DNA of 61,340 nucleotides, the filler included, from Rhabdomonas costata (lineage: Eukaryota), in NCBI GenBank assembly GCA_019059605.1. It is 11 parts of 11 records of this genome, joined end to end, with 100 filler letters (N's around TTAATTAATTAA, not from the genome) between each part and the next. Parts side by side here need not be neighbours in the genome. Positions count along the whole stretch, not along the records: positions 11,347 to 16,847 come from JAHMHO010000062.1; 10 more parts are not named here. The stretch is one strand, 5' to 3'. How positions within the stretch are numbered: position 1 is the first letter of the stretch; each line of letters begins with the position of its first letter. The position numbers were made by a program, and so were the translations under genes. The notes under the pieces are model-generated. The model saw nothing but the letters and a program-made list of their open reading frames with translations, did no database searches and was not told the origin of the DNA. Positions 1 to 61,340 of the stretch are shown one piece after another.

Positions 1-7
1 TTTTTGG

Positions 8-88
8 TTTTAGAAAGTCCAGGAGCAGACCTTGCTGCTCATTTTCGGCCGCCTGGAGAAGCAAGGTCTGCTCCTGGACTTTCTAAAA
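8..88. repeat. Perfect 29-bp inverted repeat with a 23-nt spacer
   Basis: 8-36 ttttagaaagtccaggagcagaccttgct is the exact reverse complement of 60-88 agcaaggtctgctcctggactttctaaaa. Confidence 0.95.
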
Positions 89-244
89 TTAAAAAAACAA
101 CACAGTCAGCTGGATGGTGATATCGTGGCCGTGGCAAGTGGTTGCCTAATGTTAAAGACAAAAAAACGGAGCACAGCGGCGACGATGACCCACTGTTTCA
201 AAGACGAGCGGTGAAGGAGGCAGTGAGGAAGAGAGCACTCGTAC

Positions 245-3200
245 CAGTTGCCACCCCTGAAGGTCAGTAAACCGCTCTGCCTTGGCATCCACGAGACTCC
301 TCTGAAGGCAAAGAGCAAGGGTATGCAACGAATCGAACCCAAGGTACCATACGTGTGCGCACAGGAGGGCCGCGAAGACAGTGATGAGTGCACAGAGAAA
401 AAGTACAAAAGAGACACCTGAGACAGAATCCGGGAGACCAGCTGGTTCAGCTTCTTTTGCTGCACAGCCTCCGTGAGCTTCTTGTGCTCCTCCACTGCGC
501 GGAAGAAAGGAAAAGCCCAAGAACCCGTGGCAAGCATTCGAATATCAGTGCACCGATACCCTCTTCTGAATTTCTTTATTTCCAAAAGAAAAAAAAATAG
601 CATGACATACTGAGCTGCGAAACGGTGGCCTGGCTGAACTGCCCGTCCTTGTTCTTAACTGCGAGAAGAAGCAGACCCACCACAACGCAAAGCGCAACCA
701 TCCAATTCCAACAAACGCCATCACGGTACCCCCCCCCCTCATCCTCTCCTTTCCCAGCGGTTCTCAAAGCATACGGCGGCGCAGGCGATGTCCGCCGTGC
801 AGCTTCAGGTCATAAGTGGCCATGGCCAGCCTCAGGTCTGCGCACAGCTCCGCATGGGTTTTCAAGCTGAGCAATCACCAATAATCCACCATCATCAAAA
901 AAGCCACCAATTCCAAAAGTAAGAGAGAGAGAGAGATCTGGTTGGGGTGCAGACCTGTCCAGGTAGTCCTGTTCAGAATCTGCGTCCATCATGAAGACCT
1001 GCTTCGCCCGCAAGCTCATGATGCGATCCGCAAATCTCAGAGAGCCCATGCTCTGGACCCCGCACACAGACCCCCAGGTCAGGTTTTCCCCCCGACAGTT
1101 TTTGCCCTACTTTCTGCCCATTTTACAACGATATAATCTGGTAAAATCTGCCGAAGAAGAGGGCTAAGCCGAAGCAGGCCTGGGGTCTTTTGTAAATACA
1201 GCAGGCCCCCATACAGTCAAAGCTGGTCTGACAGCTTGCCCCACCGAGAACTGCGCCTTGCCAAACGAAGGGGGAGCACTGAGTTTCGAGATTGTTTCGA
1301 GGTTCATCACCTGGTAGTGCCCATCCGGGAACTACCAGGGGTTGCCCAGTGGCCTGCGCAGCGGCCGCCAGGTCAGGTAGGCACGAAGGAGCAGGGAAGG
1401 ACGCTCCAAAACTCAGCTATAAATGCCGATGCACACACACACCTCTTGGAAACTTTCCTGAATGGGAGAGATGTTGGTGATCAGCATGACCTTGGCATTG
1501 GCTCTCTCGAAGGAGCACTTCAGCAGCATTGTTAGTTTCGAATCTCTGAGATTTGTTTGTTTGTTTGAGTGAGTGAGTCAGAGAGCGGAGAGGAAAACAC
1601 CTGGACCAAATCAAGACATATGAGGCCCTTTGCACCTTATGATGAGCAGGATGACCATGTTAGGTGGAAGAGTAGCCTTGGAAAAAGCGTTTTCAAACAA
1701 AAATAAAAACCAGAGCCTGTAAGAGCCTTTAAGCGCTTTTTTCGCGCGAATTGGTCCAAGATTCAAGGACTCAGGTGGGCTGTACAAGGGTGGTGGACCA
1801 AACCCACGACTCCAAGGCTCCAAGGTCGAAAGCATGCCTGTAGCCCACGAAGGTTTTGCCCTCGTAAAGAGCATTCACTACATTTCCCAGGCAGGCGAGA
1901 GAAGCGTTGATCGCCTGAGTCTCCTTCAGCGTCTGCAGAGCCAGAGCGAAAACATCAGGATGGCATCACATACGGAAGCACGCAGAGCGAAAAGAGAAAT
2001 GTGCGGAGACCCACCTGCCCTTCCGCTCCGGACTTCTTCAGACGCTCACTTCCTGAGAAAAGGATGGGGGATATGGAAAGGGGCGGAGAGAATCATACAA
2101 AACGCCAAAAACACGAGATATTAACATGAACCCACAACGATAGGCCCCGCTGTAAGCAAATGCGAAGTGTGAGAAGTCGAGGCAGAGTTGCAGCCAAAAG
2201 CGGTCCAGGAAGAAAGGAATAGGATCAACGTTCCAGTCCAAGTAAGTGTCCTGTTGCCTCCTTCCTCCCCCGACTGGGGCAAGGTGCAGGTGCAAAGACT
2301 GGAAAATGATGGACGATGGGGTTAGGGTTAGAGTTAGGGTGCAAACCAGAAATTTGGGCGCATCAAGGTGGTGACTGGGGCGTTTCGTTTTTTGTCACCA
2401 GTCGGTAGCCAGAAGAGAAGGTGAGTGAGAGAGAGGCACCGTCCGAGGTCCAGTGTGAGACCCTCCCCGGAAAGCCTCCCAGCACACCCACACGGACGCA
2501 CACCACACACACACGCACACACACACAAAAGGAATTCACGCACGCACGCATGGATGTGAAGGTGGTCTCATCTCACTGGCATCTCTGGTGTGTAGAAGAC
2601 AGAAAGATGGGCAATGGAGAGAGAGAGAGAGAGAGAGAGCAGCTTCAGCTGAACAACCTGCAAGGTCAACCAAGCACAGACGCGATCGCTTGACAGGAAC
2701 GGCTTCTTCCTGCAGAGATGCGGAAAACTAAGCAAGATAGAACCGGAAAGACATCGAGCCGCAGGCACAAGGGGAAAGAACTATCCCACCGAGATCTCTT
2801 CAGTCGAAAAGTCGGACGCGTAAATCTCCTCTGCGTTGGGAGGGAGCGGGCTGTGATCCGGAGTCTTCTCCTGCTGCAGAATATCGATCATGAAGACAGC
2901 GTGCGATCGGGAACTGGCGTCGTTCATCAGAGTTGGCGCGACTGTAAGAGTGCAGGGGCGAAAAATACTGCGGGAGACAAGAAATGCGTGCGGACAACGC
3001 AAATACAAATACAGTGCAAAAATACAGCCAAAGCATTGCCGGGAGTCGATTTCGTCTCTGGACGAGCAGAAACTAGACCTCGTTCATGACCAAACACCCG
3101 TGATGCGCATGGAAATGCAAAAGAAAAAGCAGGCCGCAAATATTACACACCGCCATTAATTCAAACCAACATGAGATAATGAGCAACAATCATTCGAGAC

Positions 3201-4850
3201 AAAGCGTTGAACTGACCTGACCGGTGGGAATTGCCAATCTGAAACACTTCGTAACACTCGTGCAGAGTGCTCACCTCCATCATCTTCAGTCCTGGAACAG
3301 CTGAAAAAAGCCATGCCAAGAATATGTAATTTGGAGCACACAACAGCATGAAAACAACAAGGCAAACAAGTTAAGGCAGTCAAACCGTCGTCGCCGTAGC
3401 GGTTTCTCTGAAGTTCCAGCACCTTGCCCCCCCGAAGGAGATCCTTGATCACTTCCTTGTGGATTTCCAGGATGGACACTGGAAGAACCGAAGAACAACG
3501 ATGATGTTATTGCTGTTTCGAAACGATACTTCACTTTTACACTTCAGTGCTGCATGATCAGCACATGGAAAAACGGAGCCAAACACAGTGCTCGCCAGAA
3601 AGGCACACGCATACGGGTGATGACAACATGGGACCGAGTCGAATTAGCGGCCTTGTACAGCAGCAAGTCATTCAGCACCCTCATGTACAACCCAGTTTGA
3701 TCACCAATGATGACATGTCCTGTTGGAAAAAGATGTGCATATGTTGGGTGCAAGATGAACATAGCTTCGGAAATTCCAAAGTCTGAAAAACAGACCGTCT
3801 TTTTCGGTGACCTTGCCCAGCACAGTGTGGGTCTTCCCTGAATGCAACAACACCAGTTCACTTCGCACATGAAAAAAAGAAATGAGTTGATTTTCTTCCG
3901 AAACAGCGCACGCACCTGACCCAGTTTGTCCGTACGTAAAAATGGTTGTGTTGTGCCCCTGTTGCAAAAAGAGGAAGAGGTCTGGGATTGGCAGGTTTGG
4001 GGATAAGCATTTTTTAAAATCATGAAAAAAAAACAGACATCCAGAGTTGAATCCACGAGATCCTTTACTGATTCGTAGAGATCACTCTGCGAGTCGTCCT
4101 CATCGAAAATGTAGTTGAAGGAGTAGGGATCTGTGAAAGAGTATGTGCACGGCAAAGCTCAGCGCCACATCCAAGACCAACTGCGCTTCATTCCCTCAGG
4201 TGCTTTTTCGAGTCTTCCAAGAAGAAAACAGGAACAAACAGACACAACTGTCCCTGAGTCAAAGAAAAAAAGAAAAGAAAAAAGGCATACATTGCTTTCC
4301 GGAGTTTGGTGAGTCGTCAACAGGATGGGTCAGGCAAACGGTGTCGTCAGTGGCCTTTTTGGCACTCTTAATTGAAAACGCTTCACCGAACTGAAAAGGA
4401 GAAGCGAAGGGAATCGTGAGAACCATCGGAACGGATACTTCAAACCTCCCTGGGCTGGGTCTGTTTCACTATTCCCTTGGTCTTCCAAACTTGTCAATAA
4501 ACACTATCGACAAGATTTTTGCTTTACTATCGTCTTGTCAAACATAACAACGTCTTTAATAGCAAACGCGATCGCCTTTTTTGGTTCGCTGTTGTCTTGT
4601 GTTGCGCTTACGTGATTTTGACCTCGCTAACACTATGCTGGTATTAAACGATATCTTTTTTTGGTCTTTCCAAGGTAAAATAAACACCGTCATCTTTTTG
4701 ACCTCGTTAACACCTGGAAGGGGGCGGACAGCCCTGAATCTGACTGCTTGACCGTTGCCAGGCTGTGAGTGTAATGTGTTTCTAGCACAGGTCACTTCCC
4801 CTCCAACTCGGAATGCCACATAAAGGCGATAGTGTTCACTTCCGGAAAAG
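245..4850 (-). CDS. Kinesin motor protein, about 18 exons, both ends uncertain
   Basis: Hand-spliced exons stay in frame: YSFNYIFDEDDSQSDLYE, P-loop TIFTYGQTGSGKTHT, switch I MNDASSRSHAVF, switch II LVDLAGSERLKKSGAEG, ETQAINASLACLGNVVNAL, YRDSKLTMLL, SLRFADR, then coiled-coil-like exons down to about 245. Confidence 0.93.
2318..2340 (+). repeat. Short interstitial telomere-like tract (TTAGGG-type) in a kinesin intron
   Basis: gggttagggttagagttagggt, about 3.5 units with one variant. Confidence 0.55.
4233..4266 (+). repeat. Dispersed short repeat, copy A (truncated, in kinesin intron)
   Basis: aacaaacagacacaactgtccctgagtcaaagaa matches the end of copies B and C and is followed by an A-rich tract. 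Confidence 0.8.
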
Positions 4851-5606
4851 GCAACGGTGAACATTTAAAAATCTAACACTATCATCTTTACAAAGCTATC
4901 AATATGATGCAGAGGTGGTGCTGGGCGACCGCCGCTGGAGCAATCTGCACTGCGCCGTCTGAACTATCGTATTTTCGTCCTATTAAGACTGCTGTGGAGG
5001 GAGGGGGCTCGCCCACTCTCCCTCCTTCCGGGAAAACGTCGGGATGCCCTTTGCTCCTTTGTGCGCGCTATCAACCGATAGGCGATTTCTGACATGATGT
5101 GTTTTCTGTGGTGGCTACTTTTTCGTGAAACAAAGAACCTGAAACAAAGTGCAGAAGGGGACGTTTTCAGTGGAGCAAACCTACAATGACAACAGTCAAT
5201 TCGGTACGTTCGGCACGTTGGCTAGGTCGCTGTTTATCACTCGCTTCACGATTCGTGCTCCTTGTGCAGGGGGGTCTTGGGCAGCCCCGCTTGATAAACA
5301 CCGACTTTTGGAGAGCACTGTGGAACTATGTTCATGGGATGCTCAGCGATTTGGGAGCCGGGGTCAAGGCATCCCTTGCATCGTATATTTACGTGTGGAA
5401 AGGGCCGTTAGGCCACAACCCTAGCCAGCTTCAACGATGATGCCAGATTCGACGATGTGACATACGATATGGCAGCTCCCAACAAAANNNNNNNNNNNNN
5501 NNNNNNNNNNNNNNNNNNNNNNNNNNNNNNNTTAATTAATTAANNNNNNNNNNNNNNNNNNNNNNNNNNNNNNNNNNNNNNNNNNNNCTTTTCTTTCCAT
5601 CATCGC

Positions 5607-5699
5607 TCTCCTTCACGTGTGTGTTTCTTTTCTGTCTTTACATCGCACAAACATACACAAACACAGACAAACAGACACAACTGTCCCTAAGTCAAAGAA
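5607..5699 (+). repeat. Dispersed short repeat, copy B
   Basis: tctccttcacgtgtgtgtttcttttctgtctttacatcgcacaaac...cacaactgtccctaagtcaaagaa, alignable to 12325-12447. Confidence 0.85.
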
Positions 5700-6131
5700 T
5701 AGTACCGTTACCGAGCCATCATAGTACAGAATAAAAAGCGAGTACAGAGGGTGGGGAAGCAGTCCACAGAGCGCCAGCCTACCAAAAACGAATCCATTTT
5801 GCTCTCTTGCAACGAATCCACCATTTTGTATCCACGTTTGGGAGTGAAGTAGAGGCAAGAGACCACGCAACCAAGTGTACAGGTATACATAATGCTGAGG
5901 ACTGGAAAGCTCGAAAAAGGCGGAATCCTAAAGACGCCCTTCAATCCACTCGAATAAAAGAGAGGTATGACAAGCCCCTTGCCCTTAACCACATAAGCAT
6001 GAAAAGGGCCTGCAGCTTGGGGATGCGCCAACTCGGCGAAAGTAAGTAAATCTGCTTTAAGAGGTTTGCACAGGAAAACACACACACGCACAGCCATGCT
6101 TCAGGCAGTTGCACAAAATTTGGGACTGGGT

Positions 6132-8157
6132 TCAAGCCTCCATCCCAACCACGATGCAGTCTGGAACTCCGTCGCTGAGCCGCTGAATCAGTGAACCGCC
6201 CGCTGTGTCAATCCCTGTGCTTCCCAAATCCAGCGCCAGCCTCCGAAGCCTCAACAGCCTCTCCCCTGACGCCGAGGAGATCCCCAGCCCATCCACGTCG
6301 GCAGCCCCGGCATTGCCAAGAGGGTTGTGGCTCAGGTTGAGCTCCAGTTGCCGAAGGCACGGTGGAAGGCAGCCCTGCATTGATGTCAGGGAGGTTACCC
6401 GGTTCCGGCTCAGATCCAGCCGCAGCCATATCACAGAGACCCCACTGTATCTCATAAGTCTCGCAAGACCTCCAATCCCATAATTCCCGACACCATTTTC
6501 GCTGAAGTTCAGGGCCATCCGCCGAGGTGCCGCACCCTCACATACCCACAGCGCCAGTGCAACCCCAGTGTCAGGCCACGGCAGCCCCCAAAGCTCAGAG
6601 TGACTGATCTCAGCGCGGGTTTAGGAATCGGACCAACTGTCAGCCCTTGAAGCACGCGTGGGGTCAGGAAGCTAGAGTCCAGCTCCAGGCTCAGCACCTC
6701 TAGATTTGGTAGAAAGCTGGTCGCACAGAACAGGCAGGCCACCCCGTAGTCCGACAGTTGGTTGTGCCCCAGGTTGAGTTCCAGCTCAGCCAGGGTGCTT
6801 CGTACGGCAACACACCGCGCGAGATAATCCAACCCCTCGTCCCCAATCGCGTTTCGGCTGAGGTCGAGGACAAGAGCGCGCAGGCTGGAAGTAGACAGCA
6901 AGGCCGAGCCAAGGCTTTGGGCTCCAGCAGGACCCAAAGAGTTCATCCCAACGTCAAGCACAAGGTGCGTCAGGCCAGGCAGTCCACCAAACNGAGGACA
7001 AGAGCGCGCAGGCTGGAAGTAGACAGCAAGGCCGAGCCAAGGCTTTGGGCTCCAGCAGGACCCAAAGAGTTCATCCCAACGTCAAGCACAAGGTGCGTCA
7101 GGCCAGGCAGTCCACAAAACTCCGCCAAGGCACCCACCCCACTGTCTTGCAGCTCGTTGCTCCAAAGGTGAAGTTGTAGGCTTGTCAGGCGGGTCAGGTC
7201 TGCAAGACAACCCATGGCAGTGATGCCGTGCTGAAAGCCTCGCCCACGAAGCCCCAGGCAAGTGAGTGTGCCCAGCCGAAGAGAGACCTTAACAAAAATA
7301 CGACAACGGCAGCGTAACAGGCACCACAGCGGCAATAACATGATCACAAAAAATGAAAAGCGGCAACCAAAACCCAAGGGCAAGTGTCGCGTGCAATTGA
7401 AGTTTTTTTTTGGGGGGTGTACCAGTGCTAACTATTTCCCATAATTAACAGAATATTAGCCAGCCGCCCGCTCCTACACAAAAGTTGTACCACTCGTCCG
7501 CCCATATCCCAGCCACAGGTTAGTCGTTAGCCATCACCATATTTGACGTGCAAACCAAGGATGCTCATCATTAAAACAAAAACGATTTTTGATGCTGTTT
7601 CTGTGGACGTTTTGACAAAGTCCTTTTCCCCCTTCGTTTTGCTGCGGTGAAAGCAAGCGTAACCTTCACAAAGAAAGTTATCACTGGTAACTGTTACCCT
7701 CCCCCCACCCAACGATAATTGGGCCCATGTGAAAGACAGCCCTAATTATACATTGCCAAAGGGCAAGGAAGACGTCAGTGTAAAGACATCTCGAATTGAG
7801 ACCGCGAACAGATAACTCGGAACGAAAACGGAAGTACTGAAGCATCCGCGATGAGCAGCAGATTTCAAGCAATGGAGTGGGTAAGGACACGTCTGACACC
7901 TCCTTGAGGACGCGAGTGAGAACAGCTTCCCCAATTCCAGGACCCAAGGTCAGCTCCATTTGCGTCACAGCCGTCGACCTCAACCGACTGACCAAGTCCC
8001 TGAAGAGAGACGCCACGGGTATCGAAACGGACGTAAGATGAACCGCACGGGCCCATCCCCGGCAGACCAAGCACATGGCTCGAGTGCAAGCAAAGGAGTG
8101 AATCAGCTGAAGCAGCTCCGCGGGAAGCTCGCGCCGGCTTCGTTGAACACAGGACAT
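6132..8157 (-). CDS. F-box + ribonuclease-inhibitor-type LRR protein; frameshift near 6571 (possible pseudogene)
   Basis: Exon 8157-7900 has F-box-like RELPAELLQLIHSF...MCLVCRGWARAV. Exon from 7287 carries LRRs such as LDLSRNAIGDEG, LNLGHNQLSDYG and LNLSHNPLGNAG. The LRR register switches frame at GCRGL/DTGVAL. Confidence 0.8.
6866..7115. other. Identical about 122-bp direct duplication around a single N (6993), likely scaffolding overlap artefact
   Basis: 6866-6987 and 6994-7115 are the same sequence, separated by a few bases and an N. Confidence 0.85.
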
Positions 8158-8361
8158 TGTTATCAAATATGGGCAAGAAAAGACTGCGAGCGCACAAGAT
8201 ACAGCAAACATCACATCTGGAACCCACCCACCGCAAAGTCCAAAGTGACGCTCCAAGACATTCAGCGTTGTTTCTTCTCCGCCTTGTAGAAACGCCTTGA
8301 AACCGCCTTGAAACAACCGCGGTTACAGGAATTGTTACAGGAAGTTTCTTGTCTTCTTCAG

Positions 8362-9493
8362 GACTGAGCTGGCACGCCGCAGGCAAGCTGAGCCAGTACT
8401 GCCACACCCGCCGCGCGCTGTCCGGAGCGGCCCGCCGTAGCGAAGACCCGTTTGACTTCATGGAGACCATCGACGGGGACGTCCCAGGGGGTACGTGCGT
8501 GGGGGCGTGCCTAATTCACCAGCTGTTGTCCAAACAACGCTCTTAAAATGCATTTTCTGAGCAGGCCATTTTTCTTGAAAATGCACCCGTTGAACCTACC
8601 ACTCCCAACACCGCTCCCTCCCTCGAAACACTCAACCAATCCAGTCTAAGGGACAGCACACGCGCAGTGGGCAATCGGGAAAAGGGCAGTGCAGTAATTT
8701 TTTTCACTTCAAAATAACACTAGAGGCCGCTTAGTTACATGGGGAGAGGCGAAGTTACAGACAGGTAAAAGAGAGGGAAAGAACCTGAACAGGAGGGGAA
8801 AGAACTTGGGATATGGAGAAAGCGTGCGCAAAAAAAAACAGAACAAAAAATAAAGGACAGGGAAGGGAGAGAAAGAGAAAGAGAAAGAGGAAGTATGCGG
8901 TTGATGGGATGGGCTCGGACAGAGTTCATGGAGAGAACGAAATGAAATGCACAAGTGCTTGACCCAACCAGCGTTTCTCCCACGCACGTGTTTCGGTGTT
9001 GTGCAGGGGTCTGGTCGGTGAAGTTCGAGCCCCTTCTGAACTTGGTGGTGGGCAGCAATCTGCTTTACCCAGGCACGCAAAAGCTCATCCTCCTCACACA
9101 CTCACACTTGGAAAGCAGTACCGTCAATCCGCAATGCCCTGACACACAGTCCCCAGGATCCGCGAAGAGCGGCAAAGGCGATGTTTAGGATTCTAATATA
9201 GCTGATACAAGGAGAGGGGGAGATATCGCCTGGCATATGGAAACGGAAGAAGCTGGTCCTTGCAGAGAGGATCAAACCGTCACATGGGCATCAATGCACT
9301 GGAGAAGCGCCGAAGTTTGAGGGAAAAGTTTGAAAAAAAGCAAGCACTGAAGCGTGATTTAGGGAGGTCTTGCGTCTGTTTGTTGTCGTTGTGTGTAGGA
9401 TTCACTTTCTACCACCGTCCGGAGTCGTCCGAGTACGGCCAGTTCTACTTCGGTGACGGCCAGCAGAACCTGGACCTGTGCTTCATGCTGTAA
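8362..9493 (+). CDS. RSPH9: Radial spoke head protein 9, last three exons (8362-8490, 9007-9072, 9399-9493)
   Basis: Spliced product GLSWHAAGKLSQYCH...DPFDFMETIDGDVPGGVWSVKFEPLLNLVVGSNLLYPGFTFYHRPESSEYGQFYFGDGQQNLDLCFML* follows the RSPH9 C-terminus (DFMDSL..DIPKGSWS...SLLWPGLTFYH...G.GEKNMDLPFML). All junctions are phase 1. Confidence 0.9.
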
Positions 9494-10719
9494 AAAAAAA
9501 ATGGGCTCCCTCCCTCCTTCCTGTCCACGTCCCTTGTTTTTGCGTGGAGCATGTGGCACCCCCCGTTTCAGGCGCTGTGCGTTTTTGTTTGTGTGCATGG
9601 GTGCATGTCTTTGTTTTTTTACTGTAGCTTGTGATGTTCTCCTGTGTGCTTCCCATAAAGAAGTCCGGTGTGCAGTTTTGATTATGTATTGTTTTTGCAC
9701 CCTCAGACTGGTAGGCTTGCTTCTTCATGGGTCTTTTGCTCCTTTATGATGGGACACCGTGGGACTGATACACCAATTTTTCTGTAAACTGTAAACAAAC
9801 TAGATTTTCAGTCATTCGAGTTACCTAGTGAAACTTTTCTTCTTTTTTTTTTCGACAATTTCCGTTGCTCCTCTTTTTCCTTCTTTACAAACAAGTATTT
9901 CGCTATTTCGCTATTTCGCTATGAAGGAATGAAGTTCAATGCCACCACGTTCAGTGTAACGTTTTTGTATGGTTCTGAAGATGAAGGTCAATACAACCCC
10001 TCGTTCGATTCGCCAAACTTCGCGGAACCCAACGCAAAAATGACGAGCAAAAACGCACGGATCGGACTGGTGATCCGATGGGCGGCGGTTGGGCGGTTAC
10101 GCTTGGGTTGGCCTGTTACCAACCCGGTCTATGATCCCCTTGCCAAAGCCCCGCCCCACGGCGAGTGCGGCCTTTGGGGCGGGAAGGGATTTCTCCGCCA
10201 CGGGATTGGTCCCGATCCCCAAAGACCTGGGGACACAAAAACGGCCCGAAAAGGCTTGTGCGCATGCACGGGAAACGGTGCTACCGCCGCACAAGAACCG
10301 GAATGCAAGAAGCACAAAACTCAACCACAACGACGGTCCAAAGCAATTCCTTTGATTGCCGGTGTTTCTTCTTTGGCCCTTTTGCGCAAGGGCTCTCCAC
10401 TGGAATCCTTTCTTCGCCAAAAAGTGGGTTCTCAGGATGCTGGCTTCCTGTCTTTTCCTGACTTTTGTCCTGTCGCGGTGGTCGCCGGGGCCCTGGTGCA
10501 CCCGGACCCCGTTCCCGTACTCCTGGTATAGGAAGCGGTTGCTGATGCCTATCCATCTGCAGGATCCAAGGTTCCAGCGGCGCGGCGGGGGATCCAGAAA
10601 GCACCGGCGGCGTAATGTAGGATGAACCCTAATGTTGGGGATACTCCGTTGAAGGACTATCCGCTCTTAATTGGCCGTGTCAACGGCTTGCAAAACTATT
10701 CAACTCACAAAACCGGTTT

Positions 10720-11101
10720 TTGACCCAGCAGAACTACCAGAAAGCAAAGCATCACATCCTCCTGGCTTTCAAGGCGTTTGCAATGAGCGTGGTCGTGTCG
10801 GCGCCGCTCCGTCACTGAAAAGCACCGCATTAGCACTGAACAGCGCCGCGCGGCATCGAGCATGCGACATCACCCCTTACGTCCTGGTCGTCGTGACTCT
10901 CACGTCATCTCAAGGCACTCCTCAATCCATCGTTCCTCACCCCTTTCTTCTCCTACTCACTGGTCGGCGTGCCCCTCGGTCCCTCCGAGCATGCCTCCAC
11001 CCTTACATATACGTGTCACTACGCATGCCCTCCCCCACCATAGGGTGCGTACGGTCATGCTCCTTCTGGGCGTAGCCACAGAGGAATACACCAAGAGGTG
11101 A
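10720..11101 (+). mobile_element. Possible decayed tyrosine recombinase (YR retroelement relic)
   Basis: Across frames: HILLAF, GRVGAAPSLKS (box I-like R-x-G-[D]), TPYVLVV, VTTHAL...VMLLLGVATEE (box II-like). Several frameshifts are needed. Confidence 0.35.
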
Positions 11102-11609
11102 CTTTAGGGTGAAGGAGCGAACCGCAGTGCGGGGAGGGACTGAACCACTGCATCTAGGAGGAACGCCCGGAGCGGAGCGAAGGGAGTGACGACCATCAAA
11201 GAACCCCTCAAGACCCTTCTACCCACGTGTTCGTTTCACCAACAACNNNNNNNNNNNNNNNNNNNNNNNNNNNNNNNNNNNNNNNNNNNNTTAATTAATT
11301 AANNNNNNNNNNNNNNNNNNNNNNNNNNNNNNNNNNNNNNNNNNNNTGTGGTGGTTCAACTAGGCGGCGGCACGGAACTTACCGATATGCCATGCCCGCA
11401 CTCTTACTCCGTCTTTGCGTGGAGGTAATAATTCTGCTTCGTCCTCGCTTGATTCCTTGTCTCTAGCACGCTTGCGCGGATTATTCCCGAACGGCTCCCC
11501 GGGGTGCCGTCTATGTTTTGCGCTTCTGCGGAAGGTCCTGGACCCTCACTTGTCTCATGACGCGCGCCGATTTCCTCTTCGGCCTCTTTCTGCGAGTGCT
11601 TCGGCGATC

Positions 11610-12060
11610 TGCGCTTGATTTCGTTATAGTGTCCGGGTCCTTCGGGTTCCCGCAGTAGTCGTCAGGGCTCGTCTGCGCGCGTACCTGGGGCGAGATGCAC
11701 CGTTTTGTATCCTTGTTGGGTCTCCTGATAAACCTTGACCCCGATGCCGGTGACTTGGGTGAAGGCGAAGATCTCAAGCGCTCCTCCGTGCTCGGAGGCC
11801 TTGACTTTTTGCAGGTATTCGGTTATCACTGCATCTTTCTGATGCGCGTTGTAGCGGCAGGACAGGTTTGCTCTACCCGCTGAGGCCAGAATCCAGTCCT
11901 GGAGCTTGATCACTAAAAAAAAATCTCTTGCTGCGCAGCGTCCAGCCATGAGGCGATCCTCACTCACACGATTCGCATGCTCTCCATGCAATCATTTCCC
12001 AACAGCGCGTGGTAGAGACAGTGCCCGACGGATCTTCTCTTTTCTACTTGTCAGTGGCTC
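11610..12060 (-). pseudogene. Degenerate OTU-family cysteine protease domain
   Basis: SVGHCLYHALLG (Cys motif, about 12030-12000), EYLQKVKASEHGGALEIFAFTQVTGIGVKVYQ, and PGHYNEI (His motif, about 11635-11620). Interrupted by TGA stops and frameshifts. Confidence 0.75.
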
Positions 12061-12324
12061 CTCGATAGCAACTCTTGTTCAGGTGTGCTACCGACGGCGT
12101 GTTCTCTCCACTGATTGTCCAAGGGTGTCGGGCTGAGCTTGCTGCGCTTCTTCTTTTTCTTCCTGTTCCACTTCTCCGAGTTTTTGATTTCCCGACTGCA
12201 GTGATTCCTCATGTGCGTGCTTCACTCTCCTTTCGTGCTGCGCAGGTTGAGGTCGGGGTGCGTCTCCATCGTGCTGCGTCCGCTGACACGACGTACCACC
12301 TTCTCCCTGGGGGTGTGGTGGCGG

Positions 12325-12331
12325 TCTCCTT

Positions 12332-12376
<45 letters not shown>

Positions 12377-12447
12377 CTTTTCTGCCTTAACATCGCACAA
12401 ACAAAAACAAACGCGAACAAACAGAACAAATGTCCCTAAGTCAAAGA
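12325..12447 (+). repeat. Dispersed short repeat, copy C, with expanded (GT)n
   Basis: Same tctccttcacgtgtg start and tgtccctaagtcaaagaa end as copy B. Confidence 0.85.
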
Positions 12448-13568
12448 AGAAATCCCGTGCTTGCCAGGAGAAAAAGAGCAACGTGGGGTGGGCCAAAACC
12501 TGAGTCAGAGGAATTTGAAGGAGATCCCTCAGGGGAGTTCCAGTAGCAATAATACGTGTTCCCCTCGCTCTGCAACCTCACCCCAGGAATGCTCCCAAAC
12601 AGCACAGTGGAACCCCCCGCCGTGGCCTTCTTGCAGGCCTTGTAGAAGGAAACCCCCCGCCGCGAGATCACATACTGCGCAAGCTCGCTAAGCAGCTGCG
12701 GGGACTTCTCCTGCAGACGCGCGGTGACTATGCGACACAATTCGGCACGCCCTGACCCCCCGGGAAGGGTGTGGTTAGGACACAAAGACTCCCCAGGACT
12801 CTTCGCATTCAGGACGCACCAGCAAACGTTCTGGTTTGTCTCCAGGTGCACCCCAGGTATCTGCCCAAACAGTGCCAGAGGAGTTGAGCTCTTCAGGGAA
12901 AAGAGAGAGGCCTGGTAGAACTCCTCACCCAAGGTGGTAATCACATGTTCCACCACTTCAGTCAGAGGCACAGAGTTTCTCTTTTCCAGAAGTTTCAAAA
13001 CACAATTCGACAGGTCACCCAAGTCAGAGGTCGTGGCCACCCGGGCAGCCCGGGCCTTACCCAAAGCCCGCTGCAGCAACTGCGCACTCAAGCTCATCAA
13101 GGTGGGGTTTCCTACCCCAAGAACCGCTATGCCTTTTTCACTCAAATATTCGGCCAGCACGTTGAGCTGGCTCGACTTAGAGGCCAGACAAACGGAGCCC
13201 GGAGCACCCCGGGAAACGACAAGTTGCACCACGTCGCTGTAGATCTGCCAGATGGTCGGCTGCGTCAACCCACAACCTGATGACACCACCCTGAGCTGCA
13301 CTGTGCCCAGAGCTGACTGCAAAGAAGGATCAACGGTGAAGGTCGGGGTGCTGCTGTAAAGCACATACTGCTCAACCTTACCCACGGCTGCATTGATTGA
13401 GCAGCTGAGCTGGAGAAGATGCTCTGCCGAGAAGCTGTCAATGTCGATGAAGGCCCAAGGAGCAGGCGAGGCAGGAACACGAGCACTGGCAACGCTCCTG
13501 GGCGAGCATTGATGAGCCGATTTCAGAAGACTGTGGTTGGAGAGCTTCGCACCGAAGGCCTTCCACAT
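12441..13568 (-). CDS. NYN (PIN-fold) domain + two OST-HTH/LOTUS-like repeats (unit A, intact ORF)
   Basis: WAFIDIDS...YVLY...IYSDVVQL...VCLASKSSQLNVLAEYLSEKGIAVLGVG follows NYN/LabA topology. Two internal repeats end LFGQIPGV and LFGSIPGV. The basic, acid-free N-terminus looks like a presequence. A possible donor near 12499 makes the 3' end uncertain. Confidence 0.7.
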   Translation of the reverse strand: MWKAFGAKLSNHSLLKSAHQCSPRSVASARVPASPAPWAFIDIDSFSAEHLLQLSCSINAAVGKVEQYVLYSSTPTFTVDPSLQSALGTVQLRVVSSGCGLTQPTIWQIYSDVVQLVVSRGAPGSVCLASKSSQLNVLAEYLSEKGIAVLGVGNPTLMSLSAQLLQRALGKARAARVATTSDLGDLSNCVLKLLEKRNSVPLTEVVEHVITTLGEEFYQASLFSLKSSTPLALFGQIPGVHLETNQNVCWCVLNAKSPGESLCPNHTLPGGSGRAELCRIVTARLQEKSPQLLSELAQYVISRRGVSFYKACKKATAGGSTVLFGSIPGVRLQSEGNTYYCYWNSPEGSPSNSSDSGFGPPHVALFLLASTGFLL

Positions 13569-14215
13569 TATGTTACATCAGCAGACTTGGGGACGTGTAA
13601 GTGGGGGGGGGCGTCTCTAAAAGAGCGGTCTCTGGAGGTGCAAAAGTCTTCGTTTCGTTTGTGCGAGCTCCCCTTTCCTCTCCCCTCCTTTCCTCTTCCC
13701 AACTCTCCCATTGTCCTTCAACTTCTTATTGCTTCTATTCTGCAATGCAGTTTCTTCTTTTGCTGAAAATTACTGCCCTCTCGTTCGAGCATTGCTGTCT
13801 CTCGCATTTTTCACTGAGGGAATGAACGAAACGAAACGCCAGAGCTCGAATTTCGCAATGCGTACCGTAATGAGATAAATATCAGAAGCGGGAAATAAAA
13901 AAATGTTCGCAAGGTCACAGATATGGGCAGCAAACATCTGCAGTCTTCTTGGCGATGCATTCAACTACTGGGGGACCAATGACGGTTGCAGGTTTGATGA
14001 TCGATCACCATCCAATCTTGCGAATCACATTAATAGCGCATGCACACAGTATCGTGGCTAATGTGGATCTATCGCGACGAAGCTCAGAATTTGATTCCTG
14101 CGCAACTCCATGGAAATCTGCTGTTCACCCGCCGGAAGCGAAGCGCAAGGCAACCGATTTTTCCAAGCCAGCGGGAACAACGGGTTGCCAAGCAGCTTCC
14201 GAATGTGTCTCCAAA

Positions 14216-14600
14216 CTAATCTAACCCGGGATCATAGAACGCAGTGCAGCGCCCCTTAAAAGAGGGGTGGCCTACACCTATGACCTCGCCAGTGAGCGCG
14301 AGCTGGGATGCCAAAAGGGCAAGGTTTGAGTTCCCCGAAACGAGGCACAGCCGCGTCTTGCTCTGCAACAAAGCACAGCAAACGTCAGAGCGTAAAGCAT
14401 CCATACCAGACAAAATATGTGCACTCCAGTACTGTTGTCAAACGTGGGGTACAGGCTCAAACAAGAAATTTGAGAGTCCAGAAACGAGCTCTGCACCGCT
14501 GTCACATCCTACGGTCTCAAATTATTGTTTTGAAGAAATAAAACGGCATCGCAACCTGCAACCTGCGTTCTTAGCACAATGGGGCACCTTCAGCAAACAA
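14216..14600 (-). pseudogene. NYN-like unit B (in-frame TAG and a frameshift)
   Basis: DAVLFLQNNNLRP*DVTAVQSSF...SLY, then a shifted frame gives SGMDALRSDVCCALLQSKTRLCLVSGNSNLALLASQLALTGEVIGVGHPSF. Confidence 0.6.
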
Positions 14601-15094
14601 GTTTGGCATGAAATAAGAGACGCAAAGATATGGGTACAGCCTTCACACACAATGGAAAGGTAAAGGTGGGGAAGAAGATGAGTGGAAGTTGAGATGAAGA
14701 AAACGATGCAGGAAGGGGAAAAGTCATTGATTAGATCTTTCCGACTTCACATTGTCCAGTTTTCGATCTCCGGCGCAGACAGCAGCAGCACAGACACAAA
14801 TGGAGAGGAGAGGTATCTCCCCTCTCATTGCCATAGTTCTTGGCGGTTTGTCCGGCCGTTCCTTCTTCCAGGAATCCCTCCTCCCTTTCTGTTATTGAGC
14901 TGCATTGTGACCTTGGAGCATTTTGTTTCCCATGCTAGGTGAGGAGAGGATTAAGTCATCAAATCCTGAGCTCACTGTCTAATTTTCACAGCATGAAGGT
15001 CAGGTGCCTTGCGCCTTCAGAGATTACTTGCTCACACTGCTCCCTCCAACCGCTCCCCTCAGTGTCCTCCTGCCACGCTATTCCTTGTCGAACA

Positions 15095-15447
15095 CCTGCG
15101 CCCTGGACAGGGCAAAGATGTAGATCCGGGCAGCCGCGGCGTTCTCCTGAAGCGCTTGGACCCGTCGAACCTCGCACCCCGGCAGCGCCGGGTGGTCCTT
15201 CTTCGTCGTAAACAATGGTGTGCGTCAGCTGGTCAGCCAAGGTGCGCTGCAGGTAGGAGGTGACCCTCCAAAGAGGGGTTCTGAAGCTATCCCCATCAAC
15301 CAGACCGATAAACTTGCCAGTAGACGGTTGAATCTCTGAGAGACCTGCCGGTGAGTTGGTCAACTGCCGAGCCTTCCCCAGATCACCGCGCTGCAGACGG
15401 GGCATGAAAGCCCGCGGCACCAGCATGGGCCGCACCAAAAGGGACAT
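15095..15447 (-). pseudogene. NYN-like unit C (frameshift near 15207; downstream exons not resolved)
   Basis: MSLLVRPMLVPRAFMPRLQR...FIGLVDGDSF...TIVY, then the +1 frame gives TKKDHPALPGCEVRRVQALQENAAAARIYIFALSRAQ followed by a GT donor. Confidence 0.6.
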
Positions 15448-15824
15448 GAAAGCACAGGAATACCTCAACAACCAACTCAACAACCAACTCAACAACGTTG
15501 GCCAAAGCTTGTAACTGTGAACAAAAAAGCAATTACAAAAAGCAGCAATAATCTTTCTGACGTTATGGATGCTCTCAGTCGACAGCAGAAATCATTTCTT
15601 CAACATGACGGCAACCAAAACCACTAACCAAATCACCTGGTCGATCAGCTGCTTTCAAAGATCCTATCGAAGACCCTGCAACAAACACTTCCTTAGCCAC
15701 ACAAATAGCAGAAGAAGGCAAGCGCTGACATGGACTCACCCACACAATAAAGGTGTTGGTTGGCCAGGAAAAGCATTCGCTGGCCAGAAAGAAAGAACCC
15801 CAAAATTTACAATGATGAACAACT

Positions 15825-16847
15825 TCAAGGGACACTGGAGGCGTCTGTATCAAGGAAACACATCAGCTCTTCGCCCAAGCGCTTCACCGTAACCCCAGCA
15901 ATGTCAGCAAACACGTCGGAGGCCTTCATCTTTTGTCCAGCGGAAGACTTTCTGCATGACATATAGAAGGGTAAGCCACGGATAGAAATAATGTGTTGAG
16001 CAACCATATTGACAGCGGGCTTTCAGCAGCTCGGTGACGATTTCGGAGAGGTCGGTTTTCTGGAAGCAGTCCAGAGACGCGTCACCCTCGCCGTCTGTCG
16101 CACCATCACGCGCTTCCGAATTCGAGTAGTATGAAGAGGGAACCCGTCAAATGGTGACGGTGATGTTTTCCTCGGTCAGGCAGTACTTTACAGGCTCAAA
16201 GAGGGCACGCCCGGCAAAGCAAACAACCTCCCGGGGAATCTACAATTCCAGAAAAGAGATTTTTGTGGTTCTCCACTTCGCGGGGTAAATCCAGTGGCAG
16301 GTTTCACGTGTAAACTGCTCTCAGTCCCAAATTAAGAATGCAACTAAACCAAAGTCGAAAAAGAAGGGCGCCATATTTACCATCTCAAAAACATTTGACT
16401 CATTGGGCCAACAGAGAAAAGAGAGAATGCACCTTCATGACGCCTCAACTTATTTCGCGTCAAACGCTTCAAAAAGAAAATCCTGCTCCGACGTCTTTCG
16501 AAATCGAGAATTCCTGGAATGCAGGGACCATGAAGCATATTAACGACCTGATCATCTGCGAAACCGACGAGATACATTGATCTTGCAGATCCTCATCCGA
16601 GGTGCATTCAACTCTAACAGTCCCCAAGGGCAGCGTGACTCCCGACTTCCCAATGCCTGACTTTCCCAGAACAACAAAATATTCTACTCGACTTCCCAGA
16701 GATACCCCGTGTGTCCTCAGGGTCTGCACCAAAACGTCCTCAGGAACCGTTTGCCCGTCAACGAACACAAGCTGTGGAATTACACCCACCGCCACCGGTG
16801 GAACATCTGCCCCCTGGATCACTCGCGAAGGCGTCGTCACCCCAACA
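15825..16847 (-). pseudogene. NYN + OST-HTH unit D (5' end cut by contig edge; in-frame TGA and frameshift)
   Basis: LVFVDGQTV...VEYFVV. C-terminal LSEIVTELLK/MVAQHIISIRGLPFYMSCRKSSAG..DVFADIAGV aligns with unit A LCRIVTARLQ..LAQYVISRRGVSFYKACKKATAG..LFGSIPGV. Confidence 0.65.
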
Positions 16848-16947
16848 NNNNNNNNNNNNNNNNNNNNNNNNNNNNNNNNNNNNNNNNNNNNTTAATTAAT
16901 TAANNNNNNNNNNNNNNNNNNNNNNNNNNNNNNNNNNNNNNNNNNNN

Positions 16948-18696
16948 TTGTGTTTGTCCCGGATTCAGGCCATGCGTAACAGGGCCCCTGTGGGCTCTGC
17001 TCATCCGTTCGAGGTCTCCAAGGGTGACTTGAGGCGAATTATCAATACTGTTGGTCCAAAATGGGACGCGAATCGTGAGGGCTTATCGAAAAACCTTCTG
17101 GCTAATGCGGTGAGAAACTCCCTTGAAGTGGCCGTGAGCCAGAAATGGGATGCTGTGGCAATTCCACCCATTAGCACAGGAGTCTACAAAGCCCCACTTG
17201 ACATCGCTGCTGAAGTGATTCTGGAAGTGGTGCTGACTTTCTTCTCCACGCATCCTAAGACGCAGATGAAAGTCCTGCTTGTATGCCTTGAGAATCACAA
17301 GGCCCACTACTTTGAGAGCCTGGTCAGGCTGGCGCTTGGAATGTCCGTAAGGCAGGACCCCAATCCTGGTCCTGACCTTCTGCCGATAAGCTATCAATGG
17401 TCTTGGCGAATGGATGATGGCTCCTACCACTGCTATGACCCGAACGAAAACGAACAGATTGAGAGAGCCTATTTGAAGAAGGAAAATATGACTGGAGATT
17501 TCATTTTCGGTGATATTGACTGCGAAAAAAACGGCTGGACCTACAACATCTTCTTCGACTTCGGCAAGGGAACGGAGAGTTATCAGCAGAACACCAGAAC
17601 CAAAAAGAAACGTCACATCAAGCGAGCCTCAATCTCTGCGCCGAAGCCAATCGAAACGTTCAAAATCCCTTCCCGGTGTGGCGATCTATGCAAAGAGCTG
17701 GGGTGCACCAGCGTTTCTCTCCCTCCACCATCCAGTTTTGCAGTTCTGCGAGGTCTACCTGAGGTGGTGGCAAAGGCAGCCGAGTTCCTTTCGGCAACGT
17801 ATGAGAAGAACCTGGTGGTTGAAAATATCGATGGGAGGCTGTTTTCCATTTCCCCTGACAGAAACGACGTTGCAGGTCAACTCTCTGAGCTTAGCCGACG
17901 TCTAGGTGTCACCGCCACAGAGCAGTGGCGCGACAAAAAATGGCAAATCAAGGTTGAAGGACTGAAGCACCTAATGCCTAAAGCCCGGGTGCTACTCACC
18001 TCTGCCATCACCAAGTCTCAAAACAGCCCATTGGGTTGGGATGATACCGGTGCCGTTAAGCTTTTGCGAGAGCTTTCGAAGGAAACCGAGGAGTGGCTCT
18101 ATGTCAAAAATCGGGTGGCTCTGACTCTTCCGTCAGCAAAGCTGATTAAGCTAGAGATGGTGCAGAACCCCTTCCTTTGGCACAACTTTTGCCTGCAACA
18201 GCAAAAGGTTGAGGCCTCGAACGACGGAAACCCTAACTTCCGCTTGATGTTTCACGGGACGCGCGACCATACCCCGGAGGAAATATACCGGGATGAACTT
18301 GGTCTGGACATCCGGTTTGCTGCTTTGGGAATGTGGGGGAGAGGCACATATTTTGCAGATCATGCCTCATATTCCCACCAGTATGCACACACCCAAAATG
18401 TCTCCAACGTGCGGCAGATGTTCTTGTGCTTGGTGGCGCGTGGATCTTCGAAGGAGATGCCTCCAGACCAGAGTTTGTTTCGCCCTCCCGAGAGAAAGGA
18501 CGCGACTTCCTCCTCCGTGTGCTGCCTTCGTCATAGCAGTGTCTCGGGGGTAGCTCAAGGCTGTCCGGTGTGCATTGTGTACGACAATCACCAGGCCTAT
18601 CCCCAGCTGAGGTTCGATGGGACGTCTCCCACCCAGTGCCGAGTCGCTCGGAGAGTATTTTGCTGTGTCAATGCGCAGAACGTTTTGGTGAAATGA
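16948..18696 (+). CDS. Macro + WWE + PARP catalytic domain protein (PARP14/15-like mono-ADP-ribosyltransferase), 5' truncated
   Basis: Macro: IINTVGPKW...AVAIPPISTGVY. WWE: YQWSWRMDDGSYHCYDPNENEQIERAY...QQNTRTKKKRHIKR. PARP: LMFHGT, GMWGRGTYFADHASYSHQY, RQMFLCLV, IVYDNHQAYP. Confidence 0.9.
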   Translation: MCLSRIQAMRNRAPVGSAHPFEVSKGDLRRIINTVGPKWDANREGLSKNLLANAVRNSLEVAVSQKWDAVAIPPISTGVYKAPLDIAAEVILEVVLTFFSTHPKTQMKVLLVCLENHKAHYFESLVRLALGMSVRQDPNPGPDLLPISYQWSWRMDDGSYHCYDPNENEQIERAYLKKENMTGDFIFGDIDCEKNGWTYNIFFDFGKGTESYQQNTRTKKKRHIKRASISAPKPIETFKIPSRCGDLCKELGCTSVSLPPPSSFAVLRGLPEVVAKAAEFLSATYEKNLVVENIDGRLFSISPDRNDVAGQLSELSRRLGVTATEQWRDKKWQIKVEGLKHLMPKARVLLTSAITKSQNSPLGWDDTGAVKLLRELSKETEEWLYVKNRVALTLPSAKLIKLEMVQNPFLWHNFCLQQQKVEASNDGNPNFRLMFHGTRDHTPEEIYRDELGLDIRFAALGMWGRGTYFADHASYSHQYAHTQNVSNVRQMFLCLVARGSSKEMPPDQSLFRPPERKDATSSSVCCLRHSSVSGVAQGCPVCIVYDNHQAYPQLRFDGTSPTQCRVARRVFCCVNAQNVLVK

Positions 18697-19859
18697 AGTT
18701 CTTGCTTGGACCATTAGACGTTTTTACTCGCCACTTTAAGCGTGAAACTTCACTGGCTCAAAAGGGTCGTGGGGACAAATGCCAAACCGCCGCCCTGGCC
18801 CTGAGTATTTTCACTTTAGTCTGCAGTGATTCCAGATTCAGGCTATCAATGTTCTGAGCAGCTTGGGCTCAGGATCTTTTATTTTCTGGTAGTACATGCG
18901 CGCACACTTGGAACGGTAGCGTCATGGAATTCTCCGCCAATGGTAGAAATGCATGGAACCGGCAGTTGTTATGTTATTTTACTTTATAATAATAATAGGA
19001 AATGGGACATTTTCCCAGGCCATCCATTGTAGCCTGTTTTTCTCTCCATGCTGCTTAAGCGACCACCGGTTGAGTGGCTCTGTAATCGTGCGCGTAGTGC
19101 AGGGTTTGTGATTTTTGCTTCCTAGTGGTTGTTCTCAGCTAGCTCAGGCTTTGTGATTGCGCGCATCCTTTGAACACATCATGAATTAAGCCGAGTTTTT
19201 TATCACGGGTCAGAAACAGAACAAAAGTTGTGCGCAGTCCTTTGGTGACCTTTCGATGCGGAAGCCTACCGAAGAGACATTGATTTATTTTCACAGGAAA
19301 AGCTGATGTTTGTTGCAGCGTGCCTGCCCGTGGATTTCATTGATACGAACATATTACAAAGCCACTGTATTCGATTTTCCAATACCTGGTCCTGAATATC
19401 TTGCTGGAGCTCGCCGTTGGCCCTATCAATATTCCTTGTCGCTTGCCGGTTTCCTTCTCTTTCGTTCGACTGAAAGAGACGGACACTGAAAGTGCTGCCA
19501 CTGTAGAGGTGGCAGCACTCTGGCAACTGCGACCCACAGCAGTTGCTCTGTACAAAGTACTGCTTTGCTCCTTGTTTCAGTCGTTGACGTGTTGCTGCGC
19601 GTTTCTGCAGACGTTTTTCTGCACGATAGAGATGTTCAAAGTCAGAGAAGTCTGAGGCAAAAGAAAAAGAAGAAGAAGAGAAGAACAAAAATAGCATACT
19701 TCCTCACACCAAGAAATTTTTTTGAGTGTTAGAGCGTATCTCCCCTACAAGAAGCTGTAGTTTATTCACAGGTGGTCCGCAGTGATGCGAAAAATGTGCC
19801 TCCGACTGACTGTGCGTTTAAACGTTGTGAGTTCCCAGTGAATCCCATTGAGGTCAGAT

Positions 19860-22230
19860 GAGCTAACCTGTTTGCCCGAGGACGTGGAACGTGCGTATGC
19901 GAGCACCGGGTCATCACATCATAGAATGTGTCACAAACGTCCTAACCCATAAACCAAAGCGCTCTCAGACCGTCCTAATCTGAGAGTTACTTTGCAAAGC
20001 GGCAAGGTTTTGCGGTGGGTTGTTGGACGTGTCGCCTTCCAGCCTTCCGGCGGAAGAGTCCATCCTGCGGTTCGGCGAAATGGGGTGGACGAGGAAACTA
20101 CGGCAGAAACGAACCTTTGTCCAAATGGTTCCAAGCGGGGGTGACAGAAATCATTTAGTATTCCGTGGTGACGAGTAGTCCTTCTTGGCACCTTGTTCCC
20201 GTACGCCGCCGGTGTGACGCCCAGGCGTTGTGGGCAGGTGGCCCTGCGGAGCAGCCCCTGGGGCCATGGCGCGGCCCCTCGAACCGTTTGGGTTGTTTAA
20301 TGCCCCGTTCACGTTCCATAGGATCATTTCCTTCGTTCTTTTAGAATTGCGGGAGACTAAAGGTGCGTACATGGAAGACCTTTTCGTTCATTCGGAGACC
20401 TTGTATACCCATGGGGCCCCTTCTGGTGTTATAACACAGGTTGGACAAAACGCGTCTCGTTCAAATGCCGTTTATCTTCGCCCGGCCTGCCGTCCATAAT
20501 TGTGGATTTATTGTGGGGATAATTTGCCTTGGAACAAAGCCAACCAAACTGATGCTTGTATGCAAATGGCCGTAGTTGCTGAACACGACCGATTTGAAGA
20601 GTTTTCTGGAGATGTTTGGGTTTTACCATAAATTCGTCGAAGATTACGCCACAAGGGCATCACCACTGACGGATTTAATCGAGAAGAAGAGGAAGAAAAA
20701 AGAACGTTTGTGGAGTGAAGCTCAAGAGACGGCGTTTCAGAGGCTGAAGGCCAGATTTTTGAAACATCCAGTGTTAGTGGTTCCAGACTTGAAAAAAACA
20801 ATCATGCTTCACGCGGATGCGTCAGAGATTGGGATTAGAGCCACGCTTTCACAGCAAGTGGACGACATTTTGTGTGTTGTCGTTTCAGAAGGTTGTCCAC
20901 TCACTCCTGGTATTTGAATAGATTGAATGTTTGCTGAGTTTGGCGACGTTGAGATTCGATCCAAATCTGTGCACCTTTAATGATGGCAGCAGCATGTGAT
21001 CCATAGGATTTGTGGGCCAACTATTGGCTTGAAACAGAAGTGCAAAAGAGGTATTTCAATGTAACCACTGCAGAGTTGTTTGACTCTCAAAATGGCACCA
21101 AGGTAGACTTTGTGAGCTGGAGAAGATTCTGGTACCATTCTAGAAAGAATTAGAGGTAATTTCGCTGTACCACAATTCACCAGCAGCAGGGCATTGAGGA
21201 GTGGCCCGGACGGCCTCCATGATCAAGCGCACTTATGGATCTTTTGATCTTGGTGGAGATTGCAATCAACAGTTAGCCTATTTGCAATACTTAGTACAGA
21301 CCATTCTAATTGAATTACGTGTACCATCCGGTGTTCTGGTGTGACCTTCCAGAGTCTACAGAGCCAACACCAGGTGAATGTAAAGTCACCGTAAGACTCT
21401 GGATTCATCAATTGAAAGCAACTTAAAATAAAGTGCTGGAGGCATTCTAGAAGGAGAAGCAGAAGGCTGCGACGTATGCCAATCGCAAAAGAGCGGATTA
21501 CAAATTCTGTTTGGGTCAGGATGTGTTGATCAGTAAGTGGAGGAATTACCAGAGGAGGTTTGGAGATCCCACGGGGGCGTTGATGCCAAAGGTAGTGGGA
21601 CCGTTTACCATCATTAAAAATATTAAGGAGACGACCTCTATCCACATGTCTGAGTGTCGTTCCAGAGGGAAGTTCAGAGAGTTTAAGATCCGAACAGAGT
21701 GGAGGAAAGACTCCATTGGGGAGTCCTGATTACGGAGAATATTATGACAAAGATGAAAAAGCTTGAGGATTCTATCCAGTGTGGAGTCCTTATGCAGAGG
21801 AAGGTGATGTGGTTCCAGAGAGTTTAGAAGTTCATGCTAGGCCAGAGGAGTATGACTTGTAAGAGGAGGAATAATAGTTCACAGATGCAGAGCACTCAGA
21901 ATGTGACGAGGTCGTGGCAGCAGAACCAAACCATACCATTACCGAGACAGATATGGAGGAGGTAAGTAAAGAGATTGAATTGTAGGATGATATCGAACGG
22001 TTTACAGAGCATCGGACAGATCCAAACGTGGAACCTTAGGTGGTGGATGTTTCCCACAAACCAAGGGCTTGTGGAAACAGTATGGAGGAGCGTTTCATAG
22101 AGTTGCAGATGACAGCTGATGAAACAAAGCCACGTTGGAATGGAAGTTGTACCTTGATTCCACAGGACTTTTTAGTAAAAGACCAGCTGGGCTACGCTGT
22201 TTTTTTACGTGGTGGGAAGAGAGCTGGAAG
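19860..22230 (+). mobile_element. Decayed Ty3/gypsy LTR retrotransposon
   Basis: Gag knuckle remnant GHHIIEC (about 19910). RT PFGLFNAPFTFHR and YMED. Connection/RNase H SFLEMFGFYHKFV..ASPLTDL..WSEAQETAFQRLK..HADASEIGIRATLSQ. Integrase tail with GPF motif (PKVVGPFTI). Many stops. Confidence 0.88.
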
Positions 22231-22937
22231 GATTATAGTAGGTGGGTTTCTGGGGTAGAGTTGATTTTGCACAAGTGGGTAAGTGAGGTTGACGGTGTGA
22301 AAGTAGTTTAGGTAGGACGATCCATGGACGTTTCTGTTTGCCTTTGTGTTTACTTTCTTTGTTTCAACTTTTAATGTGCAATACAAAATGTTCAGAAATG
22401 AGCACACTTNNNNNNNNNNNNNNNNNNNNNNNNNNNNNNNNNNNNNNNNNNNNTTAATTAATTAANNNNNNNNNNNNNNNNNNNNNNNNNNNNNNNNNNN
22501 NNNNNNNNNGGGGTGGGGGTGGGCCGAACTGCTTCGGTTTAGAGCTGCGCTAGAGCGGCTTTTCGTGTCATTTTGGGCCTTCCGCAAAGGCCCTTTTTGG
22601 CTCTTGTAGGCCGGCATTCTGAGCTTAAGCTTTCTGCCGGGGCTGCTTAGTCTTCCGAAGCGTAGACCTCATGAGTGCTTCCTGCTTGCCTCTAAAAGAG
22701 ATACTTGCTAGTCAGCACTCGCGCAGCGGAATTGGGCAGACCAGGGTTTTTGTTGTTGTTGGTGGTGGTGGTGGTGGTGGTGTGTTTGTCATTTTCAGGC
22801 TTTTCGCAACCTTGTCTAGACCCTTGGATTGGAGAAGAGCCAGGCCAAGAAAAGTCTGCTTTGTTTCTTTTGTAGACAGCCAAGATGAGATGGCCAAATT
22901 TCTGCTTTGTGCTGACTCTGTTGCTTTCCTTTTTCAG

Positions 22938-25900
22938 CGAGCTCATTGCCCACGGCGGAGCTGTGGTCAGTGATGGTCCTGTTCAGGCGGAACCCACTGA
23001 AGCCATTGTGTGCCACAAGAAACCAGTTCGAAGGGAGCAGCAGATAGACAGAAGTCCCGAGCCTTCCTTTGCAAACCCTTCTGCTACCGCCGAAGGCTTC
23101 TCGGCCGCAATACATGAGTTTTCTACCCTCGCCCAGAGCGACAAAGGCCCGGAAGACCGAGTGGTCTTGGAGTTTCGGGGGTTTATGGAGAATGGACAAC
23201 AATCTGGACTTTTAACGGCAGCTTCTGCTGAGGTGCTTGGAAACCTCACCAAAACCCTTCACCACGGTTTGCAAGCAGCACGGTTGCTTTCGCTGTGTCC
23301 AAAACTGGATCAACCGGTTTTCGTTTTGTGCTCTTTATGTCAGTGGTTTTGCGCTCCAGCGCTCATCTGAGACATTGTGGCAAGAGCGGGGACCCGAACA
23401 TCGTGTACTTTCAGCGTGCGCTCAGTTGCGCTGCACTGGCGCTCTTTGTCATGTCACGCGAGGGCATTCCACGGGTTTGCTTTGTTTCGCTGGCATCCGG
23501 AGTCCGGAGCTAACCCTTCTCACCATGTTAAGTTTGCGCTGATTCTGTTTCACACAGGAAGTGGTTGTTGAGGAGGCATTCGAGACCGTTATAGTGTTCT
23601 GCAAGGAGCTGATGGCAAATCTGAAAAACTGGTTCACGTCCGACGCTGGTAAACACTTGGTGCACATTTTTCCGTTTTCTCGGTAATTTTAGCTTGCTAT
23701 AATGTCCTGCAATGCTTTAGTTTGGACACCTGATGTCATTGGGGGTTGGGGATTCTGCAGGGAAGAAGGCCGTCAAAGGGGATGCCTGGAAAGGGATGGC
23801 GGAACGGTGTCGGTCTGTGCTGCAGGACTTGGCTTTGCCTTTGGAAATGCGCCTGGTGAGTCAGATTGACGCTGTATCTGTGGTGAGTATACCCTTAACC
23901 GGCATCTTTCTGCCTGATCCAGGTCCAAAAAATGCTTTACCCCCGAGAACTTCACCGGCTGGCTTTTTTGTTGTGCCTTCATTTGTTTATTTTTTGCAGT
24001 CAAGATGACGGCTAAAAGCTCGGCACCGTACTTTTTGCATCCCTCCCTGGACCTTTTGTGGGCGTTGGTAGGCAGCTATCCCTCTCTTCGCGGAGACATT
24101 GTTTGTCAAGTCGTCGCCCTGATGTCCACTCTCTCTGCGGTCAGCTTCCCCACANNNNNNNNNNNNNNNNNNNNNNNNNNNNNNNNNNNNNNNNNNNNNN
24201 NNNNNNNNNNNNNNNNNNNNNNNNNNNNNNNNNNNNNNNNNNNNNNNNNNNNNNNNNNNNNNNNNNNNNNNNNNNNNNNNNNNNNNNNNNNNNNNNNNNN
24301 NNNNNNNNNNNNNNNNNNNNNNNNNNNNNNNNNNNNNNNNNNNNNNNNNNNNNNNNNNNNNNNNNGGGGTTCAGGTTGCATTACGGCGAGGCGAGTCTCT
24401 CCATTGCGATGTTCACGGCACTCCTGCTCCAGATTCTCCAGGCATGTGTTCCGATGCCGTCGACGCTCCACAGGAGCCGTCTGCTACTGCCCGAGGAGCA
24501 AGTCGCCCAGATCACCTCATGCTCAGTGCACTGCGCTGAGGTGGCCGCCGTGGCCAAAGGCATGGTCCGGGTGTTCCTCGACCACAACTTCCGTGCTGCT
24601 GGTTTCCTAGCTGTCTCTGCCTCACGGTTTTTTTTTCCGCCGCGTGGTGATGCTGCTCACTGCTCAGGAACATTTTGTTTTCATGCTTTGCTGGCCACAA
24701 ATTTTCCGTTTTTTCAGTAAATTATTGCGTTTCCTTTCCAAACAAGGACAATGCTGTCATGGACCTTATTTCGGTTTCCTGGAATTTCGATTGTTTGGTG
24801 CTTGCTCAGGATCGCCTTGAAAAGGAATTGTCTGTGAGTCTCCTGCACCAGTTAGTTCAGGACTTGCTGCTGTGCCTCACCAGGCCTGAGTGGCCTTCCG
24901 CGGAGATCCTTCTCCGCGCTCTTGTGGAAGCCCTGGTCGACCGGTACGTGTGTCATGTTCCCAACCTCGGTCCTCGCACAAACGGTGTATTCTGGGAGAG
25001 GATGAAAACCATGTCAATTGAGATACTGGGAAAGGTCATCTTGCACTGCGATCGGGAGTTGGACTTGCATCCGAACACAAAGCTCGATCCAGATGCTGAT
25101 GTGGAGCCCTGGTTTGTGCCCCCTTCTGTTGAGCCTAATGGTCGCGAAGATGACGAAAAGAAACCAACACGAAAGGGCCGTGGGGATTCCAAAAAGGCAA
25201 AGCAGGGCGACGCTGTCTCCTGTGAACTTCCTGTCCCTGCTTTGTTCGATCCGACAAGAGACACAACATACAAGCAGCTTTACTTGTTCCTCGGTGATCC
25301 TTCTTGTTGGGTTGAGAACAATCGTCTTTGGCTCTCAGCTCGACAGTTGATGATATGCCTTTGGAATAACGAAGAACACGTTGCTTTTCTGGAGGCTTCG
25401 AAAAAGAAGGACGACTCTGAGTCTTCCAAAGCTCGAGTGCAGCAATGGCAGTCAGAGCATGAAGCCAAGAGCAAATGGCAGGGGTTTCTTTTGACCGAAG
25501 ATGTGAAATCTGCACCCTTACCTCCGAAGGGCGAGTCCGAACTCGCTGTGCTCTATTCTCAAAAACGAGGCCTTGTGCGGCAACTTCTGCTCGGCCGAAC
25601 AGGCTCTTTGCTTCATCCGGTGTATGCGGACAGCATCCTGAACCTGCTGCTGGTGCTTTTCCGTAAGCCTGACACCCCTGCTCAGAGCCGCAGCAAGGCC
25701 GCAAAGGTTCTCCGGGAGATTGCGGAGTCCAAGCCCGATCGCCTGTGCGCGATATGGAGGCACACCACCCATGGCCTGCGCGACGCGTCAGTTGTAGTGC
25801 GCGAGAGTGTATTAGCGTTGGTTGGTTTCATCCTTCATTCCGGCAAGCTGCGCAATGAGATGTTAAGTTCAGAGGTTGACAAAGACTCTGCGAACCCGTT

Positions 25901-27980
25901 GTGTGCCCTGGTGGGCTGCATTGTGGGAAGACTGAAGGACAAAGGATTCAGTGTGGTAAAGCGGGCGGTCTCCATTTTGGACAAGGTCCTGAGTGCGGGT
26001 ATCATTGCCGAACATCGTGTGCTGGAGCACAGGGTCTTCATCGAACTTCTTCACTGTGTGAAACATTCTGATGTGCGGTTGCGAGAAATGGTGGTGAGGC
26101 TTTTTCGACACGTCTGGTTTGGCATCCCTTTTGACATTTCAGACGTCAAGGGGGACATGCTGATTTTTGCTGAAGAGGTGGTGGAGGACGGGCCATCCGA
26201 GCTGGTGAGCTGTGCAGATAAGATTCTCGACCTGCTCGTCTCAGATTGTGAGAATGAGCTGATTGAATTCGAGGAAAAACACCCCCTGGTGGAAGCGCTG
26301 CGCTACATGGTGTTGCCTGGGAAGCAGAAGGCCTGTCACACCGAGCATGCTGCTGAAAGCTTGTGCCGAGCAGCAGAAGCATTGCTTTTGCGTGTTCGTA
26401 CGATGGAGAAATCCGATACCCCAATTGCAGACATCCGGCACAAAGGCAATTCCTCCGTTGGTTGCTGTGTGGCGACTCTTCACTTGCTTGCTGTCGTGAA
26501 ACCTGAGCTGTTCAAGAATCACCTTTTGGGATGCTTTTCGGCGCTTCTCTGTGTACCCATGGCTCCGAAGGATGAGTTGGTGGTTTGCCTGTTTCACGCG
26601 ATTCAGACGATTTCTCGGGTGGTGCGGTATTCGAATGCTGTGCAGGTGTTGAGCCCCGAACGCTTGAGAGTTGACATTATTGAGCCGCTGATTCAGATCA
26701 CGCGAGTATTCAATGTCCCCAAGCAGCATCAGTACACACTGAAAATATCCCAAGCAGCGGTGCAATGTTTGTGCCATCTGCTTCGATCAAGCTCGGCCAG
26801 CTTTGAGACCTTCATGCCAGCTGTGTTTGACCATTTTAATAGTGTCTACTTTTTCCATCAGCATCGGTTTCTGAGGGAATCATCTCGGTTTTCCGAGTTG
26901 GCGCCATACATTCTCCGGTACCTGTTGCTCCTGTCGTGCTTCGCTCGCGGGTTTGAATGGGATAAACACCTTGAGATTCTCCGGGGGATCAAGACAAAGG
27001 AAAGCAATGAGTTAGCCGGAGGTCCTGGTGTTCTGGAGAACTGCTTCGTGCTTTGCGAAGCCTACCGGACCACCCCATGTGCCTCGGACCTGAAGGAGAA
27101 AATAGAAACGATGATTATTGGCATCGTGGGAAGCTGCTGCATGATAAACCCGCGTAATTTTGTGCAGCGTTCTTTGCCGTTTTTAACCGAGATGCTCGCT
27201 CGTGCGAGCCCCGACCTGCAGTGTCACACTCTCAAAATGGTTTGTGAATACCTCTTGCACGAAGAAGAAGTGATATCGCAGGCAGCGGTTCGTCAGCGCA
27301 GTGATGCCATGTCCTCTGCTCAGGAAGACAGTGGACTGACCAGCAGTCTTATGCAACAGCTTCTCAGTGGGGTTTTGTGTTGTCTGCAGAGTCAGACCCT
27401 TCGTGTCCGCAGTAAAGCCCTGGAAGTTATCGACTTGACAGTTCGACATGGACTAGTGGTTCCAGCTCTTTGCGTAGAAGGAGTCGCTGCCTCCTTGTCG
27501 GACGTGGGTGCACTTCGGCCACGTGCTGTAGATCTGCTTAAATTTCTCGAGGAAAAGCACCCAGCATTTCTGCTCAGCAAAGTTACTGCCGGAATAGGTC
27601 GCTCTTTTCTCTTCCAGATCTGCTGCCTGAGGCTTTCACCACCGGAAGTGCACGGGTTCATGTTCGACGAGAGGGATTGTCCCGTAAGTCTACACGAGCC
27701 TCTTCTTGACTTTCTGCTTAAAACGAAGAGTTCCAGCAACGCTTTCCTTCCCGAGCTTTTGCGCTTCGCCTTGCGGAACTCGGGTGGTGCTGAAGACTTC
27801 ATTCGATTGTTGGTTAAAGTGGGCTCTGGGGAAGAAGCCACGGCGGTCTGCAATTCCCACCTAGGGTTTCACTTCGTGAGAGTTATCGTGGAGTCGCTTG
27901 CCTTCCACTCCTTTGCGAAAGAAGACCAGGTCATGGGAGTTATGGAGCAAGTGGACAATCAGATCAACCTCCACAGTGAG
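22938..27980 (+). CDS. SCC2: Nipped-B / SCC2 cohesin loader, partial (several small exons and one about 3.2-kb exon)
   Basis: LVQDLLLCLTRPEWPSAEILL (NIPBL LLS..NKPEWPAAE motif), RSKAAKVLREIAE, LRDASVVVRESVLALVG, LKDKGFSVVKRAVSIL, DSGLTSSLMQ, HEAT-repeat character; ends at donor gag|gtacga. Confidence 0.9.
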
Positions 27981-28612
27981 GTACGACGTTCTTGCTGAGT
28001 TTTTATGCGACCAACCCCGCGGGGTATGAACCTGTGAAATTAACTGCGATGGCAAATTCATGCTCTTCCCAAACCCCNNNNNNNNNNNNNNNNNNNNNNN
28101 NNNNNNNNNNNNNNNNNNNNNTTAATTAATTAANNNNNNNNNNNNNNNNNNNNNNNNNNNNNNNNNNNNNNNNNNNNTTGTGTATTTGGGTGTAGTGAGG
28201 GGGGGGCACGTTTGGGCTAATTGATGTGCTTGGAACATTGATCTGCAAATTCAGAATTGCAATGCATTGTTGGCCTGCCCAACAGTGGATTACACATAAT
28301 AATCCGAGAATAACCAAATATAACCAAATAACAACCAAGCAACGAGGATGAAAGGCTTTTTTCCGCAAACCAGTGCCTTGGGAAGAGGGCAGAACTCAAA
28401 CCGCGGGGGAGCGATTGCAACACGAAACGGGGAATTTGAACCCGAAATTTAGTTAGGGTGTCGAACGACTTTGCTCGATCTTCATCCAAAAGGATAACAA
28501 CTCCCTTCATGATTGGTGTGAGTAGATGGATTGGGGTTTGAGCTTTCCGGTTTTTTCTGTTCGTCCAGCTTAGCATTCTGCCCTGCTCTGTGATGGTGTT
28601 TCAATCTTGCAG

Positions 28613-31600
28613 GTATTTGGCGGCGGCACGTTCTGTCCCATGACCTTGCCAGTCACGGAGGATCAAGGAATCAACCAAGGCTACGCCTTTGGCCGATACC
28701 GGTGCAACCCACCAACGAGACTTCAGACATCTCTTTTCAGGGTATATGGCCAATGGCGCGCGCGCCCTCCTCCCTAAAACCAATAGACCGATTTTTTGTC
28801 AGTTTTTCCTGTGATTTCGTCATAACTAGGCCTGGGAACGAAAAAGAGCGGCTGGGTTCTCTTTTTGTGACCTTTTTCACACAGCAAATGAAGAGCATGG
28901 ACCCCTCCCCCCGGTTCCTGGTGCACACCGGGGATATTGCTCCCCACGGCTACCCAGGTGAGCGGGCGGGCGTCTTGTTGGCTCTTCCGTGGGCTTTTTG
29001 TTGTTCCTCCCCTATTCCAAACGTGGTTGACCTTGGTCGACGCCGAATTATGTTATATTCGATCTAGTAGTTTGATTGAGTGTCAGTTAAAGTTTCCAGA
29101 TACGACAGAGTCGGTGTGCCAAGTTCGGCAATAATGCTGTGAACATACAGCGAGCCTCTCCCTGCTGAAGCCTTACTGCATCTTTGGCGTTTTGGAGCGG
29201 CAGAGGTGAGCCAAGGGGAACCTGCCCCCCCCCCCTGATCCCAATTCTTCGAGGGATGCCCCGAAAGCTTTATGGCTTCACCGTGGATCACCATTACGTA
29301 GAGCTCTGCCTTTGTGCTTCTTGCAGGGAGTTGATATGATGTTGGGTTGTGGGGGTTGTGAAAGAGAAATGAAAGTAGCTGCGCACTGCCTTCTTCTTGT
29401 GGAGCTCTCCATTGTTCCCACCACACAGATGACAAATATGATTTGACTCCCTCCACCAAGCTGAATGACCTGTGTATGTCCAAGCCAATGATCTTCCGGC
29501 ACTACGTTGGAAGACTGCGCCAGGTTTGCAAGACCTCAGTGAGTGCACAGTTGAGCGGAAAAGCTTCCCGCAATTGAGGTGGGAATACGGGTGTGTGTGT
29601 GTGTGTGGTTGTAGGCCGTGCCGCTTCCATACCTCACTGGACGCTTCCCACTTCCTTATTTTCGCGCGGTGTCTTTGCATATTAAACACCGAAAGCTCAG
29701 CACCTTCACTCACTGCTTTGTGATCTGGACTGCGTCCACCTCTGGCAGGCCTTCCCCAACACCACCATCGCCTTCACCATGGGCAACAACGATCACTTCC
29801 CGAAGAACACGTACTGGCAGCCCTTCATGACATGGGCCGGCGACATGCTGCGGGCCGAGGGGATCCTGAACTCGGACCAGCACGCCACCTTTGTGCAGCA
29901 TGGCAGCCACTACGTGGACGTCGACAAACTTCGGCTGCTGTGCCTTGACCTGACCCTGTTCGTCCCCGGAGGTTGCTCCTCTGGGATAGAATGAATACAT
30001 TGGGGTTGCAGAGATCGAGTGCTGTTCTGTTTGGCGTGTCACGGTGAGGGGTGGAGCGGGGTGTGCGTTATTGTTGCAACTACGTTGGGGTTGTCATTGT
30101 TAAACCCTGCGCTGCGTGGGCCATGAAGCGGCGAAAAAGGGATACGAGGATATAAGAGCCGCCAAGAGGCGCCACCACGGGCCTAGGGTGAAAGGTCAGG
30201 AAACTGTGACCCCGAGGACCTGCCTCGCGGTGTTTGGGAGGCTTGGCGTATATTCAAGAGGCCCCAGGCCTGCGTCGGCTTTGCCCTCGTGAAAGAAGCT
30301 GTCCTGTTCTTTCCTATCCGTGTCGCTTTTTGGTCAGGAGAGACCACGTTTGTGACGGAGAAGGAGCTGGAGGGGCTGAAGGGCAGAGCCAGGCAGCACC
30401 AGCTGTATCCTGTGCGCCATCGGCTGGTGAAGTTTGTGAGGGAAGCTCTGGAGGATGCCAAGAACAAGGTTGTTGACCCTCCTCTCCTATTCTCCGAGTC
30501 CGCGGATTGATATCGCACAGACGCTGGCGTTTTGCCAGAATGGAATTTTGTGTGGTGGTGTATCAGGTGGGAAAGCGAAAGAGGCGACCAAGACCATGCC
30601 TCTACGCACCAACGCACCATCCGACGCTTGGTTTTGTTGGGCTGGTTTCGCTGTCGATCGGTTTTGGTGTGAATTGAGTTGCTCGGTGGTGGTTTTTGTC
30701 GGTGGTTTGTCGGTGGTGGTTTCTGTGCGTAGGGCATGTCCGTTTACTTCGTGGGGCACCAGCCCTTGGCCACGAAGAAGGGAAAGGACGAGATGGATAT
30801 CGATGATATTCATTACCAGGAGGTGACCATTCACCCGATTCTCTTGATTTTGTGTTGGGCTTATCATTGTGATACACTGAAAGCATTGCAATACACTGTA
30901 CGGAGTTTTCTCGATTTCGAAGGCAACTTACCAGTCGAATCCATTATTTTCGGGGCACTGGAAGTGCCGGCGAAGAAGTGAAGCTAAGGTGGGAAATTTT
31001 TCCTTCTCAGGTAGGCCTGAGCGCTCGTCTCCCCACCACCACCCGCACTCTTCACTGCCCCACAGTTCAAGGCCATCCTGGGACGCTACCAGGACATCAT
31101 CCGGGTGGCGATGTTTGGGCACCGCAACTACGCCGGGCTGCAGCCCATCCTGGACAGTGTGGAGCGGCCAATCATCCCCTCCATCACCATCCCTGGGGTC
31201 TCGCCTCGGGGTCTCAACAACCCGTCTTTCAGCGTGATGTTCTACGACCCTGCGGAGTACACCATTGTGGACTTCGAGCAGGTTTCCTCTCTCTCTCTCT
31301 CTCTCTCTCTCTGCCATAGCCTTCGCCTGGCTTCCCTCCTCTTTCACCCTCTTGGGGTGTCTCCAATCTATGCAATTTTAGACTAAGGGTCCAGGGATGT
31401 TGTAATCCCCCTTCCCCGCTACTTTTCTGTCTTCACTGGCCTCAGATCCTCAGATCCTCAGATTGTGCCCTATCACCACGTCCACAGTTCTACTACTGTC
31501 TTGCCCACTTCGGTACAATCCCCCCAGTTACCATTTATACCTCACACCCCTTTCACATACCCACATACCCACAAATACACCGTGTCACCGTTTGTTTACA

Positions 31601-32828
31601 ATTGTTATGCCTGCTGCACTCCGCAATTTTATACTCTTCCGTGCTGTTGTAATGACGAATGACTTAGGGGTAATCACATTGCAGTGAGCAGGTCGGAGGG
31701 CTTGACCTTGCCCTCACTCCGCCCTACTCACATGTATCCCTCTACCCCTCCCCTATGACCCAAGAAATTGAGAACCTTCCCTGGGGGCGCTGCCAACCAC
31801 ATGTGTGGCAGAGAATCTTCCATAGATGCGGAGATGACATCGAGTTGTGGTGATTTCCTCTCTCCCGTCTCTTCAGTCCATAATTGCTCGTTGTTGCAGT
31901 GGATCTTCATCTTGGGTGACGAGAACGCCAAGGCCCGGTACAAGGGGGACTCGTACCTTGGGACCTGGAGGCAGCACCGCCGAGACTTGTTCTCGTGGTC
32001 CGCCGTCAGCGGGGGCCGGCCCTTTACGGTGGGCGTGCTGGTGCAGTACCTCACCAACACCTCCTCCGACATGGCGAACTTTTTCCGCTACCAGACCTGG
32101 AAGCGCGGGGGGTACGTTGGGGACGAGGCCCCCGAGAACTACATCTGCAAGGTTTGCGTGTGCGGACGGGTGGGTCCCCTTCAGTGAACTTTGTTTAGCG
32201 GGTCTCTGTTGCGTACTTTTGTGTTGTGTTTTGTCGATGCTTCACTCATGACGGAGATTAGTCAACACACAAACAACCCAAATCACTCGCAGAGGTGCAC
32301 TCGTGGATTTTGTGGAATTCAATTGTGAAGCATGATGAAAGGTCGAGGATGGTTGCGCTGTCTGCTTTGCTTGGCTTTTTTTTATCCAGTGTTTTGCATT
32401 TGCAGGAATCAGTTTGTTCTGTGCTGCTGCATCTTCAAAGCAATGTGTTGGCGAGCGCATTCTTTTTGATATTCTTCGACGGGTCGAGTAAATTATATCG
32501 CTGTCCCTAGTCAGTGTTGAACTCGGAGAATGAGTTAAAACTTGGAACTTGGGCTGGGCTTCAGTTTTGTGCCGCTGTTTATAAAGAATAAATACCGTAC
32601 TAGAAAAGACCCCGGGCCTGCATCGGCTTTGCCCTCTGGTATGCCCTTTCATTCTGTTCTAAAGAGTAATGGTTTTCGTTGGTGTTCCTGCATGATTTCT
32701 GATTTCTCTTTTGGAAAAATTTCTTTTCCATCTCCTCGCAGTCGATGTACGATGAAGGGGACTCGATGATGCGCTGCCTGTTCAAAGACCAGGACCCGCG
32801 TTGTTGGTCCAGCGCCTGGCTGGCATAG
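28613..32828 (+). CDS. Acid sphingomyelinase-like (calcineurin-fold) phosphodiesterase, 9 exons recovered, 5' part missing
   Basis: Canonical GT-AG splicing gives FGRYRCNPP, LVHTGDIAPH, MGNNDHFP, VYFVGHQP, AMFGHRN and PGVSPRGLNNPSF, with the stop at 32826-32828. Confidence 0.9.
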
Positions 32829-35800
32829 GGGTCCACCTTTACCGCTTCTCACCACAACCACACTAGGGGGACTTTGCTCCCACGGCTTATATATCACAAG
32901 CCGTTCGCTGGGCTGCATGGGAGGCTCTCTGGAGTAGAATCAGCTGACAATTTGTGTTGTTTCGACCCTCTACTTTTTGGATTTGCGGGGCGCACTTTGC
33001 AGACCGCACACCGTTCACATGCTCGAATTTCGGAGAGTTTACGCCAGGGAGTGTGGGCGGATTGATAACTTCCTCAGGATTTTATGCACGCATGCGACAG
33101 CAGCGTCGGCAGTGATGGCACGCTTGTGCATGCGCTCGTGAGAGCTGGACCCCCACGAAACCTTGGCCTCGCTCTACCAAATGTCCGACGGGGGGTCGGC
33201 TCCCGGCGGGACCCCTTTACAGTGGCACTTAGTCGGTAATAACTCTAGGAAAACAACACTGCACTGCGACAACGGGGTTGTTCGCACAGTGGCGGGATCT
33301 TCAGTAAGCAAGCATGGCACCAAGAAATCACACAGGAGAGACTCAAAGATAAGTACACGGCCTCCACAAACAAAGGTAAAGGTAAGGGAGAGGAAGCAAG
33401 TGCGGGAAGGGGAAAGGCTGGTGAAGCAGGTAGTGTGCTGCAAGGGAATGATGGGTTGAGGAGAGGATGGGGGGGGGTCAGGAAGGGGATAGGAAGAACA
33501 AGAGATATGGTTTTGAGAGAAGGGACAACCAAAACAGTGGAGTGCGTGCATTGGGGACGCATTCCTTCAGCAAAGGAGGAATGAAAAAAAAAACNNNNNN
33601 NNNNNNNNNNNNNNNNNNNNNNNNNNNNNNNNNNNNNNTTAATTAATTAANNNNNNNNNNNNNNNNNNNNNNNNNNNNNNNNNNNNNNNNNNNNTGTGGC
33701 TTTTCAGTGTTCAGTCATTCTGCATCATGTGGTACATGAAGTTTTCGCTGAATGTTTCGTTGTATTTCATTCCAGAACGCGGGATGTGGCACTGTTATAT
33801 GGGATCGCCGCAAGCAGTGGCCATGTGACTTCAGAATCATACCTTTGGAAAAAGAGCTTAAACAGAAGTACTGACTGATATAACATTCGCAAGCAACGTC
33901 CGAGAGCGAAAACCCGCAGGCTGTTCGAAGTCATTTGGGTAGTCTTGATCCAGCGGAGTTGCCGTGGAAGCTACAAAATACATGGGTTGAAGGAAAACAG
34001 GGCCACCTTTCATGATGCCATATGATGCCTTGCTGGGTCACTCCGCGTCTTTGGTTTGGGGCTCGGACTGGTCGTTACCCCCCTCGCTTCAAAAAGACTG
34101 CCCGAAAAGCCCAGAAAAAAACGGAACCCACCCTTCGCATGGCGATGCCCATAAGCAACGGCCCCACGTTCTCCAGAACATCCTCTCTCTGGCCTCCGCA
34201 GTACACTTCCTTCTTGACGGGGCCGGCCGCCCACAAACGCCGGCTGTCTCTCCAGCCGCCCCCGCCCGCGATCAAAGAAAAGCCGCGAAGAAGGGACACC
34301 CCCGCGGAATGCCGTGTGGGCCACGGACGCTCATGACACTCGAACCATTTTGTTCACAAAAAAGCTAACCAAGCAGTTACTTAGACCGCGGACCTGGACG
34401 CCAAGGTGTGGAATGCGCTGTCAACTGGGGTGTGGCTGATGGCGGCGCCTCCCCTGGAGCGGCCCGGTCGGATGTTGGTCCGAGGCAAGTCCGATGATCC
34501 CACCGAAGACGACGATCTGCAGGCCTTGGGCATATATCTTTTCACGCCTGACCCACAGCCTCCGATGTGGGTGGATTTCCCAACCGCCCCAGCACCTATA
34601 CCCATCCGCTGCTGGCTGGTGTCGTGTACGAAGCTCTCCTTCGCTGCGGCGCCCGTGCGCGAGCCGGTGCTAATCACTCCGCCCAGGGGGCCAGCCTTGA
34701 GAGCACCCACGCCGCCACACTGGGGACAACTTGGCGCTTCGTCACTAGCATGCCTTTCCAATCCTGGCGGGCGCCCTGTAGGACCCCAAGTTCCCGCGAC
34801 AGTCGTCGGGTCCAGCCCGGCCACCAGAGCGAGCCAATATAATGGCACACCAGCTCACAGCCTCGCACACGTGGCACACCTTAAAATTTTTGTGAGGTTC
34901 CTCTATTAAAACGCCCTTTTTCAACATAACACCCTATTCGAAGCAACGCCAAATCATGCAAATGCATTTCTTTCATTTGCCGTTGCTGCGGTTATCTGGG
35001 ACAACCGCTCATAAAAAGCACCAGAGTTGTATGTATACGGTTGATTGACGATAGGTGATGATTTGTTGAGAGTTTTTATTTGATTTAACTTGATTTAACC
35101 AATACAAACTACTGAATGCACCCGAAAAGTGCGACTACAGTTCAATTGGCAAATTATAGAGATTAAGAGAAATACAGTTTCAGTTGGTATCACCATCCAG
35201 TTCGCGGATTTAATTTCCGTTGTGTGACACTTTATTTACGCTGGTTATGCAAAAAAGACACAGCCAGTCAAACAAGTCCACGCGTACATGAACATATATG
35301 CCTTGCTACTTCTCCATGTGCTCCATAACCTACATACCCTAGACCCCCACTATTAATTGTTGAGTCAGACATTGCCAAACGGTAAGTTCCAGTTAACACA
35401 AGCCATGGAAAACTGCAGCCAAAATCATTAGAGTCCTAAACCATGCGAATGTGGATTTACAATTAAACTAACTACACTTACAAAGTGCTACTTATACACT
35501 CACTAACTACTACATTGCACCTCTTTACCACATATTCTGAACCCAAGTACCGTCCTGCAGCGTTCTTGATGCTGCTTTGCTTTTCAGTTTCTTCTTTTTT
35601 ACACCTACTTACCACGTTATTTTATTTCGAAGTTACCTTTTCACAACTACAATGCTACCGATAAAGCACACCAATTTCTTACATTGCCACATACGTTTAC
35701 AACGTGAAATACGTAAATGTCACAGAGATGGAATTAACCTCTTAATGCACAAAAATATATTTTTCTTTTTAATAGATGTTAGTGCGTCTCCATTTTCACA

Positions 35801-36929
35801 CTAGAAACTAATGCAAAATGGAACTTTTTCACTAGAAACAAATTAACTTCAAAAAGTGTAGAGAATCGCTATGCACTTTCTGTTACCTGTTGCTTTCCAG
35901 GTACGCAAAAACCTGTACAAGACATACGCATGAACAACGCCAAATAAGAAGCCAGCAAATGCCTAATACTACCTAAAGTCACCTAATCAATGATGTAGCT
36001 TCTACTCGCGTTCGCATCATATTCTGTGTGCTGTGTAAATTTACATCAAGCATCCATTTTATTATCACATCTTGTAGCAACTTGCACCAAAAGACTCACC
36101 CAGATCCAAAAAGACACAAAATCTAGAAATATAGAGCTAAAGCATGAATCGTGAGTGATAAAAGTTTCACAATGATGCTGAAGAGGAGAAAATTGAGACA
36201 GTAAAAATAATGTACAAATGTATTCAACAAAAAGAAGAAAAAGCCAGCAATAGTAGCAGTCAAAATTTTTAGTTTGATTAAAAAGAAGATTGAAAGCCAG
36301 AATCAATGAGTCTAAATCGAATTTCAGTCAAAGAAGCTGAGTTTTCAAAAGACTTCATGGAATATAAAGCGGCAAAAATCACATGCAGTTTGGTTTGAGT
36401 TCCAGCAAGAAGGTTGAAAGATAAAAGGTTGGAGGTTGTACAATGACTACTTCAGGAGATTTCTGCAATGAGTGCATGGTGAAGCAAATAATTTCTAAAA
36501 CGTTTAAATTATTAATGCGACTATGTTGTGATGGTAGAGAATAGTTGCATTATGAATTAGAATACTTTGAGTTGAAGCCGAGAGTTGTGGACAAGTGTAG
36601 AATCAAAAAAGACCTTGGAGGAGTTTTGTCTGTTTTTGATATGACGCATTTGAGTGTGGATATGGAATTTGCTCAATCTAATTTAATGAAGATTTTTGCG
36701 TAAAAAAAAGTAGCTTTTTGAATTTACTGTTGTTTTAATTGTACTTGCTGAATTAATAGACTGCAGTGCATACTGTTTGGTGAGGATTTGTGCGGTTGAT
36801 ATGTGTATCTTAATGCCGTTATACTTTGTTTTGATTTGCACTGTTAGGATGGTCGACGTGATTACCATGATTTTACAAACAAACATGGAATAGGAAAAGG
36901 TTTGATGGCTCACTCACACCCAATGCTTG

Positions 36930-38030
36930 TGTGTTTGTTAGAATGGCCAAATCAAGGAACACCACACGCATCAATCAGTCTAAAGCACACAAAGGTTTGA
37001 CGTACACAGAAGTAAACAAGGAATCAGACATTGCAGGTCTTATGTATGAGTGGTCTGGATCCAGGGCTTGCGGACGTAATATCTCTGGTTATATTCACAT
37101 ACCCGTAAGTGAGGCCACGCCAAGTCAAGTAGCCCGTCTTGGCTCGTGGTTCCAGACAAAGACGGTTGTAAATACCATGCGCGGTGTGCAGTGGGACGTG
37201 CGGAGCATAACCAGAGTATTCCAGTGAGGAGCGTTGTCCGTAACAAATTTCATCCAACACGCAGACATTTTGCCAATACGCTTAGGTTTTGAAGTTGAAT
37301 CTTGAGCACAATCGTAGGCCAGCAACCACACAAAAATGAGAAGCACAAAAAACACCAGGTCAACGAGGAAATGCGGTATTTGCTAACACCAAGCCACGCG
37401 CAGCAAAATATTCTCGGTGGGTAGCGGTTATGGACGGTCTTATGTCTGAGTGCCGTGATTGTGACCGCAAGGTTATATTTTCCTGGTGCCGCGCTGATGA
37501 GCCCACGCGGATTACAGCGGTGTCTGCAATATGTAGTTAGGCCATGAAGGCGCTCAGTGCAATCCACTGGATTTTGGAAAGAATTAATCTCAAAGCCGCG
37601 TTCCGGAAAAGTGTCCAGACAGCAAATTGTTCCGTATTTGAAGTTTTTCCGTGACTTCATTGTGCGCTTACCAATCGTGTGCCAGACGTGGATGTATTTT
37701 TTGCCAAACAATGCCTTCACAGCGAGTTATGTTACAAAGAAGTTTTGAACAAATGCGCGCCAGCGACAGATGAATGACGCAGGCCGCCGTTGCCAATATT
37801 TTTCTTGTTACGAACCTTGGATGGTCTATGAGAGTGCAGTGGATTTTACTCCAAATACAAATTTTCTCGTCTAATTGCCTTCTCGTAGGCTTCAGTTACG
37901 CGTGGAGAAGTGCTTTCAACTTCCTGATTCCTGCGGTGTGCTTGGCTTCGCCACTTCTAACAAGCAAGCGCACTTCATGTGGTGTAAGTGTGCCATTTTG
38001 CGTTTCACAGCTTTCTACTATTCCACGCTG
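36930..38030 (-). mobile_element. Highly degenerate non-LTR (LINE) reverse-transcriptase relic
   Basis: LTPHEVRLLVRSGEAKHTAGI (resembles iT.eEv...k.pG.dGi), LLAYDC (resembles KAYD), PAMSDSLFTSVYVKPL (resembles PLSP.LF..Y), in RT order, with many stops. Confidence 0.45.
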
Positions 38031-39299
38031 GTGCGTAGAAGCAATGTGAGCAAATAAACAGTACAAGCAGTAAGAATCATTGAAAAGTCTATCAAAACAC
38101 AGAAGGACTTACGATACTCAGCTCCACCGCTCAAAGCTTCACAACACCTCTTGCTCTGCACCATAAGACTCAATTAACGCAACAAAAACCACAAAAAATG
38201 CAAAAAAGATCTTCCCAAAAAAGTTCTTTGAGGCTTCGCAGCTTCAAAGAAGGCATACCGCAAGTTTTGCATGCGCTGCAACAACTCCGAACGCGCTTTT
38301 GACGGAACTGACTTCCAAAAAGTACCCTCATCTAGGTCCTCGCTAGCTCAGATTGCTTTTCGCACGGTCCTTCTGTCGCCTTGTGATTGGTTGGTAGAGC
38401 ACTCAGAAACGGTCCAGCAACCGGAACAAGAACCGCAACCTCTGCCTCACCAGCTGATGCGGGGTCGTAACGTACAGACTCAGCTTTTTGGACAACCTCT
38501 GGAACAATCCTGACCGCTTCAACCCTCCTCGTTGCTGTCACACCTTGCGACAAAACCGGCTGAACTACCTGCCTTTTCAACGACGTCCTATGGTCCTCCA
38601 ACTGCTCCTTTGCATCAATTTCGCTGGAATACATGCTGGCTGCCATGTGGCACCGCTGTCTGCAATTCGCTACCTCCTGCCACACTTTGTGCAACCATCC
38701 CCAGATTGCTTGAACTGCCTCTTCTCAACAACACTTAAGATGGGATAAGATGTGACATGAGAGGCTCAGCCTCCAACCATCTATTTTGGGCTCTCTGATT
38801 GCTTCGCAAACGCGGTTCCACCTTGGGCAACTCCTGCTCTTCCGAACAACTCGGTCTTTGCGATATCACAGTCTCTGTAAAAGTGAGCACCACTCCCAAA
38901 GTAGAAACATTGGACTCTTCTAAGCCTGATCGTGCAAACGTGGTCTTCGCTGGCTGCTCCAGCGTGCTAGCTGCCATACATGTCTTTTCTGGCGATCCTC
39001 TCCTCTGCACTAACGGTGTAATTCTTGCCCTGCCCACTCTCCATGGAGAAGGCGACCTCGCGTAACCAAACCTCTGCCACGTCCACCAACGTGCCGCCTC
39101 CGTAACTTCCCTCTCACACAACCCCCCAACCCCCNNNNNNNNNNNNNNNNNNNNNNNNNNNNNNNNNNNNNNNNNNNNTTAATTAATTAANNNNNNNNNN
39201 NNNNNNNNNNNNNNNNNNNNNNNNNNNNNNNNNNGGGTGTTGGGGATCCAAACTTCCTTCCTCTTTGGAAGCTACATCATGGGTCATGAATGGAGAGAA

Positions 39300-39650
39300 T
39301 GAGTATGGGGGTGGAACGCGTAGAAACTCGCATGGCGTCAGCATTACTGGCCGAATGCGACGTCCCGGACTGTATCTCAAACCGCAGTCATGTGGCGCCA
39401 TCATGGTTCTTGTCCGCGACAAAAGGACAGCACGATGCAAGAAGTCGTCCTACTTGCCCTTCTTAACGTGGCAACCACTTTATCCTGGAGAAGGAATGCT
39501 TGCATTGAGCAATTGCAGGCGCGGGGGCCAACTCTGGACGCTCTATTGAATACCCCAGCACGCGGCAGGGGACTGGGTGCCGGGTCGGTAGCTGGTTCGG
39601 CGGTGTGGTATTCAACCAAGGTAGTCCTCCCAAGGTAGTTCGTTCCATCA
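39300..39650 (-). mobile_element. Possible gypsy RNase H remnant
   Basis: YSIERPELAPAPAIAQCKHSF and RFEIQSGTSHSASNADAM resemble the Y...E.ELLA and f.I...G..N..ADAL motifs. Confidence 0.35.
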
Positions 39651-40492
39651 ATGCAGGTTGTCTTTCGAGGTTTTTTCTCTCTATTTTTTTTTCATGCCTT
39701 TAATATAAATCTCTCTTTTTAGCTCTTTTTGTCAATGCTTTCCCTTGCGCACCTCAAAACATGGACATCTGAACATATCGAGGTGGATAAATGTTTATGG
39801 CGAACTCAATACGTAGGATTGGGAGCAATCTATTGCACACCAAACACCAGTTTCTCCCCTGGAAAACTCCTGAAAACCCAACTTCAGACCAAAAAATGGC
39901 AAAACTTGGCTTGACAAGAGACTCAAATCATAAATCATAAGTCATATCAGATAAGGGCGAAGTTCAGGTGCTTTGGGATACTAACGAGCTTGGTGGACAA
40001 TGTTTTTGAGGGTGTGTTTTTCAGAACAAAGAGAGGTCACCGCCTTTTGTTAGATCAGTGTAGATTTTTCACCCCCCGAAAAATCTCGAAGTCCGAAAGT
40101 GTCTTATTATCATAAGGTTCCCCAAACAAAAGTGTCCACCGCGATACATAGTTGAAAAAAAACTCCGACGAGGTCACCTGTGGGCCTGGCTGGGTGGGCC
40201 CGTGGTCAGCACGGTGCGAGCCGCAGTCTGGTGGTGGGCTTGGTTTTTCCAAGCTCATTTGCGATTCGCCTCCAAAGGCGGTAGGCACAGAGAGCGTGCG
40301 AGACGGGGCGAAGGTGAATGATGTGTCATTAGCAACATGATGACAATGGGCAAATAAAAGAGCGAAGTCCCAATACCTGCACCCAACTGAGCAAGAGGCG
40401 CCCCGGGGACGCGACAGTATGGGTGTGTGGGTGAAGGGGAAAGCTTTGTCCCCTTCACAGACACACGCATGCTCAGCCCACAAAAAACACCA

Positions 40493-43400
40493 TCAAGCCA
40501 GCAACAGCTGCAGGTCAGGTGGAGGGGTGCCCGCCCGAGTCGAAGAAATTTCAGGGAAAGGGATCGGGGTCACCTCGGGGTCTGCCACTGGTCGCGCGGA
40601 CCGATCCTTAGCTGGTAAGTCAGAGGGCAGAGCTTGTTCTGGCTCCGAACCAGATAGAGCGGACGAGTCCTTAGTCTCGACCACAAATGGGGCAAGGCAG
40701 ACTCCGACCAGAGGGATCATCCCAACCCAGAACATGACCCGCAGAAGGGCATCCACCCCACCAGAGGTCACGTAACCCACCACAAAAGGACCCCTGCAAA
40801 AAATAATTGGGTGTGTGAAGCTATGGTCGATAAACAGAGCCCAGATGAGCTGCTCCCAAAGAACCCAGTGTATGCTCGACAGAAAAGAAAAACGCACAAA
40901 GTAAGCATACCACTCCACGGCCCACGGACTAGACAGAAGTCTCCCCGTTTCACTTTTGATCACAGCATCGGTTCAAGTGGGTCACTTCAGCACCTAACCA
41001 ACACTGGCAACCAGCCAAACAACGGCGACCGAATCTGGCGGGAGGGGGGAAGATAGCAATTCAGGGAATACACCCCAGCCCACAGCACGCTTCTCAGGAC
41101 ATCGGAGTGTCGGCCATGATTTGGGTCGAGGGCAGAGCGGGCCCTCAGACAGCCTCCGTGCGAGGGAACCGAGGGACAGCAGAGGGACTCACGCTGTACT
41201 AACCTTAGGCCCAGGTAGGGAAGCACCGACCACCGGAATTTGGCTGTGAACGGGGTGGGGGCAAGCGCCAAAGCAACGCGTGGAGAGAGACTAGACGGGG
41301 GTGCGTGTAAGGAAAGGAAGATGAGGTTGGAGAGTGGAAATGAACCGTACCCGGCCGCCAGGATCCGCCCGATATTGTAGCAGAATCCGCACCCTGTGCC
41401 TCGCACCTCCACAGGAAAGAGCTCCGGCAGGTAATACGTGAAGCTCGCAAAGATCCCCGAAGCAAAGACCCTGCCAACCACACAGAAAGTGCACTCATCC
41501 GACAACAGGCCGCATCTGAGTCCGTTCAGTTCTATCGAATGACCATTGAATGTCGTGCTTAGTATTGCTCAGTACGTTTTTCGACTGTACACCCAGATTA
41601 CAAGATCACATACCCTGTAAGAGCACCATGCGATCTAAGAAGCATTATCAAAGAACCAAGTAGGACCACACCCGCCGCATTACCCAAGACCCACTGTGAT
41701 GGAGTTAGCTTCCGTCAGGAACCTTTTTAACTGCTCAACAATCAAAAATTGCGCTACGAGCATATCGCGATCCGAAAAGACTTCTCATAGATTCCCAATT
41801 AAGATAACTCTGTGGGTAAAAGTTCACACCCGACGGGGAAAAGCAGCGCCAGCCGCAGCTCTGGCTGCAGCGAGGAAGGCCCAAAGCTCGCCATTATAGC
41901 CGCTGCAGAGCCCAGGAAGAAGATGAAGAACATCAGCCTCCGGCCCAACCGCACCGCCAGAACCCCGTTGAGCACCGCCCCGACAAGGCTTCCCGAGTTG
42001 AGCCAAAGGCTGGAGTAGGTCACCCAATGCTGGGTTCGTTGAACGAAGTGACCAAACAGTTGCACACGCACGCATCAACCTACTTACAGAGGTTCACGGG
42101 TTGTGCCAGTTAGAAAGATGGCTTTCACAGTAATTCTTCATAATTTTCCATCTACTCTTTGCTCCGAATAGTTTCAAACCCTTTAATATTTACACGCTGA
42201 TGTTATGAGACAACAGCGGGGGTGTCCCGAGTTGTCCAGTGTTTGTTTATTTACACGCTGATGATCTCCACGCAGCATCTCCAAGTCCCATCCATAGGTG
42301 GCAAGCGGGCTTCTAACTCCCCTTTCGGACAGACCTGTTTGAGTGACTCTGGGTTCTGCACATGTTCAGCGGCCGCGGCCCTCCCCGCCAGCTGCGACGC
42401 CAGACTTGGAACAAACGAGCCCAGCGACCACAGCGTGAGCAGGGGCACAAGCGCCATCGAAAAGCTGCACAGAAACAGACAAACTGGAAACACCACACCG
42501 CACACAACCCTACAGGAGAACAGGCAAGGTCTCGCCGCAAAATTATCATTGCCAAAAGGGCACAAGAAGGAAGAGTCAAGCGGAAAGGAGGAGAATTTCC
42601 ATGCAGAACTGGGGGTTCAGCTTGAAAATGGAAGTTATTCTAATCATCCGCGAATGCCAGAGACAGGAGAAAAAGCAGCAGAAACTTTGCACGCGGTCCG
42701 ACCTTAACACTGCAACCCAACCTTTGAGTTCATTCCTCAGGGGTGAAACCGCAGCGGTGTCCCTCAATCGGCTCACTCCCGCCTTTCGGTTTCGCAATTG
42801 AATACCGCCCAATTAAATATTGGATTATTGTTTAAGTGGTACAGACGTGTGTATCAATGGTATGCGCATATCGCATATCGAAAAGCGAGAAGTGCACCCG
42901 CTCAGCGTCCTCTTCCGGAGATCAGGCCGGAAAAGCGCAGGAAACCGCCTCAGCTCTTCCCCGGCCTTCCGCAATGCCGCCCCGCACCGCTGCCCACAAC
43001 TCTGCTTTGGGATGCACCGCTCGGGCGGAACCCGCACCGCAACGCTAGACGAGGGCTGCTGCAGCTGCTGCTCCGATGGATGGGCCTGGGTCGCCACCAC
43101 CCAGGCCTTGGGCTCGCGCACCCCCAGCCGCACCAAAAACGCCACTGCAGCGGGCAGCAGCCCCACCAGAAACACGAATCTCCACGAGGTGCCCGGGCTG
43201 CTAGACAGGGACTGAGGAGACAGAGGTACCGGGAAGGGGGTTCTTGGGCTCAGTCAGGCAAGAGCCCTTTCCACGCCTGGTCCCGTTTAAGAAGTTTTAC
43301 AAAGCCTTTCACCTATTTCTTCTGCTTTTCCGCCTCGCCCCTCTCTTTTTCAGCAAAAGGAGCGAAAATGCCGCAGAGAGTGCTGGCGCGGGAGGTCGGG

Positions 43401-44527
43401 ATCCCGACCCAATCCTTGGTGATGTCACTGAACGGGGTCGACTCTAACCCCAAAAGAGAGAAGATTCACCACTAGAATTGTGACCCTCCCACATATTGAA
43501 CAAAAACATTACTCAAATGACTTACTACATCCTGTACAAAAAACTGACCCAAGCCCACGGGAGAAGGAAAGAGAGTGCAGCGATGCAGCAATCAACAAAG
43601 CGCGGTGACTCCAACAACGCCGTCACGTCACCTGAGTCACCGCCAAGTTCACCAGCGCGCTCAGGATCAGACCCACCGGTGCGGCAGAACTCAGAAACAC
43701 CCCAGCGGCCACCCTGTGGTCCACGGGCATCACCTCCGCCACCAGCGTCGACCCCGCGGCCCACTCCCCCCCAATGCCCACGGAGGACACCACCCGAAAA
43801 AGCACAAACACCCCCATGTTGGGCGCCCCAGCACACGCCGCGGTGCCCAGGGAGTACAGGATCATCGTCAGCAGCAGGGCCCTGCTGCGGCCGACCCAAT
43901 CGGCAAAAATCCTTTTGTGAGTTGTTGCGCAACACTGCGGGCAACGATGTAATGATGGCGATGCTTATGGGAGTTGATCCAAGGGAATGTCTGCCTATGG
44001 GAGTATCGTCTCACAGAAACAGCACAGATGCAGCTGAAATTGCAAACGGTAATACTGCCGTGAATTTTCAGGCATGATGCACCAAGTAAGAGACTATCAC
44101 ATTCCAACAGTGACGAGAGGAACGCAAACCTAGGGAAACAAACAATGCAAATGCGTGCGAGCGACCAAAGGCACGGTGTATTGAGGAAAAATAAATCAAC
44201 CGTAGCGGAGCAAGAAAGAAGAAACAGAAATTGTCAAAAAGGACAAAGAAAGGTTAATGTGCAGCAGAAAATGGGAAAACGGGCCTAAGTCACGGGAGAA
44301 AGAGCAGCGGAAGGAAAGTTGCAGCACTGTTTTGCTCATTTAAGAGAGAAAACATTGCGAGAGAGTGCCGGACCCCAAAATGCAGCCTCCAAAGGCCCAC
44401 GAGATCAGCAGCACAGAAGACAGGATGCCCGTCCACCGCACCGTTGCCGCGGCAGCCTCAGGGGTGCCCAAAGGGATCCCGAGCAGGGAAGGCACGCAAT
44501 TGGGCGCCACGTTGTTGAACAGATACG
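40493..44527 (-). CDS. Major facilitator superfamily transporter, 6 exons recovered, 5' end uncertain
   Basis: Spliced: GGCILGIFADWVGRSRAL (motif A), LFRVVSSVGIGGEW..GSTLVAEVMP, WRFVFLVG, LAVRLGRR, YLPELFPVEVRGTGCGFCYNIGRI, VETK. Confidence 0.92.
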
Positions 44528-46806
44528 CTAGGAGGCAAATCAGGGACACAGCTTCGTTTGTCTGGCCGAAAGGAGACGTCGCTATGGGGCCGAGCAACAG
44601 GGACGCCATGCCACCCAACTCCAGAGGAGATTTTGCGGGCTGGGTAATGCACGGTTGACGTCAAAGCTGGACACAACACCCNNNNNNNNNNNNNNNNNNN
44701 NNNNNNNNNNNNNNNNNNNNNNNNNTTAATTAATTAANNNNNNNNNNNNNNNNNNNNNNNNNNNNNNNNNNNNNNNNNNNNGGGGCTATGTCTCAAGATT
44801 TTGATTGTTTTTGTTCAGCTGCCAGTTTTCATGCGACCTAACTACCCAACGACTTCATATGGCAGCAGCTGCGCAACTCAACGTACCCTTATTTCTCCTC
44901 TCTCGTGCGCAACTAACGGTTTTCTTTTTCGCTTGGTTTGCTAACGCCATTCTACAACCAATGACATCCGTCGCTGTCATGGCAACCATACCGCACTACC
45001 GTGCTGGAAACCTCTGTTGTGTCCACCGTGCTCACCTACCGACTAGTCTAGTTAGCTTGACCTTGGTGTAGGAAACTCCAAATTGTTCTACATTTACCCC
45101 CCACAAATAATCATCACCACCCACTTTCGCACAATGCCAGCACCGCACTTTGCCAATATATACACACACCAACTCAGCCTGTCACTCTTCACACTTTTTT
45201 TGTTGCATTCAAGAAGCTTTTCTTGTTGCTCTCAAGACGCTTCTCTGCCATTGTTTGCCTCTCTTATTACCACCTGTCGTGCACCTTTGTGCACCGCAGA
45301 CACACTACATTCCCAACCAGACGACCAAGTGGTAAAGTTCATGAACGGGTAAACCAAGAGGCTCGTCCTCCTACCAAAACTTTTGTATTCCCCGTCTCGA
45401 GGAAGCTGGGGAAGTCCACTTTTGACGGCTGCCCAGGAGGAAAGCCGCAACCCCGGGTAACGGGACCTGCCCCACCACAACACTATGCAGTACCTGCACT
45501 GGTGGATGTGAACCGGTACCGGTAGCGAGTAGAAGGCAAGTGTAACGTTTTACCTCTGGATAGAGTCACCCGTTCAGCGACACCGCACACACCGTGCCAA
45601 CCGTGTTTTTTCTGGTGCTCTTCTTTGTGCTACCATGTTAATGCTCATTTTTTCATTGTTTGTTCATCATGTTTTCAGGCACTTCACCCCACTGCTGCAC
45701 CACCATTCCGAGCGTATGTGTTTCTTTGCTTGCCTTTCTGGTCTCCTCTTTGCTTTTTGTACCGGTCAGAGTGCGGCCAACCGCCGCCAACCTGCCACCA
45801 AGCAGCAGCCCCTGCGCGCCGCAAACGGCAGTAACCACGCCCTCCAGTCAGCCCTGGACGTTGCCCGGACACAGCCCGCCTGATGCCCCTGATGATCAAG
45901 AAGACCAGCACACAAACATGCACACACACACACAAATGTACACTGCACTTGACCTCTGCACCACTTTTGCTCCACTTCTTTTGCACTTCGCACCACTTTC
46001 CCAGACTAACGGATTCTTTTGGCCACACACTAACACACCCAGTTCCTGACATTAGTCGCCCCCTACCTTTTTCCGTGGCTCCTCCGCCCCTAGTGGGTGA
46101 GGGTGCAACGGTCCTCCTAATGTCAGAAACCGATTCTTCTTCCACGGCCAAGGATCACTCCTTGCCCGGAAACACATGCCCCCACAACACGTACTTTCGC
46201 CCACATTTTCCCCCTAACAAAATTCCCTTTTTGGCCAAATGACCTTTCTGGCCATTCCCCTTGACCATTGCTACTGTATTTTCCCTGCACAACACCCGTT
46301 GCCTTTTTCGTGCTTTTCTTCCTGCATTTGGTTTCCTTATGTACCGCTTTTCACCCGCGGACCTTTTGGTCACTTGACCCTACCGGCTTGTTTTGAAATT
46401 TACTACCGCATTAAACCAAAACTAAAGGAATTCAATTGGAAACCCCATTTTGCTAGACCAAAACTTATCCCCACAAAACTACCGGATTTGACCCGAAAAC
46501 TTAGTCCAATGAATTGTTGTAAATATTTCCCATTCTTCTGATGCACTATTGCGTTCATTTTCCAAGTTTTTACACACTCTTCTCCCTCCATCAATCCAGT
46601 ATTTTCCTAATTCCGAAGTGGAACATGGAACGTGGAACGTGTGTGTGTTTTGGTTCCTTCTAAAGGTTTTGTTTTGGGATTGGGAAAGAGAGGAAGTTTC
46701 AACTAAATTTCTACCGAATCAGCAAAGTATTTTGTAAAGTAACGTAAGTATCAGTAAACCTGGCCCTGCGCCCAGTACGAGGTTCGGGAGACCGATCCCT
46801 CTCACC

Positions 46807-46824
46807 TGGTAGCTGAGGTTCGGT
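46807..46824 (+). promoter_or_regulatory. Candidate primer-binding site
   Basis: TGG starts 2 nt after a CA. The sequence is complementary to a tRNA 3' end ...CUCAGCUACCA. Confidence 0.55.
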
Positions 46825-49269
46825 GCGATTTACCGGTCTGAGCAATGTGTGTCCAAAGTTTTGTTTTTTCTGACGACTTTGATGGAAAAGGCTATATTTC
46901 GAAGATTTGTTTTATTTCTAACGCTTTTTCACTATTGTATTTCACGGAGAAGAAATTCTTTTGAAATGGAATCCCACCCCAGCGATAGAAATGAGTGCGC
47001 CACCACTCCCCGCCTTCTTCTAACGAAACTTCCGCAGTCATTTTCAGGGAGCCAATACCACTAGATTCACGTACGTGGGTCAGACTACCGCAGCCTCCCT
47101 TCAGTGTTTGCATCAGTGAGACGGGCCGACTCCAATGGAGTTGGACGCCGCCGTGCAGTCACACTCTCATGGACTTGGAGCCTGTTTGGATCTCTCGACT
47201 ACTGCTTTTACAACAAAAGGAGCAACCATAATGCCTAACATCGCAGTTGCCAGCAATTCCAGAAATTGGGACGAGCCCTTCAGAGCGCCGCCACGTGAGT
47301 CCCAGCAGGGGCCGTGAAAGAAGAGAGTCGCCATATGGGGAACAATACAGGAGAGAGTACCCCTACCGAGGAAAAGATCGAGATGAGCGGAGCCCTCCGA
47401 GACGCGCTCGACTCCAAACGAAACGTTTACAAACGAGGCCGCGATCGGGACCGATATCAGGACAGAGACAGAAGGGACTCACCTCGGGACCGACGTCCGC
47501 CATCCCGAGACAAAGTTTTTGAGCGGAGCAGCCAGAGGCTACCGTCCCCCTCTCGCCAAGACAACAAACCCGTCTCACCAAGATCCGCAAGACGACCTCC
47601 AAGCCCCAGAATGGTACCCCAGCAGGATTGTATCTGTCTACTACTGTGGCCAAGTTGGGCACTTCATCAGAGAATGTTCCCAGCGGAAGACCGAGTCACC
47701 GAGAAAGGAGGAGGTGGAGCACAGGGGGTTGGGTACCGGGTCGGTTGGAGGTGGAGATGGAGGGCGGAGTGTTGGCTTTGAGAGGTCAAACTGGTGCGGG
47801 GGATGAAATGGGCACCTGCCTCCCGAGGTGAGGTTGAGCTCCACGCTGTCCAGGATGGAGCGTGTTGTTGTGTAGATCTGGGGTGATTGTTACAATTATT
47901 GTATTAGTAAGGACGGACTACAGGGTAGAGACGAGGAGCTGGGCTTAATTCGGACGGAGTCATCTTCTGCGAAGAGGCGCCCGCGACGAAAATCCAACGG
48001 CTTTGCGTGTGTTACGCACTACCAATAAAAACCGCTTGCGTGGTTGTGTCAATGGATTATGACTAGGCGTCAGGAGAAAGCCTATCGGAGTCTCAACCTG
48101 AGCCAGGAAATGTTCGAAGTCTACTTCCCCTGCTTTTGAAAACTTTGGCTCATGTCATCAAAACGACAGCAGGACCGAGCGCGACCGCTTCACCGTGCGA
48201 TGCGGGTTGCGTCTGCGCCGGTTGTAATGCGACGTCATCGATGTTTGTTGCACCCCTTACGTCTGATGCGTCAACTCAAAAAGATTTCGATCTAACGACA
48301 GTCATCGTGCGTTGCGAGACTGCCACCCATGAGGTAACTTCGACTGACGTGCGTTACGCTGTTGTGGAACCCCCGTCCAACCGCGACACAGATTCACTGT
48401 CACGTGAGATGCGGTCAGTGCCCCTGTCAAGCGATCCAAACTTGCTGTCACGTGCGATGGGGTCAGCAGGTGAGGACAGTAACCCACCAACGACAGACCC
48501 CGACCGACGTGCGATGCGCAGTCGTGGGATCAAAGCCTGGAAGCCATCCGTCGGTGCCTCTGCTGGGAGATGCTACGCCGCTGCCACATGTGTTGCGGAC
48601 ATCGAAGCAGCACAGGAAGCCGGCGCTGAAATATCGTGTGTTGCGACCGCGCCAGTGAATGGCAGATCCTGGTCGATCTCCCAGCGTTAACTGCTAAAAA
48701 CGTTTCTACATAAATCTTGTCTTCTGTCTGTGTTACTCGTGCACCTCCACGTTCTCCCCCTTTTCTTTTGCAACCACTACCGGTTCTCTTCCCAAAGAAC
48801 TAACGCTGACAGCTTTGTTTCATGAGCGGGTTGTCCCCGACGTTGAAGTTTCCATTGAAGAAGGATCAGACCCCCCGTCTCAGAGGCCACTACTGTTCCT
48901 ACCGCTTACATTTGGAAACATGTAGTGCCCGCCCTGTTGGATTCAGGAGCTTCAGATCGCTTCATGAGCGAAGCCCTGGTCACTGAAATGCAACTACCGC
49001 GCAAGCGTCTGAAGCAGTTGATGTCAGTCAGAGTCTCTAACGTACCCACATTGGTGCGACCGGCTTTGTCCGGGTGTCCGTCTTGTGTTTCCATCAGCCA
49101 TGGCAGTCCTTCTCAACCTGGACTGTCGCCGCCGCCATCCGACGACCAAAGGATAGATCAGATGCCCCCGCAAGTAGAACAAACAATGGGACCGGCAATA
49201 TTTGAACCAGCCTCCGAATCCTCCGACTCAGCAGCAAGTAAACCTGCGCCGTCTTCCAGGGAGCAATCC

Positions 49270-49353
49270 CCTCTAGTGGTGGAGCATTCACCTCTAATGG
49301 TGGAGCATTCACCTCCAGTGAGTGAGGATACACCTCCAGTGGTGGAGCGTTCA
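49270..49353 (+). repeat. 21-bp tandem repeat x4 in the Pro-rich linker after the protease
   Basis: cctctagtggtggagcattca / cctctaatggtggagcattca / cctccagtgagtgaggataca / cctccagtggtggagcgttca. Confidence 0.9.
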
Positions 49354-52300
49354 ACCGCGCCGTTAACAGCTAACAACTACTTAGACAAAGATCCCTTTGA
49401 CTTCGCACGTGAATTACGCAACCAAACCCCCCTGAGTTCTGCAATACCATTTTCTCTAACGACACCACCTGTTCCAGATGAACCTCCTGAGTTGCCTTCC
49501 TGGGACCATCCCGTACCTAACGCGCAACCAGTGTCCTCACTAACGGAATCAGCACCATTGCAAGCTGTCGTTCATGAGCCTCCAGGCCCACTACCTCCTG
49601 AGGATTTCCCTCCACTAACGGATGATGATGACGATTCACAACCTTGGCATGAGTTGGATCACACGTCTATCCCAGGCACCACCACAGACGAGGTCGCGCG
49701 TTTGATTCGCACGGCTTGAGTCTCAACCGAGAAAGGGGCCGAAGACGATGTGCTTGCCTCCGCCATCTAGACCTCAATGGTTCCCGTACCAAGTCCTAAC
49801 GCCTTGACTCACATTCAAGTCTCATTAAATGCAGTCACTATCAATGCATCCGTCGGTTCACCCCGACGTGAAATGCTACCGCCCACCCCACCTAATCGTT
49901 TTAAGCAACAGCATTGCTGTTTTTCATTGCCTACTGGTTTCATTCCACCGCCTCTAACGTAGATTTCAGCAAACCACGTGTCAGTGGACAACTGCAAATA
50001 CACATTGCCCCCTCGGTTAACCTACCGCATTACATTGCCCTCTTTTCAAACAGAAGAGGATGTCATGTAAGCACCCACCCATTTTCCATGCCATCTGTCA
50101 AATTTTCACCTTTGTTCCAGAAGTTTACCTTTTCTCTTCTGCGGCACACCATCAACTTCCATCCTACTTTTCCACTTGACGCTATCACAGTCAAGATTTA
50201 AGCCTGGACTAAACCCCTGTACGTCGCCCCGTCAGGCTGCCAAACCANNNNNNNNNNNNNNNNNNNNNNNNNNNNNNNNNNNNNNNNNNNNTTAATTAAT
50301 TAANNNNNNNNNNNNNNNNNNNNNNNNNNNNNNNNNNNNNNNNNNNNGTGTTGTAATCATGCGTTTGGAAAGCGGATGTTCAGTAGAACAGTTCCAGACC
50401 GGGCCGGGGGGCTGGGGGTTTTTCCTCAGCGGAAGCGTGGCTTTGATGTTAAAACGCAAATGCCCCGAGGAATTTGGAAAATTGTCGGCCATTGGGTAAC
50501 CTTGAAAGTTCAAGGGAAGTACACCACTGGAATGGCCTTTGCAGAGACGCAACGAAAGGAACGCGCCAGTATGAGCGGGGGAGGTTTCCGCGCCACTTCA
50601 GTTCCTTCACGCTGAGTTCTGTGCGGTCAGCAGAACCCCACCTCTGCCTGTTTTCTTGTCACATTTTCTTTGTTTGGTTTGGAGAGTTAGTGCTTGATTA
50701 CCAAATCAGGTGAGGCATAGGTATGGATAGGAGACCGCGCCCGGGTTCCCCTTCGCCTCACTCTCACTCTCGATCTCACTCTATTTTGTGATAGTGATTC
50801 ACCAAGCTCGGAGGCGGCAAAATCAAAGAAGAAGAAGAAAAAGAAGAAGAAGAAACAAGGAAAAACACAGTCACCTTCATGCAAGTGCCGAGTGATGCGA
50901 CGACCCAAGCGAGCGGGTGGGTTTCAAAATAGCAGAAAGCCCCGTTGAAAAAGCTCAGCGAATTAAGTGAAGAAATAATGGCTGGGAAAAAAGCAGAAAA
51001 ACACACCGCTTCCTTTCACTAGTACGTCGCGGGAGGCGGGGGGGGGGGAGCTTCGAATTTGCATCGTCTGCTGATCCCCTGCGACTAAAATGTTCAACCT
51101 TTTTTATGGACGTTAACTCTGTCACTGCCAAACTATTTATATCAGCTCTGCGTTCATGTTTGTTGAAGTGTGCGTTTGTTCTCGGCGGCTTGCTCAGTAT
51201 ACACAAGCATCTTGAAAATTGTGAAAATTAGGGTGCACCCTGTTCCTACCAGGTTTAAGATGCGAAAAGGGAGCCGCTCATTACGTGGAGGCAACACAAC
51301 CTTAACCCAAACGCACGTGATCACGTGCATCACACAAAAAACCAGTAAATTTCCTCTTGTGCTCGTAGTGGTGTTTGTGCGTGTGTGTGTTTGTGTGTGT
51401 GTGTGTGTGTCTGAGATGCGTTCGTGGGCTGATATCATAGGCTCTTCATATTTTTCCCTCTCCTTACCACCACTTACCACCATTTTTTGTACGAGGGTAT
51501 GGGCCGCAGTTGCAAAGCCTCACACAAATCTTCCGGGGTGCACGCTCAATTCCAACGGAAAATCTCTCGCGTTCAGTCCCGTTCCAGTCCATGCCGTGCG
51601 GCAGTGGTTACCATCGCCCTCTGTTAGAGTGATGCGGGTGTTGTCTTCTTATGCAACTCCTCAGCTCCTCTGATCCACCTTCACACGGACCTCCCCGTCT
51701 TCCTGTCCTCCGTGGTGAAGAAGCTTTTCCCCAATGCCGTGGAGGTTACCATGCACGTCTACATGGACGCGATTGTATCTGCGCCCACCCCACCCCTCAT
51801 CCAGATTCGTATTTTTTGTTTTGCGCTTCCTTGCACACTGCGCTGTACAAAGGTGTTCTTGGGACCCGTAGTAGTGTGTACAATTCCGTGCCTTTCAGTG
51901 GTTTTGTGGTTTGTTAAACGTTTCACATGTGAAGAGAAGGAAGAAGAACGATGAAGATTACATCCAGCTTGAAACCGCCTTGGAATGTCCCTCTCTTGAT
52001 TCGTTAGCCTTGCAGTCCCGTTTCGCCCGTCTGGAGGACCGGAGCATTTTTTTTCGGGTTCGCGCACCGTCTTCCATGTCTTCTCCTCAGATTTGCCATC
52101 ATCCGGCCTCAAGTCTAAAGTCCGCAACCAGTAATGTTGAATGCTTGCCTTTGGCCCCCCTCCCCTCCACTGCTCGTTTCTTCTCTTTTACTCGCAGGCC
52201 ACGTTTGCCTCCGAAAAGGAGGCGCGAGCGGTCTTCGCTGTGCAACCCGTGGTTGACCCCTCATGTGCCCGTGCCCATACACCTCCCTTCTTTGTAGTGG

Positions 52301-54672
52301 GAGTGCCTTGCAGCGTTTTCCCTTCACACGATACCTTATAAGTTCCGAGAATTGGGACTACTCTCGGAAAGCGTCGACTTCCCTGCCCTTGAGGTGTGGG
52401 GTAATGAGATTGTATCCGCGCATCTTGTCCATATTTCATAATTTGCTGCTCAGCGAGCTGAAACATTTACTCAGAACATGGAGACTACGGCAAGTGTGCT
52501 ATCCCAGTGAGGCGTCGACCAGGAGCAGCGCTTTCTCTTCTGGCTACTGGTTCGGACATGGGGCAACGTTAAGCACCGCTGACGTTCAGCCCTGCTAAAC
52601 GGCCAAGTATACGTCACCCATTTTGCTACAGTGAATTTAGAGGTAGTTGACACAGGTTACCTAGCCCCTGTGCCCTAAAAATAACATCCCGAATATGTAT
52701 CCGATTCGACATGAGCACCCGTAAACGTATTGCAGTGCTTAACGGAGCATCGCCCACCCCATGGATTGTAACCCATCCGACCGCTTCGGTTGCGCCGCGC
52801 GCTGGCCTTAGCACCTGATATATTTTGGATTTGGGGGACCGATTCTTGTTCCATTTGTCTGTCAAAACGCAGCGACTTCAATTCCAAAAATAAGCAAAGT
52901 TCAAAAACGTTTAGTGCTGCGTTTAGAGCGTGGGGGTTAGGCAAACTGTATCATCGAATGCATTTTTTGTGGATAGGTTTTTCTTCACTTAAAAACATAA
53001 TTTAATTTAGGGATAGACAGGAAATTCATGACCATTTTAGCACTGCTGTCACATGCAAGTGCTAAACTTTAACCCCACACACACCATGCAAATGACTCCT
53101 TTGCCCCCCGAATCAGTGTTAATTGAAGTGAAAAGACCCAGGAGCAAGCAGCAGGGAGAAAGGCAATACGGCTTGGCCACATGTATCTCCTGGGGTGAGC
53201 ACCAGTCGAGCTCGGCATCACGAACCCCCCTCCCCCCACCTCTAGGCGTTTGGTACTTCCTGTGACGAAGTGAGGCTGCACAGAACAGACCATGTTTTGT
53301 ATTACAGCCTCCCTTGCGTTCCGGTTTGCAATTACTCCTGGGTTTGAGCACCCCTTTTGGATGGGCACGTGTCCTAAACCCCCACCCGTGTTCACCTCTC
53401 ACCTCTCTCTATGGATCCGTCTGTGTCATGCATGTTGTATGATACAGACGGTATTGTAAATTCGTGTGGATACGTTTATTTGAGTTAACTGAGAAATGTT
53501 GAAAGCTCTGCACGATTCTTCGATTCTAGCACGATTTTTACCTTAGGTGCGTTTCGGGGTAAAAATAAATATTGGGTGAATGCGCGAATGCGAGAACCTT
53601 TCGTTTCATCTTTCCTCTTTCTTTTGGTTCTTGACCTTTCATGATGGCAAGCGTCGCATCCGTACCAAATGGAAATGGGTCACGTTCTGTGAGCGAACGA
53701 TGGAGCAATTGTTGTACAGCCGTGTGACACTGATTCAGTAGAACNNNNNNNNNNNNNNNNNNNNNNNNNNNNNNNNNNNNNNNNNNNNNNNNNNNNNNNN
53801 NNNNNNNNNNNNNNNNNNNNNNNNNNNNNNNNNNNNNNNNNNNNNNNNNNNNNNNNNNNNNNNNNNNNNNNNNNNNNNNNNNNNNNNNNNNNNNNNNNNN
53901 NNNNNNNNNNNNNNNNNNNNNNNNNNNNNNNNNNNNNNNNNNNNNNNNNNNNNNNNNNNNNNNNNNNNNNNNNNNNNNNNNNNNNNNNNNNNNNNNNNNN
54001 NNNNNNNNNNNNNNNNNNNNNNNNNNNNNNNNNNNNNNNNNNNNNNNNNNNNNNNNNNNNNNNNNNNNNNNNNNNNNNNNNNNNNNNNNNNNNNNNNNNN
54101 NNNNNNNNNNNNNNNNNNNNNNNNNNNNNNNNNNNNNNNNNNNNNNNNNNNNNNNNNNNNNNNNNNNNNNNNNNNNNNNNNNNNNNNNNNNNNNNNNNNN
54201 NNNNNNNNNNNNNNNNNNNNNNNNNNNNNNNNNNNNNNNNNNNNNNNNNNNNNNNNNNNNNNNNNNNNNNNNNNNNNNNNNNNNNNNNNNNNNNNNNNNN
54301 NNNNNNNNNNNNNNNNNNNNNNNNNNNNNNNNNNNNNNNNNNNNNNNNNNNNNNNNNNNNNNNNNNNNNNNNNNNNNNNNNNNNNNNNNNNNNNNNNNNN
54401 NNNNNNNNNNNNNNNNNNNNNNNNNNNNNNNNNNNNNNNNNNNNNNNNNNNCAAAAAAAAACTTGAGGTTCTGGTTTAACTTCTTGTAATTATGGGTGTC
54501 CCACGTTTGTGCACATCGGTCCGGACTCTTCCTATGGTCCAAAACATGCAGACTGTGTGCCTGCAAAACATGCCTACCTATGGCCATATTATACCGGAGG
54601 ATAGGGCGACCATGAGGAGTACTTCAATGAAGAGTACTTCACTTGGTTGGTCGGCTGGGGGGCCCTGCGCAG

Positions 54673-55526
54673 ATCTCAGCCAGTGCCTGCAGCACAGCCT
54701 GAGCCTATCCGTGTCCACCTTCCCTGTGGCCCGGGTGCTGGAGAGCGTGGGGAAGACCTTCGAGAAGGAAGCCGCCCGGGTGCAGGTTCCCACCTGTCTA
54801 CCAACCCTCCTTTTTCAAATGCACACCTGCCCACCCAACCTGCACCCTTGTTGCCACACGTTGGGTGAGCTATTCTCTTATCCGTATGGGTTGCGCTTCT
54901 CTAGGTCCAGATGGAGTTCCCTACGAACCATGAGGCCCCTCCGATGCTCACCTGTGACCGTGTGCGGCTTCGCCAAGGTACGACCCACCTCCAAATTCTT
55001 CAGCCTTGTTTCCTTCGTGCTTGCCTACCCCCCGAATGAGTGAGTTGTGCGGAGTCGGTGTGCCGCTCTTTGCATGTTTTGCATGTTTTCCTTCGCACGG
55101 TCTCGAGAAGCCAATGGAGTCTACCTTCCCACCACAGCGCTCCTTTCTGTCGTCACACACACACAAAATGCACTGCTCGGTTTTGGTGCTGCTAATTAAA
55201 CATCCCCATCCGCTCCGGCGTTGTTCCCTACTGCCTATAAGCCCAGTCACTTGTACTTGCGATTTCTGTTGCATAGTTTGAAGCAGTGAAAGAGCCTAGC
55301 GATGGGTCTAAGAAAAATCTTCTGGTGTGGTGTACTGCGCTCTTTCTGCCTTTCCCTGTGTTTGCTCACAGTGCTGGTGAACCTGGTGTGCAACTCCTTC
55401 AACGCGGTGCAGGGCCGGCGGTGCCCTTGGATTGGTGTCAGGACGGAGGCTGCAATGTCCGAGGACGGCACCCCGATGCTCGCCTTCCATGTCGAGGACA
55501 ATGGGGTGGGGATGACCCCAGCCCAG
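54673..55526 (+). CDS. Sensor histidine kinase, HisKA-HATPase_c region (exons 54673-54785, 54905-54977, 55372-55526), partial
   Basis: Spliced DLSQ...FPVARVLESVGKTFEKEAARVQVQMEF...LTCDRVRLRQVLVNLVCNSFNA (N box)...LAFHVEDNGVGMTPAQ (G1 box); GT-AG junctions are in frame. Confidence 0.85.
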
Positions 55527-56249
55527 GTTCGACCTCTCCACCTCCTTGCCTCACCCGTTCCAAGATTGGGTGCTCCAGTTCGGATAATCCTTTCAGCATT
55601 GAGCGCCGAGCTCACAAGACACCTCAAAAGTTGCCGTGTATTCGTTATCGCGAACATTGCTGTAGGACGCTCAGCGCTGCAAAACAGCACTGGATGGCCA
55701 ATCGCATTACGTATTGGTAGTTAAAGCATCTATTCCGATGCTTTTCCATTTGATGTGGAAAACTCAGAGGTGCAGATTGAACTAAGTCCTCGCTGAGAAC
55801 ACTTCTCTTCTGAGTCACTATACTTTTTTGTCTGACCAAACAAANNNNNNNNNNNNNNNNNNNNNNNNNNNNNNNNNNNNNNNNNNNNTTAATTAATTAA
55901 NNNNNNNNNNNNNNNNNNNNNNNNNNNNNNNNNNNNNNNNNNNNGGTTTTTGGGGAGGATGGAAGGAAAAGGATCGTGTTCAGGGAGGGAAACAAGGAAA
56001 AATGAATGGGGTCGGGGCGGCGGGTTAAGAAGAAGGAAACGAGGGAGAGTGGCAGGGATTTGGCCGGGGACGACAGAGCGCAGCAGCAGACAGAAAGACA
56101 AGGAAAGGGAAAAGCACCAAACGTCGGAAGGTTCGGAGTGCTGATGTGTACGGAGGCCGACAGGGAGCGGGAACAGCAACGAGGGGGAAGGTTGACGAAG
56201 GGTGGACGAACCAACAGGTGGGAACAAAACACAGCACGGGCCGCAGGGC

Positions 56250-57050
56250 CGCTCTCGGCTTCCCCGGGGTGCTACACCACTTGACCCCGCACCAGCTGCC
56301 TCGCCACCGCGCGTGCCAGTGCGTGTGATACTGGGCCCAGGCGCCAACTTCACGGCACCAGTCTTGAAAGCCCGCTTCCGGGCATGTTGGCAAACGAGCC
56401 GCTGCCCCGACTGACACCACGCTCCGGTAGTCTCGGCCACAACAGCCCACATATTCCACTGCCGCTCTGCACAGCGCTCGACGTAGAGCTTCGCTTCACC
56501 TTCTCCTCCGCCCCGAACCGGCAGCCCCCGCCGTCACTGCCGCTCGCTGGGCGCGAGCGGATGGACGACAGAGACGTCCACGGCTGCGGGGACGTCGGAA
56601 AACGAGGGAAGAAACAGTCAGGTCAACCGGAACAAGATTTGTGCCCAGAAGACCGACGCTCGTGCCGATGCCAGATGCCGATGCCAGATGCCATCCCGCA
56701 CTGTGTTGTGGCGCTTCAAGCTGGCGCGTGGTCCCCAAAGTCGTCTTGACAAGCTCCACATGCGACACAACAGGAGCAACCGCCATTCCGAGGAAGCCCA
56801 TCTGGGGTGCGTGGCGCTGGGGCGTGGGGATAAGTAACCATGAGCTCCTGAGGCCAACTCCTGAGGCCAGCTCGCAAAAGGGCGTACTCTCCGGCTGCCG
56901 AGGGGCACTGCCAAGAAGAACTCCTGACTGCGGCCGTCGGCAATGCTCACGAGGACCGCGCTTGTGACAGTTGCGGCAGGACTTGTTCAACGGCATGAAC
57001 AAACCACAGCACAACCACCGGCTCTCGCTACGTTCCCTCACTCTCTATTG
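56250..57050 (-). mobile_element. Decayed RLE-type (CRE/SLACS/CZAR-like) non-LTR retrotransposon, 3' part
   Basis: CVACGACQDDFGDHA (CCHC finger), RHNTVRD, AVDVSVVHP, KLY and VAETTGAW occur in the order of the restriction-like endonuclease motifs, with stops and frameshifts. Confidence 0.8.
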
Positions 57051-57351
57051 TTGTCTCTCCGTGCTGGCGTAGCCACAGTACGTAGCAGTGGGCATCTGAG
57101 CGCAGCGAGGTTGGCTAATGCGAAGTAGGCATTTCTATGCAGGGGCCCCTGGGCTATACTCGCTACGCTCGTCAGCCCAAGGGACGTTAAGACATTTAGC
57201 GAGCATGACGTAGGCACGCGAGCCTAGTAAGCACAGCGAGGAACGAAGTGACGAAGCGATAGAGGGGGCCCCAAAACCCACTATTACATAGAAGACAGAG
57301 CCTTAAGTACTGATTGGGTATCGAACACACGCTTTTTCGTCAAGGGGGGTA

Positions 57352-57412
57352 TTTTACACAGATTTTACACAGATTTACACAGATTACACAGATACACAGA
57401 TTACACAGATTT
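57352..57412 (+). repeat. Degenerate (ACACAGAT-Tn) minisatellite
   Basis: About six copies of acacagat separated by variable T runs. Confidence 0.85.
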
Positions 57413-57670
57413 TCCTCCACTTTCTGCTTTTTTCCATCACTCTAGGCTCGCGTTCCAATGACAAGCAAAAGCAAATCCACATACGGAGTAGAGCACCAAT
57501 AAAAAAAGGTATAAAAAACCGGGTCTTCGTTGGTAAACTGGTGGTTTTCGTGTGGTTTTTGGGTTGGCGGGATCTTTTGACACCTCTCTCTCTCTAACGT
57601 TTCAGCGCCTTTCAGTCAGTGTCTGCGCTCAAATATAACGTTCCATCACAGCCACCAAATCACCCCACCC

Positions 57671-58735
57671 CTACCTTGTGCAATCGTACGGCAGCCTGGG
57701 CCTGCTCCTCGGAAGCCCACTGCGCAGGTAGTGCACCTTCCACCGGAAGTACCCGTGGCCCGGCCTGGAGGGCCCTGCAAGGAAGCTCAACAATGGAAAG
57801 GCCGGGTGGTAGGCCCGGGCCAGGTCCTGCAGGTGGGGCCCAAGCACCACGAAAGCCTCCGCGAAGAGGTCGATGACAGCCTTAAGCTCTCGCTGGGGGG
57901 CTCCGTGGGGATGGCAGGAGCTGGGCCCCCGGGGAGGACCGCATGACGCAGCGCAAGGCTGAGAGGCCCGGCATGCCCCGTGGAGAAGCCGTTGCCCACA
58001 ACTGGTCGTGCGTGCACATCTATATGTATTGATTTGGGACTTGGGAAGAGTAAAACACGAATGGATAGATCACGAATCAAAAATGGAACAGGAAAAGATG
58101 TCTGTCTTTTAAATTTAATTTTCAACATGGCGAACCCATCTGTGGGTGGTGTCTCCCTTCGGGTCACCTTTTTCATGTTTTGCAGTCACCAGTGCTGAGC
58201 TAAAGGGCGAGAGTACCCCTGCCAAGCACACCTATTAGATTAGACCAAAAAGAGCGGGTGCCGAGGGTGGGGAAGTAACCCGTAGAGCGCGAGCCTCCCG
58301 CCAGTCTAATCTGCGGAGTGCGTCCCATACACACGCGCTGGGGTGCTCACACAGTGGACCCCTTTGGGATAAGCTGAGTGCATTGTCACACCACAACAGT
58401 CGCAGAGGTCCCCTACAAATAAAAGAAAACCTCCCAACTTTGAAAGGTCATCCCGCCTGCGCGGCTGCTCTCATACCCTCCGGAGCGGGGCGGGCGTAGT
58501 TGATCTTTAGGCAGCCCCCGGCAAAGAGGGTGTTGTTAAGAGCCCCTCGCGCGGCGGTGGCGGCGGGCTCGGCGGAGAAGCTGACGAACGCCACCCCTTT
58601 CGCCGGCACCACTCGCACGCTCTCCACCGCGCCATGCGCCGCGAAGAGGGCTCGCAGCAGGCCCTCCGTGACATGGGGGGTGATGTTGCTCACCCATAAG
58701 GAGCGAGTGGGAACGTTGGAGTTGAACTCCATCCC
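57671..58735 (-). CDS. RRM + SURP(SWAP) protein, U2SURP/SR140-like, partial
   Basis: RRM exon TRSLWVSNITPHV...KGVAFVSF...LKINYAR joins via a GC-AG intron (57959-58456) to RELKAVIDLFAEAFVVLGPHLQ...LLSFLAG..PGHGYFRWKV, a SURP pattern in a frame missing from the ORF track. Confidence 0.7.
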
Positions 58736-60064
58736 TCCCGCGGACGCTCACCCACACCCACGCACAACAACTCAACGTCTGTGAAAGAGGATCACAATAC
58801 CTCTCTGAGGAAGCTGGAAAGAGAACAAAGCTACGTGAAAGTGATTTTGAGCGTGCAAAAAAAGAGCATCACTCAACGGACGTGGCTCAATCTGGATGCC
58901 GAAACAACAAGGAAAGGGTGAAAGTTGCGATAAGCACTTCACACAAATCATCGGAAAATCACGGGTGCTAGAATTTGAGAGTCGCCACGAGTCTCTGACT
59001 TGGTCCAATCCCTTCCAGGGACGACAAATGCTTCATAAAAACGCTCCACCGAAAGAGTATTGGCTGTTCCTTGAATTCCGGGGAGCACACCCGCACGTTC
59101 ATTTTTTCTTCAGTTATTCGGCTTGCGTTCGTTCTGACTCAACGACTCCTCCCAAATACATTCATGCGGATGGTCTTCTCAAAATCGTATGGCGGGCGGG
59201 AGGAATTTCTTCGCCAACCGATGCGTGGAAAGCACACTCCACACTTTATTGTCACTGCTGTTCAAGGACGCAAAACAGCACAGAAACGGCTGCGACAGAA
59301 ACGGCCGACGGGGGCAAATCCTGCGGGGCTTTCCCAAGCCAGGGATTAAGAAAACAGACACTACAGGTGTGTCCGCACATTACTGTGTCTTCTACAAGCT
59401 GCAGAGGCGGTTGCACAGAAGAAGCAACGCAAGCCCGCATTTGCCAGTTACGTGACGATAAAATAGTAGTGATAAGGCAAAAAAAAACGTCCCAAGAAGC
59501 TCTGTGTGTACATGCAAACAGGGCGCAGAATTGAAACAGCAAAAAACGTAGAGTCATCCATCGCAAGGAGCAAGTTAGACGGAATAACGCATAACAGTAT
59601 TAAGAAGTCGTCTCCAAAAACGTAGAAGCATACGTTTTGGAGATCCGCGCTACGAGAAATATCCCCCCCAAAAAAACCGCGTTGCCCTCGGGACGGGACG
59701 ACGGGTGTGACTTCGGCGCACAGCAAAACAAAAGCAAACTCTTCCACACCCCATGGTATGATTGTGCCTCTGGCCTCATTCCCCGCGTTTCCTGCACAGT
59801 GAACTGAACGGCCACACCTATCACCCAGCGTCTCTGCTGCGCATCAATCACTGGCAGAGTGAGGCCATTCACGAGCTCATTCTTTCAATCCATCTTTACG
59901 ACACGACGATGCGAGGTGCTGAAAAGCACCAATGGGGATTCCGGGGTGACCACATTGCGCGACGGTATCTGTCATCAAACTGTTGCTGGGCACGAACTAG
60001 CTGACCTTCCATGGCGTATCCTCACTGCCATCTCTTCTCTTCTTCAGGTTCCCTTTCTGAGATT

Positions 60065-61096
60065 TCACGGCGGGAGTAGCCAGGTCCGGCAGCCCCCGTC
60101 CCTGCTGCAGCTCACCGCGAGGTTCCCTGCAGAGGTTGCTGCACAGCACGTTACTCCCTCGGGGTGCCTGCCCAGAATACCCAGCTCCTCCCCGCTGCGG
60201 GCATCCCAAACCCGGAGAGTGGTGTCGGAGCTGGCGGTGAAAACACGGCGGCCGTCCCAGGCAAACTCGGCGCGGGTTACCCAGTCGGCGTGGCCGACGA
60301 AGGTGTGAAGGCAGCGCCCGGTGGGGAGGTCCCACACCTTTGCCGTGTGGTCCGCTGACCCAGACAGAAGCTGAAACCAAACAGAAGATATGAGGACTGG
60401 CGTGGCATGTGATACCGAGACAGAATGGCCGAGGAAAACGCGGACGCGGACGCTGCTTCCTGCACGAGTTCAAGGGCCACCTTCCTTCTCCTTTTCAAAA
60501 TTCCACAAGTTTCTGAACCTCCGCTGAAAAATCTTCAGTGACACCTAGAACCTAAAGCCTCCTGCGGGGACGAAATTGACAACATTTTTACACCCGAAAC
60601 TCTGTTTTGTTACTGGCAAAGTCCCGAACTGGCAAACCGAACAGAGTTGAATCTACCATAAAATATCAGAAAACAAGGTTCCCGAAGAAAACCCGCCCCT
60701 AACCGAGCTCCATAAAAAATCAACGGATTTCTGGTCATTGGGGATGGCAAAGCGTTCGCCACCAATCAAACCACCCCATGCACCAAGCAGGCGCGCGCAC
60801 GCACGCACCTTGGTGCCATCCGGGCTGACTTGGAGGGACCACAGCCAGTCGCTGTGGCCCAATAGTGTGGCCACCACCGCCCCGGTGGCCCACTGCCAGA
60901 CCCTCACCGTGCAGTCCGCAGCGCCGGTCAGCACCATAGAGCCGTCGCATGGCCCGAAGGCCACACAGCACACAGTCCCGGAGTGGCCGCGGAGCTCCGC
61001 GAGGGGATCCCCAGTGAGCTCCCAGACCCGTGCGGTATGGTCGTCGGAGGACGTGGCAACGCGCTGGCCACAGGGCGAGAAGGCCACGGCGCGCAC
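60065..61096 (-). CDS. WD40-repeat protein, last two exons (61096-60809, 60370-60065)
   Basis: Repeated GH...S.D.T.RVW[DE] units; the phase-0 junction GTK|LLSGSADHTAKVWD is canonical. Confidence 0.93.
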
Positions 61097-61340
61097 CTGT
61101 TCGCAGCCCACAGTGAAGAACAGGGAAGGAGTAACGTACGGGAAAACATATACCGAAAAACAAAATGCGAGTGGAGAACAAGAGAGTCATGCCATAGAAA
61201 TGTCTGCGCACGTCTGTGGGATGAGATTGCTCCACGTTACCCGGGGGTGCGCAACGCACGAATCACGCGATTCATGAGAGTTCCATAAATCATCGCTGGC
61301 ACACCGGCGTGCAGATGGGCAGACGGTGTACCCCAACCAC

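What the first reader, a model, noticed from the sequence alone, without database searches (positions are those of the whole stretch)
12441..16847. Tandem array of four divergent NYN(-LOTUS) units with mitochondrial-like presequences and eroded active sites
Seen: four same-strand units in about 4.4 kb, each with an NYN beta1-like motif (FIDIDS, FLQNNN, VDGDS, VDGQT). Units A and D share an OST-HTH-like repeat. Units A and C start with Arg/Lys-rich, acid-poor N-termini. Known: NYN RNases (LabA/MARF1 type) need the DxxN, K-x-x-D and SGDxD acids. Here these read SKSSQ (A), SGNSN (B) and ENAAAA (C). Inference: a lineage-specific family of catalytically dead, organelle-targeted RNA-binding proteins in birth-and-death turnover, possibly involved in mitochondrial RNA processing. 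This is the best candidate for an undescribed system in the window.
Basis: partly seen in the sequence, partly recalled or inferred. Interest (0 to 1): 0.72.

Follow-up and report, generated by a model that had tools for sequence, protein, structure and literature searches.

The report
Mitochondrial dead-nuclease RNA-binding family, euglenid
A euglenid protist carries a small family of RNA-binding proteins built from a worn-out ribonuclease fold plus LOTUS RNA-binding domains, probably sent to the mitochondrion; this stretch holds one working gene and three broken copies.

Summary
Partly confirmed. The stretch is one 5.5-kb contig of a fragmented euglenid assembly. Unit A differs at 3 of 185 residues from a named Rhabdomonas costata transcript protein. 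A is an intact 375-aa gene. Its model matches MARF1 NYN (Z 12.8) and its repeat matches LOTUS domains (Z up to 9.4). It keeps 1 of MARF1's 4 essential aspartates, yet the domain is under purifying selection (dN 0.41, dS 1.50). A, a second transcribed paralogue (P0002) and D start with 41-44 acid-free, Lys/Arg-rich residues; no targeting predictor was run. The array is not four working genes. D is the 3' half of an intron-split NYN-NYN-LOTUS gene with a stop and a frameshift, B is a decayed NYN, and C is frameshifted with only motif-level similarity. Best reading: mitochondrial pseudo-nuclease RNA adaptors in birth-and-death turnover. NYN+LOTUS (MARF1, DNE1), its mitochondrial form (plant MNU1/2) and dead NYN partners (C. 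elegans NYN-1) are known separately. My searches found no report of the combination in euglenids. New variant of a known kind; localisation and inactivity are inferred.

The parts
12441..13568 (-). Unit A: intact single-ORF gene, 375 aa (N-terminal extension + degenerate NYN + 2 LOTUS); transcribed
   Evidence: ORF; transcript-derived protein P0001 differs at 3 of 185 residues
13458..13568 (-). A residues 1-37: Lys/Arg-rich, acid-free N-terminal extension, mitochondrial-presequence-like
   Evidence: first acid at residue 42, 5 K/R in first 35; control 38 of 3428 35-mers; pLDDT<50 for residues 1-35
13074..13457 (-). A NYN (PIN-like) domain; Asp42 kept, the other three MARF1-type catalytic Asp positions replaced
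   Evidence: five-strand alpha/beta model; VIA Z 12.8 to 5yaa MARF1 NYN, 11.4 to 2qip; catalytic positions from PMC6217404
12798..13028 (-). A LOTUS/OST-HTH repeat 1
   Evidence: 30% identical to repeat 2; not modelled on its own
12522..12761 (-). A LOTUS/OST-HTH repeat 2
   Evidence: model pLDDT 88; VIA Z 9.4 TDRD5, 8.5 Tejas, 8.5 TDRD7, 8.0 MARF1 LOTUS
14216..14610 (-). Unit B: decayed NYN-only relic, closest to the first NYN of D; stops at 14592-14590 and 14511-14509, frameshift near 14410; start not recognisable
   Evidence: Pfam NYN E 0.21, below cut-off
14986..15447 (-). Unit C: ORF of 153 aa with basic N-terminus and the family's beta1 signature; the middle reads more protein-like in another frame (changes near 15195 and 15082); probable old relic, homology weak
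   Evidence: no protein hit, no second genomic copy
15825..16239 (-). Unit D exon 2: end of second NYN, linker, LOTUS; in-frame TGA at 16149-16147, frameshift near 16020
   Evidence: homology to P0002; LOTUS profile E 1.5e-7
16240..16528 (-). Inferred GT-AG intron of D; acceptor clear, donor position uncertain
   Evidence: phase-0 intron at the same place in the P0002 gene, shown by transcript protein against genome; AG before 16239
16529..16846 (-). Unit D exon 1, 3' part: linker and first two thirds of the second NYN; the gene continues beyond the contig end
   Evidence: L003 overlaps it over 422 bases with 8 substitutions and 1 gap and supplies extension + first NYN; 39% identical to the second NYN of L002

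Best explanation
Unit A and its paralogue P0002 are lineage-restricted NYN-LOTUS proteins imported into the euglenid mitochondrion, where they work as non-cutting RNA adaptors. Shown by computation: the folds, the transcription of A and P0002, the loss of three of four catalytic Asp positions in the first NYN, and purifying selection on it. Inferred: the acid-free basic N-terminus is a cleaved presequence; the LOTUS winged helices bind mitochondrial RNA; the dead NYN serves as a binding surface that protects transcript ends or brings in an active nuclease or another processing enzyme, in the manner of plant MNU2 with PRORP1 or C. elegans NYN-1 with RDE-8. The family grew by tandem duplication and domain shuffling (NYN-LOTUS-LOTUS in A; NYN-NYN-LOTUS in P0002 and D); B, C and D are decaying copies.
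For: NYN fold: Z 12.8, rmsd 3.2 A over 127 residues to MARF1 NYN, next unrelated row 9.5. LOTUS fold: 5 of the top 7 rows are titled LOTUS, TDRD5, TDRD7 or Oskar N-terminal domains. MARF1 needs D178, D215, D246 and D272, each single Ala mutant inactive (PMC6217404); A has Asp only at the beta1 position (D42), with Ser72/73 after beta2, Pro104-Ile106 at the start of helix 3 and Ser132 after beta4. dN 0.41 against dS 1.50 for A and the P0002 gene. First acid at residues 42, 44 and 45 in three paralogues whose N-termini barely align; control 38 of 3428. Transcript-derived proteins exist for A and P0002. Seven lesions in about 420 codons of B, C and D exon 2, against one in about 600 codons where transcript protein and genome could be compared, and that one near a contig end. 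A further decayed copy of D's 5' half lies elsewhere (L045).
Against: No targeting predictor or proteomics was available. Neither transcript id is in the published predicted mitoproteome of R. costata. That list needed a MitoMiner hit, a Euglena orthologue or manual addition, so the absence says little, but no Euglena mitochondrial orthologue was assigned. D42, D44 and D112 are invariant in the three first NYN domains, and the second NYN domains keep more acids, so a residual metal site is not excluded. The full-length model is poor outside the NYN (mean pLDDT 46.5), and only 1 of 5 LOTUS models exceeded pLDDT 80. Foldseek gave no match at E<=0.001 and Pfam does not call either domain in A. 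No RNA target or partner was identified.
Confidence: 0.5

Rival explanations
1. The proteins are still active mitochondrial ribonucleases of the MNU type with a rearranged active site (invariant D42, D44, D112), or the second NYN of P0002/D is the active domain paired with a dead first NYN.
For: Three acids are invariant across first NYN domains that are 36-49% identical to A's. By eye, the second NYN of P0002 and D keeps the beta1 Asp and a pair of Asp at the start of helix 3. Active-inactive NYN pairing is described in C. elegans (bioRxiv 10.64898/2026.09.04.749402).
Against: Loss of any one of four Asp abolishes MARF1 cleavage. The beta4 Asp is absent from A and from D's second NYN. D44 and D112 fall at positions where intact NYNs also tend to have non-catalytic acids (recalled). 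A has no second NYN. The second NYN was not modelled.
Confidence: 0.17
2. The proteins are cytosolic, like MARF1 and DNE1 (P-body or granule mRNA regulators), and the basic N-termini are not import signals.
For: MARF1 and DNE1 are cytoplasmic. The ids are absent from the predicted mitoproteome table. A showed no R-2/R-3 cleavage motif in my pattern test.
Against: Three barely alignable N-termini all stay acid-free for 41-44 residues (control 38 of 3428); P0002 has an R-2/R-3-type motif. The intact NYN protein L005 has no such extension. A presequence-bearing NYN is also predicted in the Diplonema mitochondrion (PMC12699882 supplement).
Confidence: 0.15
3. B, C and D are intact genes and their stops and frameshifts are errors of a fragmented assembly, so the array encodes four working proteins.
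For: The assembly is fragmented (104,289 contigs). One false-looking stop was seen near a contig end in the P0002 gene, and L003 differs from the window by a one-base gap in a run of A.
Against: Seven mid-contig lesions in about 420 codons against one in about 600. No D-type protein among 1.84 billion representatives, although its first NYN scores about 74-78 bits against A. No hit for C among 78 candidates. L045 shows real decay of a D-like copy.
Confidence: 0.1
4. The proteins bind mitochondrial DNA (nucleoid or replication factor), using the winged helices and a dead 5'-nuclease-like fold.
For: Winged-helix DNA-binding proteins follow closely in the fold lists, and flap-endonuclease folds appear at Z 7-8.
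Against: The best matches are LOTUS and NYN, both RNA-directed; LOTUS prefers RNA to DNA G-quadruplexes (PMC7498356 abstract).
Confidence: 0.07

Closest known systems
Arabidopsis MNU1/MNU2 (mitochondrial NYN + two LOTUS + OHA + WW)
   Same: NYN followed by two LOTUS domains, as in A; mitochondrial; catalytic activity not demonstrated; MNU2 binds PRORP1 (PMC9181182 passages).
   Different: Listed for seed plants only and as absent in Euglenozoa. No sequence hit to them. No OHA or WW domain seen here; location here only inferred; some members here have two NYN domains.
MARF1/Limkain-b1 and plant DNE1 (LK-nuclease/NYN + OST-HTH)
   Same: Top structural match for the NYN and among the top for the LOTUS; the architecture is widespread in bacteria and eukaryotes (PMC2848206, PMC5499597 passages).
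   Different: Those are cytoplasmic, active and keep their aspartates. A keeps one of four, has no RRM and has a presequence-like extension.
C. elegans NYN-1/NYN-2 pseudonucleases; Utp23
   Same: PIN/NYN fold without catalytic residues used as scaffold or RNA-binding partner.
   Different: Regnase or Fcf1 branch, not LabA/MARF1; not described as mitochondrial in the passages read; no partner known here.
Diplonema papillatum DIPPA_08757, predicted mitochondrial LabA-like NYN protein of unknown function
   Same: Euglenozoan, presequence + NYN, predicted mitochondrial (score 0.864; PMC12699882 supplement row).
   Different: By eye it keeps the catalytic acids; no LOTUS annotated; it did not appear in my sequence searches, and orthology was not tested.

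Membership tests
NYN/LabA-MARF1 (PF01936) ribonuclease | PIN-like five-strand alpha/beta fold | tested here: met
   Model of A residues 38-168; Z 12.8 to 5yaa and 11.4 to 2qip
NYN/LabA-MARF1 (PF01936) ribonuclease | Pfam PF01936 score over the cut-off | tested here: not met
   No NYN hit for A, P0002 or L003; B piece 12.5 bits against cut-off 24.2. Controls L004-L006 pass
NYN/LabA-MARF1 (PF01936) ribonuclease | Four catalytic Asp (ends of beta1, beta2, beta4; start of helix 3) and Asn after beta1 | tested here: not met
   A keeps only D42; the Asn position is S45. Mapped by secondary-structure position, no residue-level superposition
NYN/LabA-MARF1 (PF01936) ribonuclease | Metal-dependent RNA cleavage | not testable with these tools
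   Needs an assay
LOTUS/OST-HTH (PF12872) | Winged helix-turn-helix of LOTUS type | tested here: met
   Z 9.4 (rmsd 2.2, 73 aligned) to TDRD5, 8.5 Tejas and TDRD7, 8.0 MARF1; Atlas top three OST-HTH at 0.79-0.81, a lead only. Other winged helices reach Z 8.0
LOTUS/OST-HTH (PF12872) | Pfam PF12872 match | tested here: not met
   0 of 4 repeats match; a genome search with the family did not find them
LOTUS/OST-HTH (PF12872) | RNA binding | not testable with these tools
   Needs an assay
MNU1/2-type mitochondrial maturation factor | Mitochondrial location | tested here: inconclusive
   Composition test supports a presequence; no predictor was run; absent from the published predicted list
MNU1/2-type mitochondrial maturation factor | Orthology to plant MNU (sequence similarity, OHA and WW domains) | tested here: not met
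   No plant hit among 1.84 billion representatives; no OHA or WW hit in Pfam
MNU1/2-type mitochondrial maturation factor | Loss alters 5' ends of mitochondrial transcripts | not testable with these tools
   Needs knock-down and end mapping

The most novel reading that the evidence does not exclude
Euglenids independently recruited a LabA/MARF1-type NYN-LOTUS nuclease to the mitochondrion and split it into a dedicated RNA end-processing system: dead NYN-LOTUS adaptors (A) select transcripts, and two-NYN members (P0002) hold an inactive-active NYN pair in one chain that makes the cut. It would be a euglenid mitochondrial RNA-processing machinery distinct from those of kinetoplastids and diplonemids.
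Probability: 0.15. Interest if true: 0.72.

Novelty: new variant of a known kind. Interest (0 to 1): 0.43.

Why it matters
Euglenid mitochondria lack the editing and splicing machinery of their kinetoplastid and diplonemid relatives, and 998 of 1,786 proteins in the Euglena mitoproteome have no assigned function (PMC7403612 passages). These proteins are invisible to Pfam but resolve to NYN and LOTUS by fold. They give testable candidates for mitochondrial RNA handling in euglenids, and a possible case of convergence with plant MNU1/2. They also suggest that other 'unknown' euglenozoan mitochondrial proteins may be eroded NYN-LOTUS proteins.

Tried and rejected
Word-indexed protein searches with A, alignment A1 (only P0001 found, and it missed P0002, its own member, so sensitivity is poor) and C found no relatives in other species. 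The exhaustive phmmer search gave 3 hits: two R. costata proteins and one repeat-driven bacterial chance hit. Absence in Euglena is therefore not shown, as no exhaustive profile search could be run. Sequence searches of solved structures gave only a WD40 repeat-summation artefact or nothing significant. NCBIfam gave 0 families for 6 proteins. PIN7 and OST-HTH family searches of the genome found nothing over cut-off (the PIN7 control rang nowhere). A DNA search with the whole stretch found only L003 and copies of a CA-repeat flank among the 40 of 285 candidates scored. Stop read-through as an explanation of the lesions was rejected: both TGA and TAG occur inside broken units, frameshifts occur too, and A and the P0002 gene end in TGA. 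Small introns were rejected for C and B because homologues predict missing rather than extra sequence (by eye). Neighbouring genes in the window lie on unrelated contigs joined by linkers, so they give no context. Earlier scan notes held nothing. C, B and the second NYN domain were not folded, and raw reads were not examined.
Full report
Setting. The window is a string of small contigs joined by N-linkers about every 5.5 kb. The finding lies on one of them, 11347-16847 (G000:C62), in a 97-Mb assembly of 104,289 contigs. An exhaustive phmmer search of unit A against 1.84 billion representatives gave 3 hits. Two are EukProt transcript-derived proteins of the euglenid Rhabdomonas costata: P0001, which differs from A at 3 of 185 residues, and P0002, a 464-aa paralogue. 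The third is a repetitive bacterial protein matched by chance. The window is therefore from R. costata or a very close relative, and A is transcribed.

Anatomy. All units are on the minus strand. A (13568-12441) is one open frame of 375 aa. P0002 gives the family plan: N-terminal extension, NYN-like domain 1, linker, NYN-like domain 2, linker, one C-terminal repeat. Its gene (L002, L010, L009) has conventional GT-AG introns, one in phase 0 inside domain 2. D has the same plan. The window holds only its 3' half. Contig L003 overlaps it over 422 bases (8 substitutions, 1 gap) and supplies the extension and domain 1. After an inferred intron at the same place as in P0002, D resumes at 16239 and ends at 15825, with an in-frame TGA at 16149-16147 and a frameshift near 16020 inside the repeat. 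B (about 14610-14216) has stops at 14592 and 14511 and a frameshift near 14410. C (15447-14986) is open in one frame, but its middle reads more protein-like in another, with changes near 15195 and 15082. A lacks domain 2 and has two repeats.

Are the units related? With X at the breaks and frames chosen by eye, B scores 19.8 bits against a profile of the three first domains (0 of 500 shuffles reach it). D's second domain scores 8.2 bits (0 of 500), P0002's second domain 1.1 bits (14 of 500) and C -1.3 bits (128 of 500). Pairwise, B is closest to D's first domain (z 12.8), the two second domains match each other (z 26), and C matches none of the other 8 sequences. C shares only the beta1 signature of the first domains, found at 2 places in 118,792 aa of six-frame window translation (A and C; mean of 40 shuffles 0.025), while a profile of the first 40 columns did not rank C among its 10 best rows. 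D's repeat is found by a profile built without it (E 1.5e-7). Further genome searches found a decayed copy of D's 5' half with a stop, a frameshift and a replaced stretch (L045) and a 127-base exact fragment (L047), and nothing more for B, C, the repeats or domain 2. These searches score few candidates and give lower bounds.

Folds. Pfam does not call NYN or OST-HTH in A, P0002, L003 or the 4 repeats, although it calls intact NYN domains in three other genes of this genome (L004-L006). The Atlas pointed to NYN (0.85) and OST-HTH (0.81), both leads only. A model of A from a 3-row alignment is usable only for residues 36-167 and shows five strands alternating with helices. Against 48,161 chains its best matches are mouse MARF1 NYN (Z 12.8, rmsd 3.2, 127 aligned) and VPA0982 (Z 11.4); the next row is 9.5. 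A model of repeat 2 (best pLDDT 88; the other four 74, 55, 54, 53) matches TDRD5 (Z 9.4, rmsd 2.2, 73 aligned), Tejas and TDRD7 (8.5), Egalitarian (8.1), an unnamed protein and MARF1 LOTUS (8.0) and Oskar (7.7). Foldseek listed the same families but none at E<=0.001.

Active site. MARF1 uses D178, D215 and D272 at the ends of strands 1, 2 and 4 and D246 at the start of helix 3; each Ala mutant fails to cut (PMC6217404, passages). By position in the model, A keeps D42 at the end of strand 1, has Ser72/73 after strand 2, Pro104-Ile106 at the start of helix 3, and Ser132 two residues after Ser130 at the end of strand 4; the Asn after strand 1 is Ser45. This mapping is by secondary structure, not by superposed residues. 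D42, D44 and D112 are invariant in the three first domains. By eye the second domains keep the strand-1 Asp and two Asp at the start of helix 3, but D's lacks the strand-4 acid; they were not modelled. The first domain is still constrained: dN 0.41 and dS 1.50 between A and the P0002 gene, 0.53 and 1.90 between the P0002 gene and D, dS saturated in two other pairs, and 0.77 against 1.40 between A's two repeats.

Targeting. A, P0002 and D have no acid before residues 42, 44 and 45 and carry 5-6 Lys/Arg in the first 35. Only 38 of 3428 overlapping internal 35-mers from six proteins of this organism are acid-free with 4 or more Lys/Arg. P0002 has an R-2/R-3-type motif; A, C and D showed none; C has an acid at 22. 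This fits a mitochondrial presequence (established knowledge) but is no prediction run. Neither transcript id occurs in the 6 readable supplements of the R. costata paper (one further file was too large to read), including its predicted mitoproteome, where a control id was found (PMC8219788). That list required a MitoMiner hit, a Euglena orthologue or manual addition.

Real decay or assembly error? B, C and D exon 2 carry 7 lesions in about 420 codons, all inside the contig. Where transcript protein and genome could be compared (185 codons of A, about 415 of P0002) there was 1, within 12 bases of a contig end. No D-type protein came up in the exhaustive search, though its first domain scores 74-78 bits against A in the genome, and none came up for C. 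Real pseudogenes are the likelier reading; raw reads were not examined.

How it most likely works. Shown: folds, transcription of two members, loss of catalytic positions, constraint, turnover of copies. Inferred: import into the mitochondrion, RNA binding by LOTUS (MARF1 LOTUS binds RNA; LOTUS binds G-rich RNA, PMC7498356 abstract), and a dead NYN used as a docking surface that shields transcript ends or recruits an active enzyme (0.5). Rivals: residual or second-domain nuclease activity (0.17), cytosolic regulator (0.15), lesions as artefacts (0.1, compatible with the others) and a mitochondrial DNA-binding role (0.07).

Comparison with what is known. NYN/LK-nuclease plus OST-HTH is an old and widespread architecture (PMC2848206 and PMC5499597, passages). 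Arabidopsis MNU1/2 are mitochondrial NYN proteins with two LOTUS domains whose loss changes 5' ends, whose activity is not demonstrated, and which a review lists for seed plants only (PMC9181182, passages). C. elegans NYN-1 is a pseudonuclease partner of active RDE-8 (bioRxiv 10.64898/2026.09.04.749402, passages). DNE1 is cytoplasmic and active (bioRxiv 10.1101/2021.10.01.462782, passages). A predicted mitochondrial NYN of unknown function is listed for Diplonema (PMC12699882, supplement row and passages). The Euglena mitoproteome paper does not mention NYN or LOTUS domains in its text or in the one supplement held, which was cut when stored (PMC7403612). Five full-text searches returned no paper on euglenid NYN-LOTUS proteins; the library lacks most subscription papers. 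So A works like MNU or NYN-1 but is not filed as an active NYN nuclease or as an MNU orthologue.

Verdict. A real, transcribed, divergent NYN-LOTUS family with probable mitochondrial import and probable loss of catalysis; the window shows one gene and three relics. New variant of a known kind, interest 0.43.

Noticed in passing
window, gaps at 5488, 11247, 16848, 22410, 28078, 33595, 39135, 44682, 50248, 55845: The window is a concatenation of about 11 unrelated contigs joined by N-runs around a 12-base all-frame stop linker.
   Followed up: yes
window 16948-18696 (+): Macro-WWE-PARP gene, 5' end cut by the linker; the PARP domain's last motif runs into unrelated residues, possibly an intron or a lesion.
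   Followed up: partly
window 24651-27998 (+): 1115-aa open frame of Nipped-B/Scc2 cohesin loader with no stop or intron over 3.3 kb.
   Followed up: no
window 47387-49716 (+): Zinc knuckle and weak gag-type aspartyl protease hits in separate frames: relic of an LTR retroelement.
   Followed up: no
window 6135-7431 (-), 57674-58069 (-), 60068-61186 (-), 3704-4081 (-): LRR gene in several frames with near-identical internal repeats, a SURP module, a WD40 gene and a weak kinesin piece.
   Followed up: no
L005 374-2248 (+) and L006 685-2451 (+): Two paralogous long open frames with an intact-looking NYN between Cys-rich zinc-finger-like segments and what looks by eye like a cold-shock/S1-type C-terminal domain.
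   Followed up: partly
L004 447-1292 (-) and L007 1-429 (+): L004: C-terminal half of an intact NYN followed by what looks like an RRM. L007: a NYN that looks bacterial by eye, possibly a contaminant contig.
   Followed up: no
L045 421-905 (+); L047 1-127 (+): Decayed copy of the 5' half of gene D with an AT-rich replaced stretch, and a short exact fragment of it joined to unrelated sequence.
   Followed up: partly
window 12337-12450: CA/GT microsatellite with a short flank just downstream of A that matches many other contigs at 80-92%.
   Followed up: no
L002 versus L010 overlap: The first intron of the P0002 gene is present on two contigs with small differences, suggesting two haplotypes in the assembly.
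   Followed up: no
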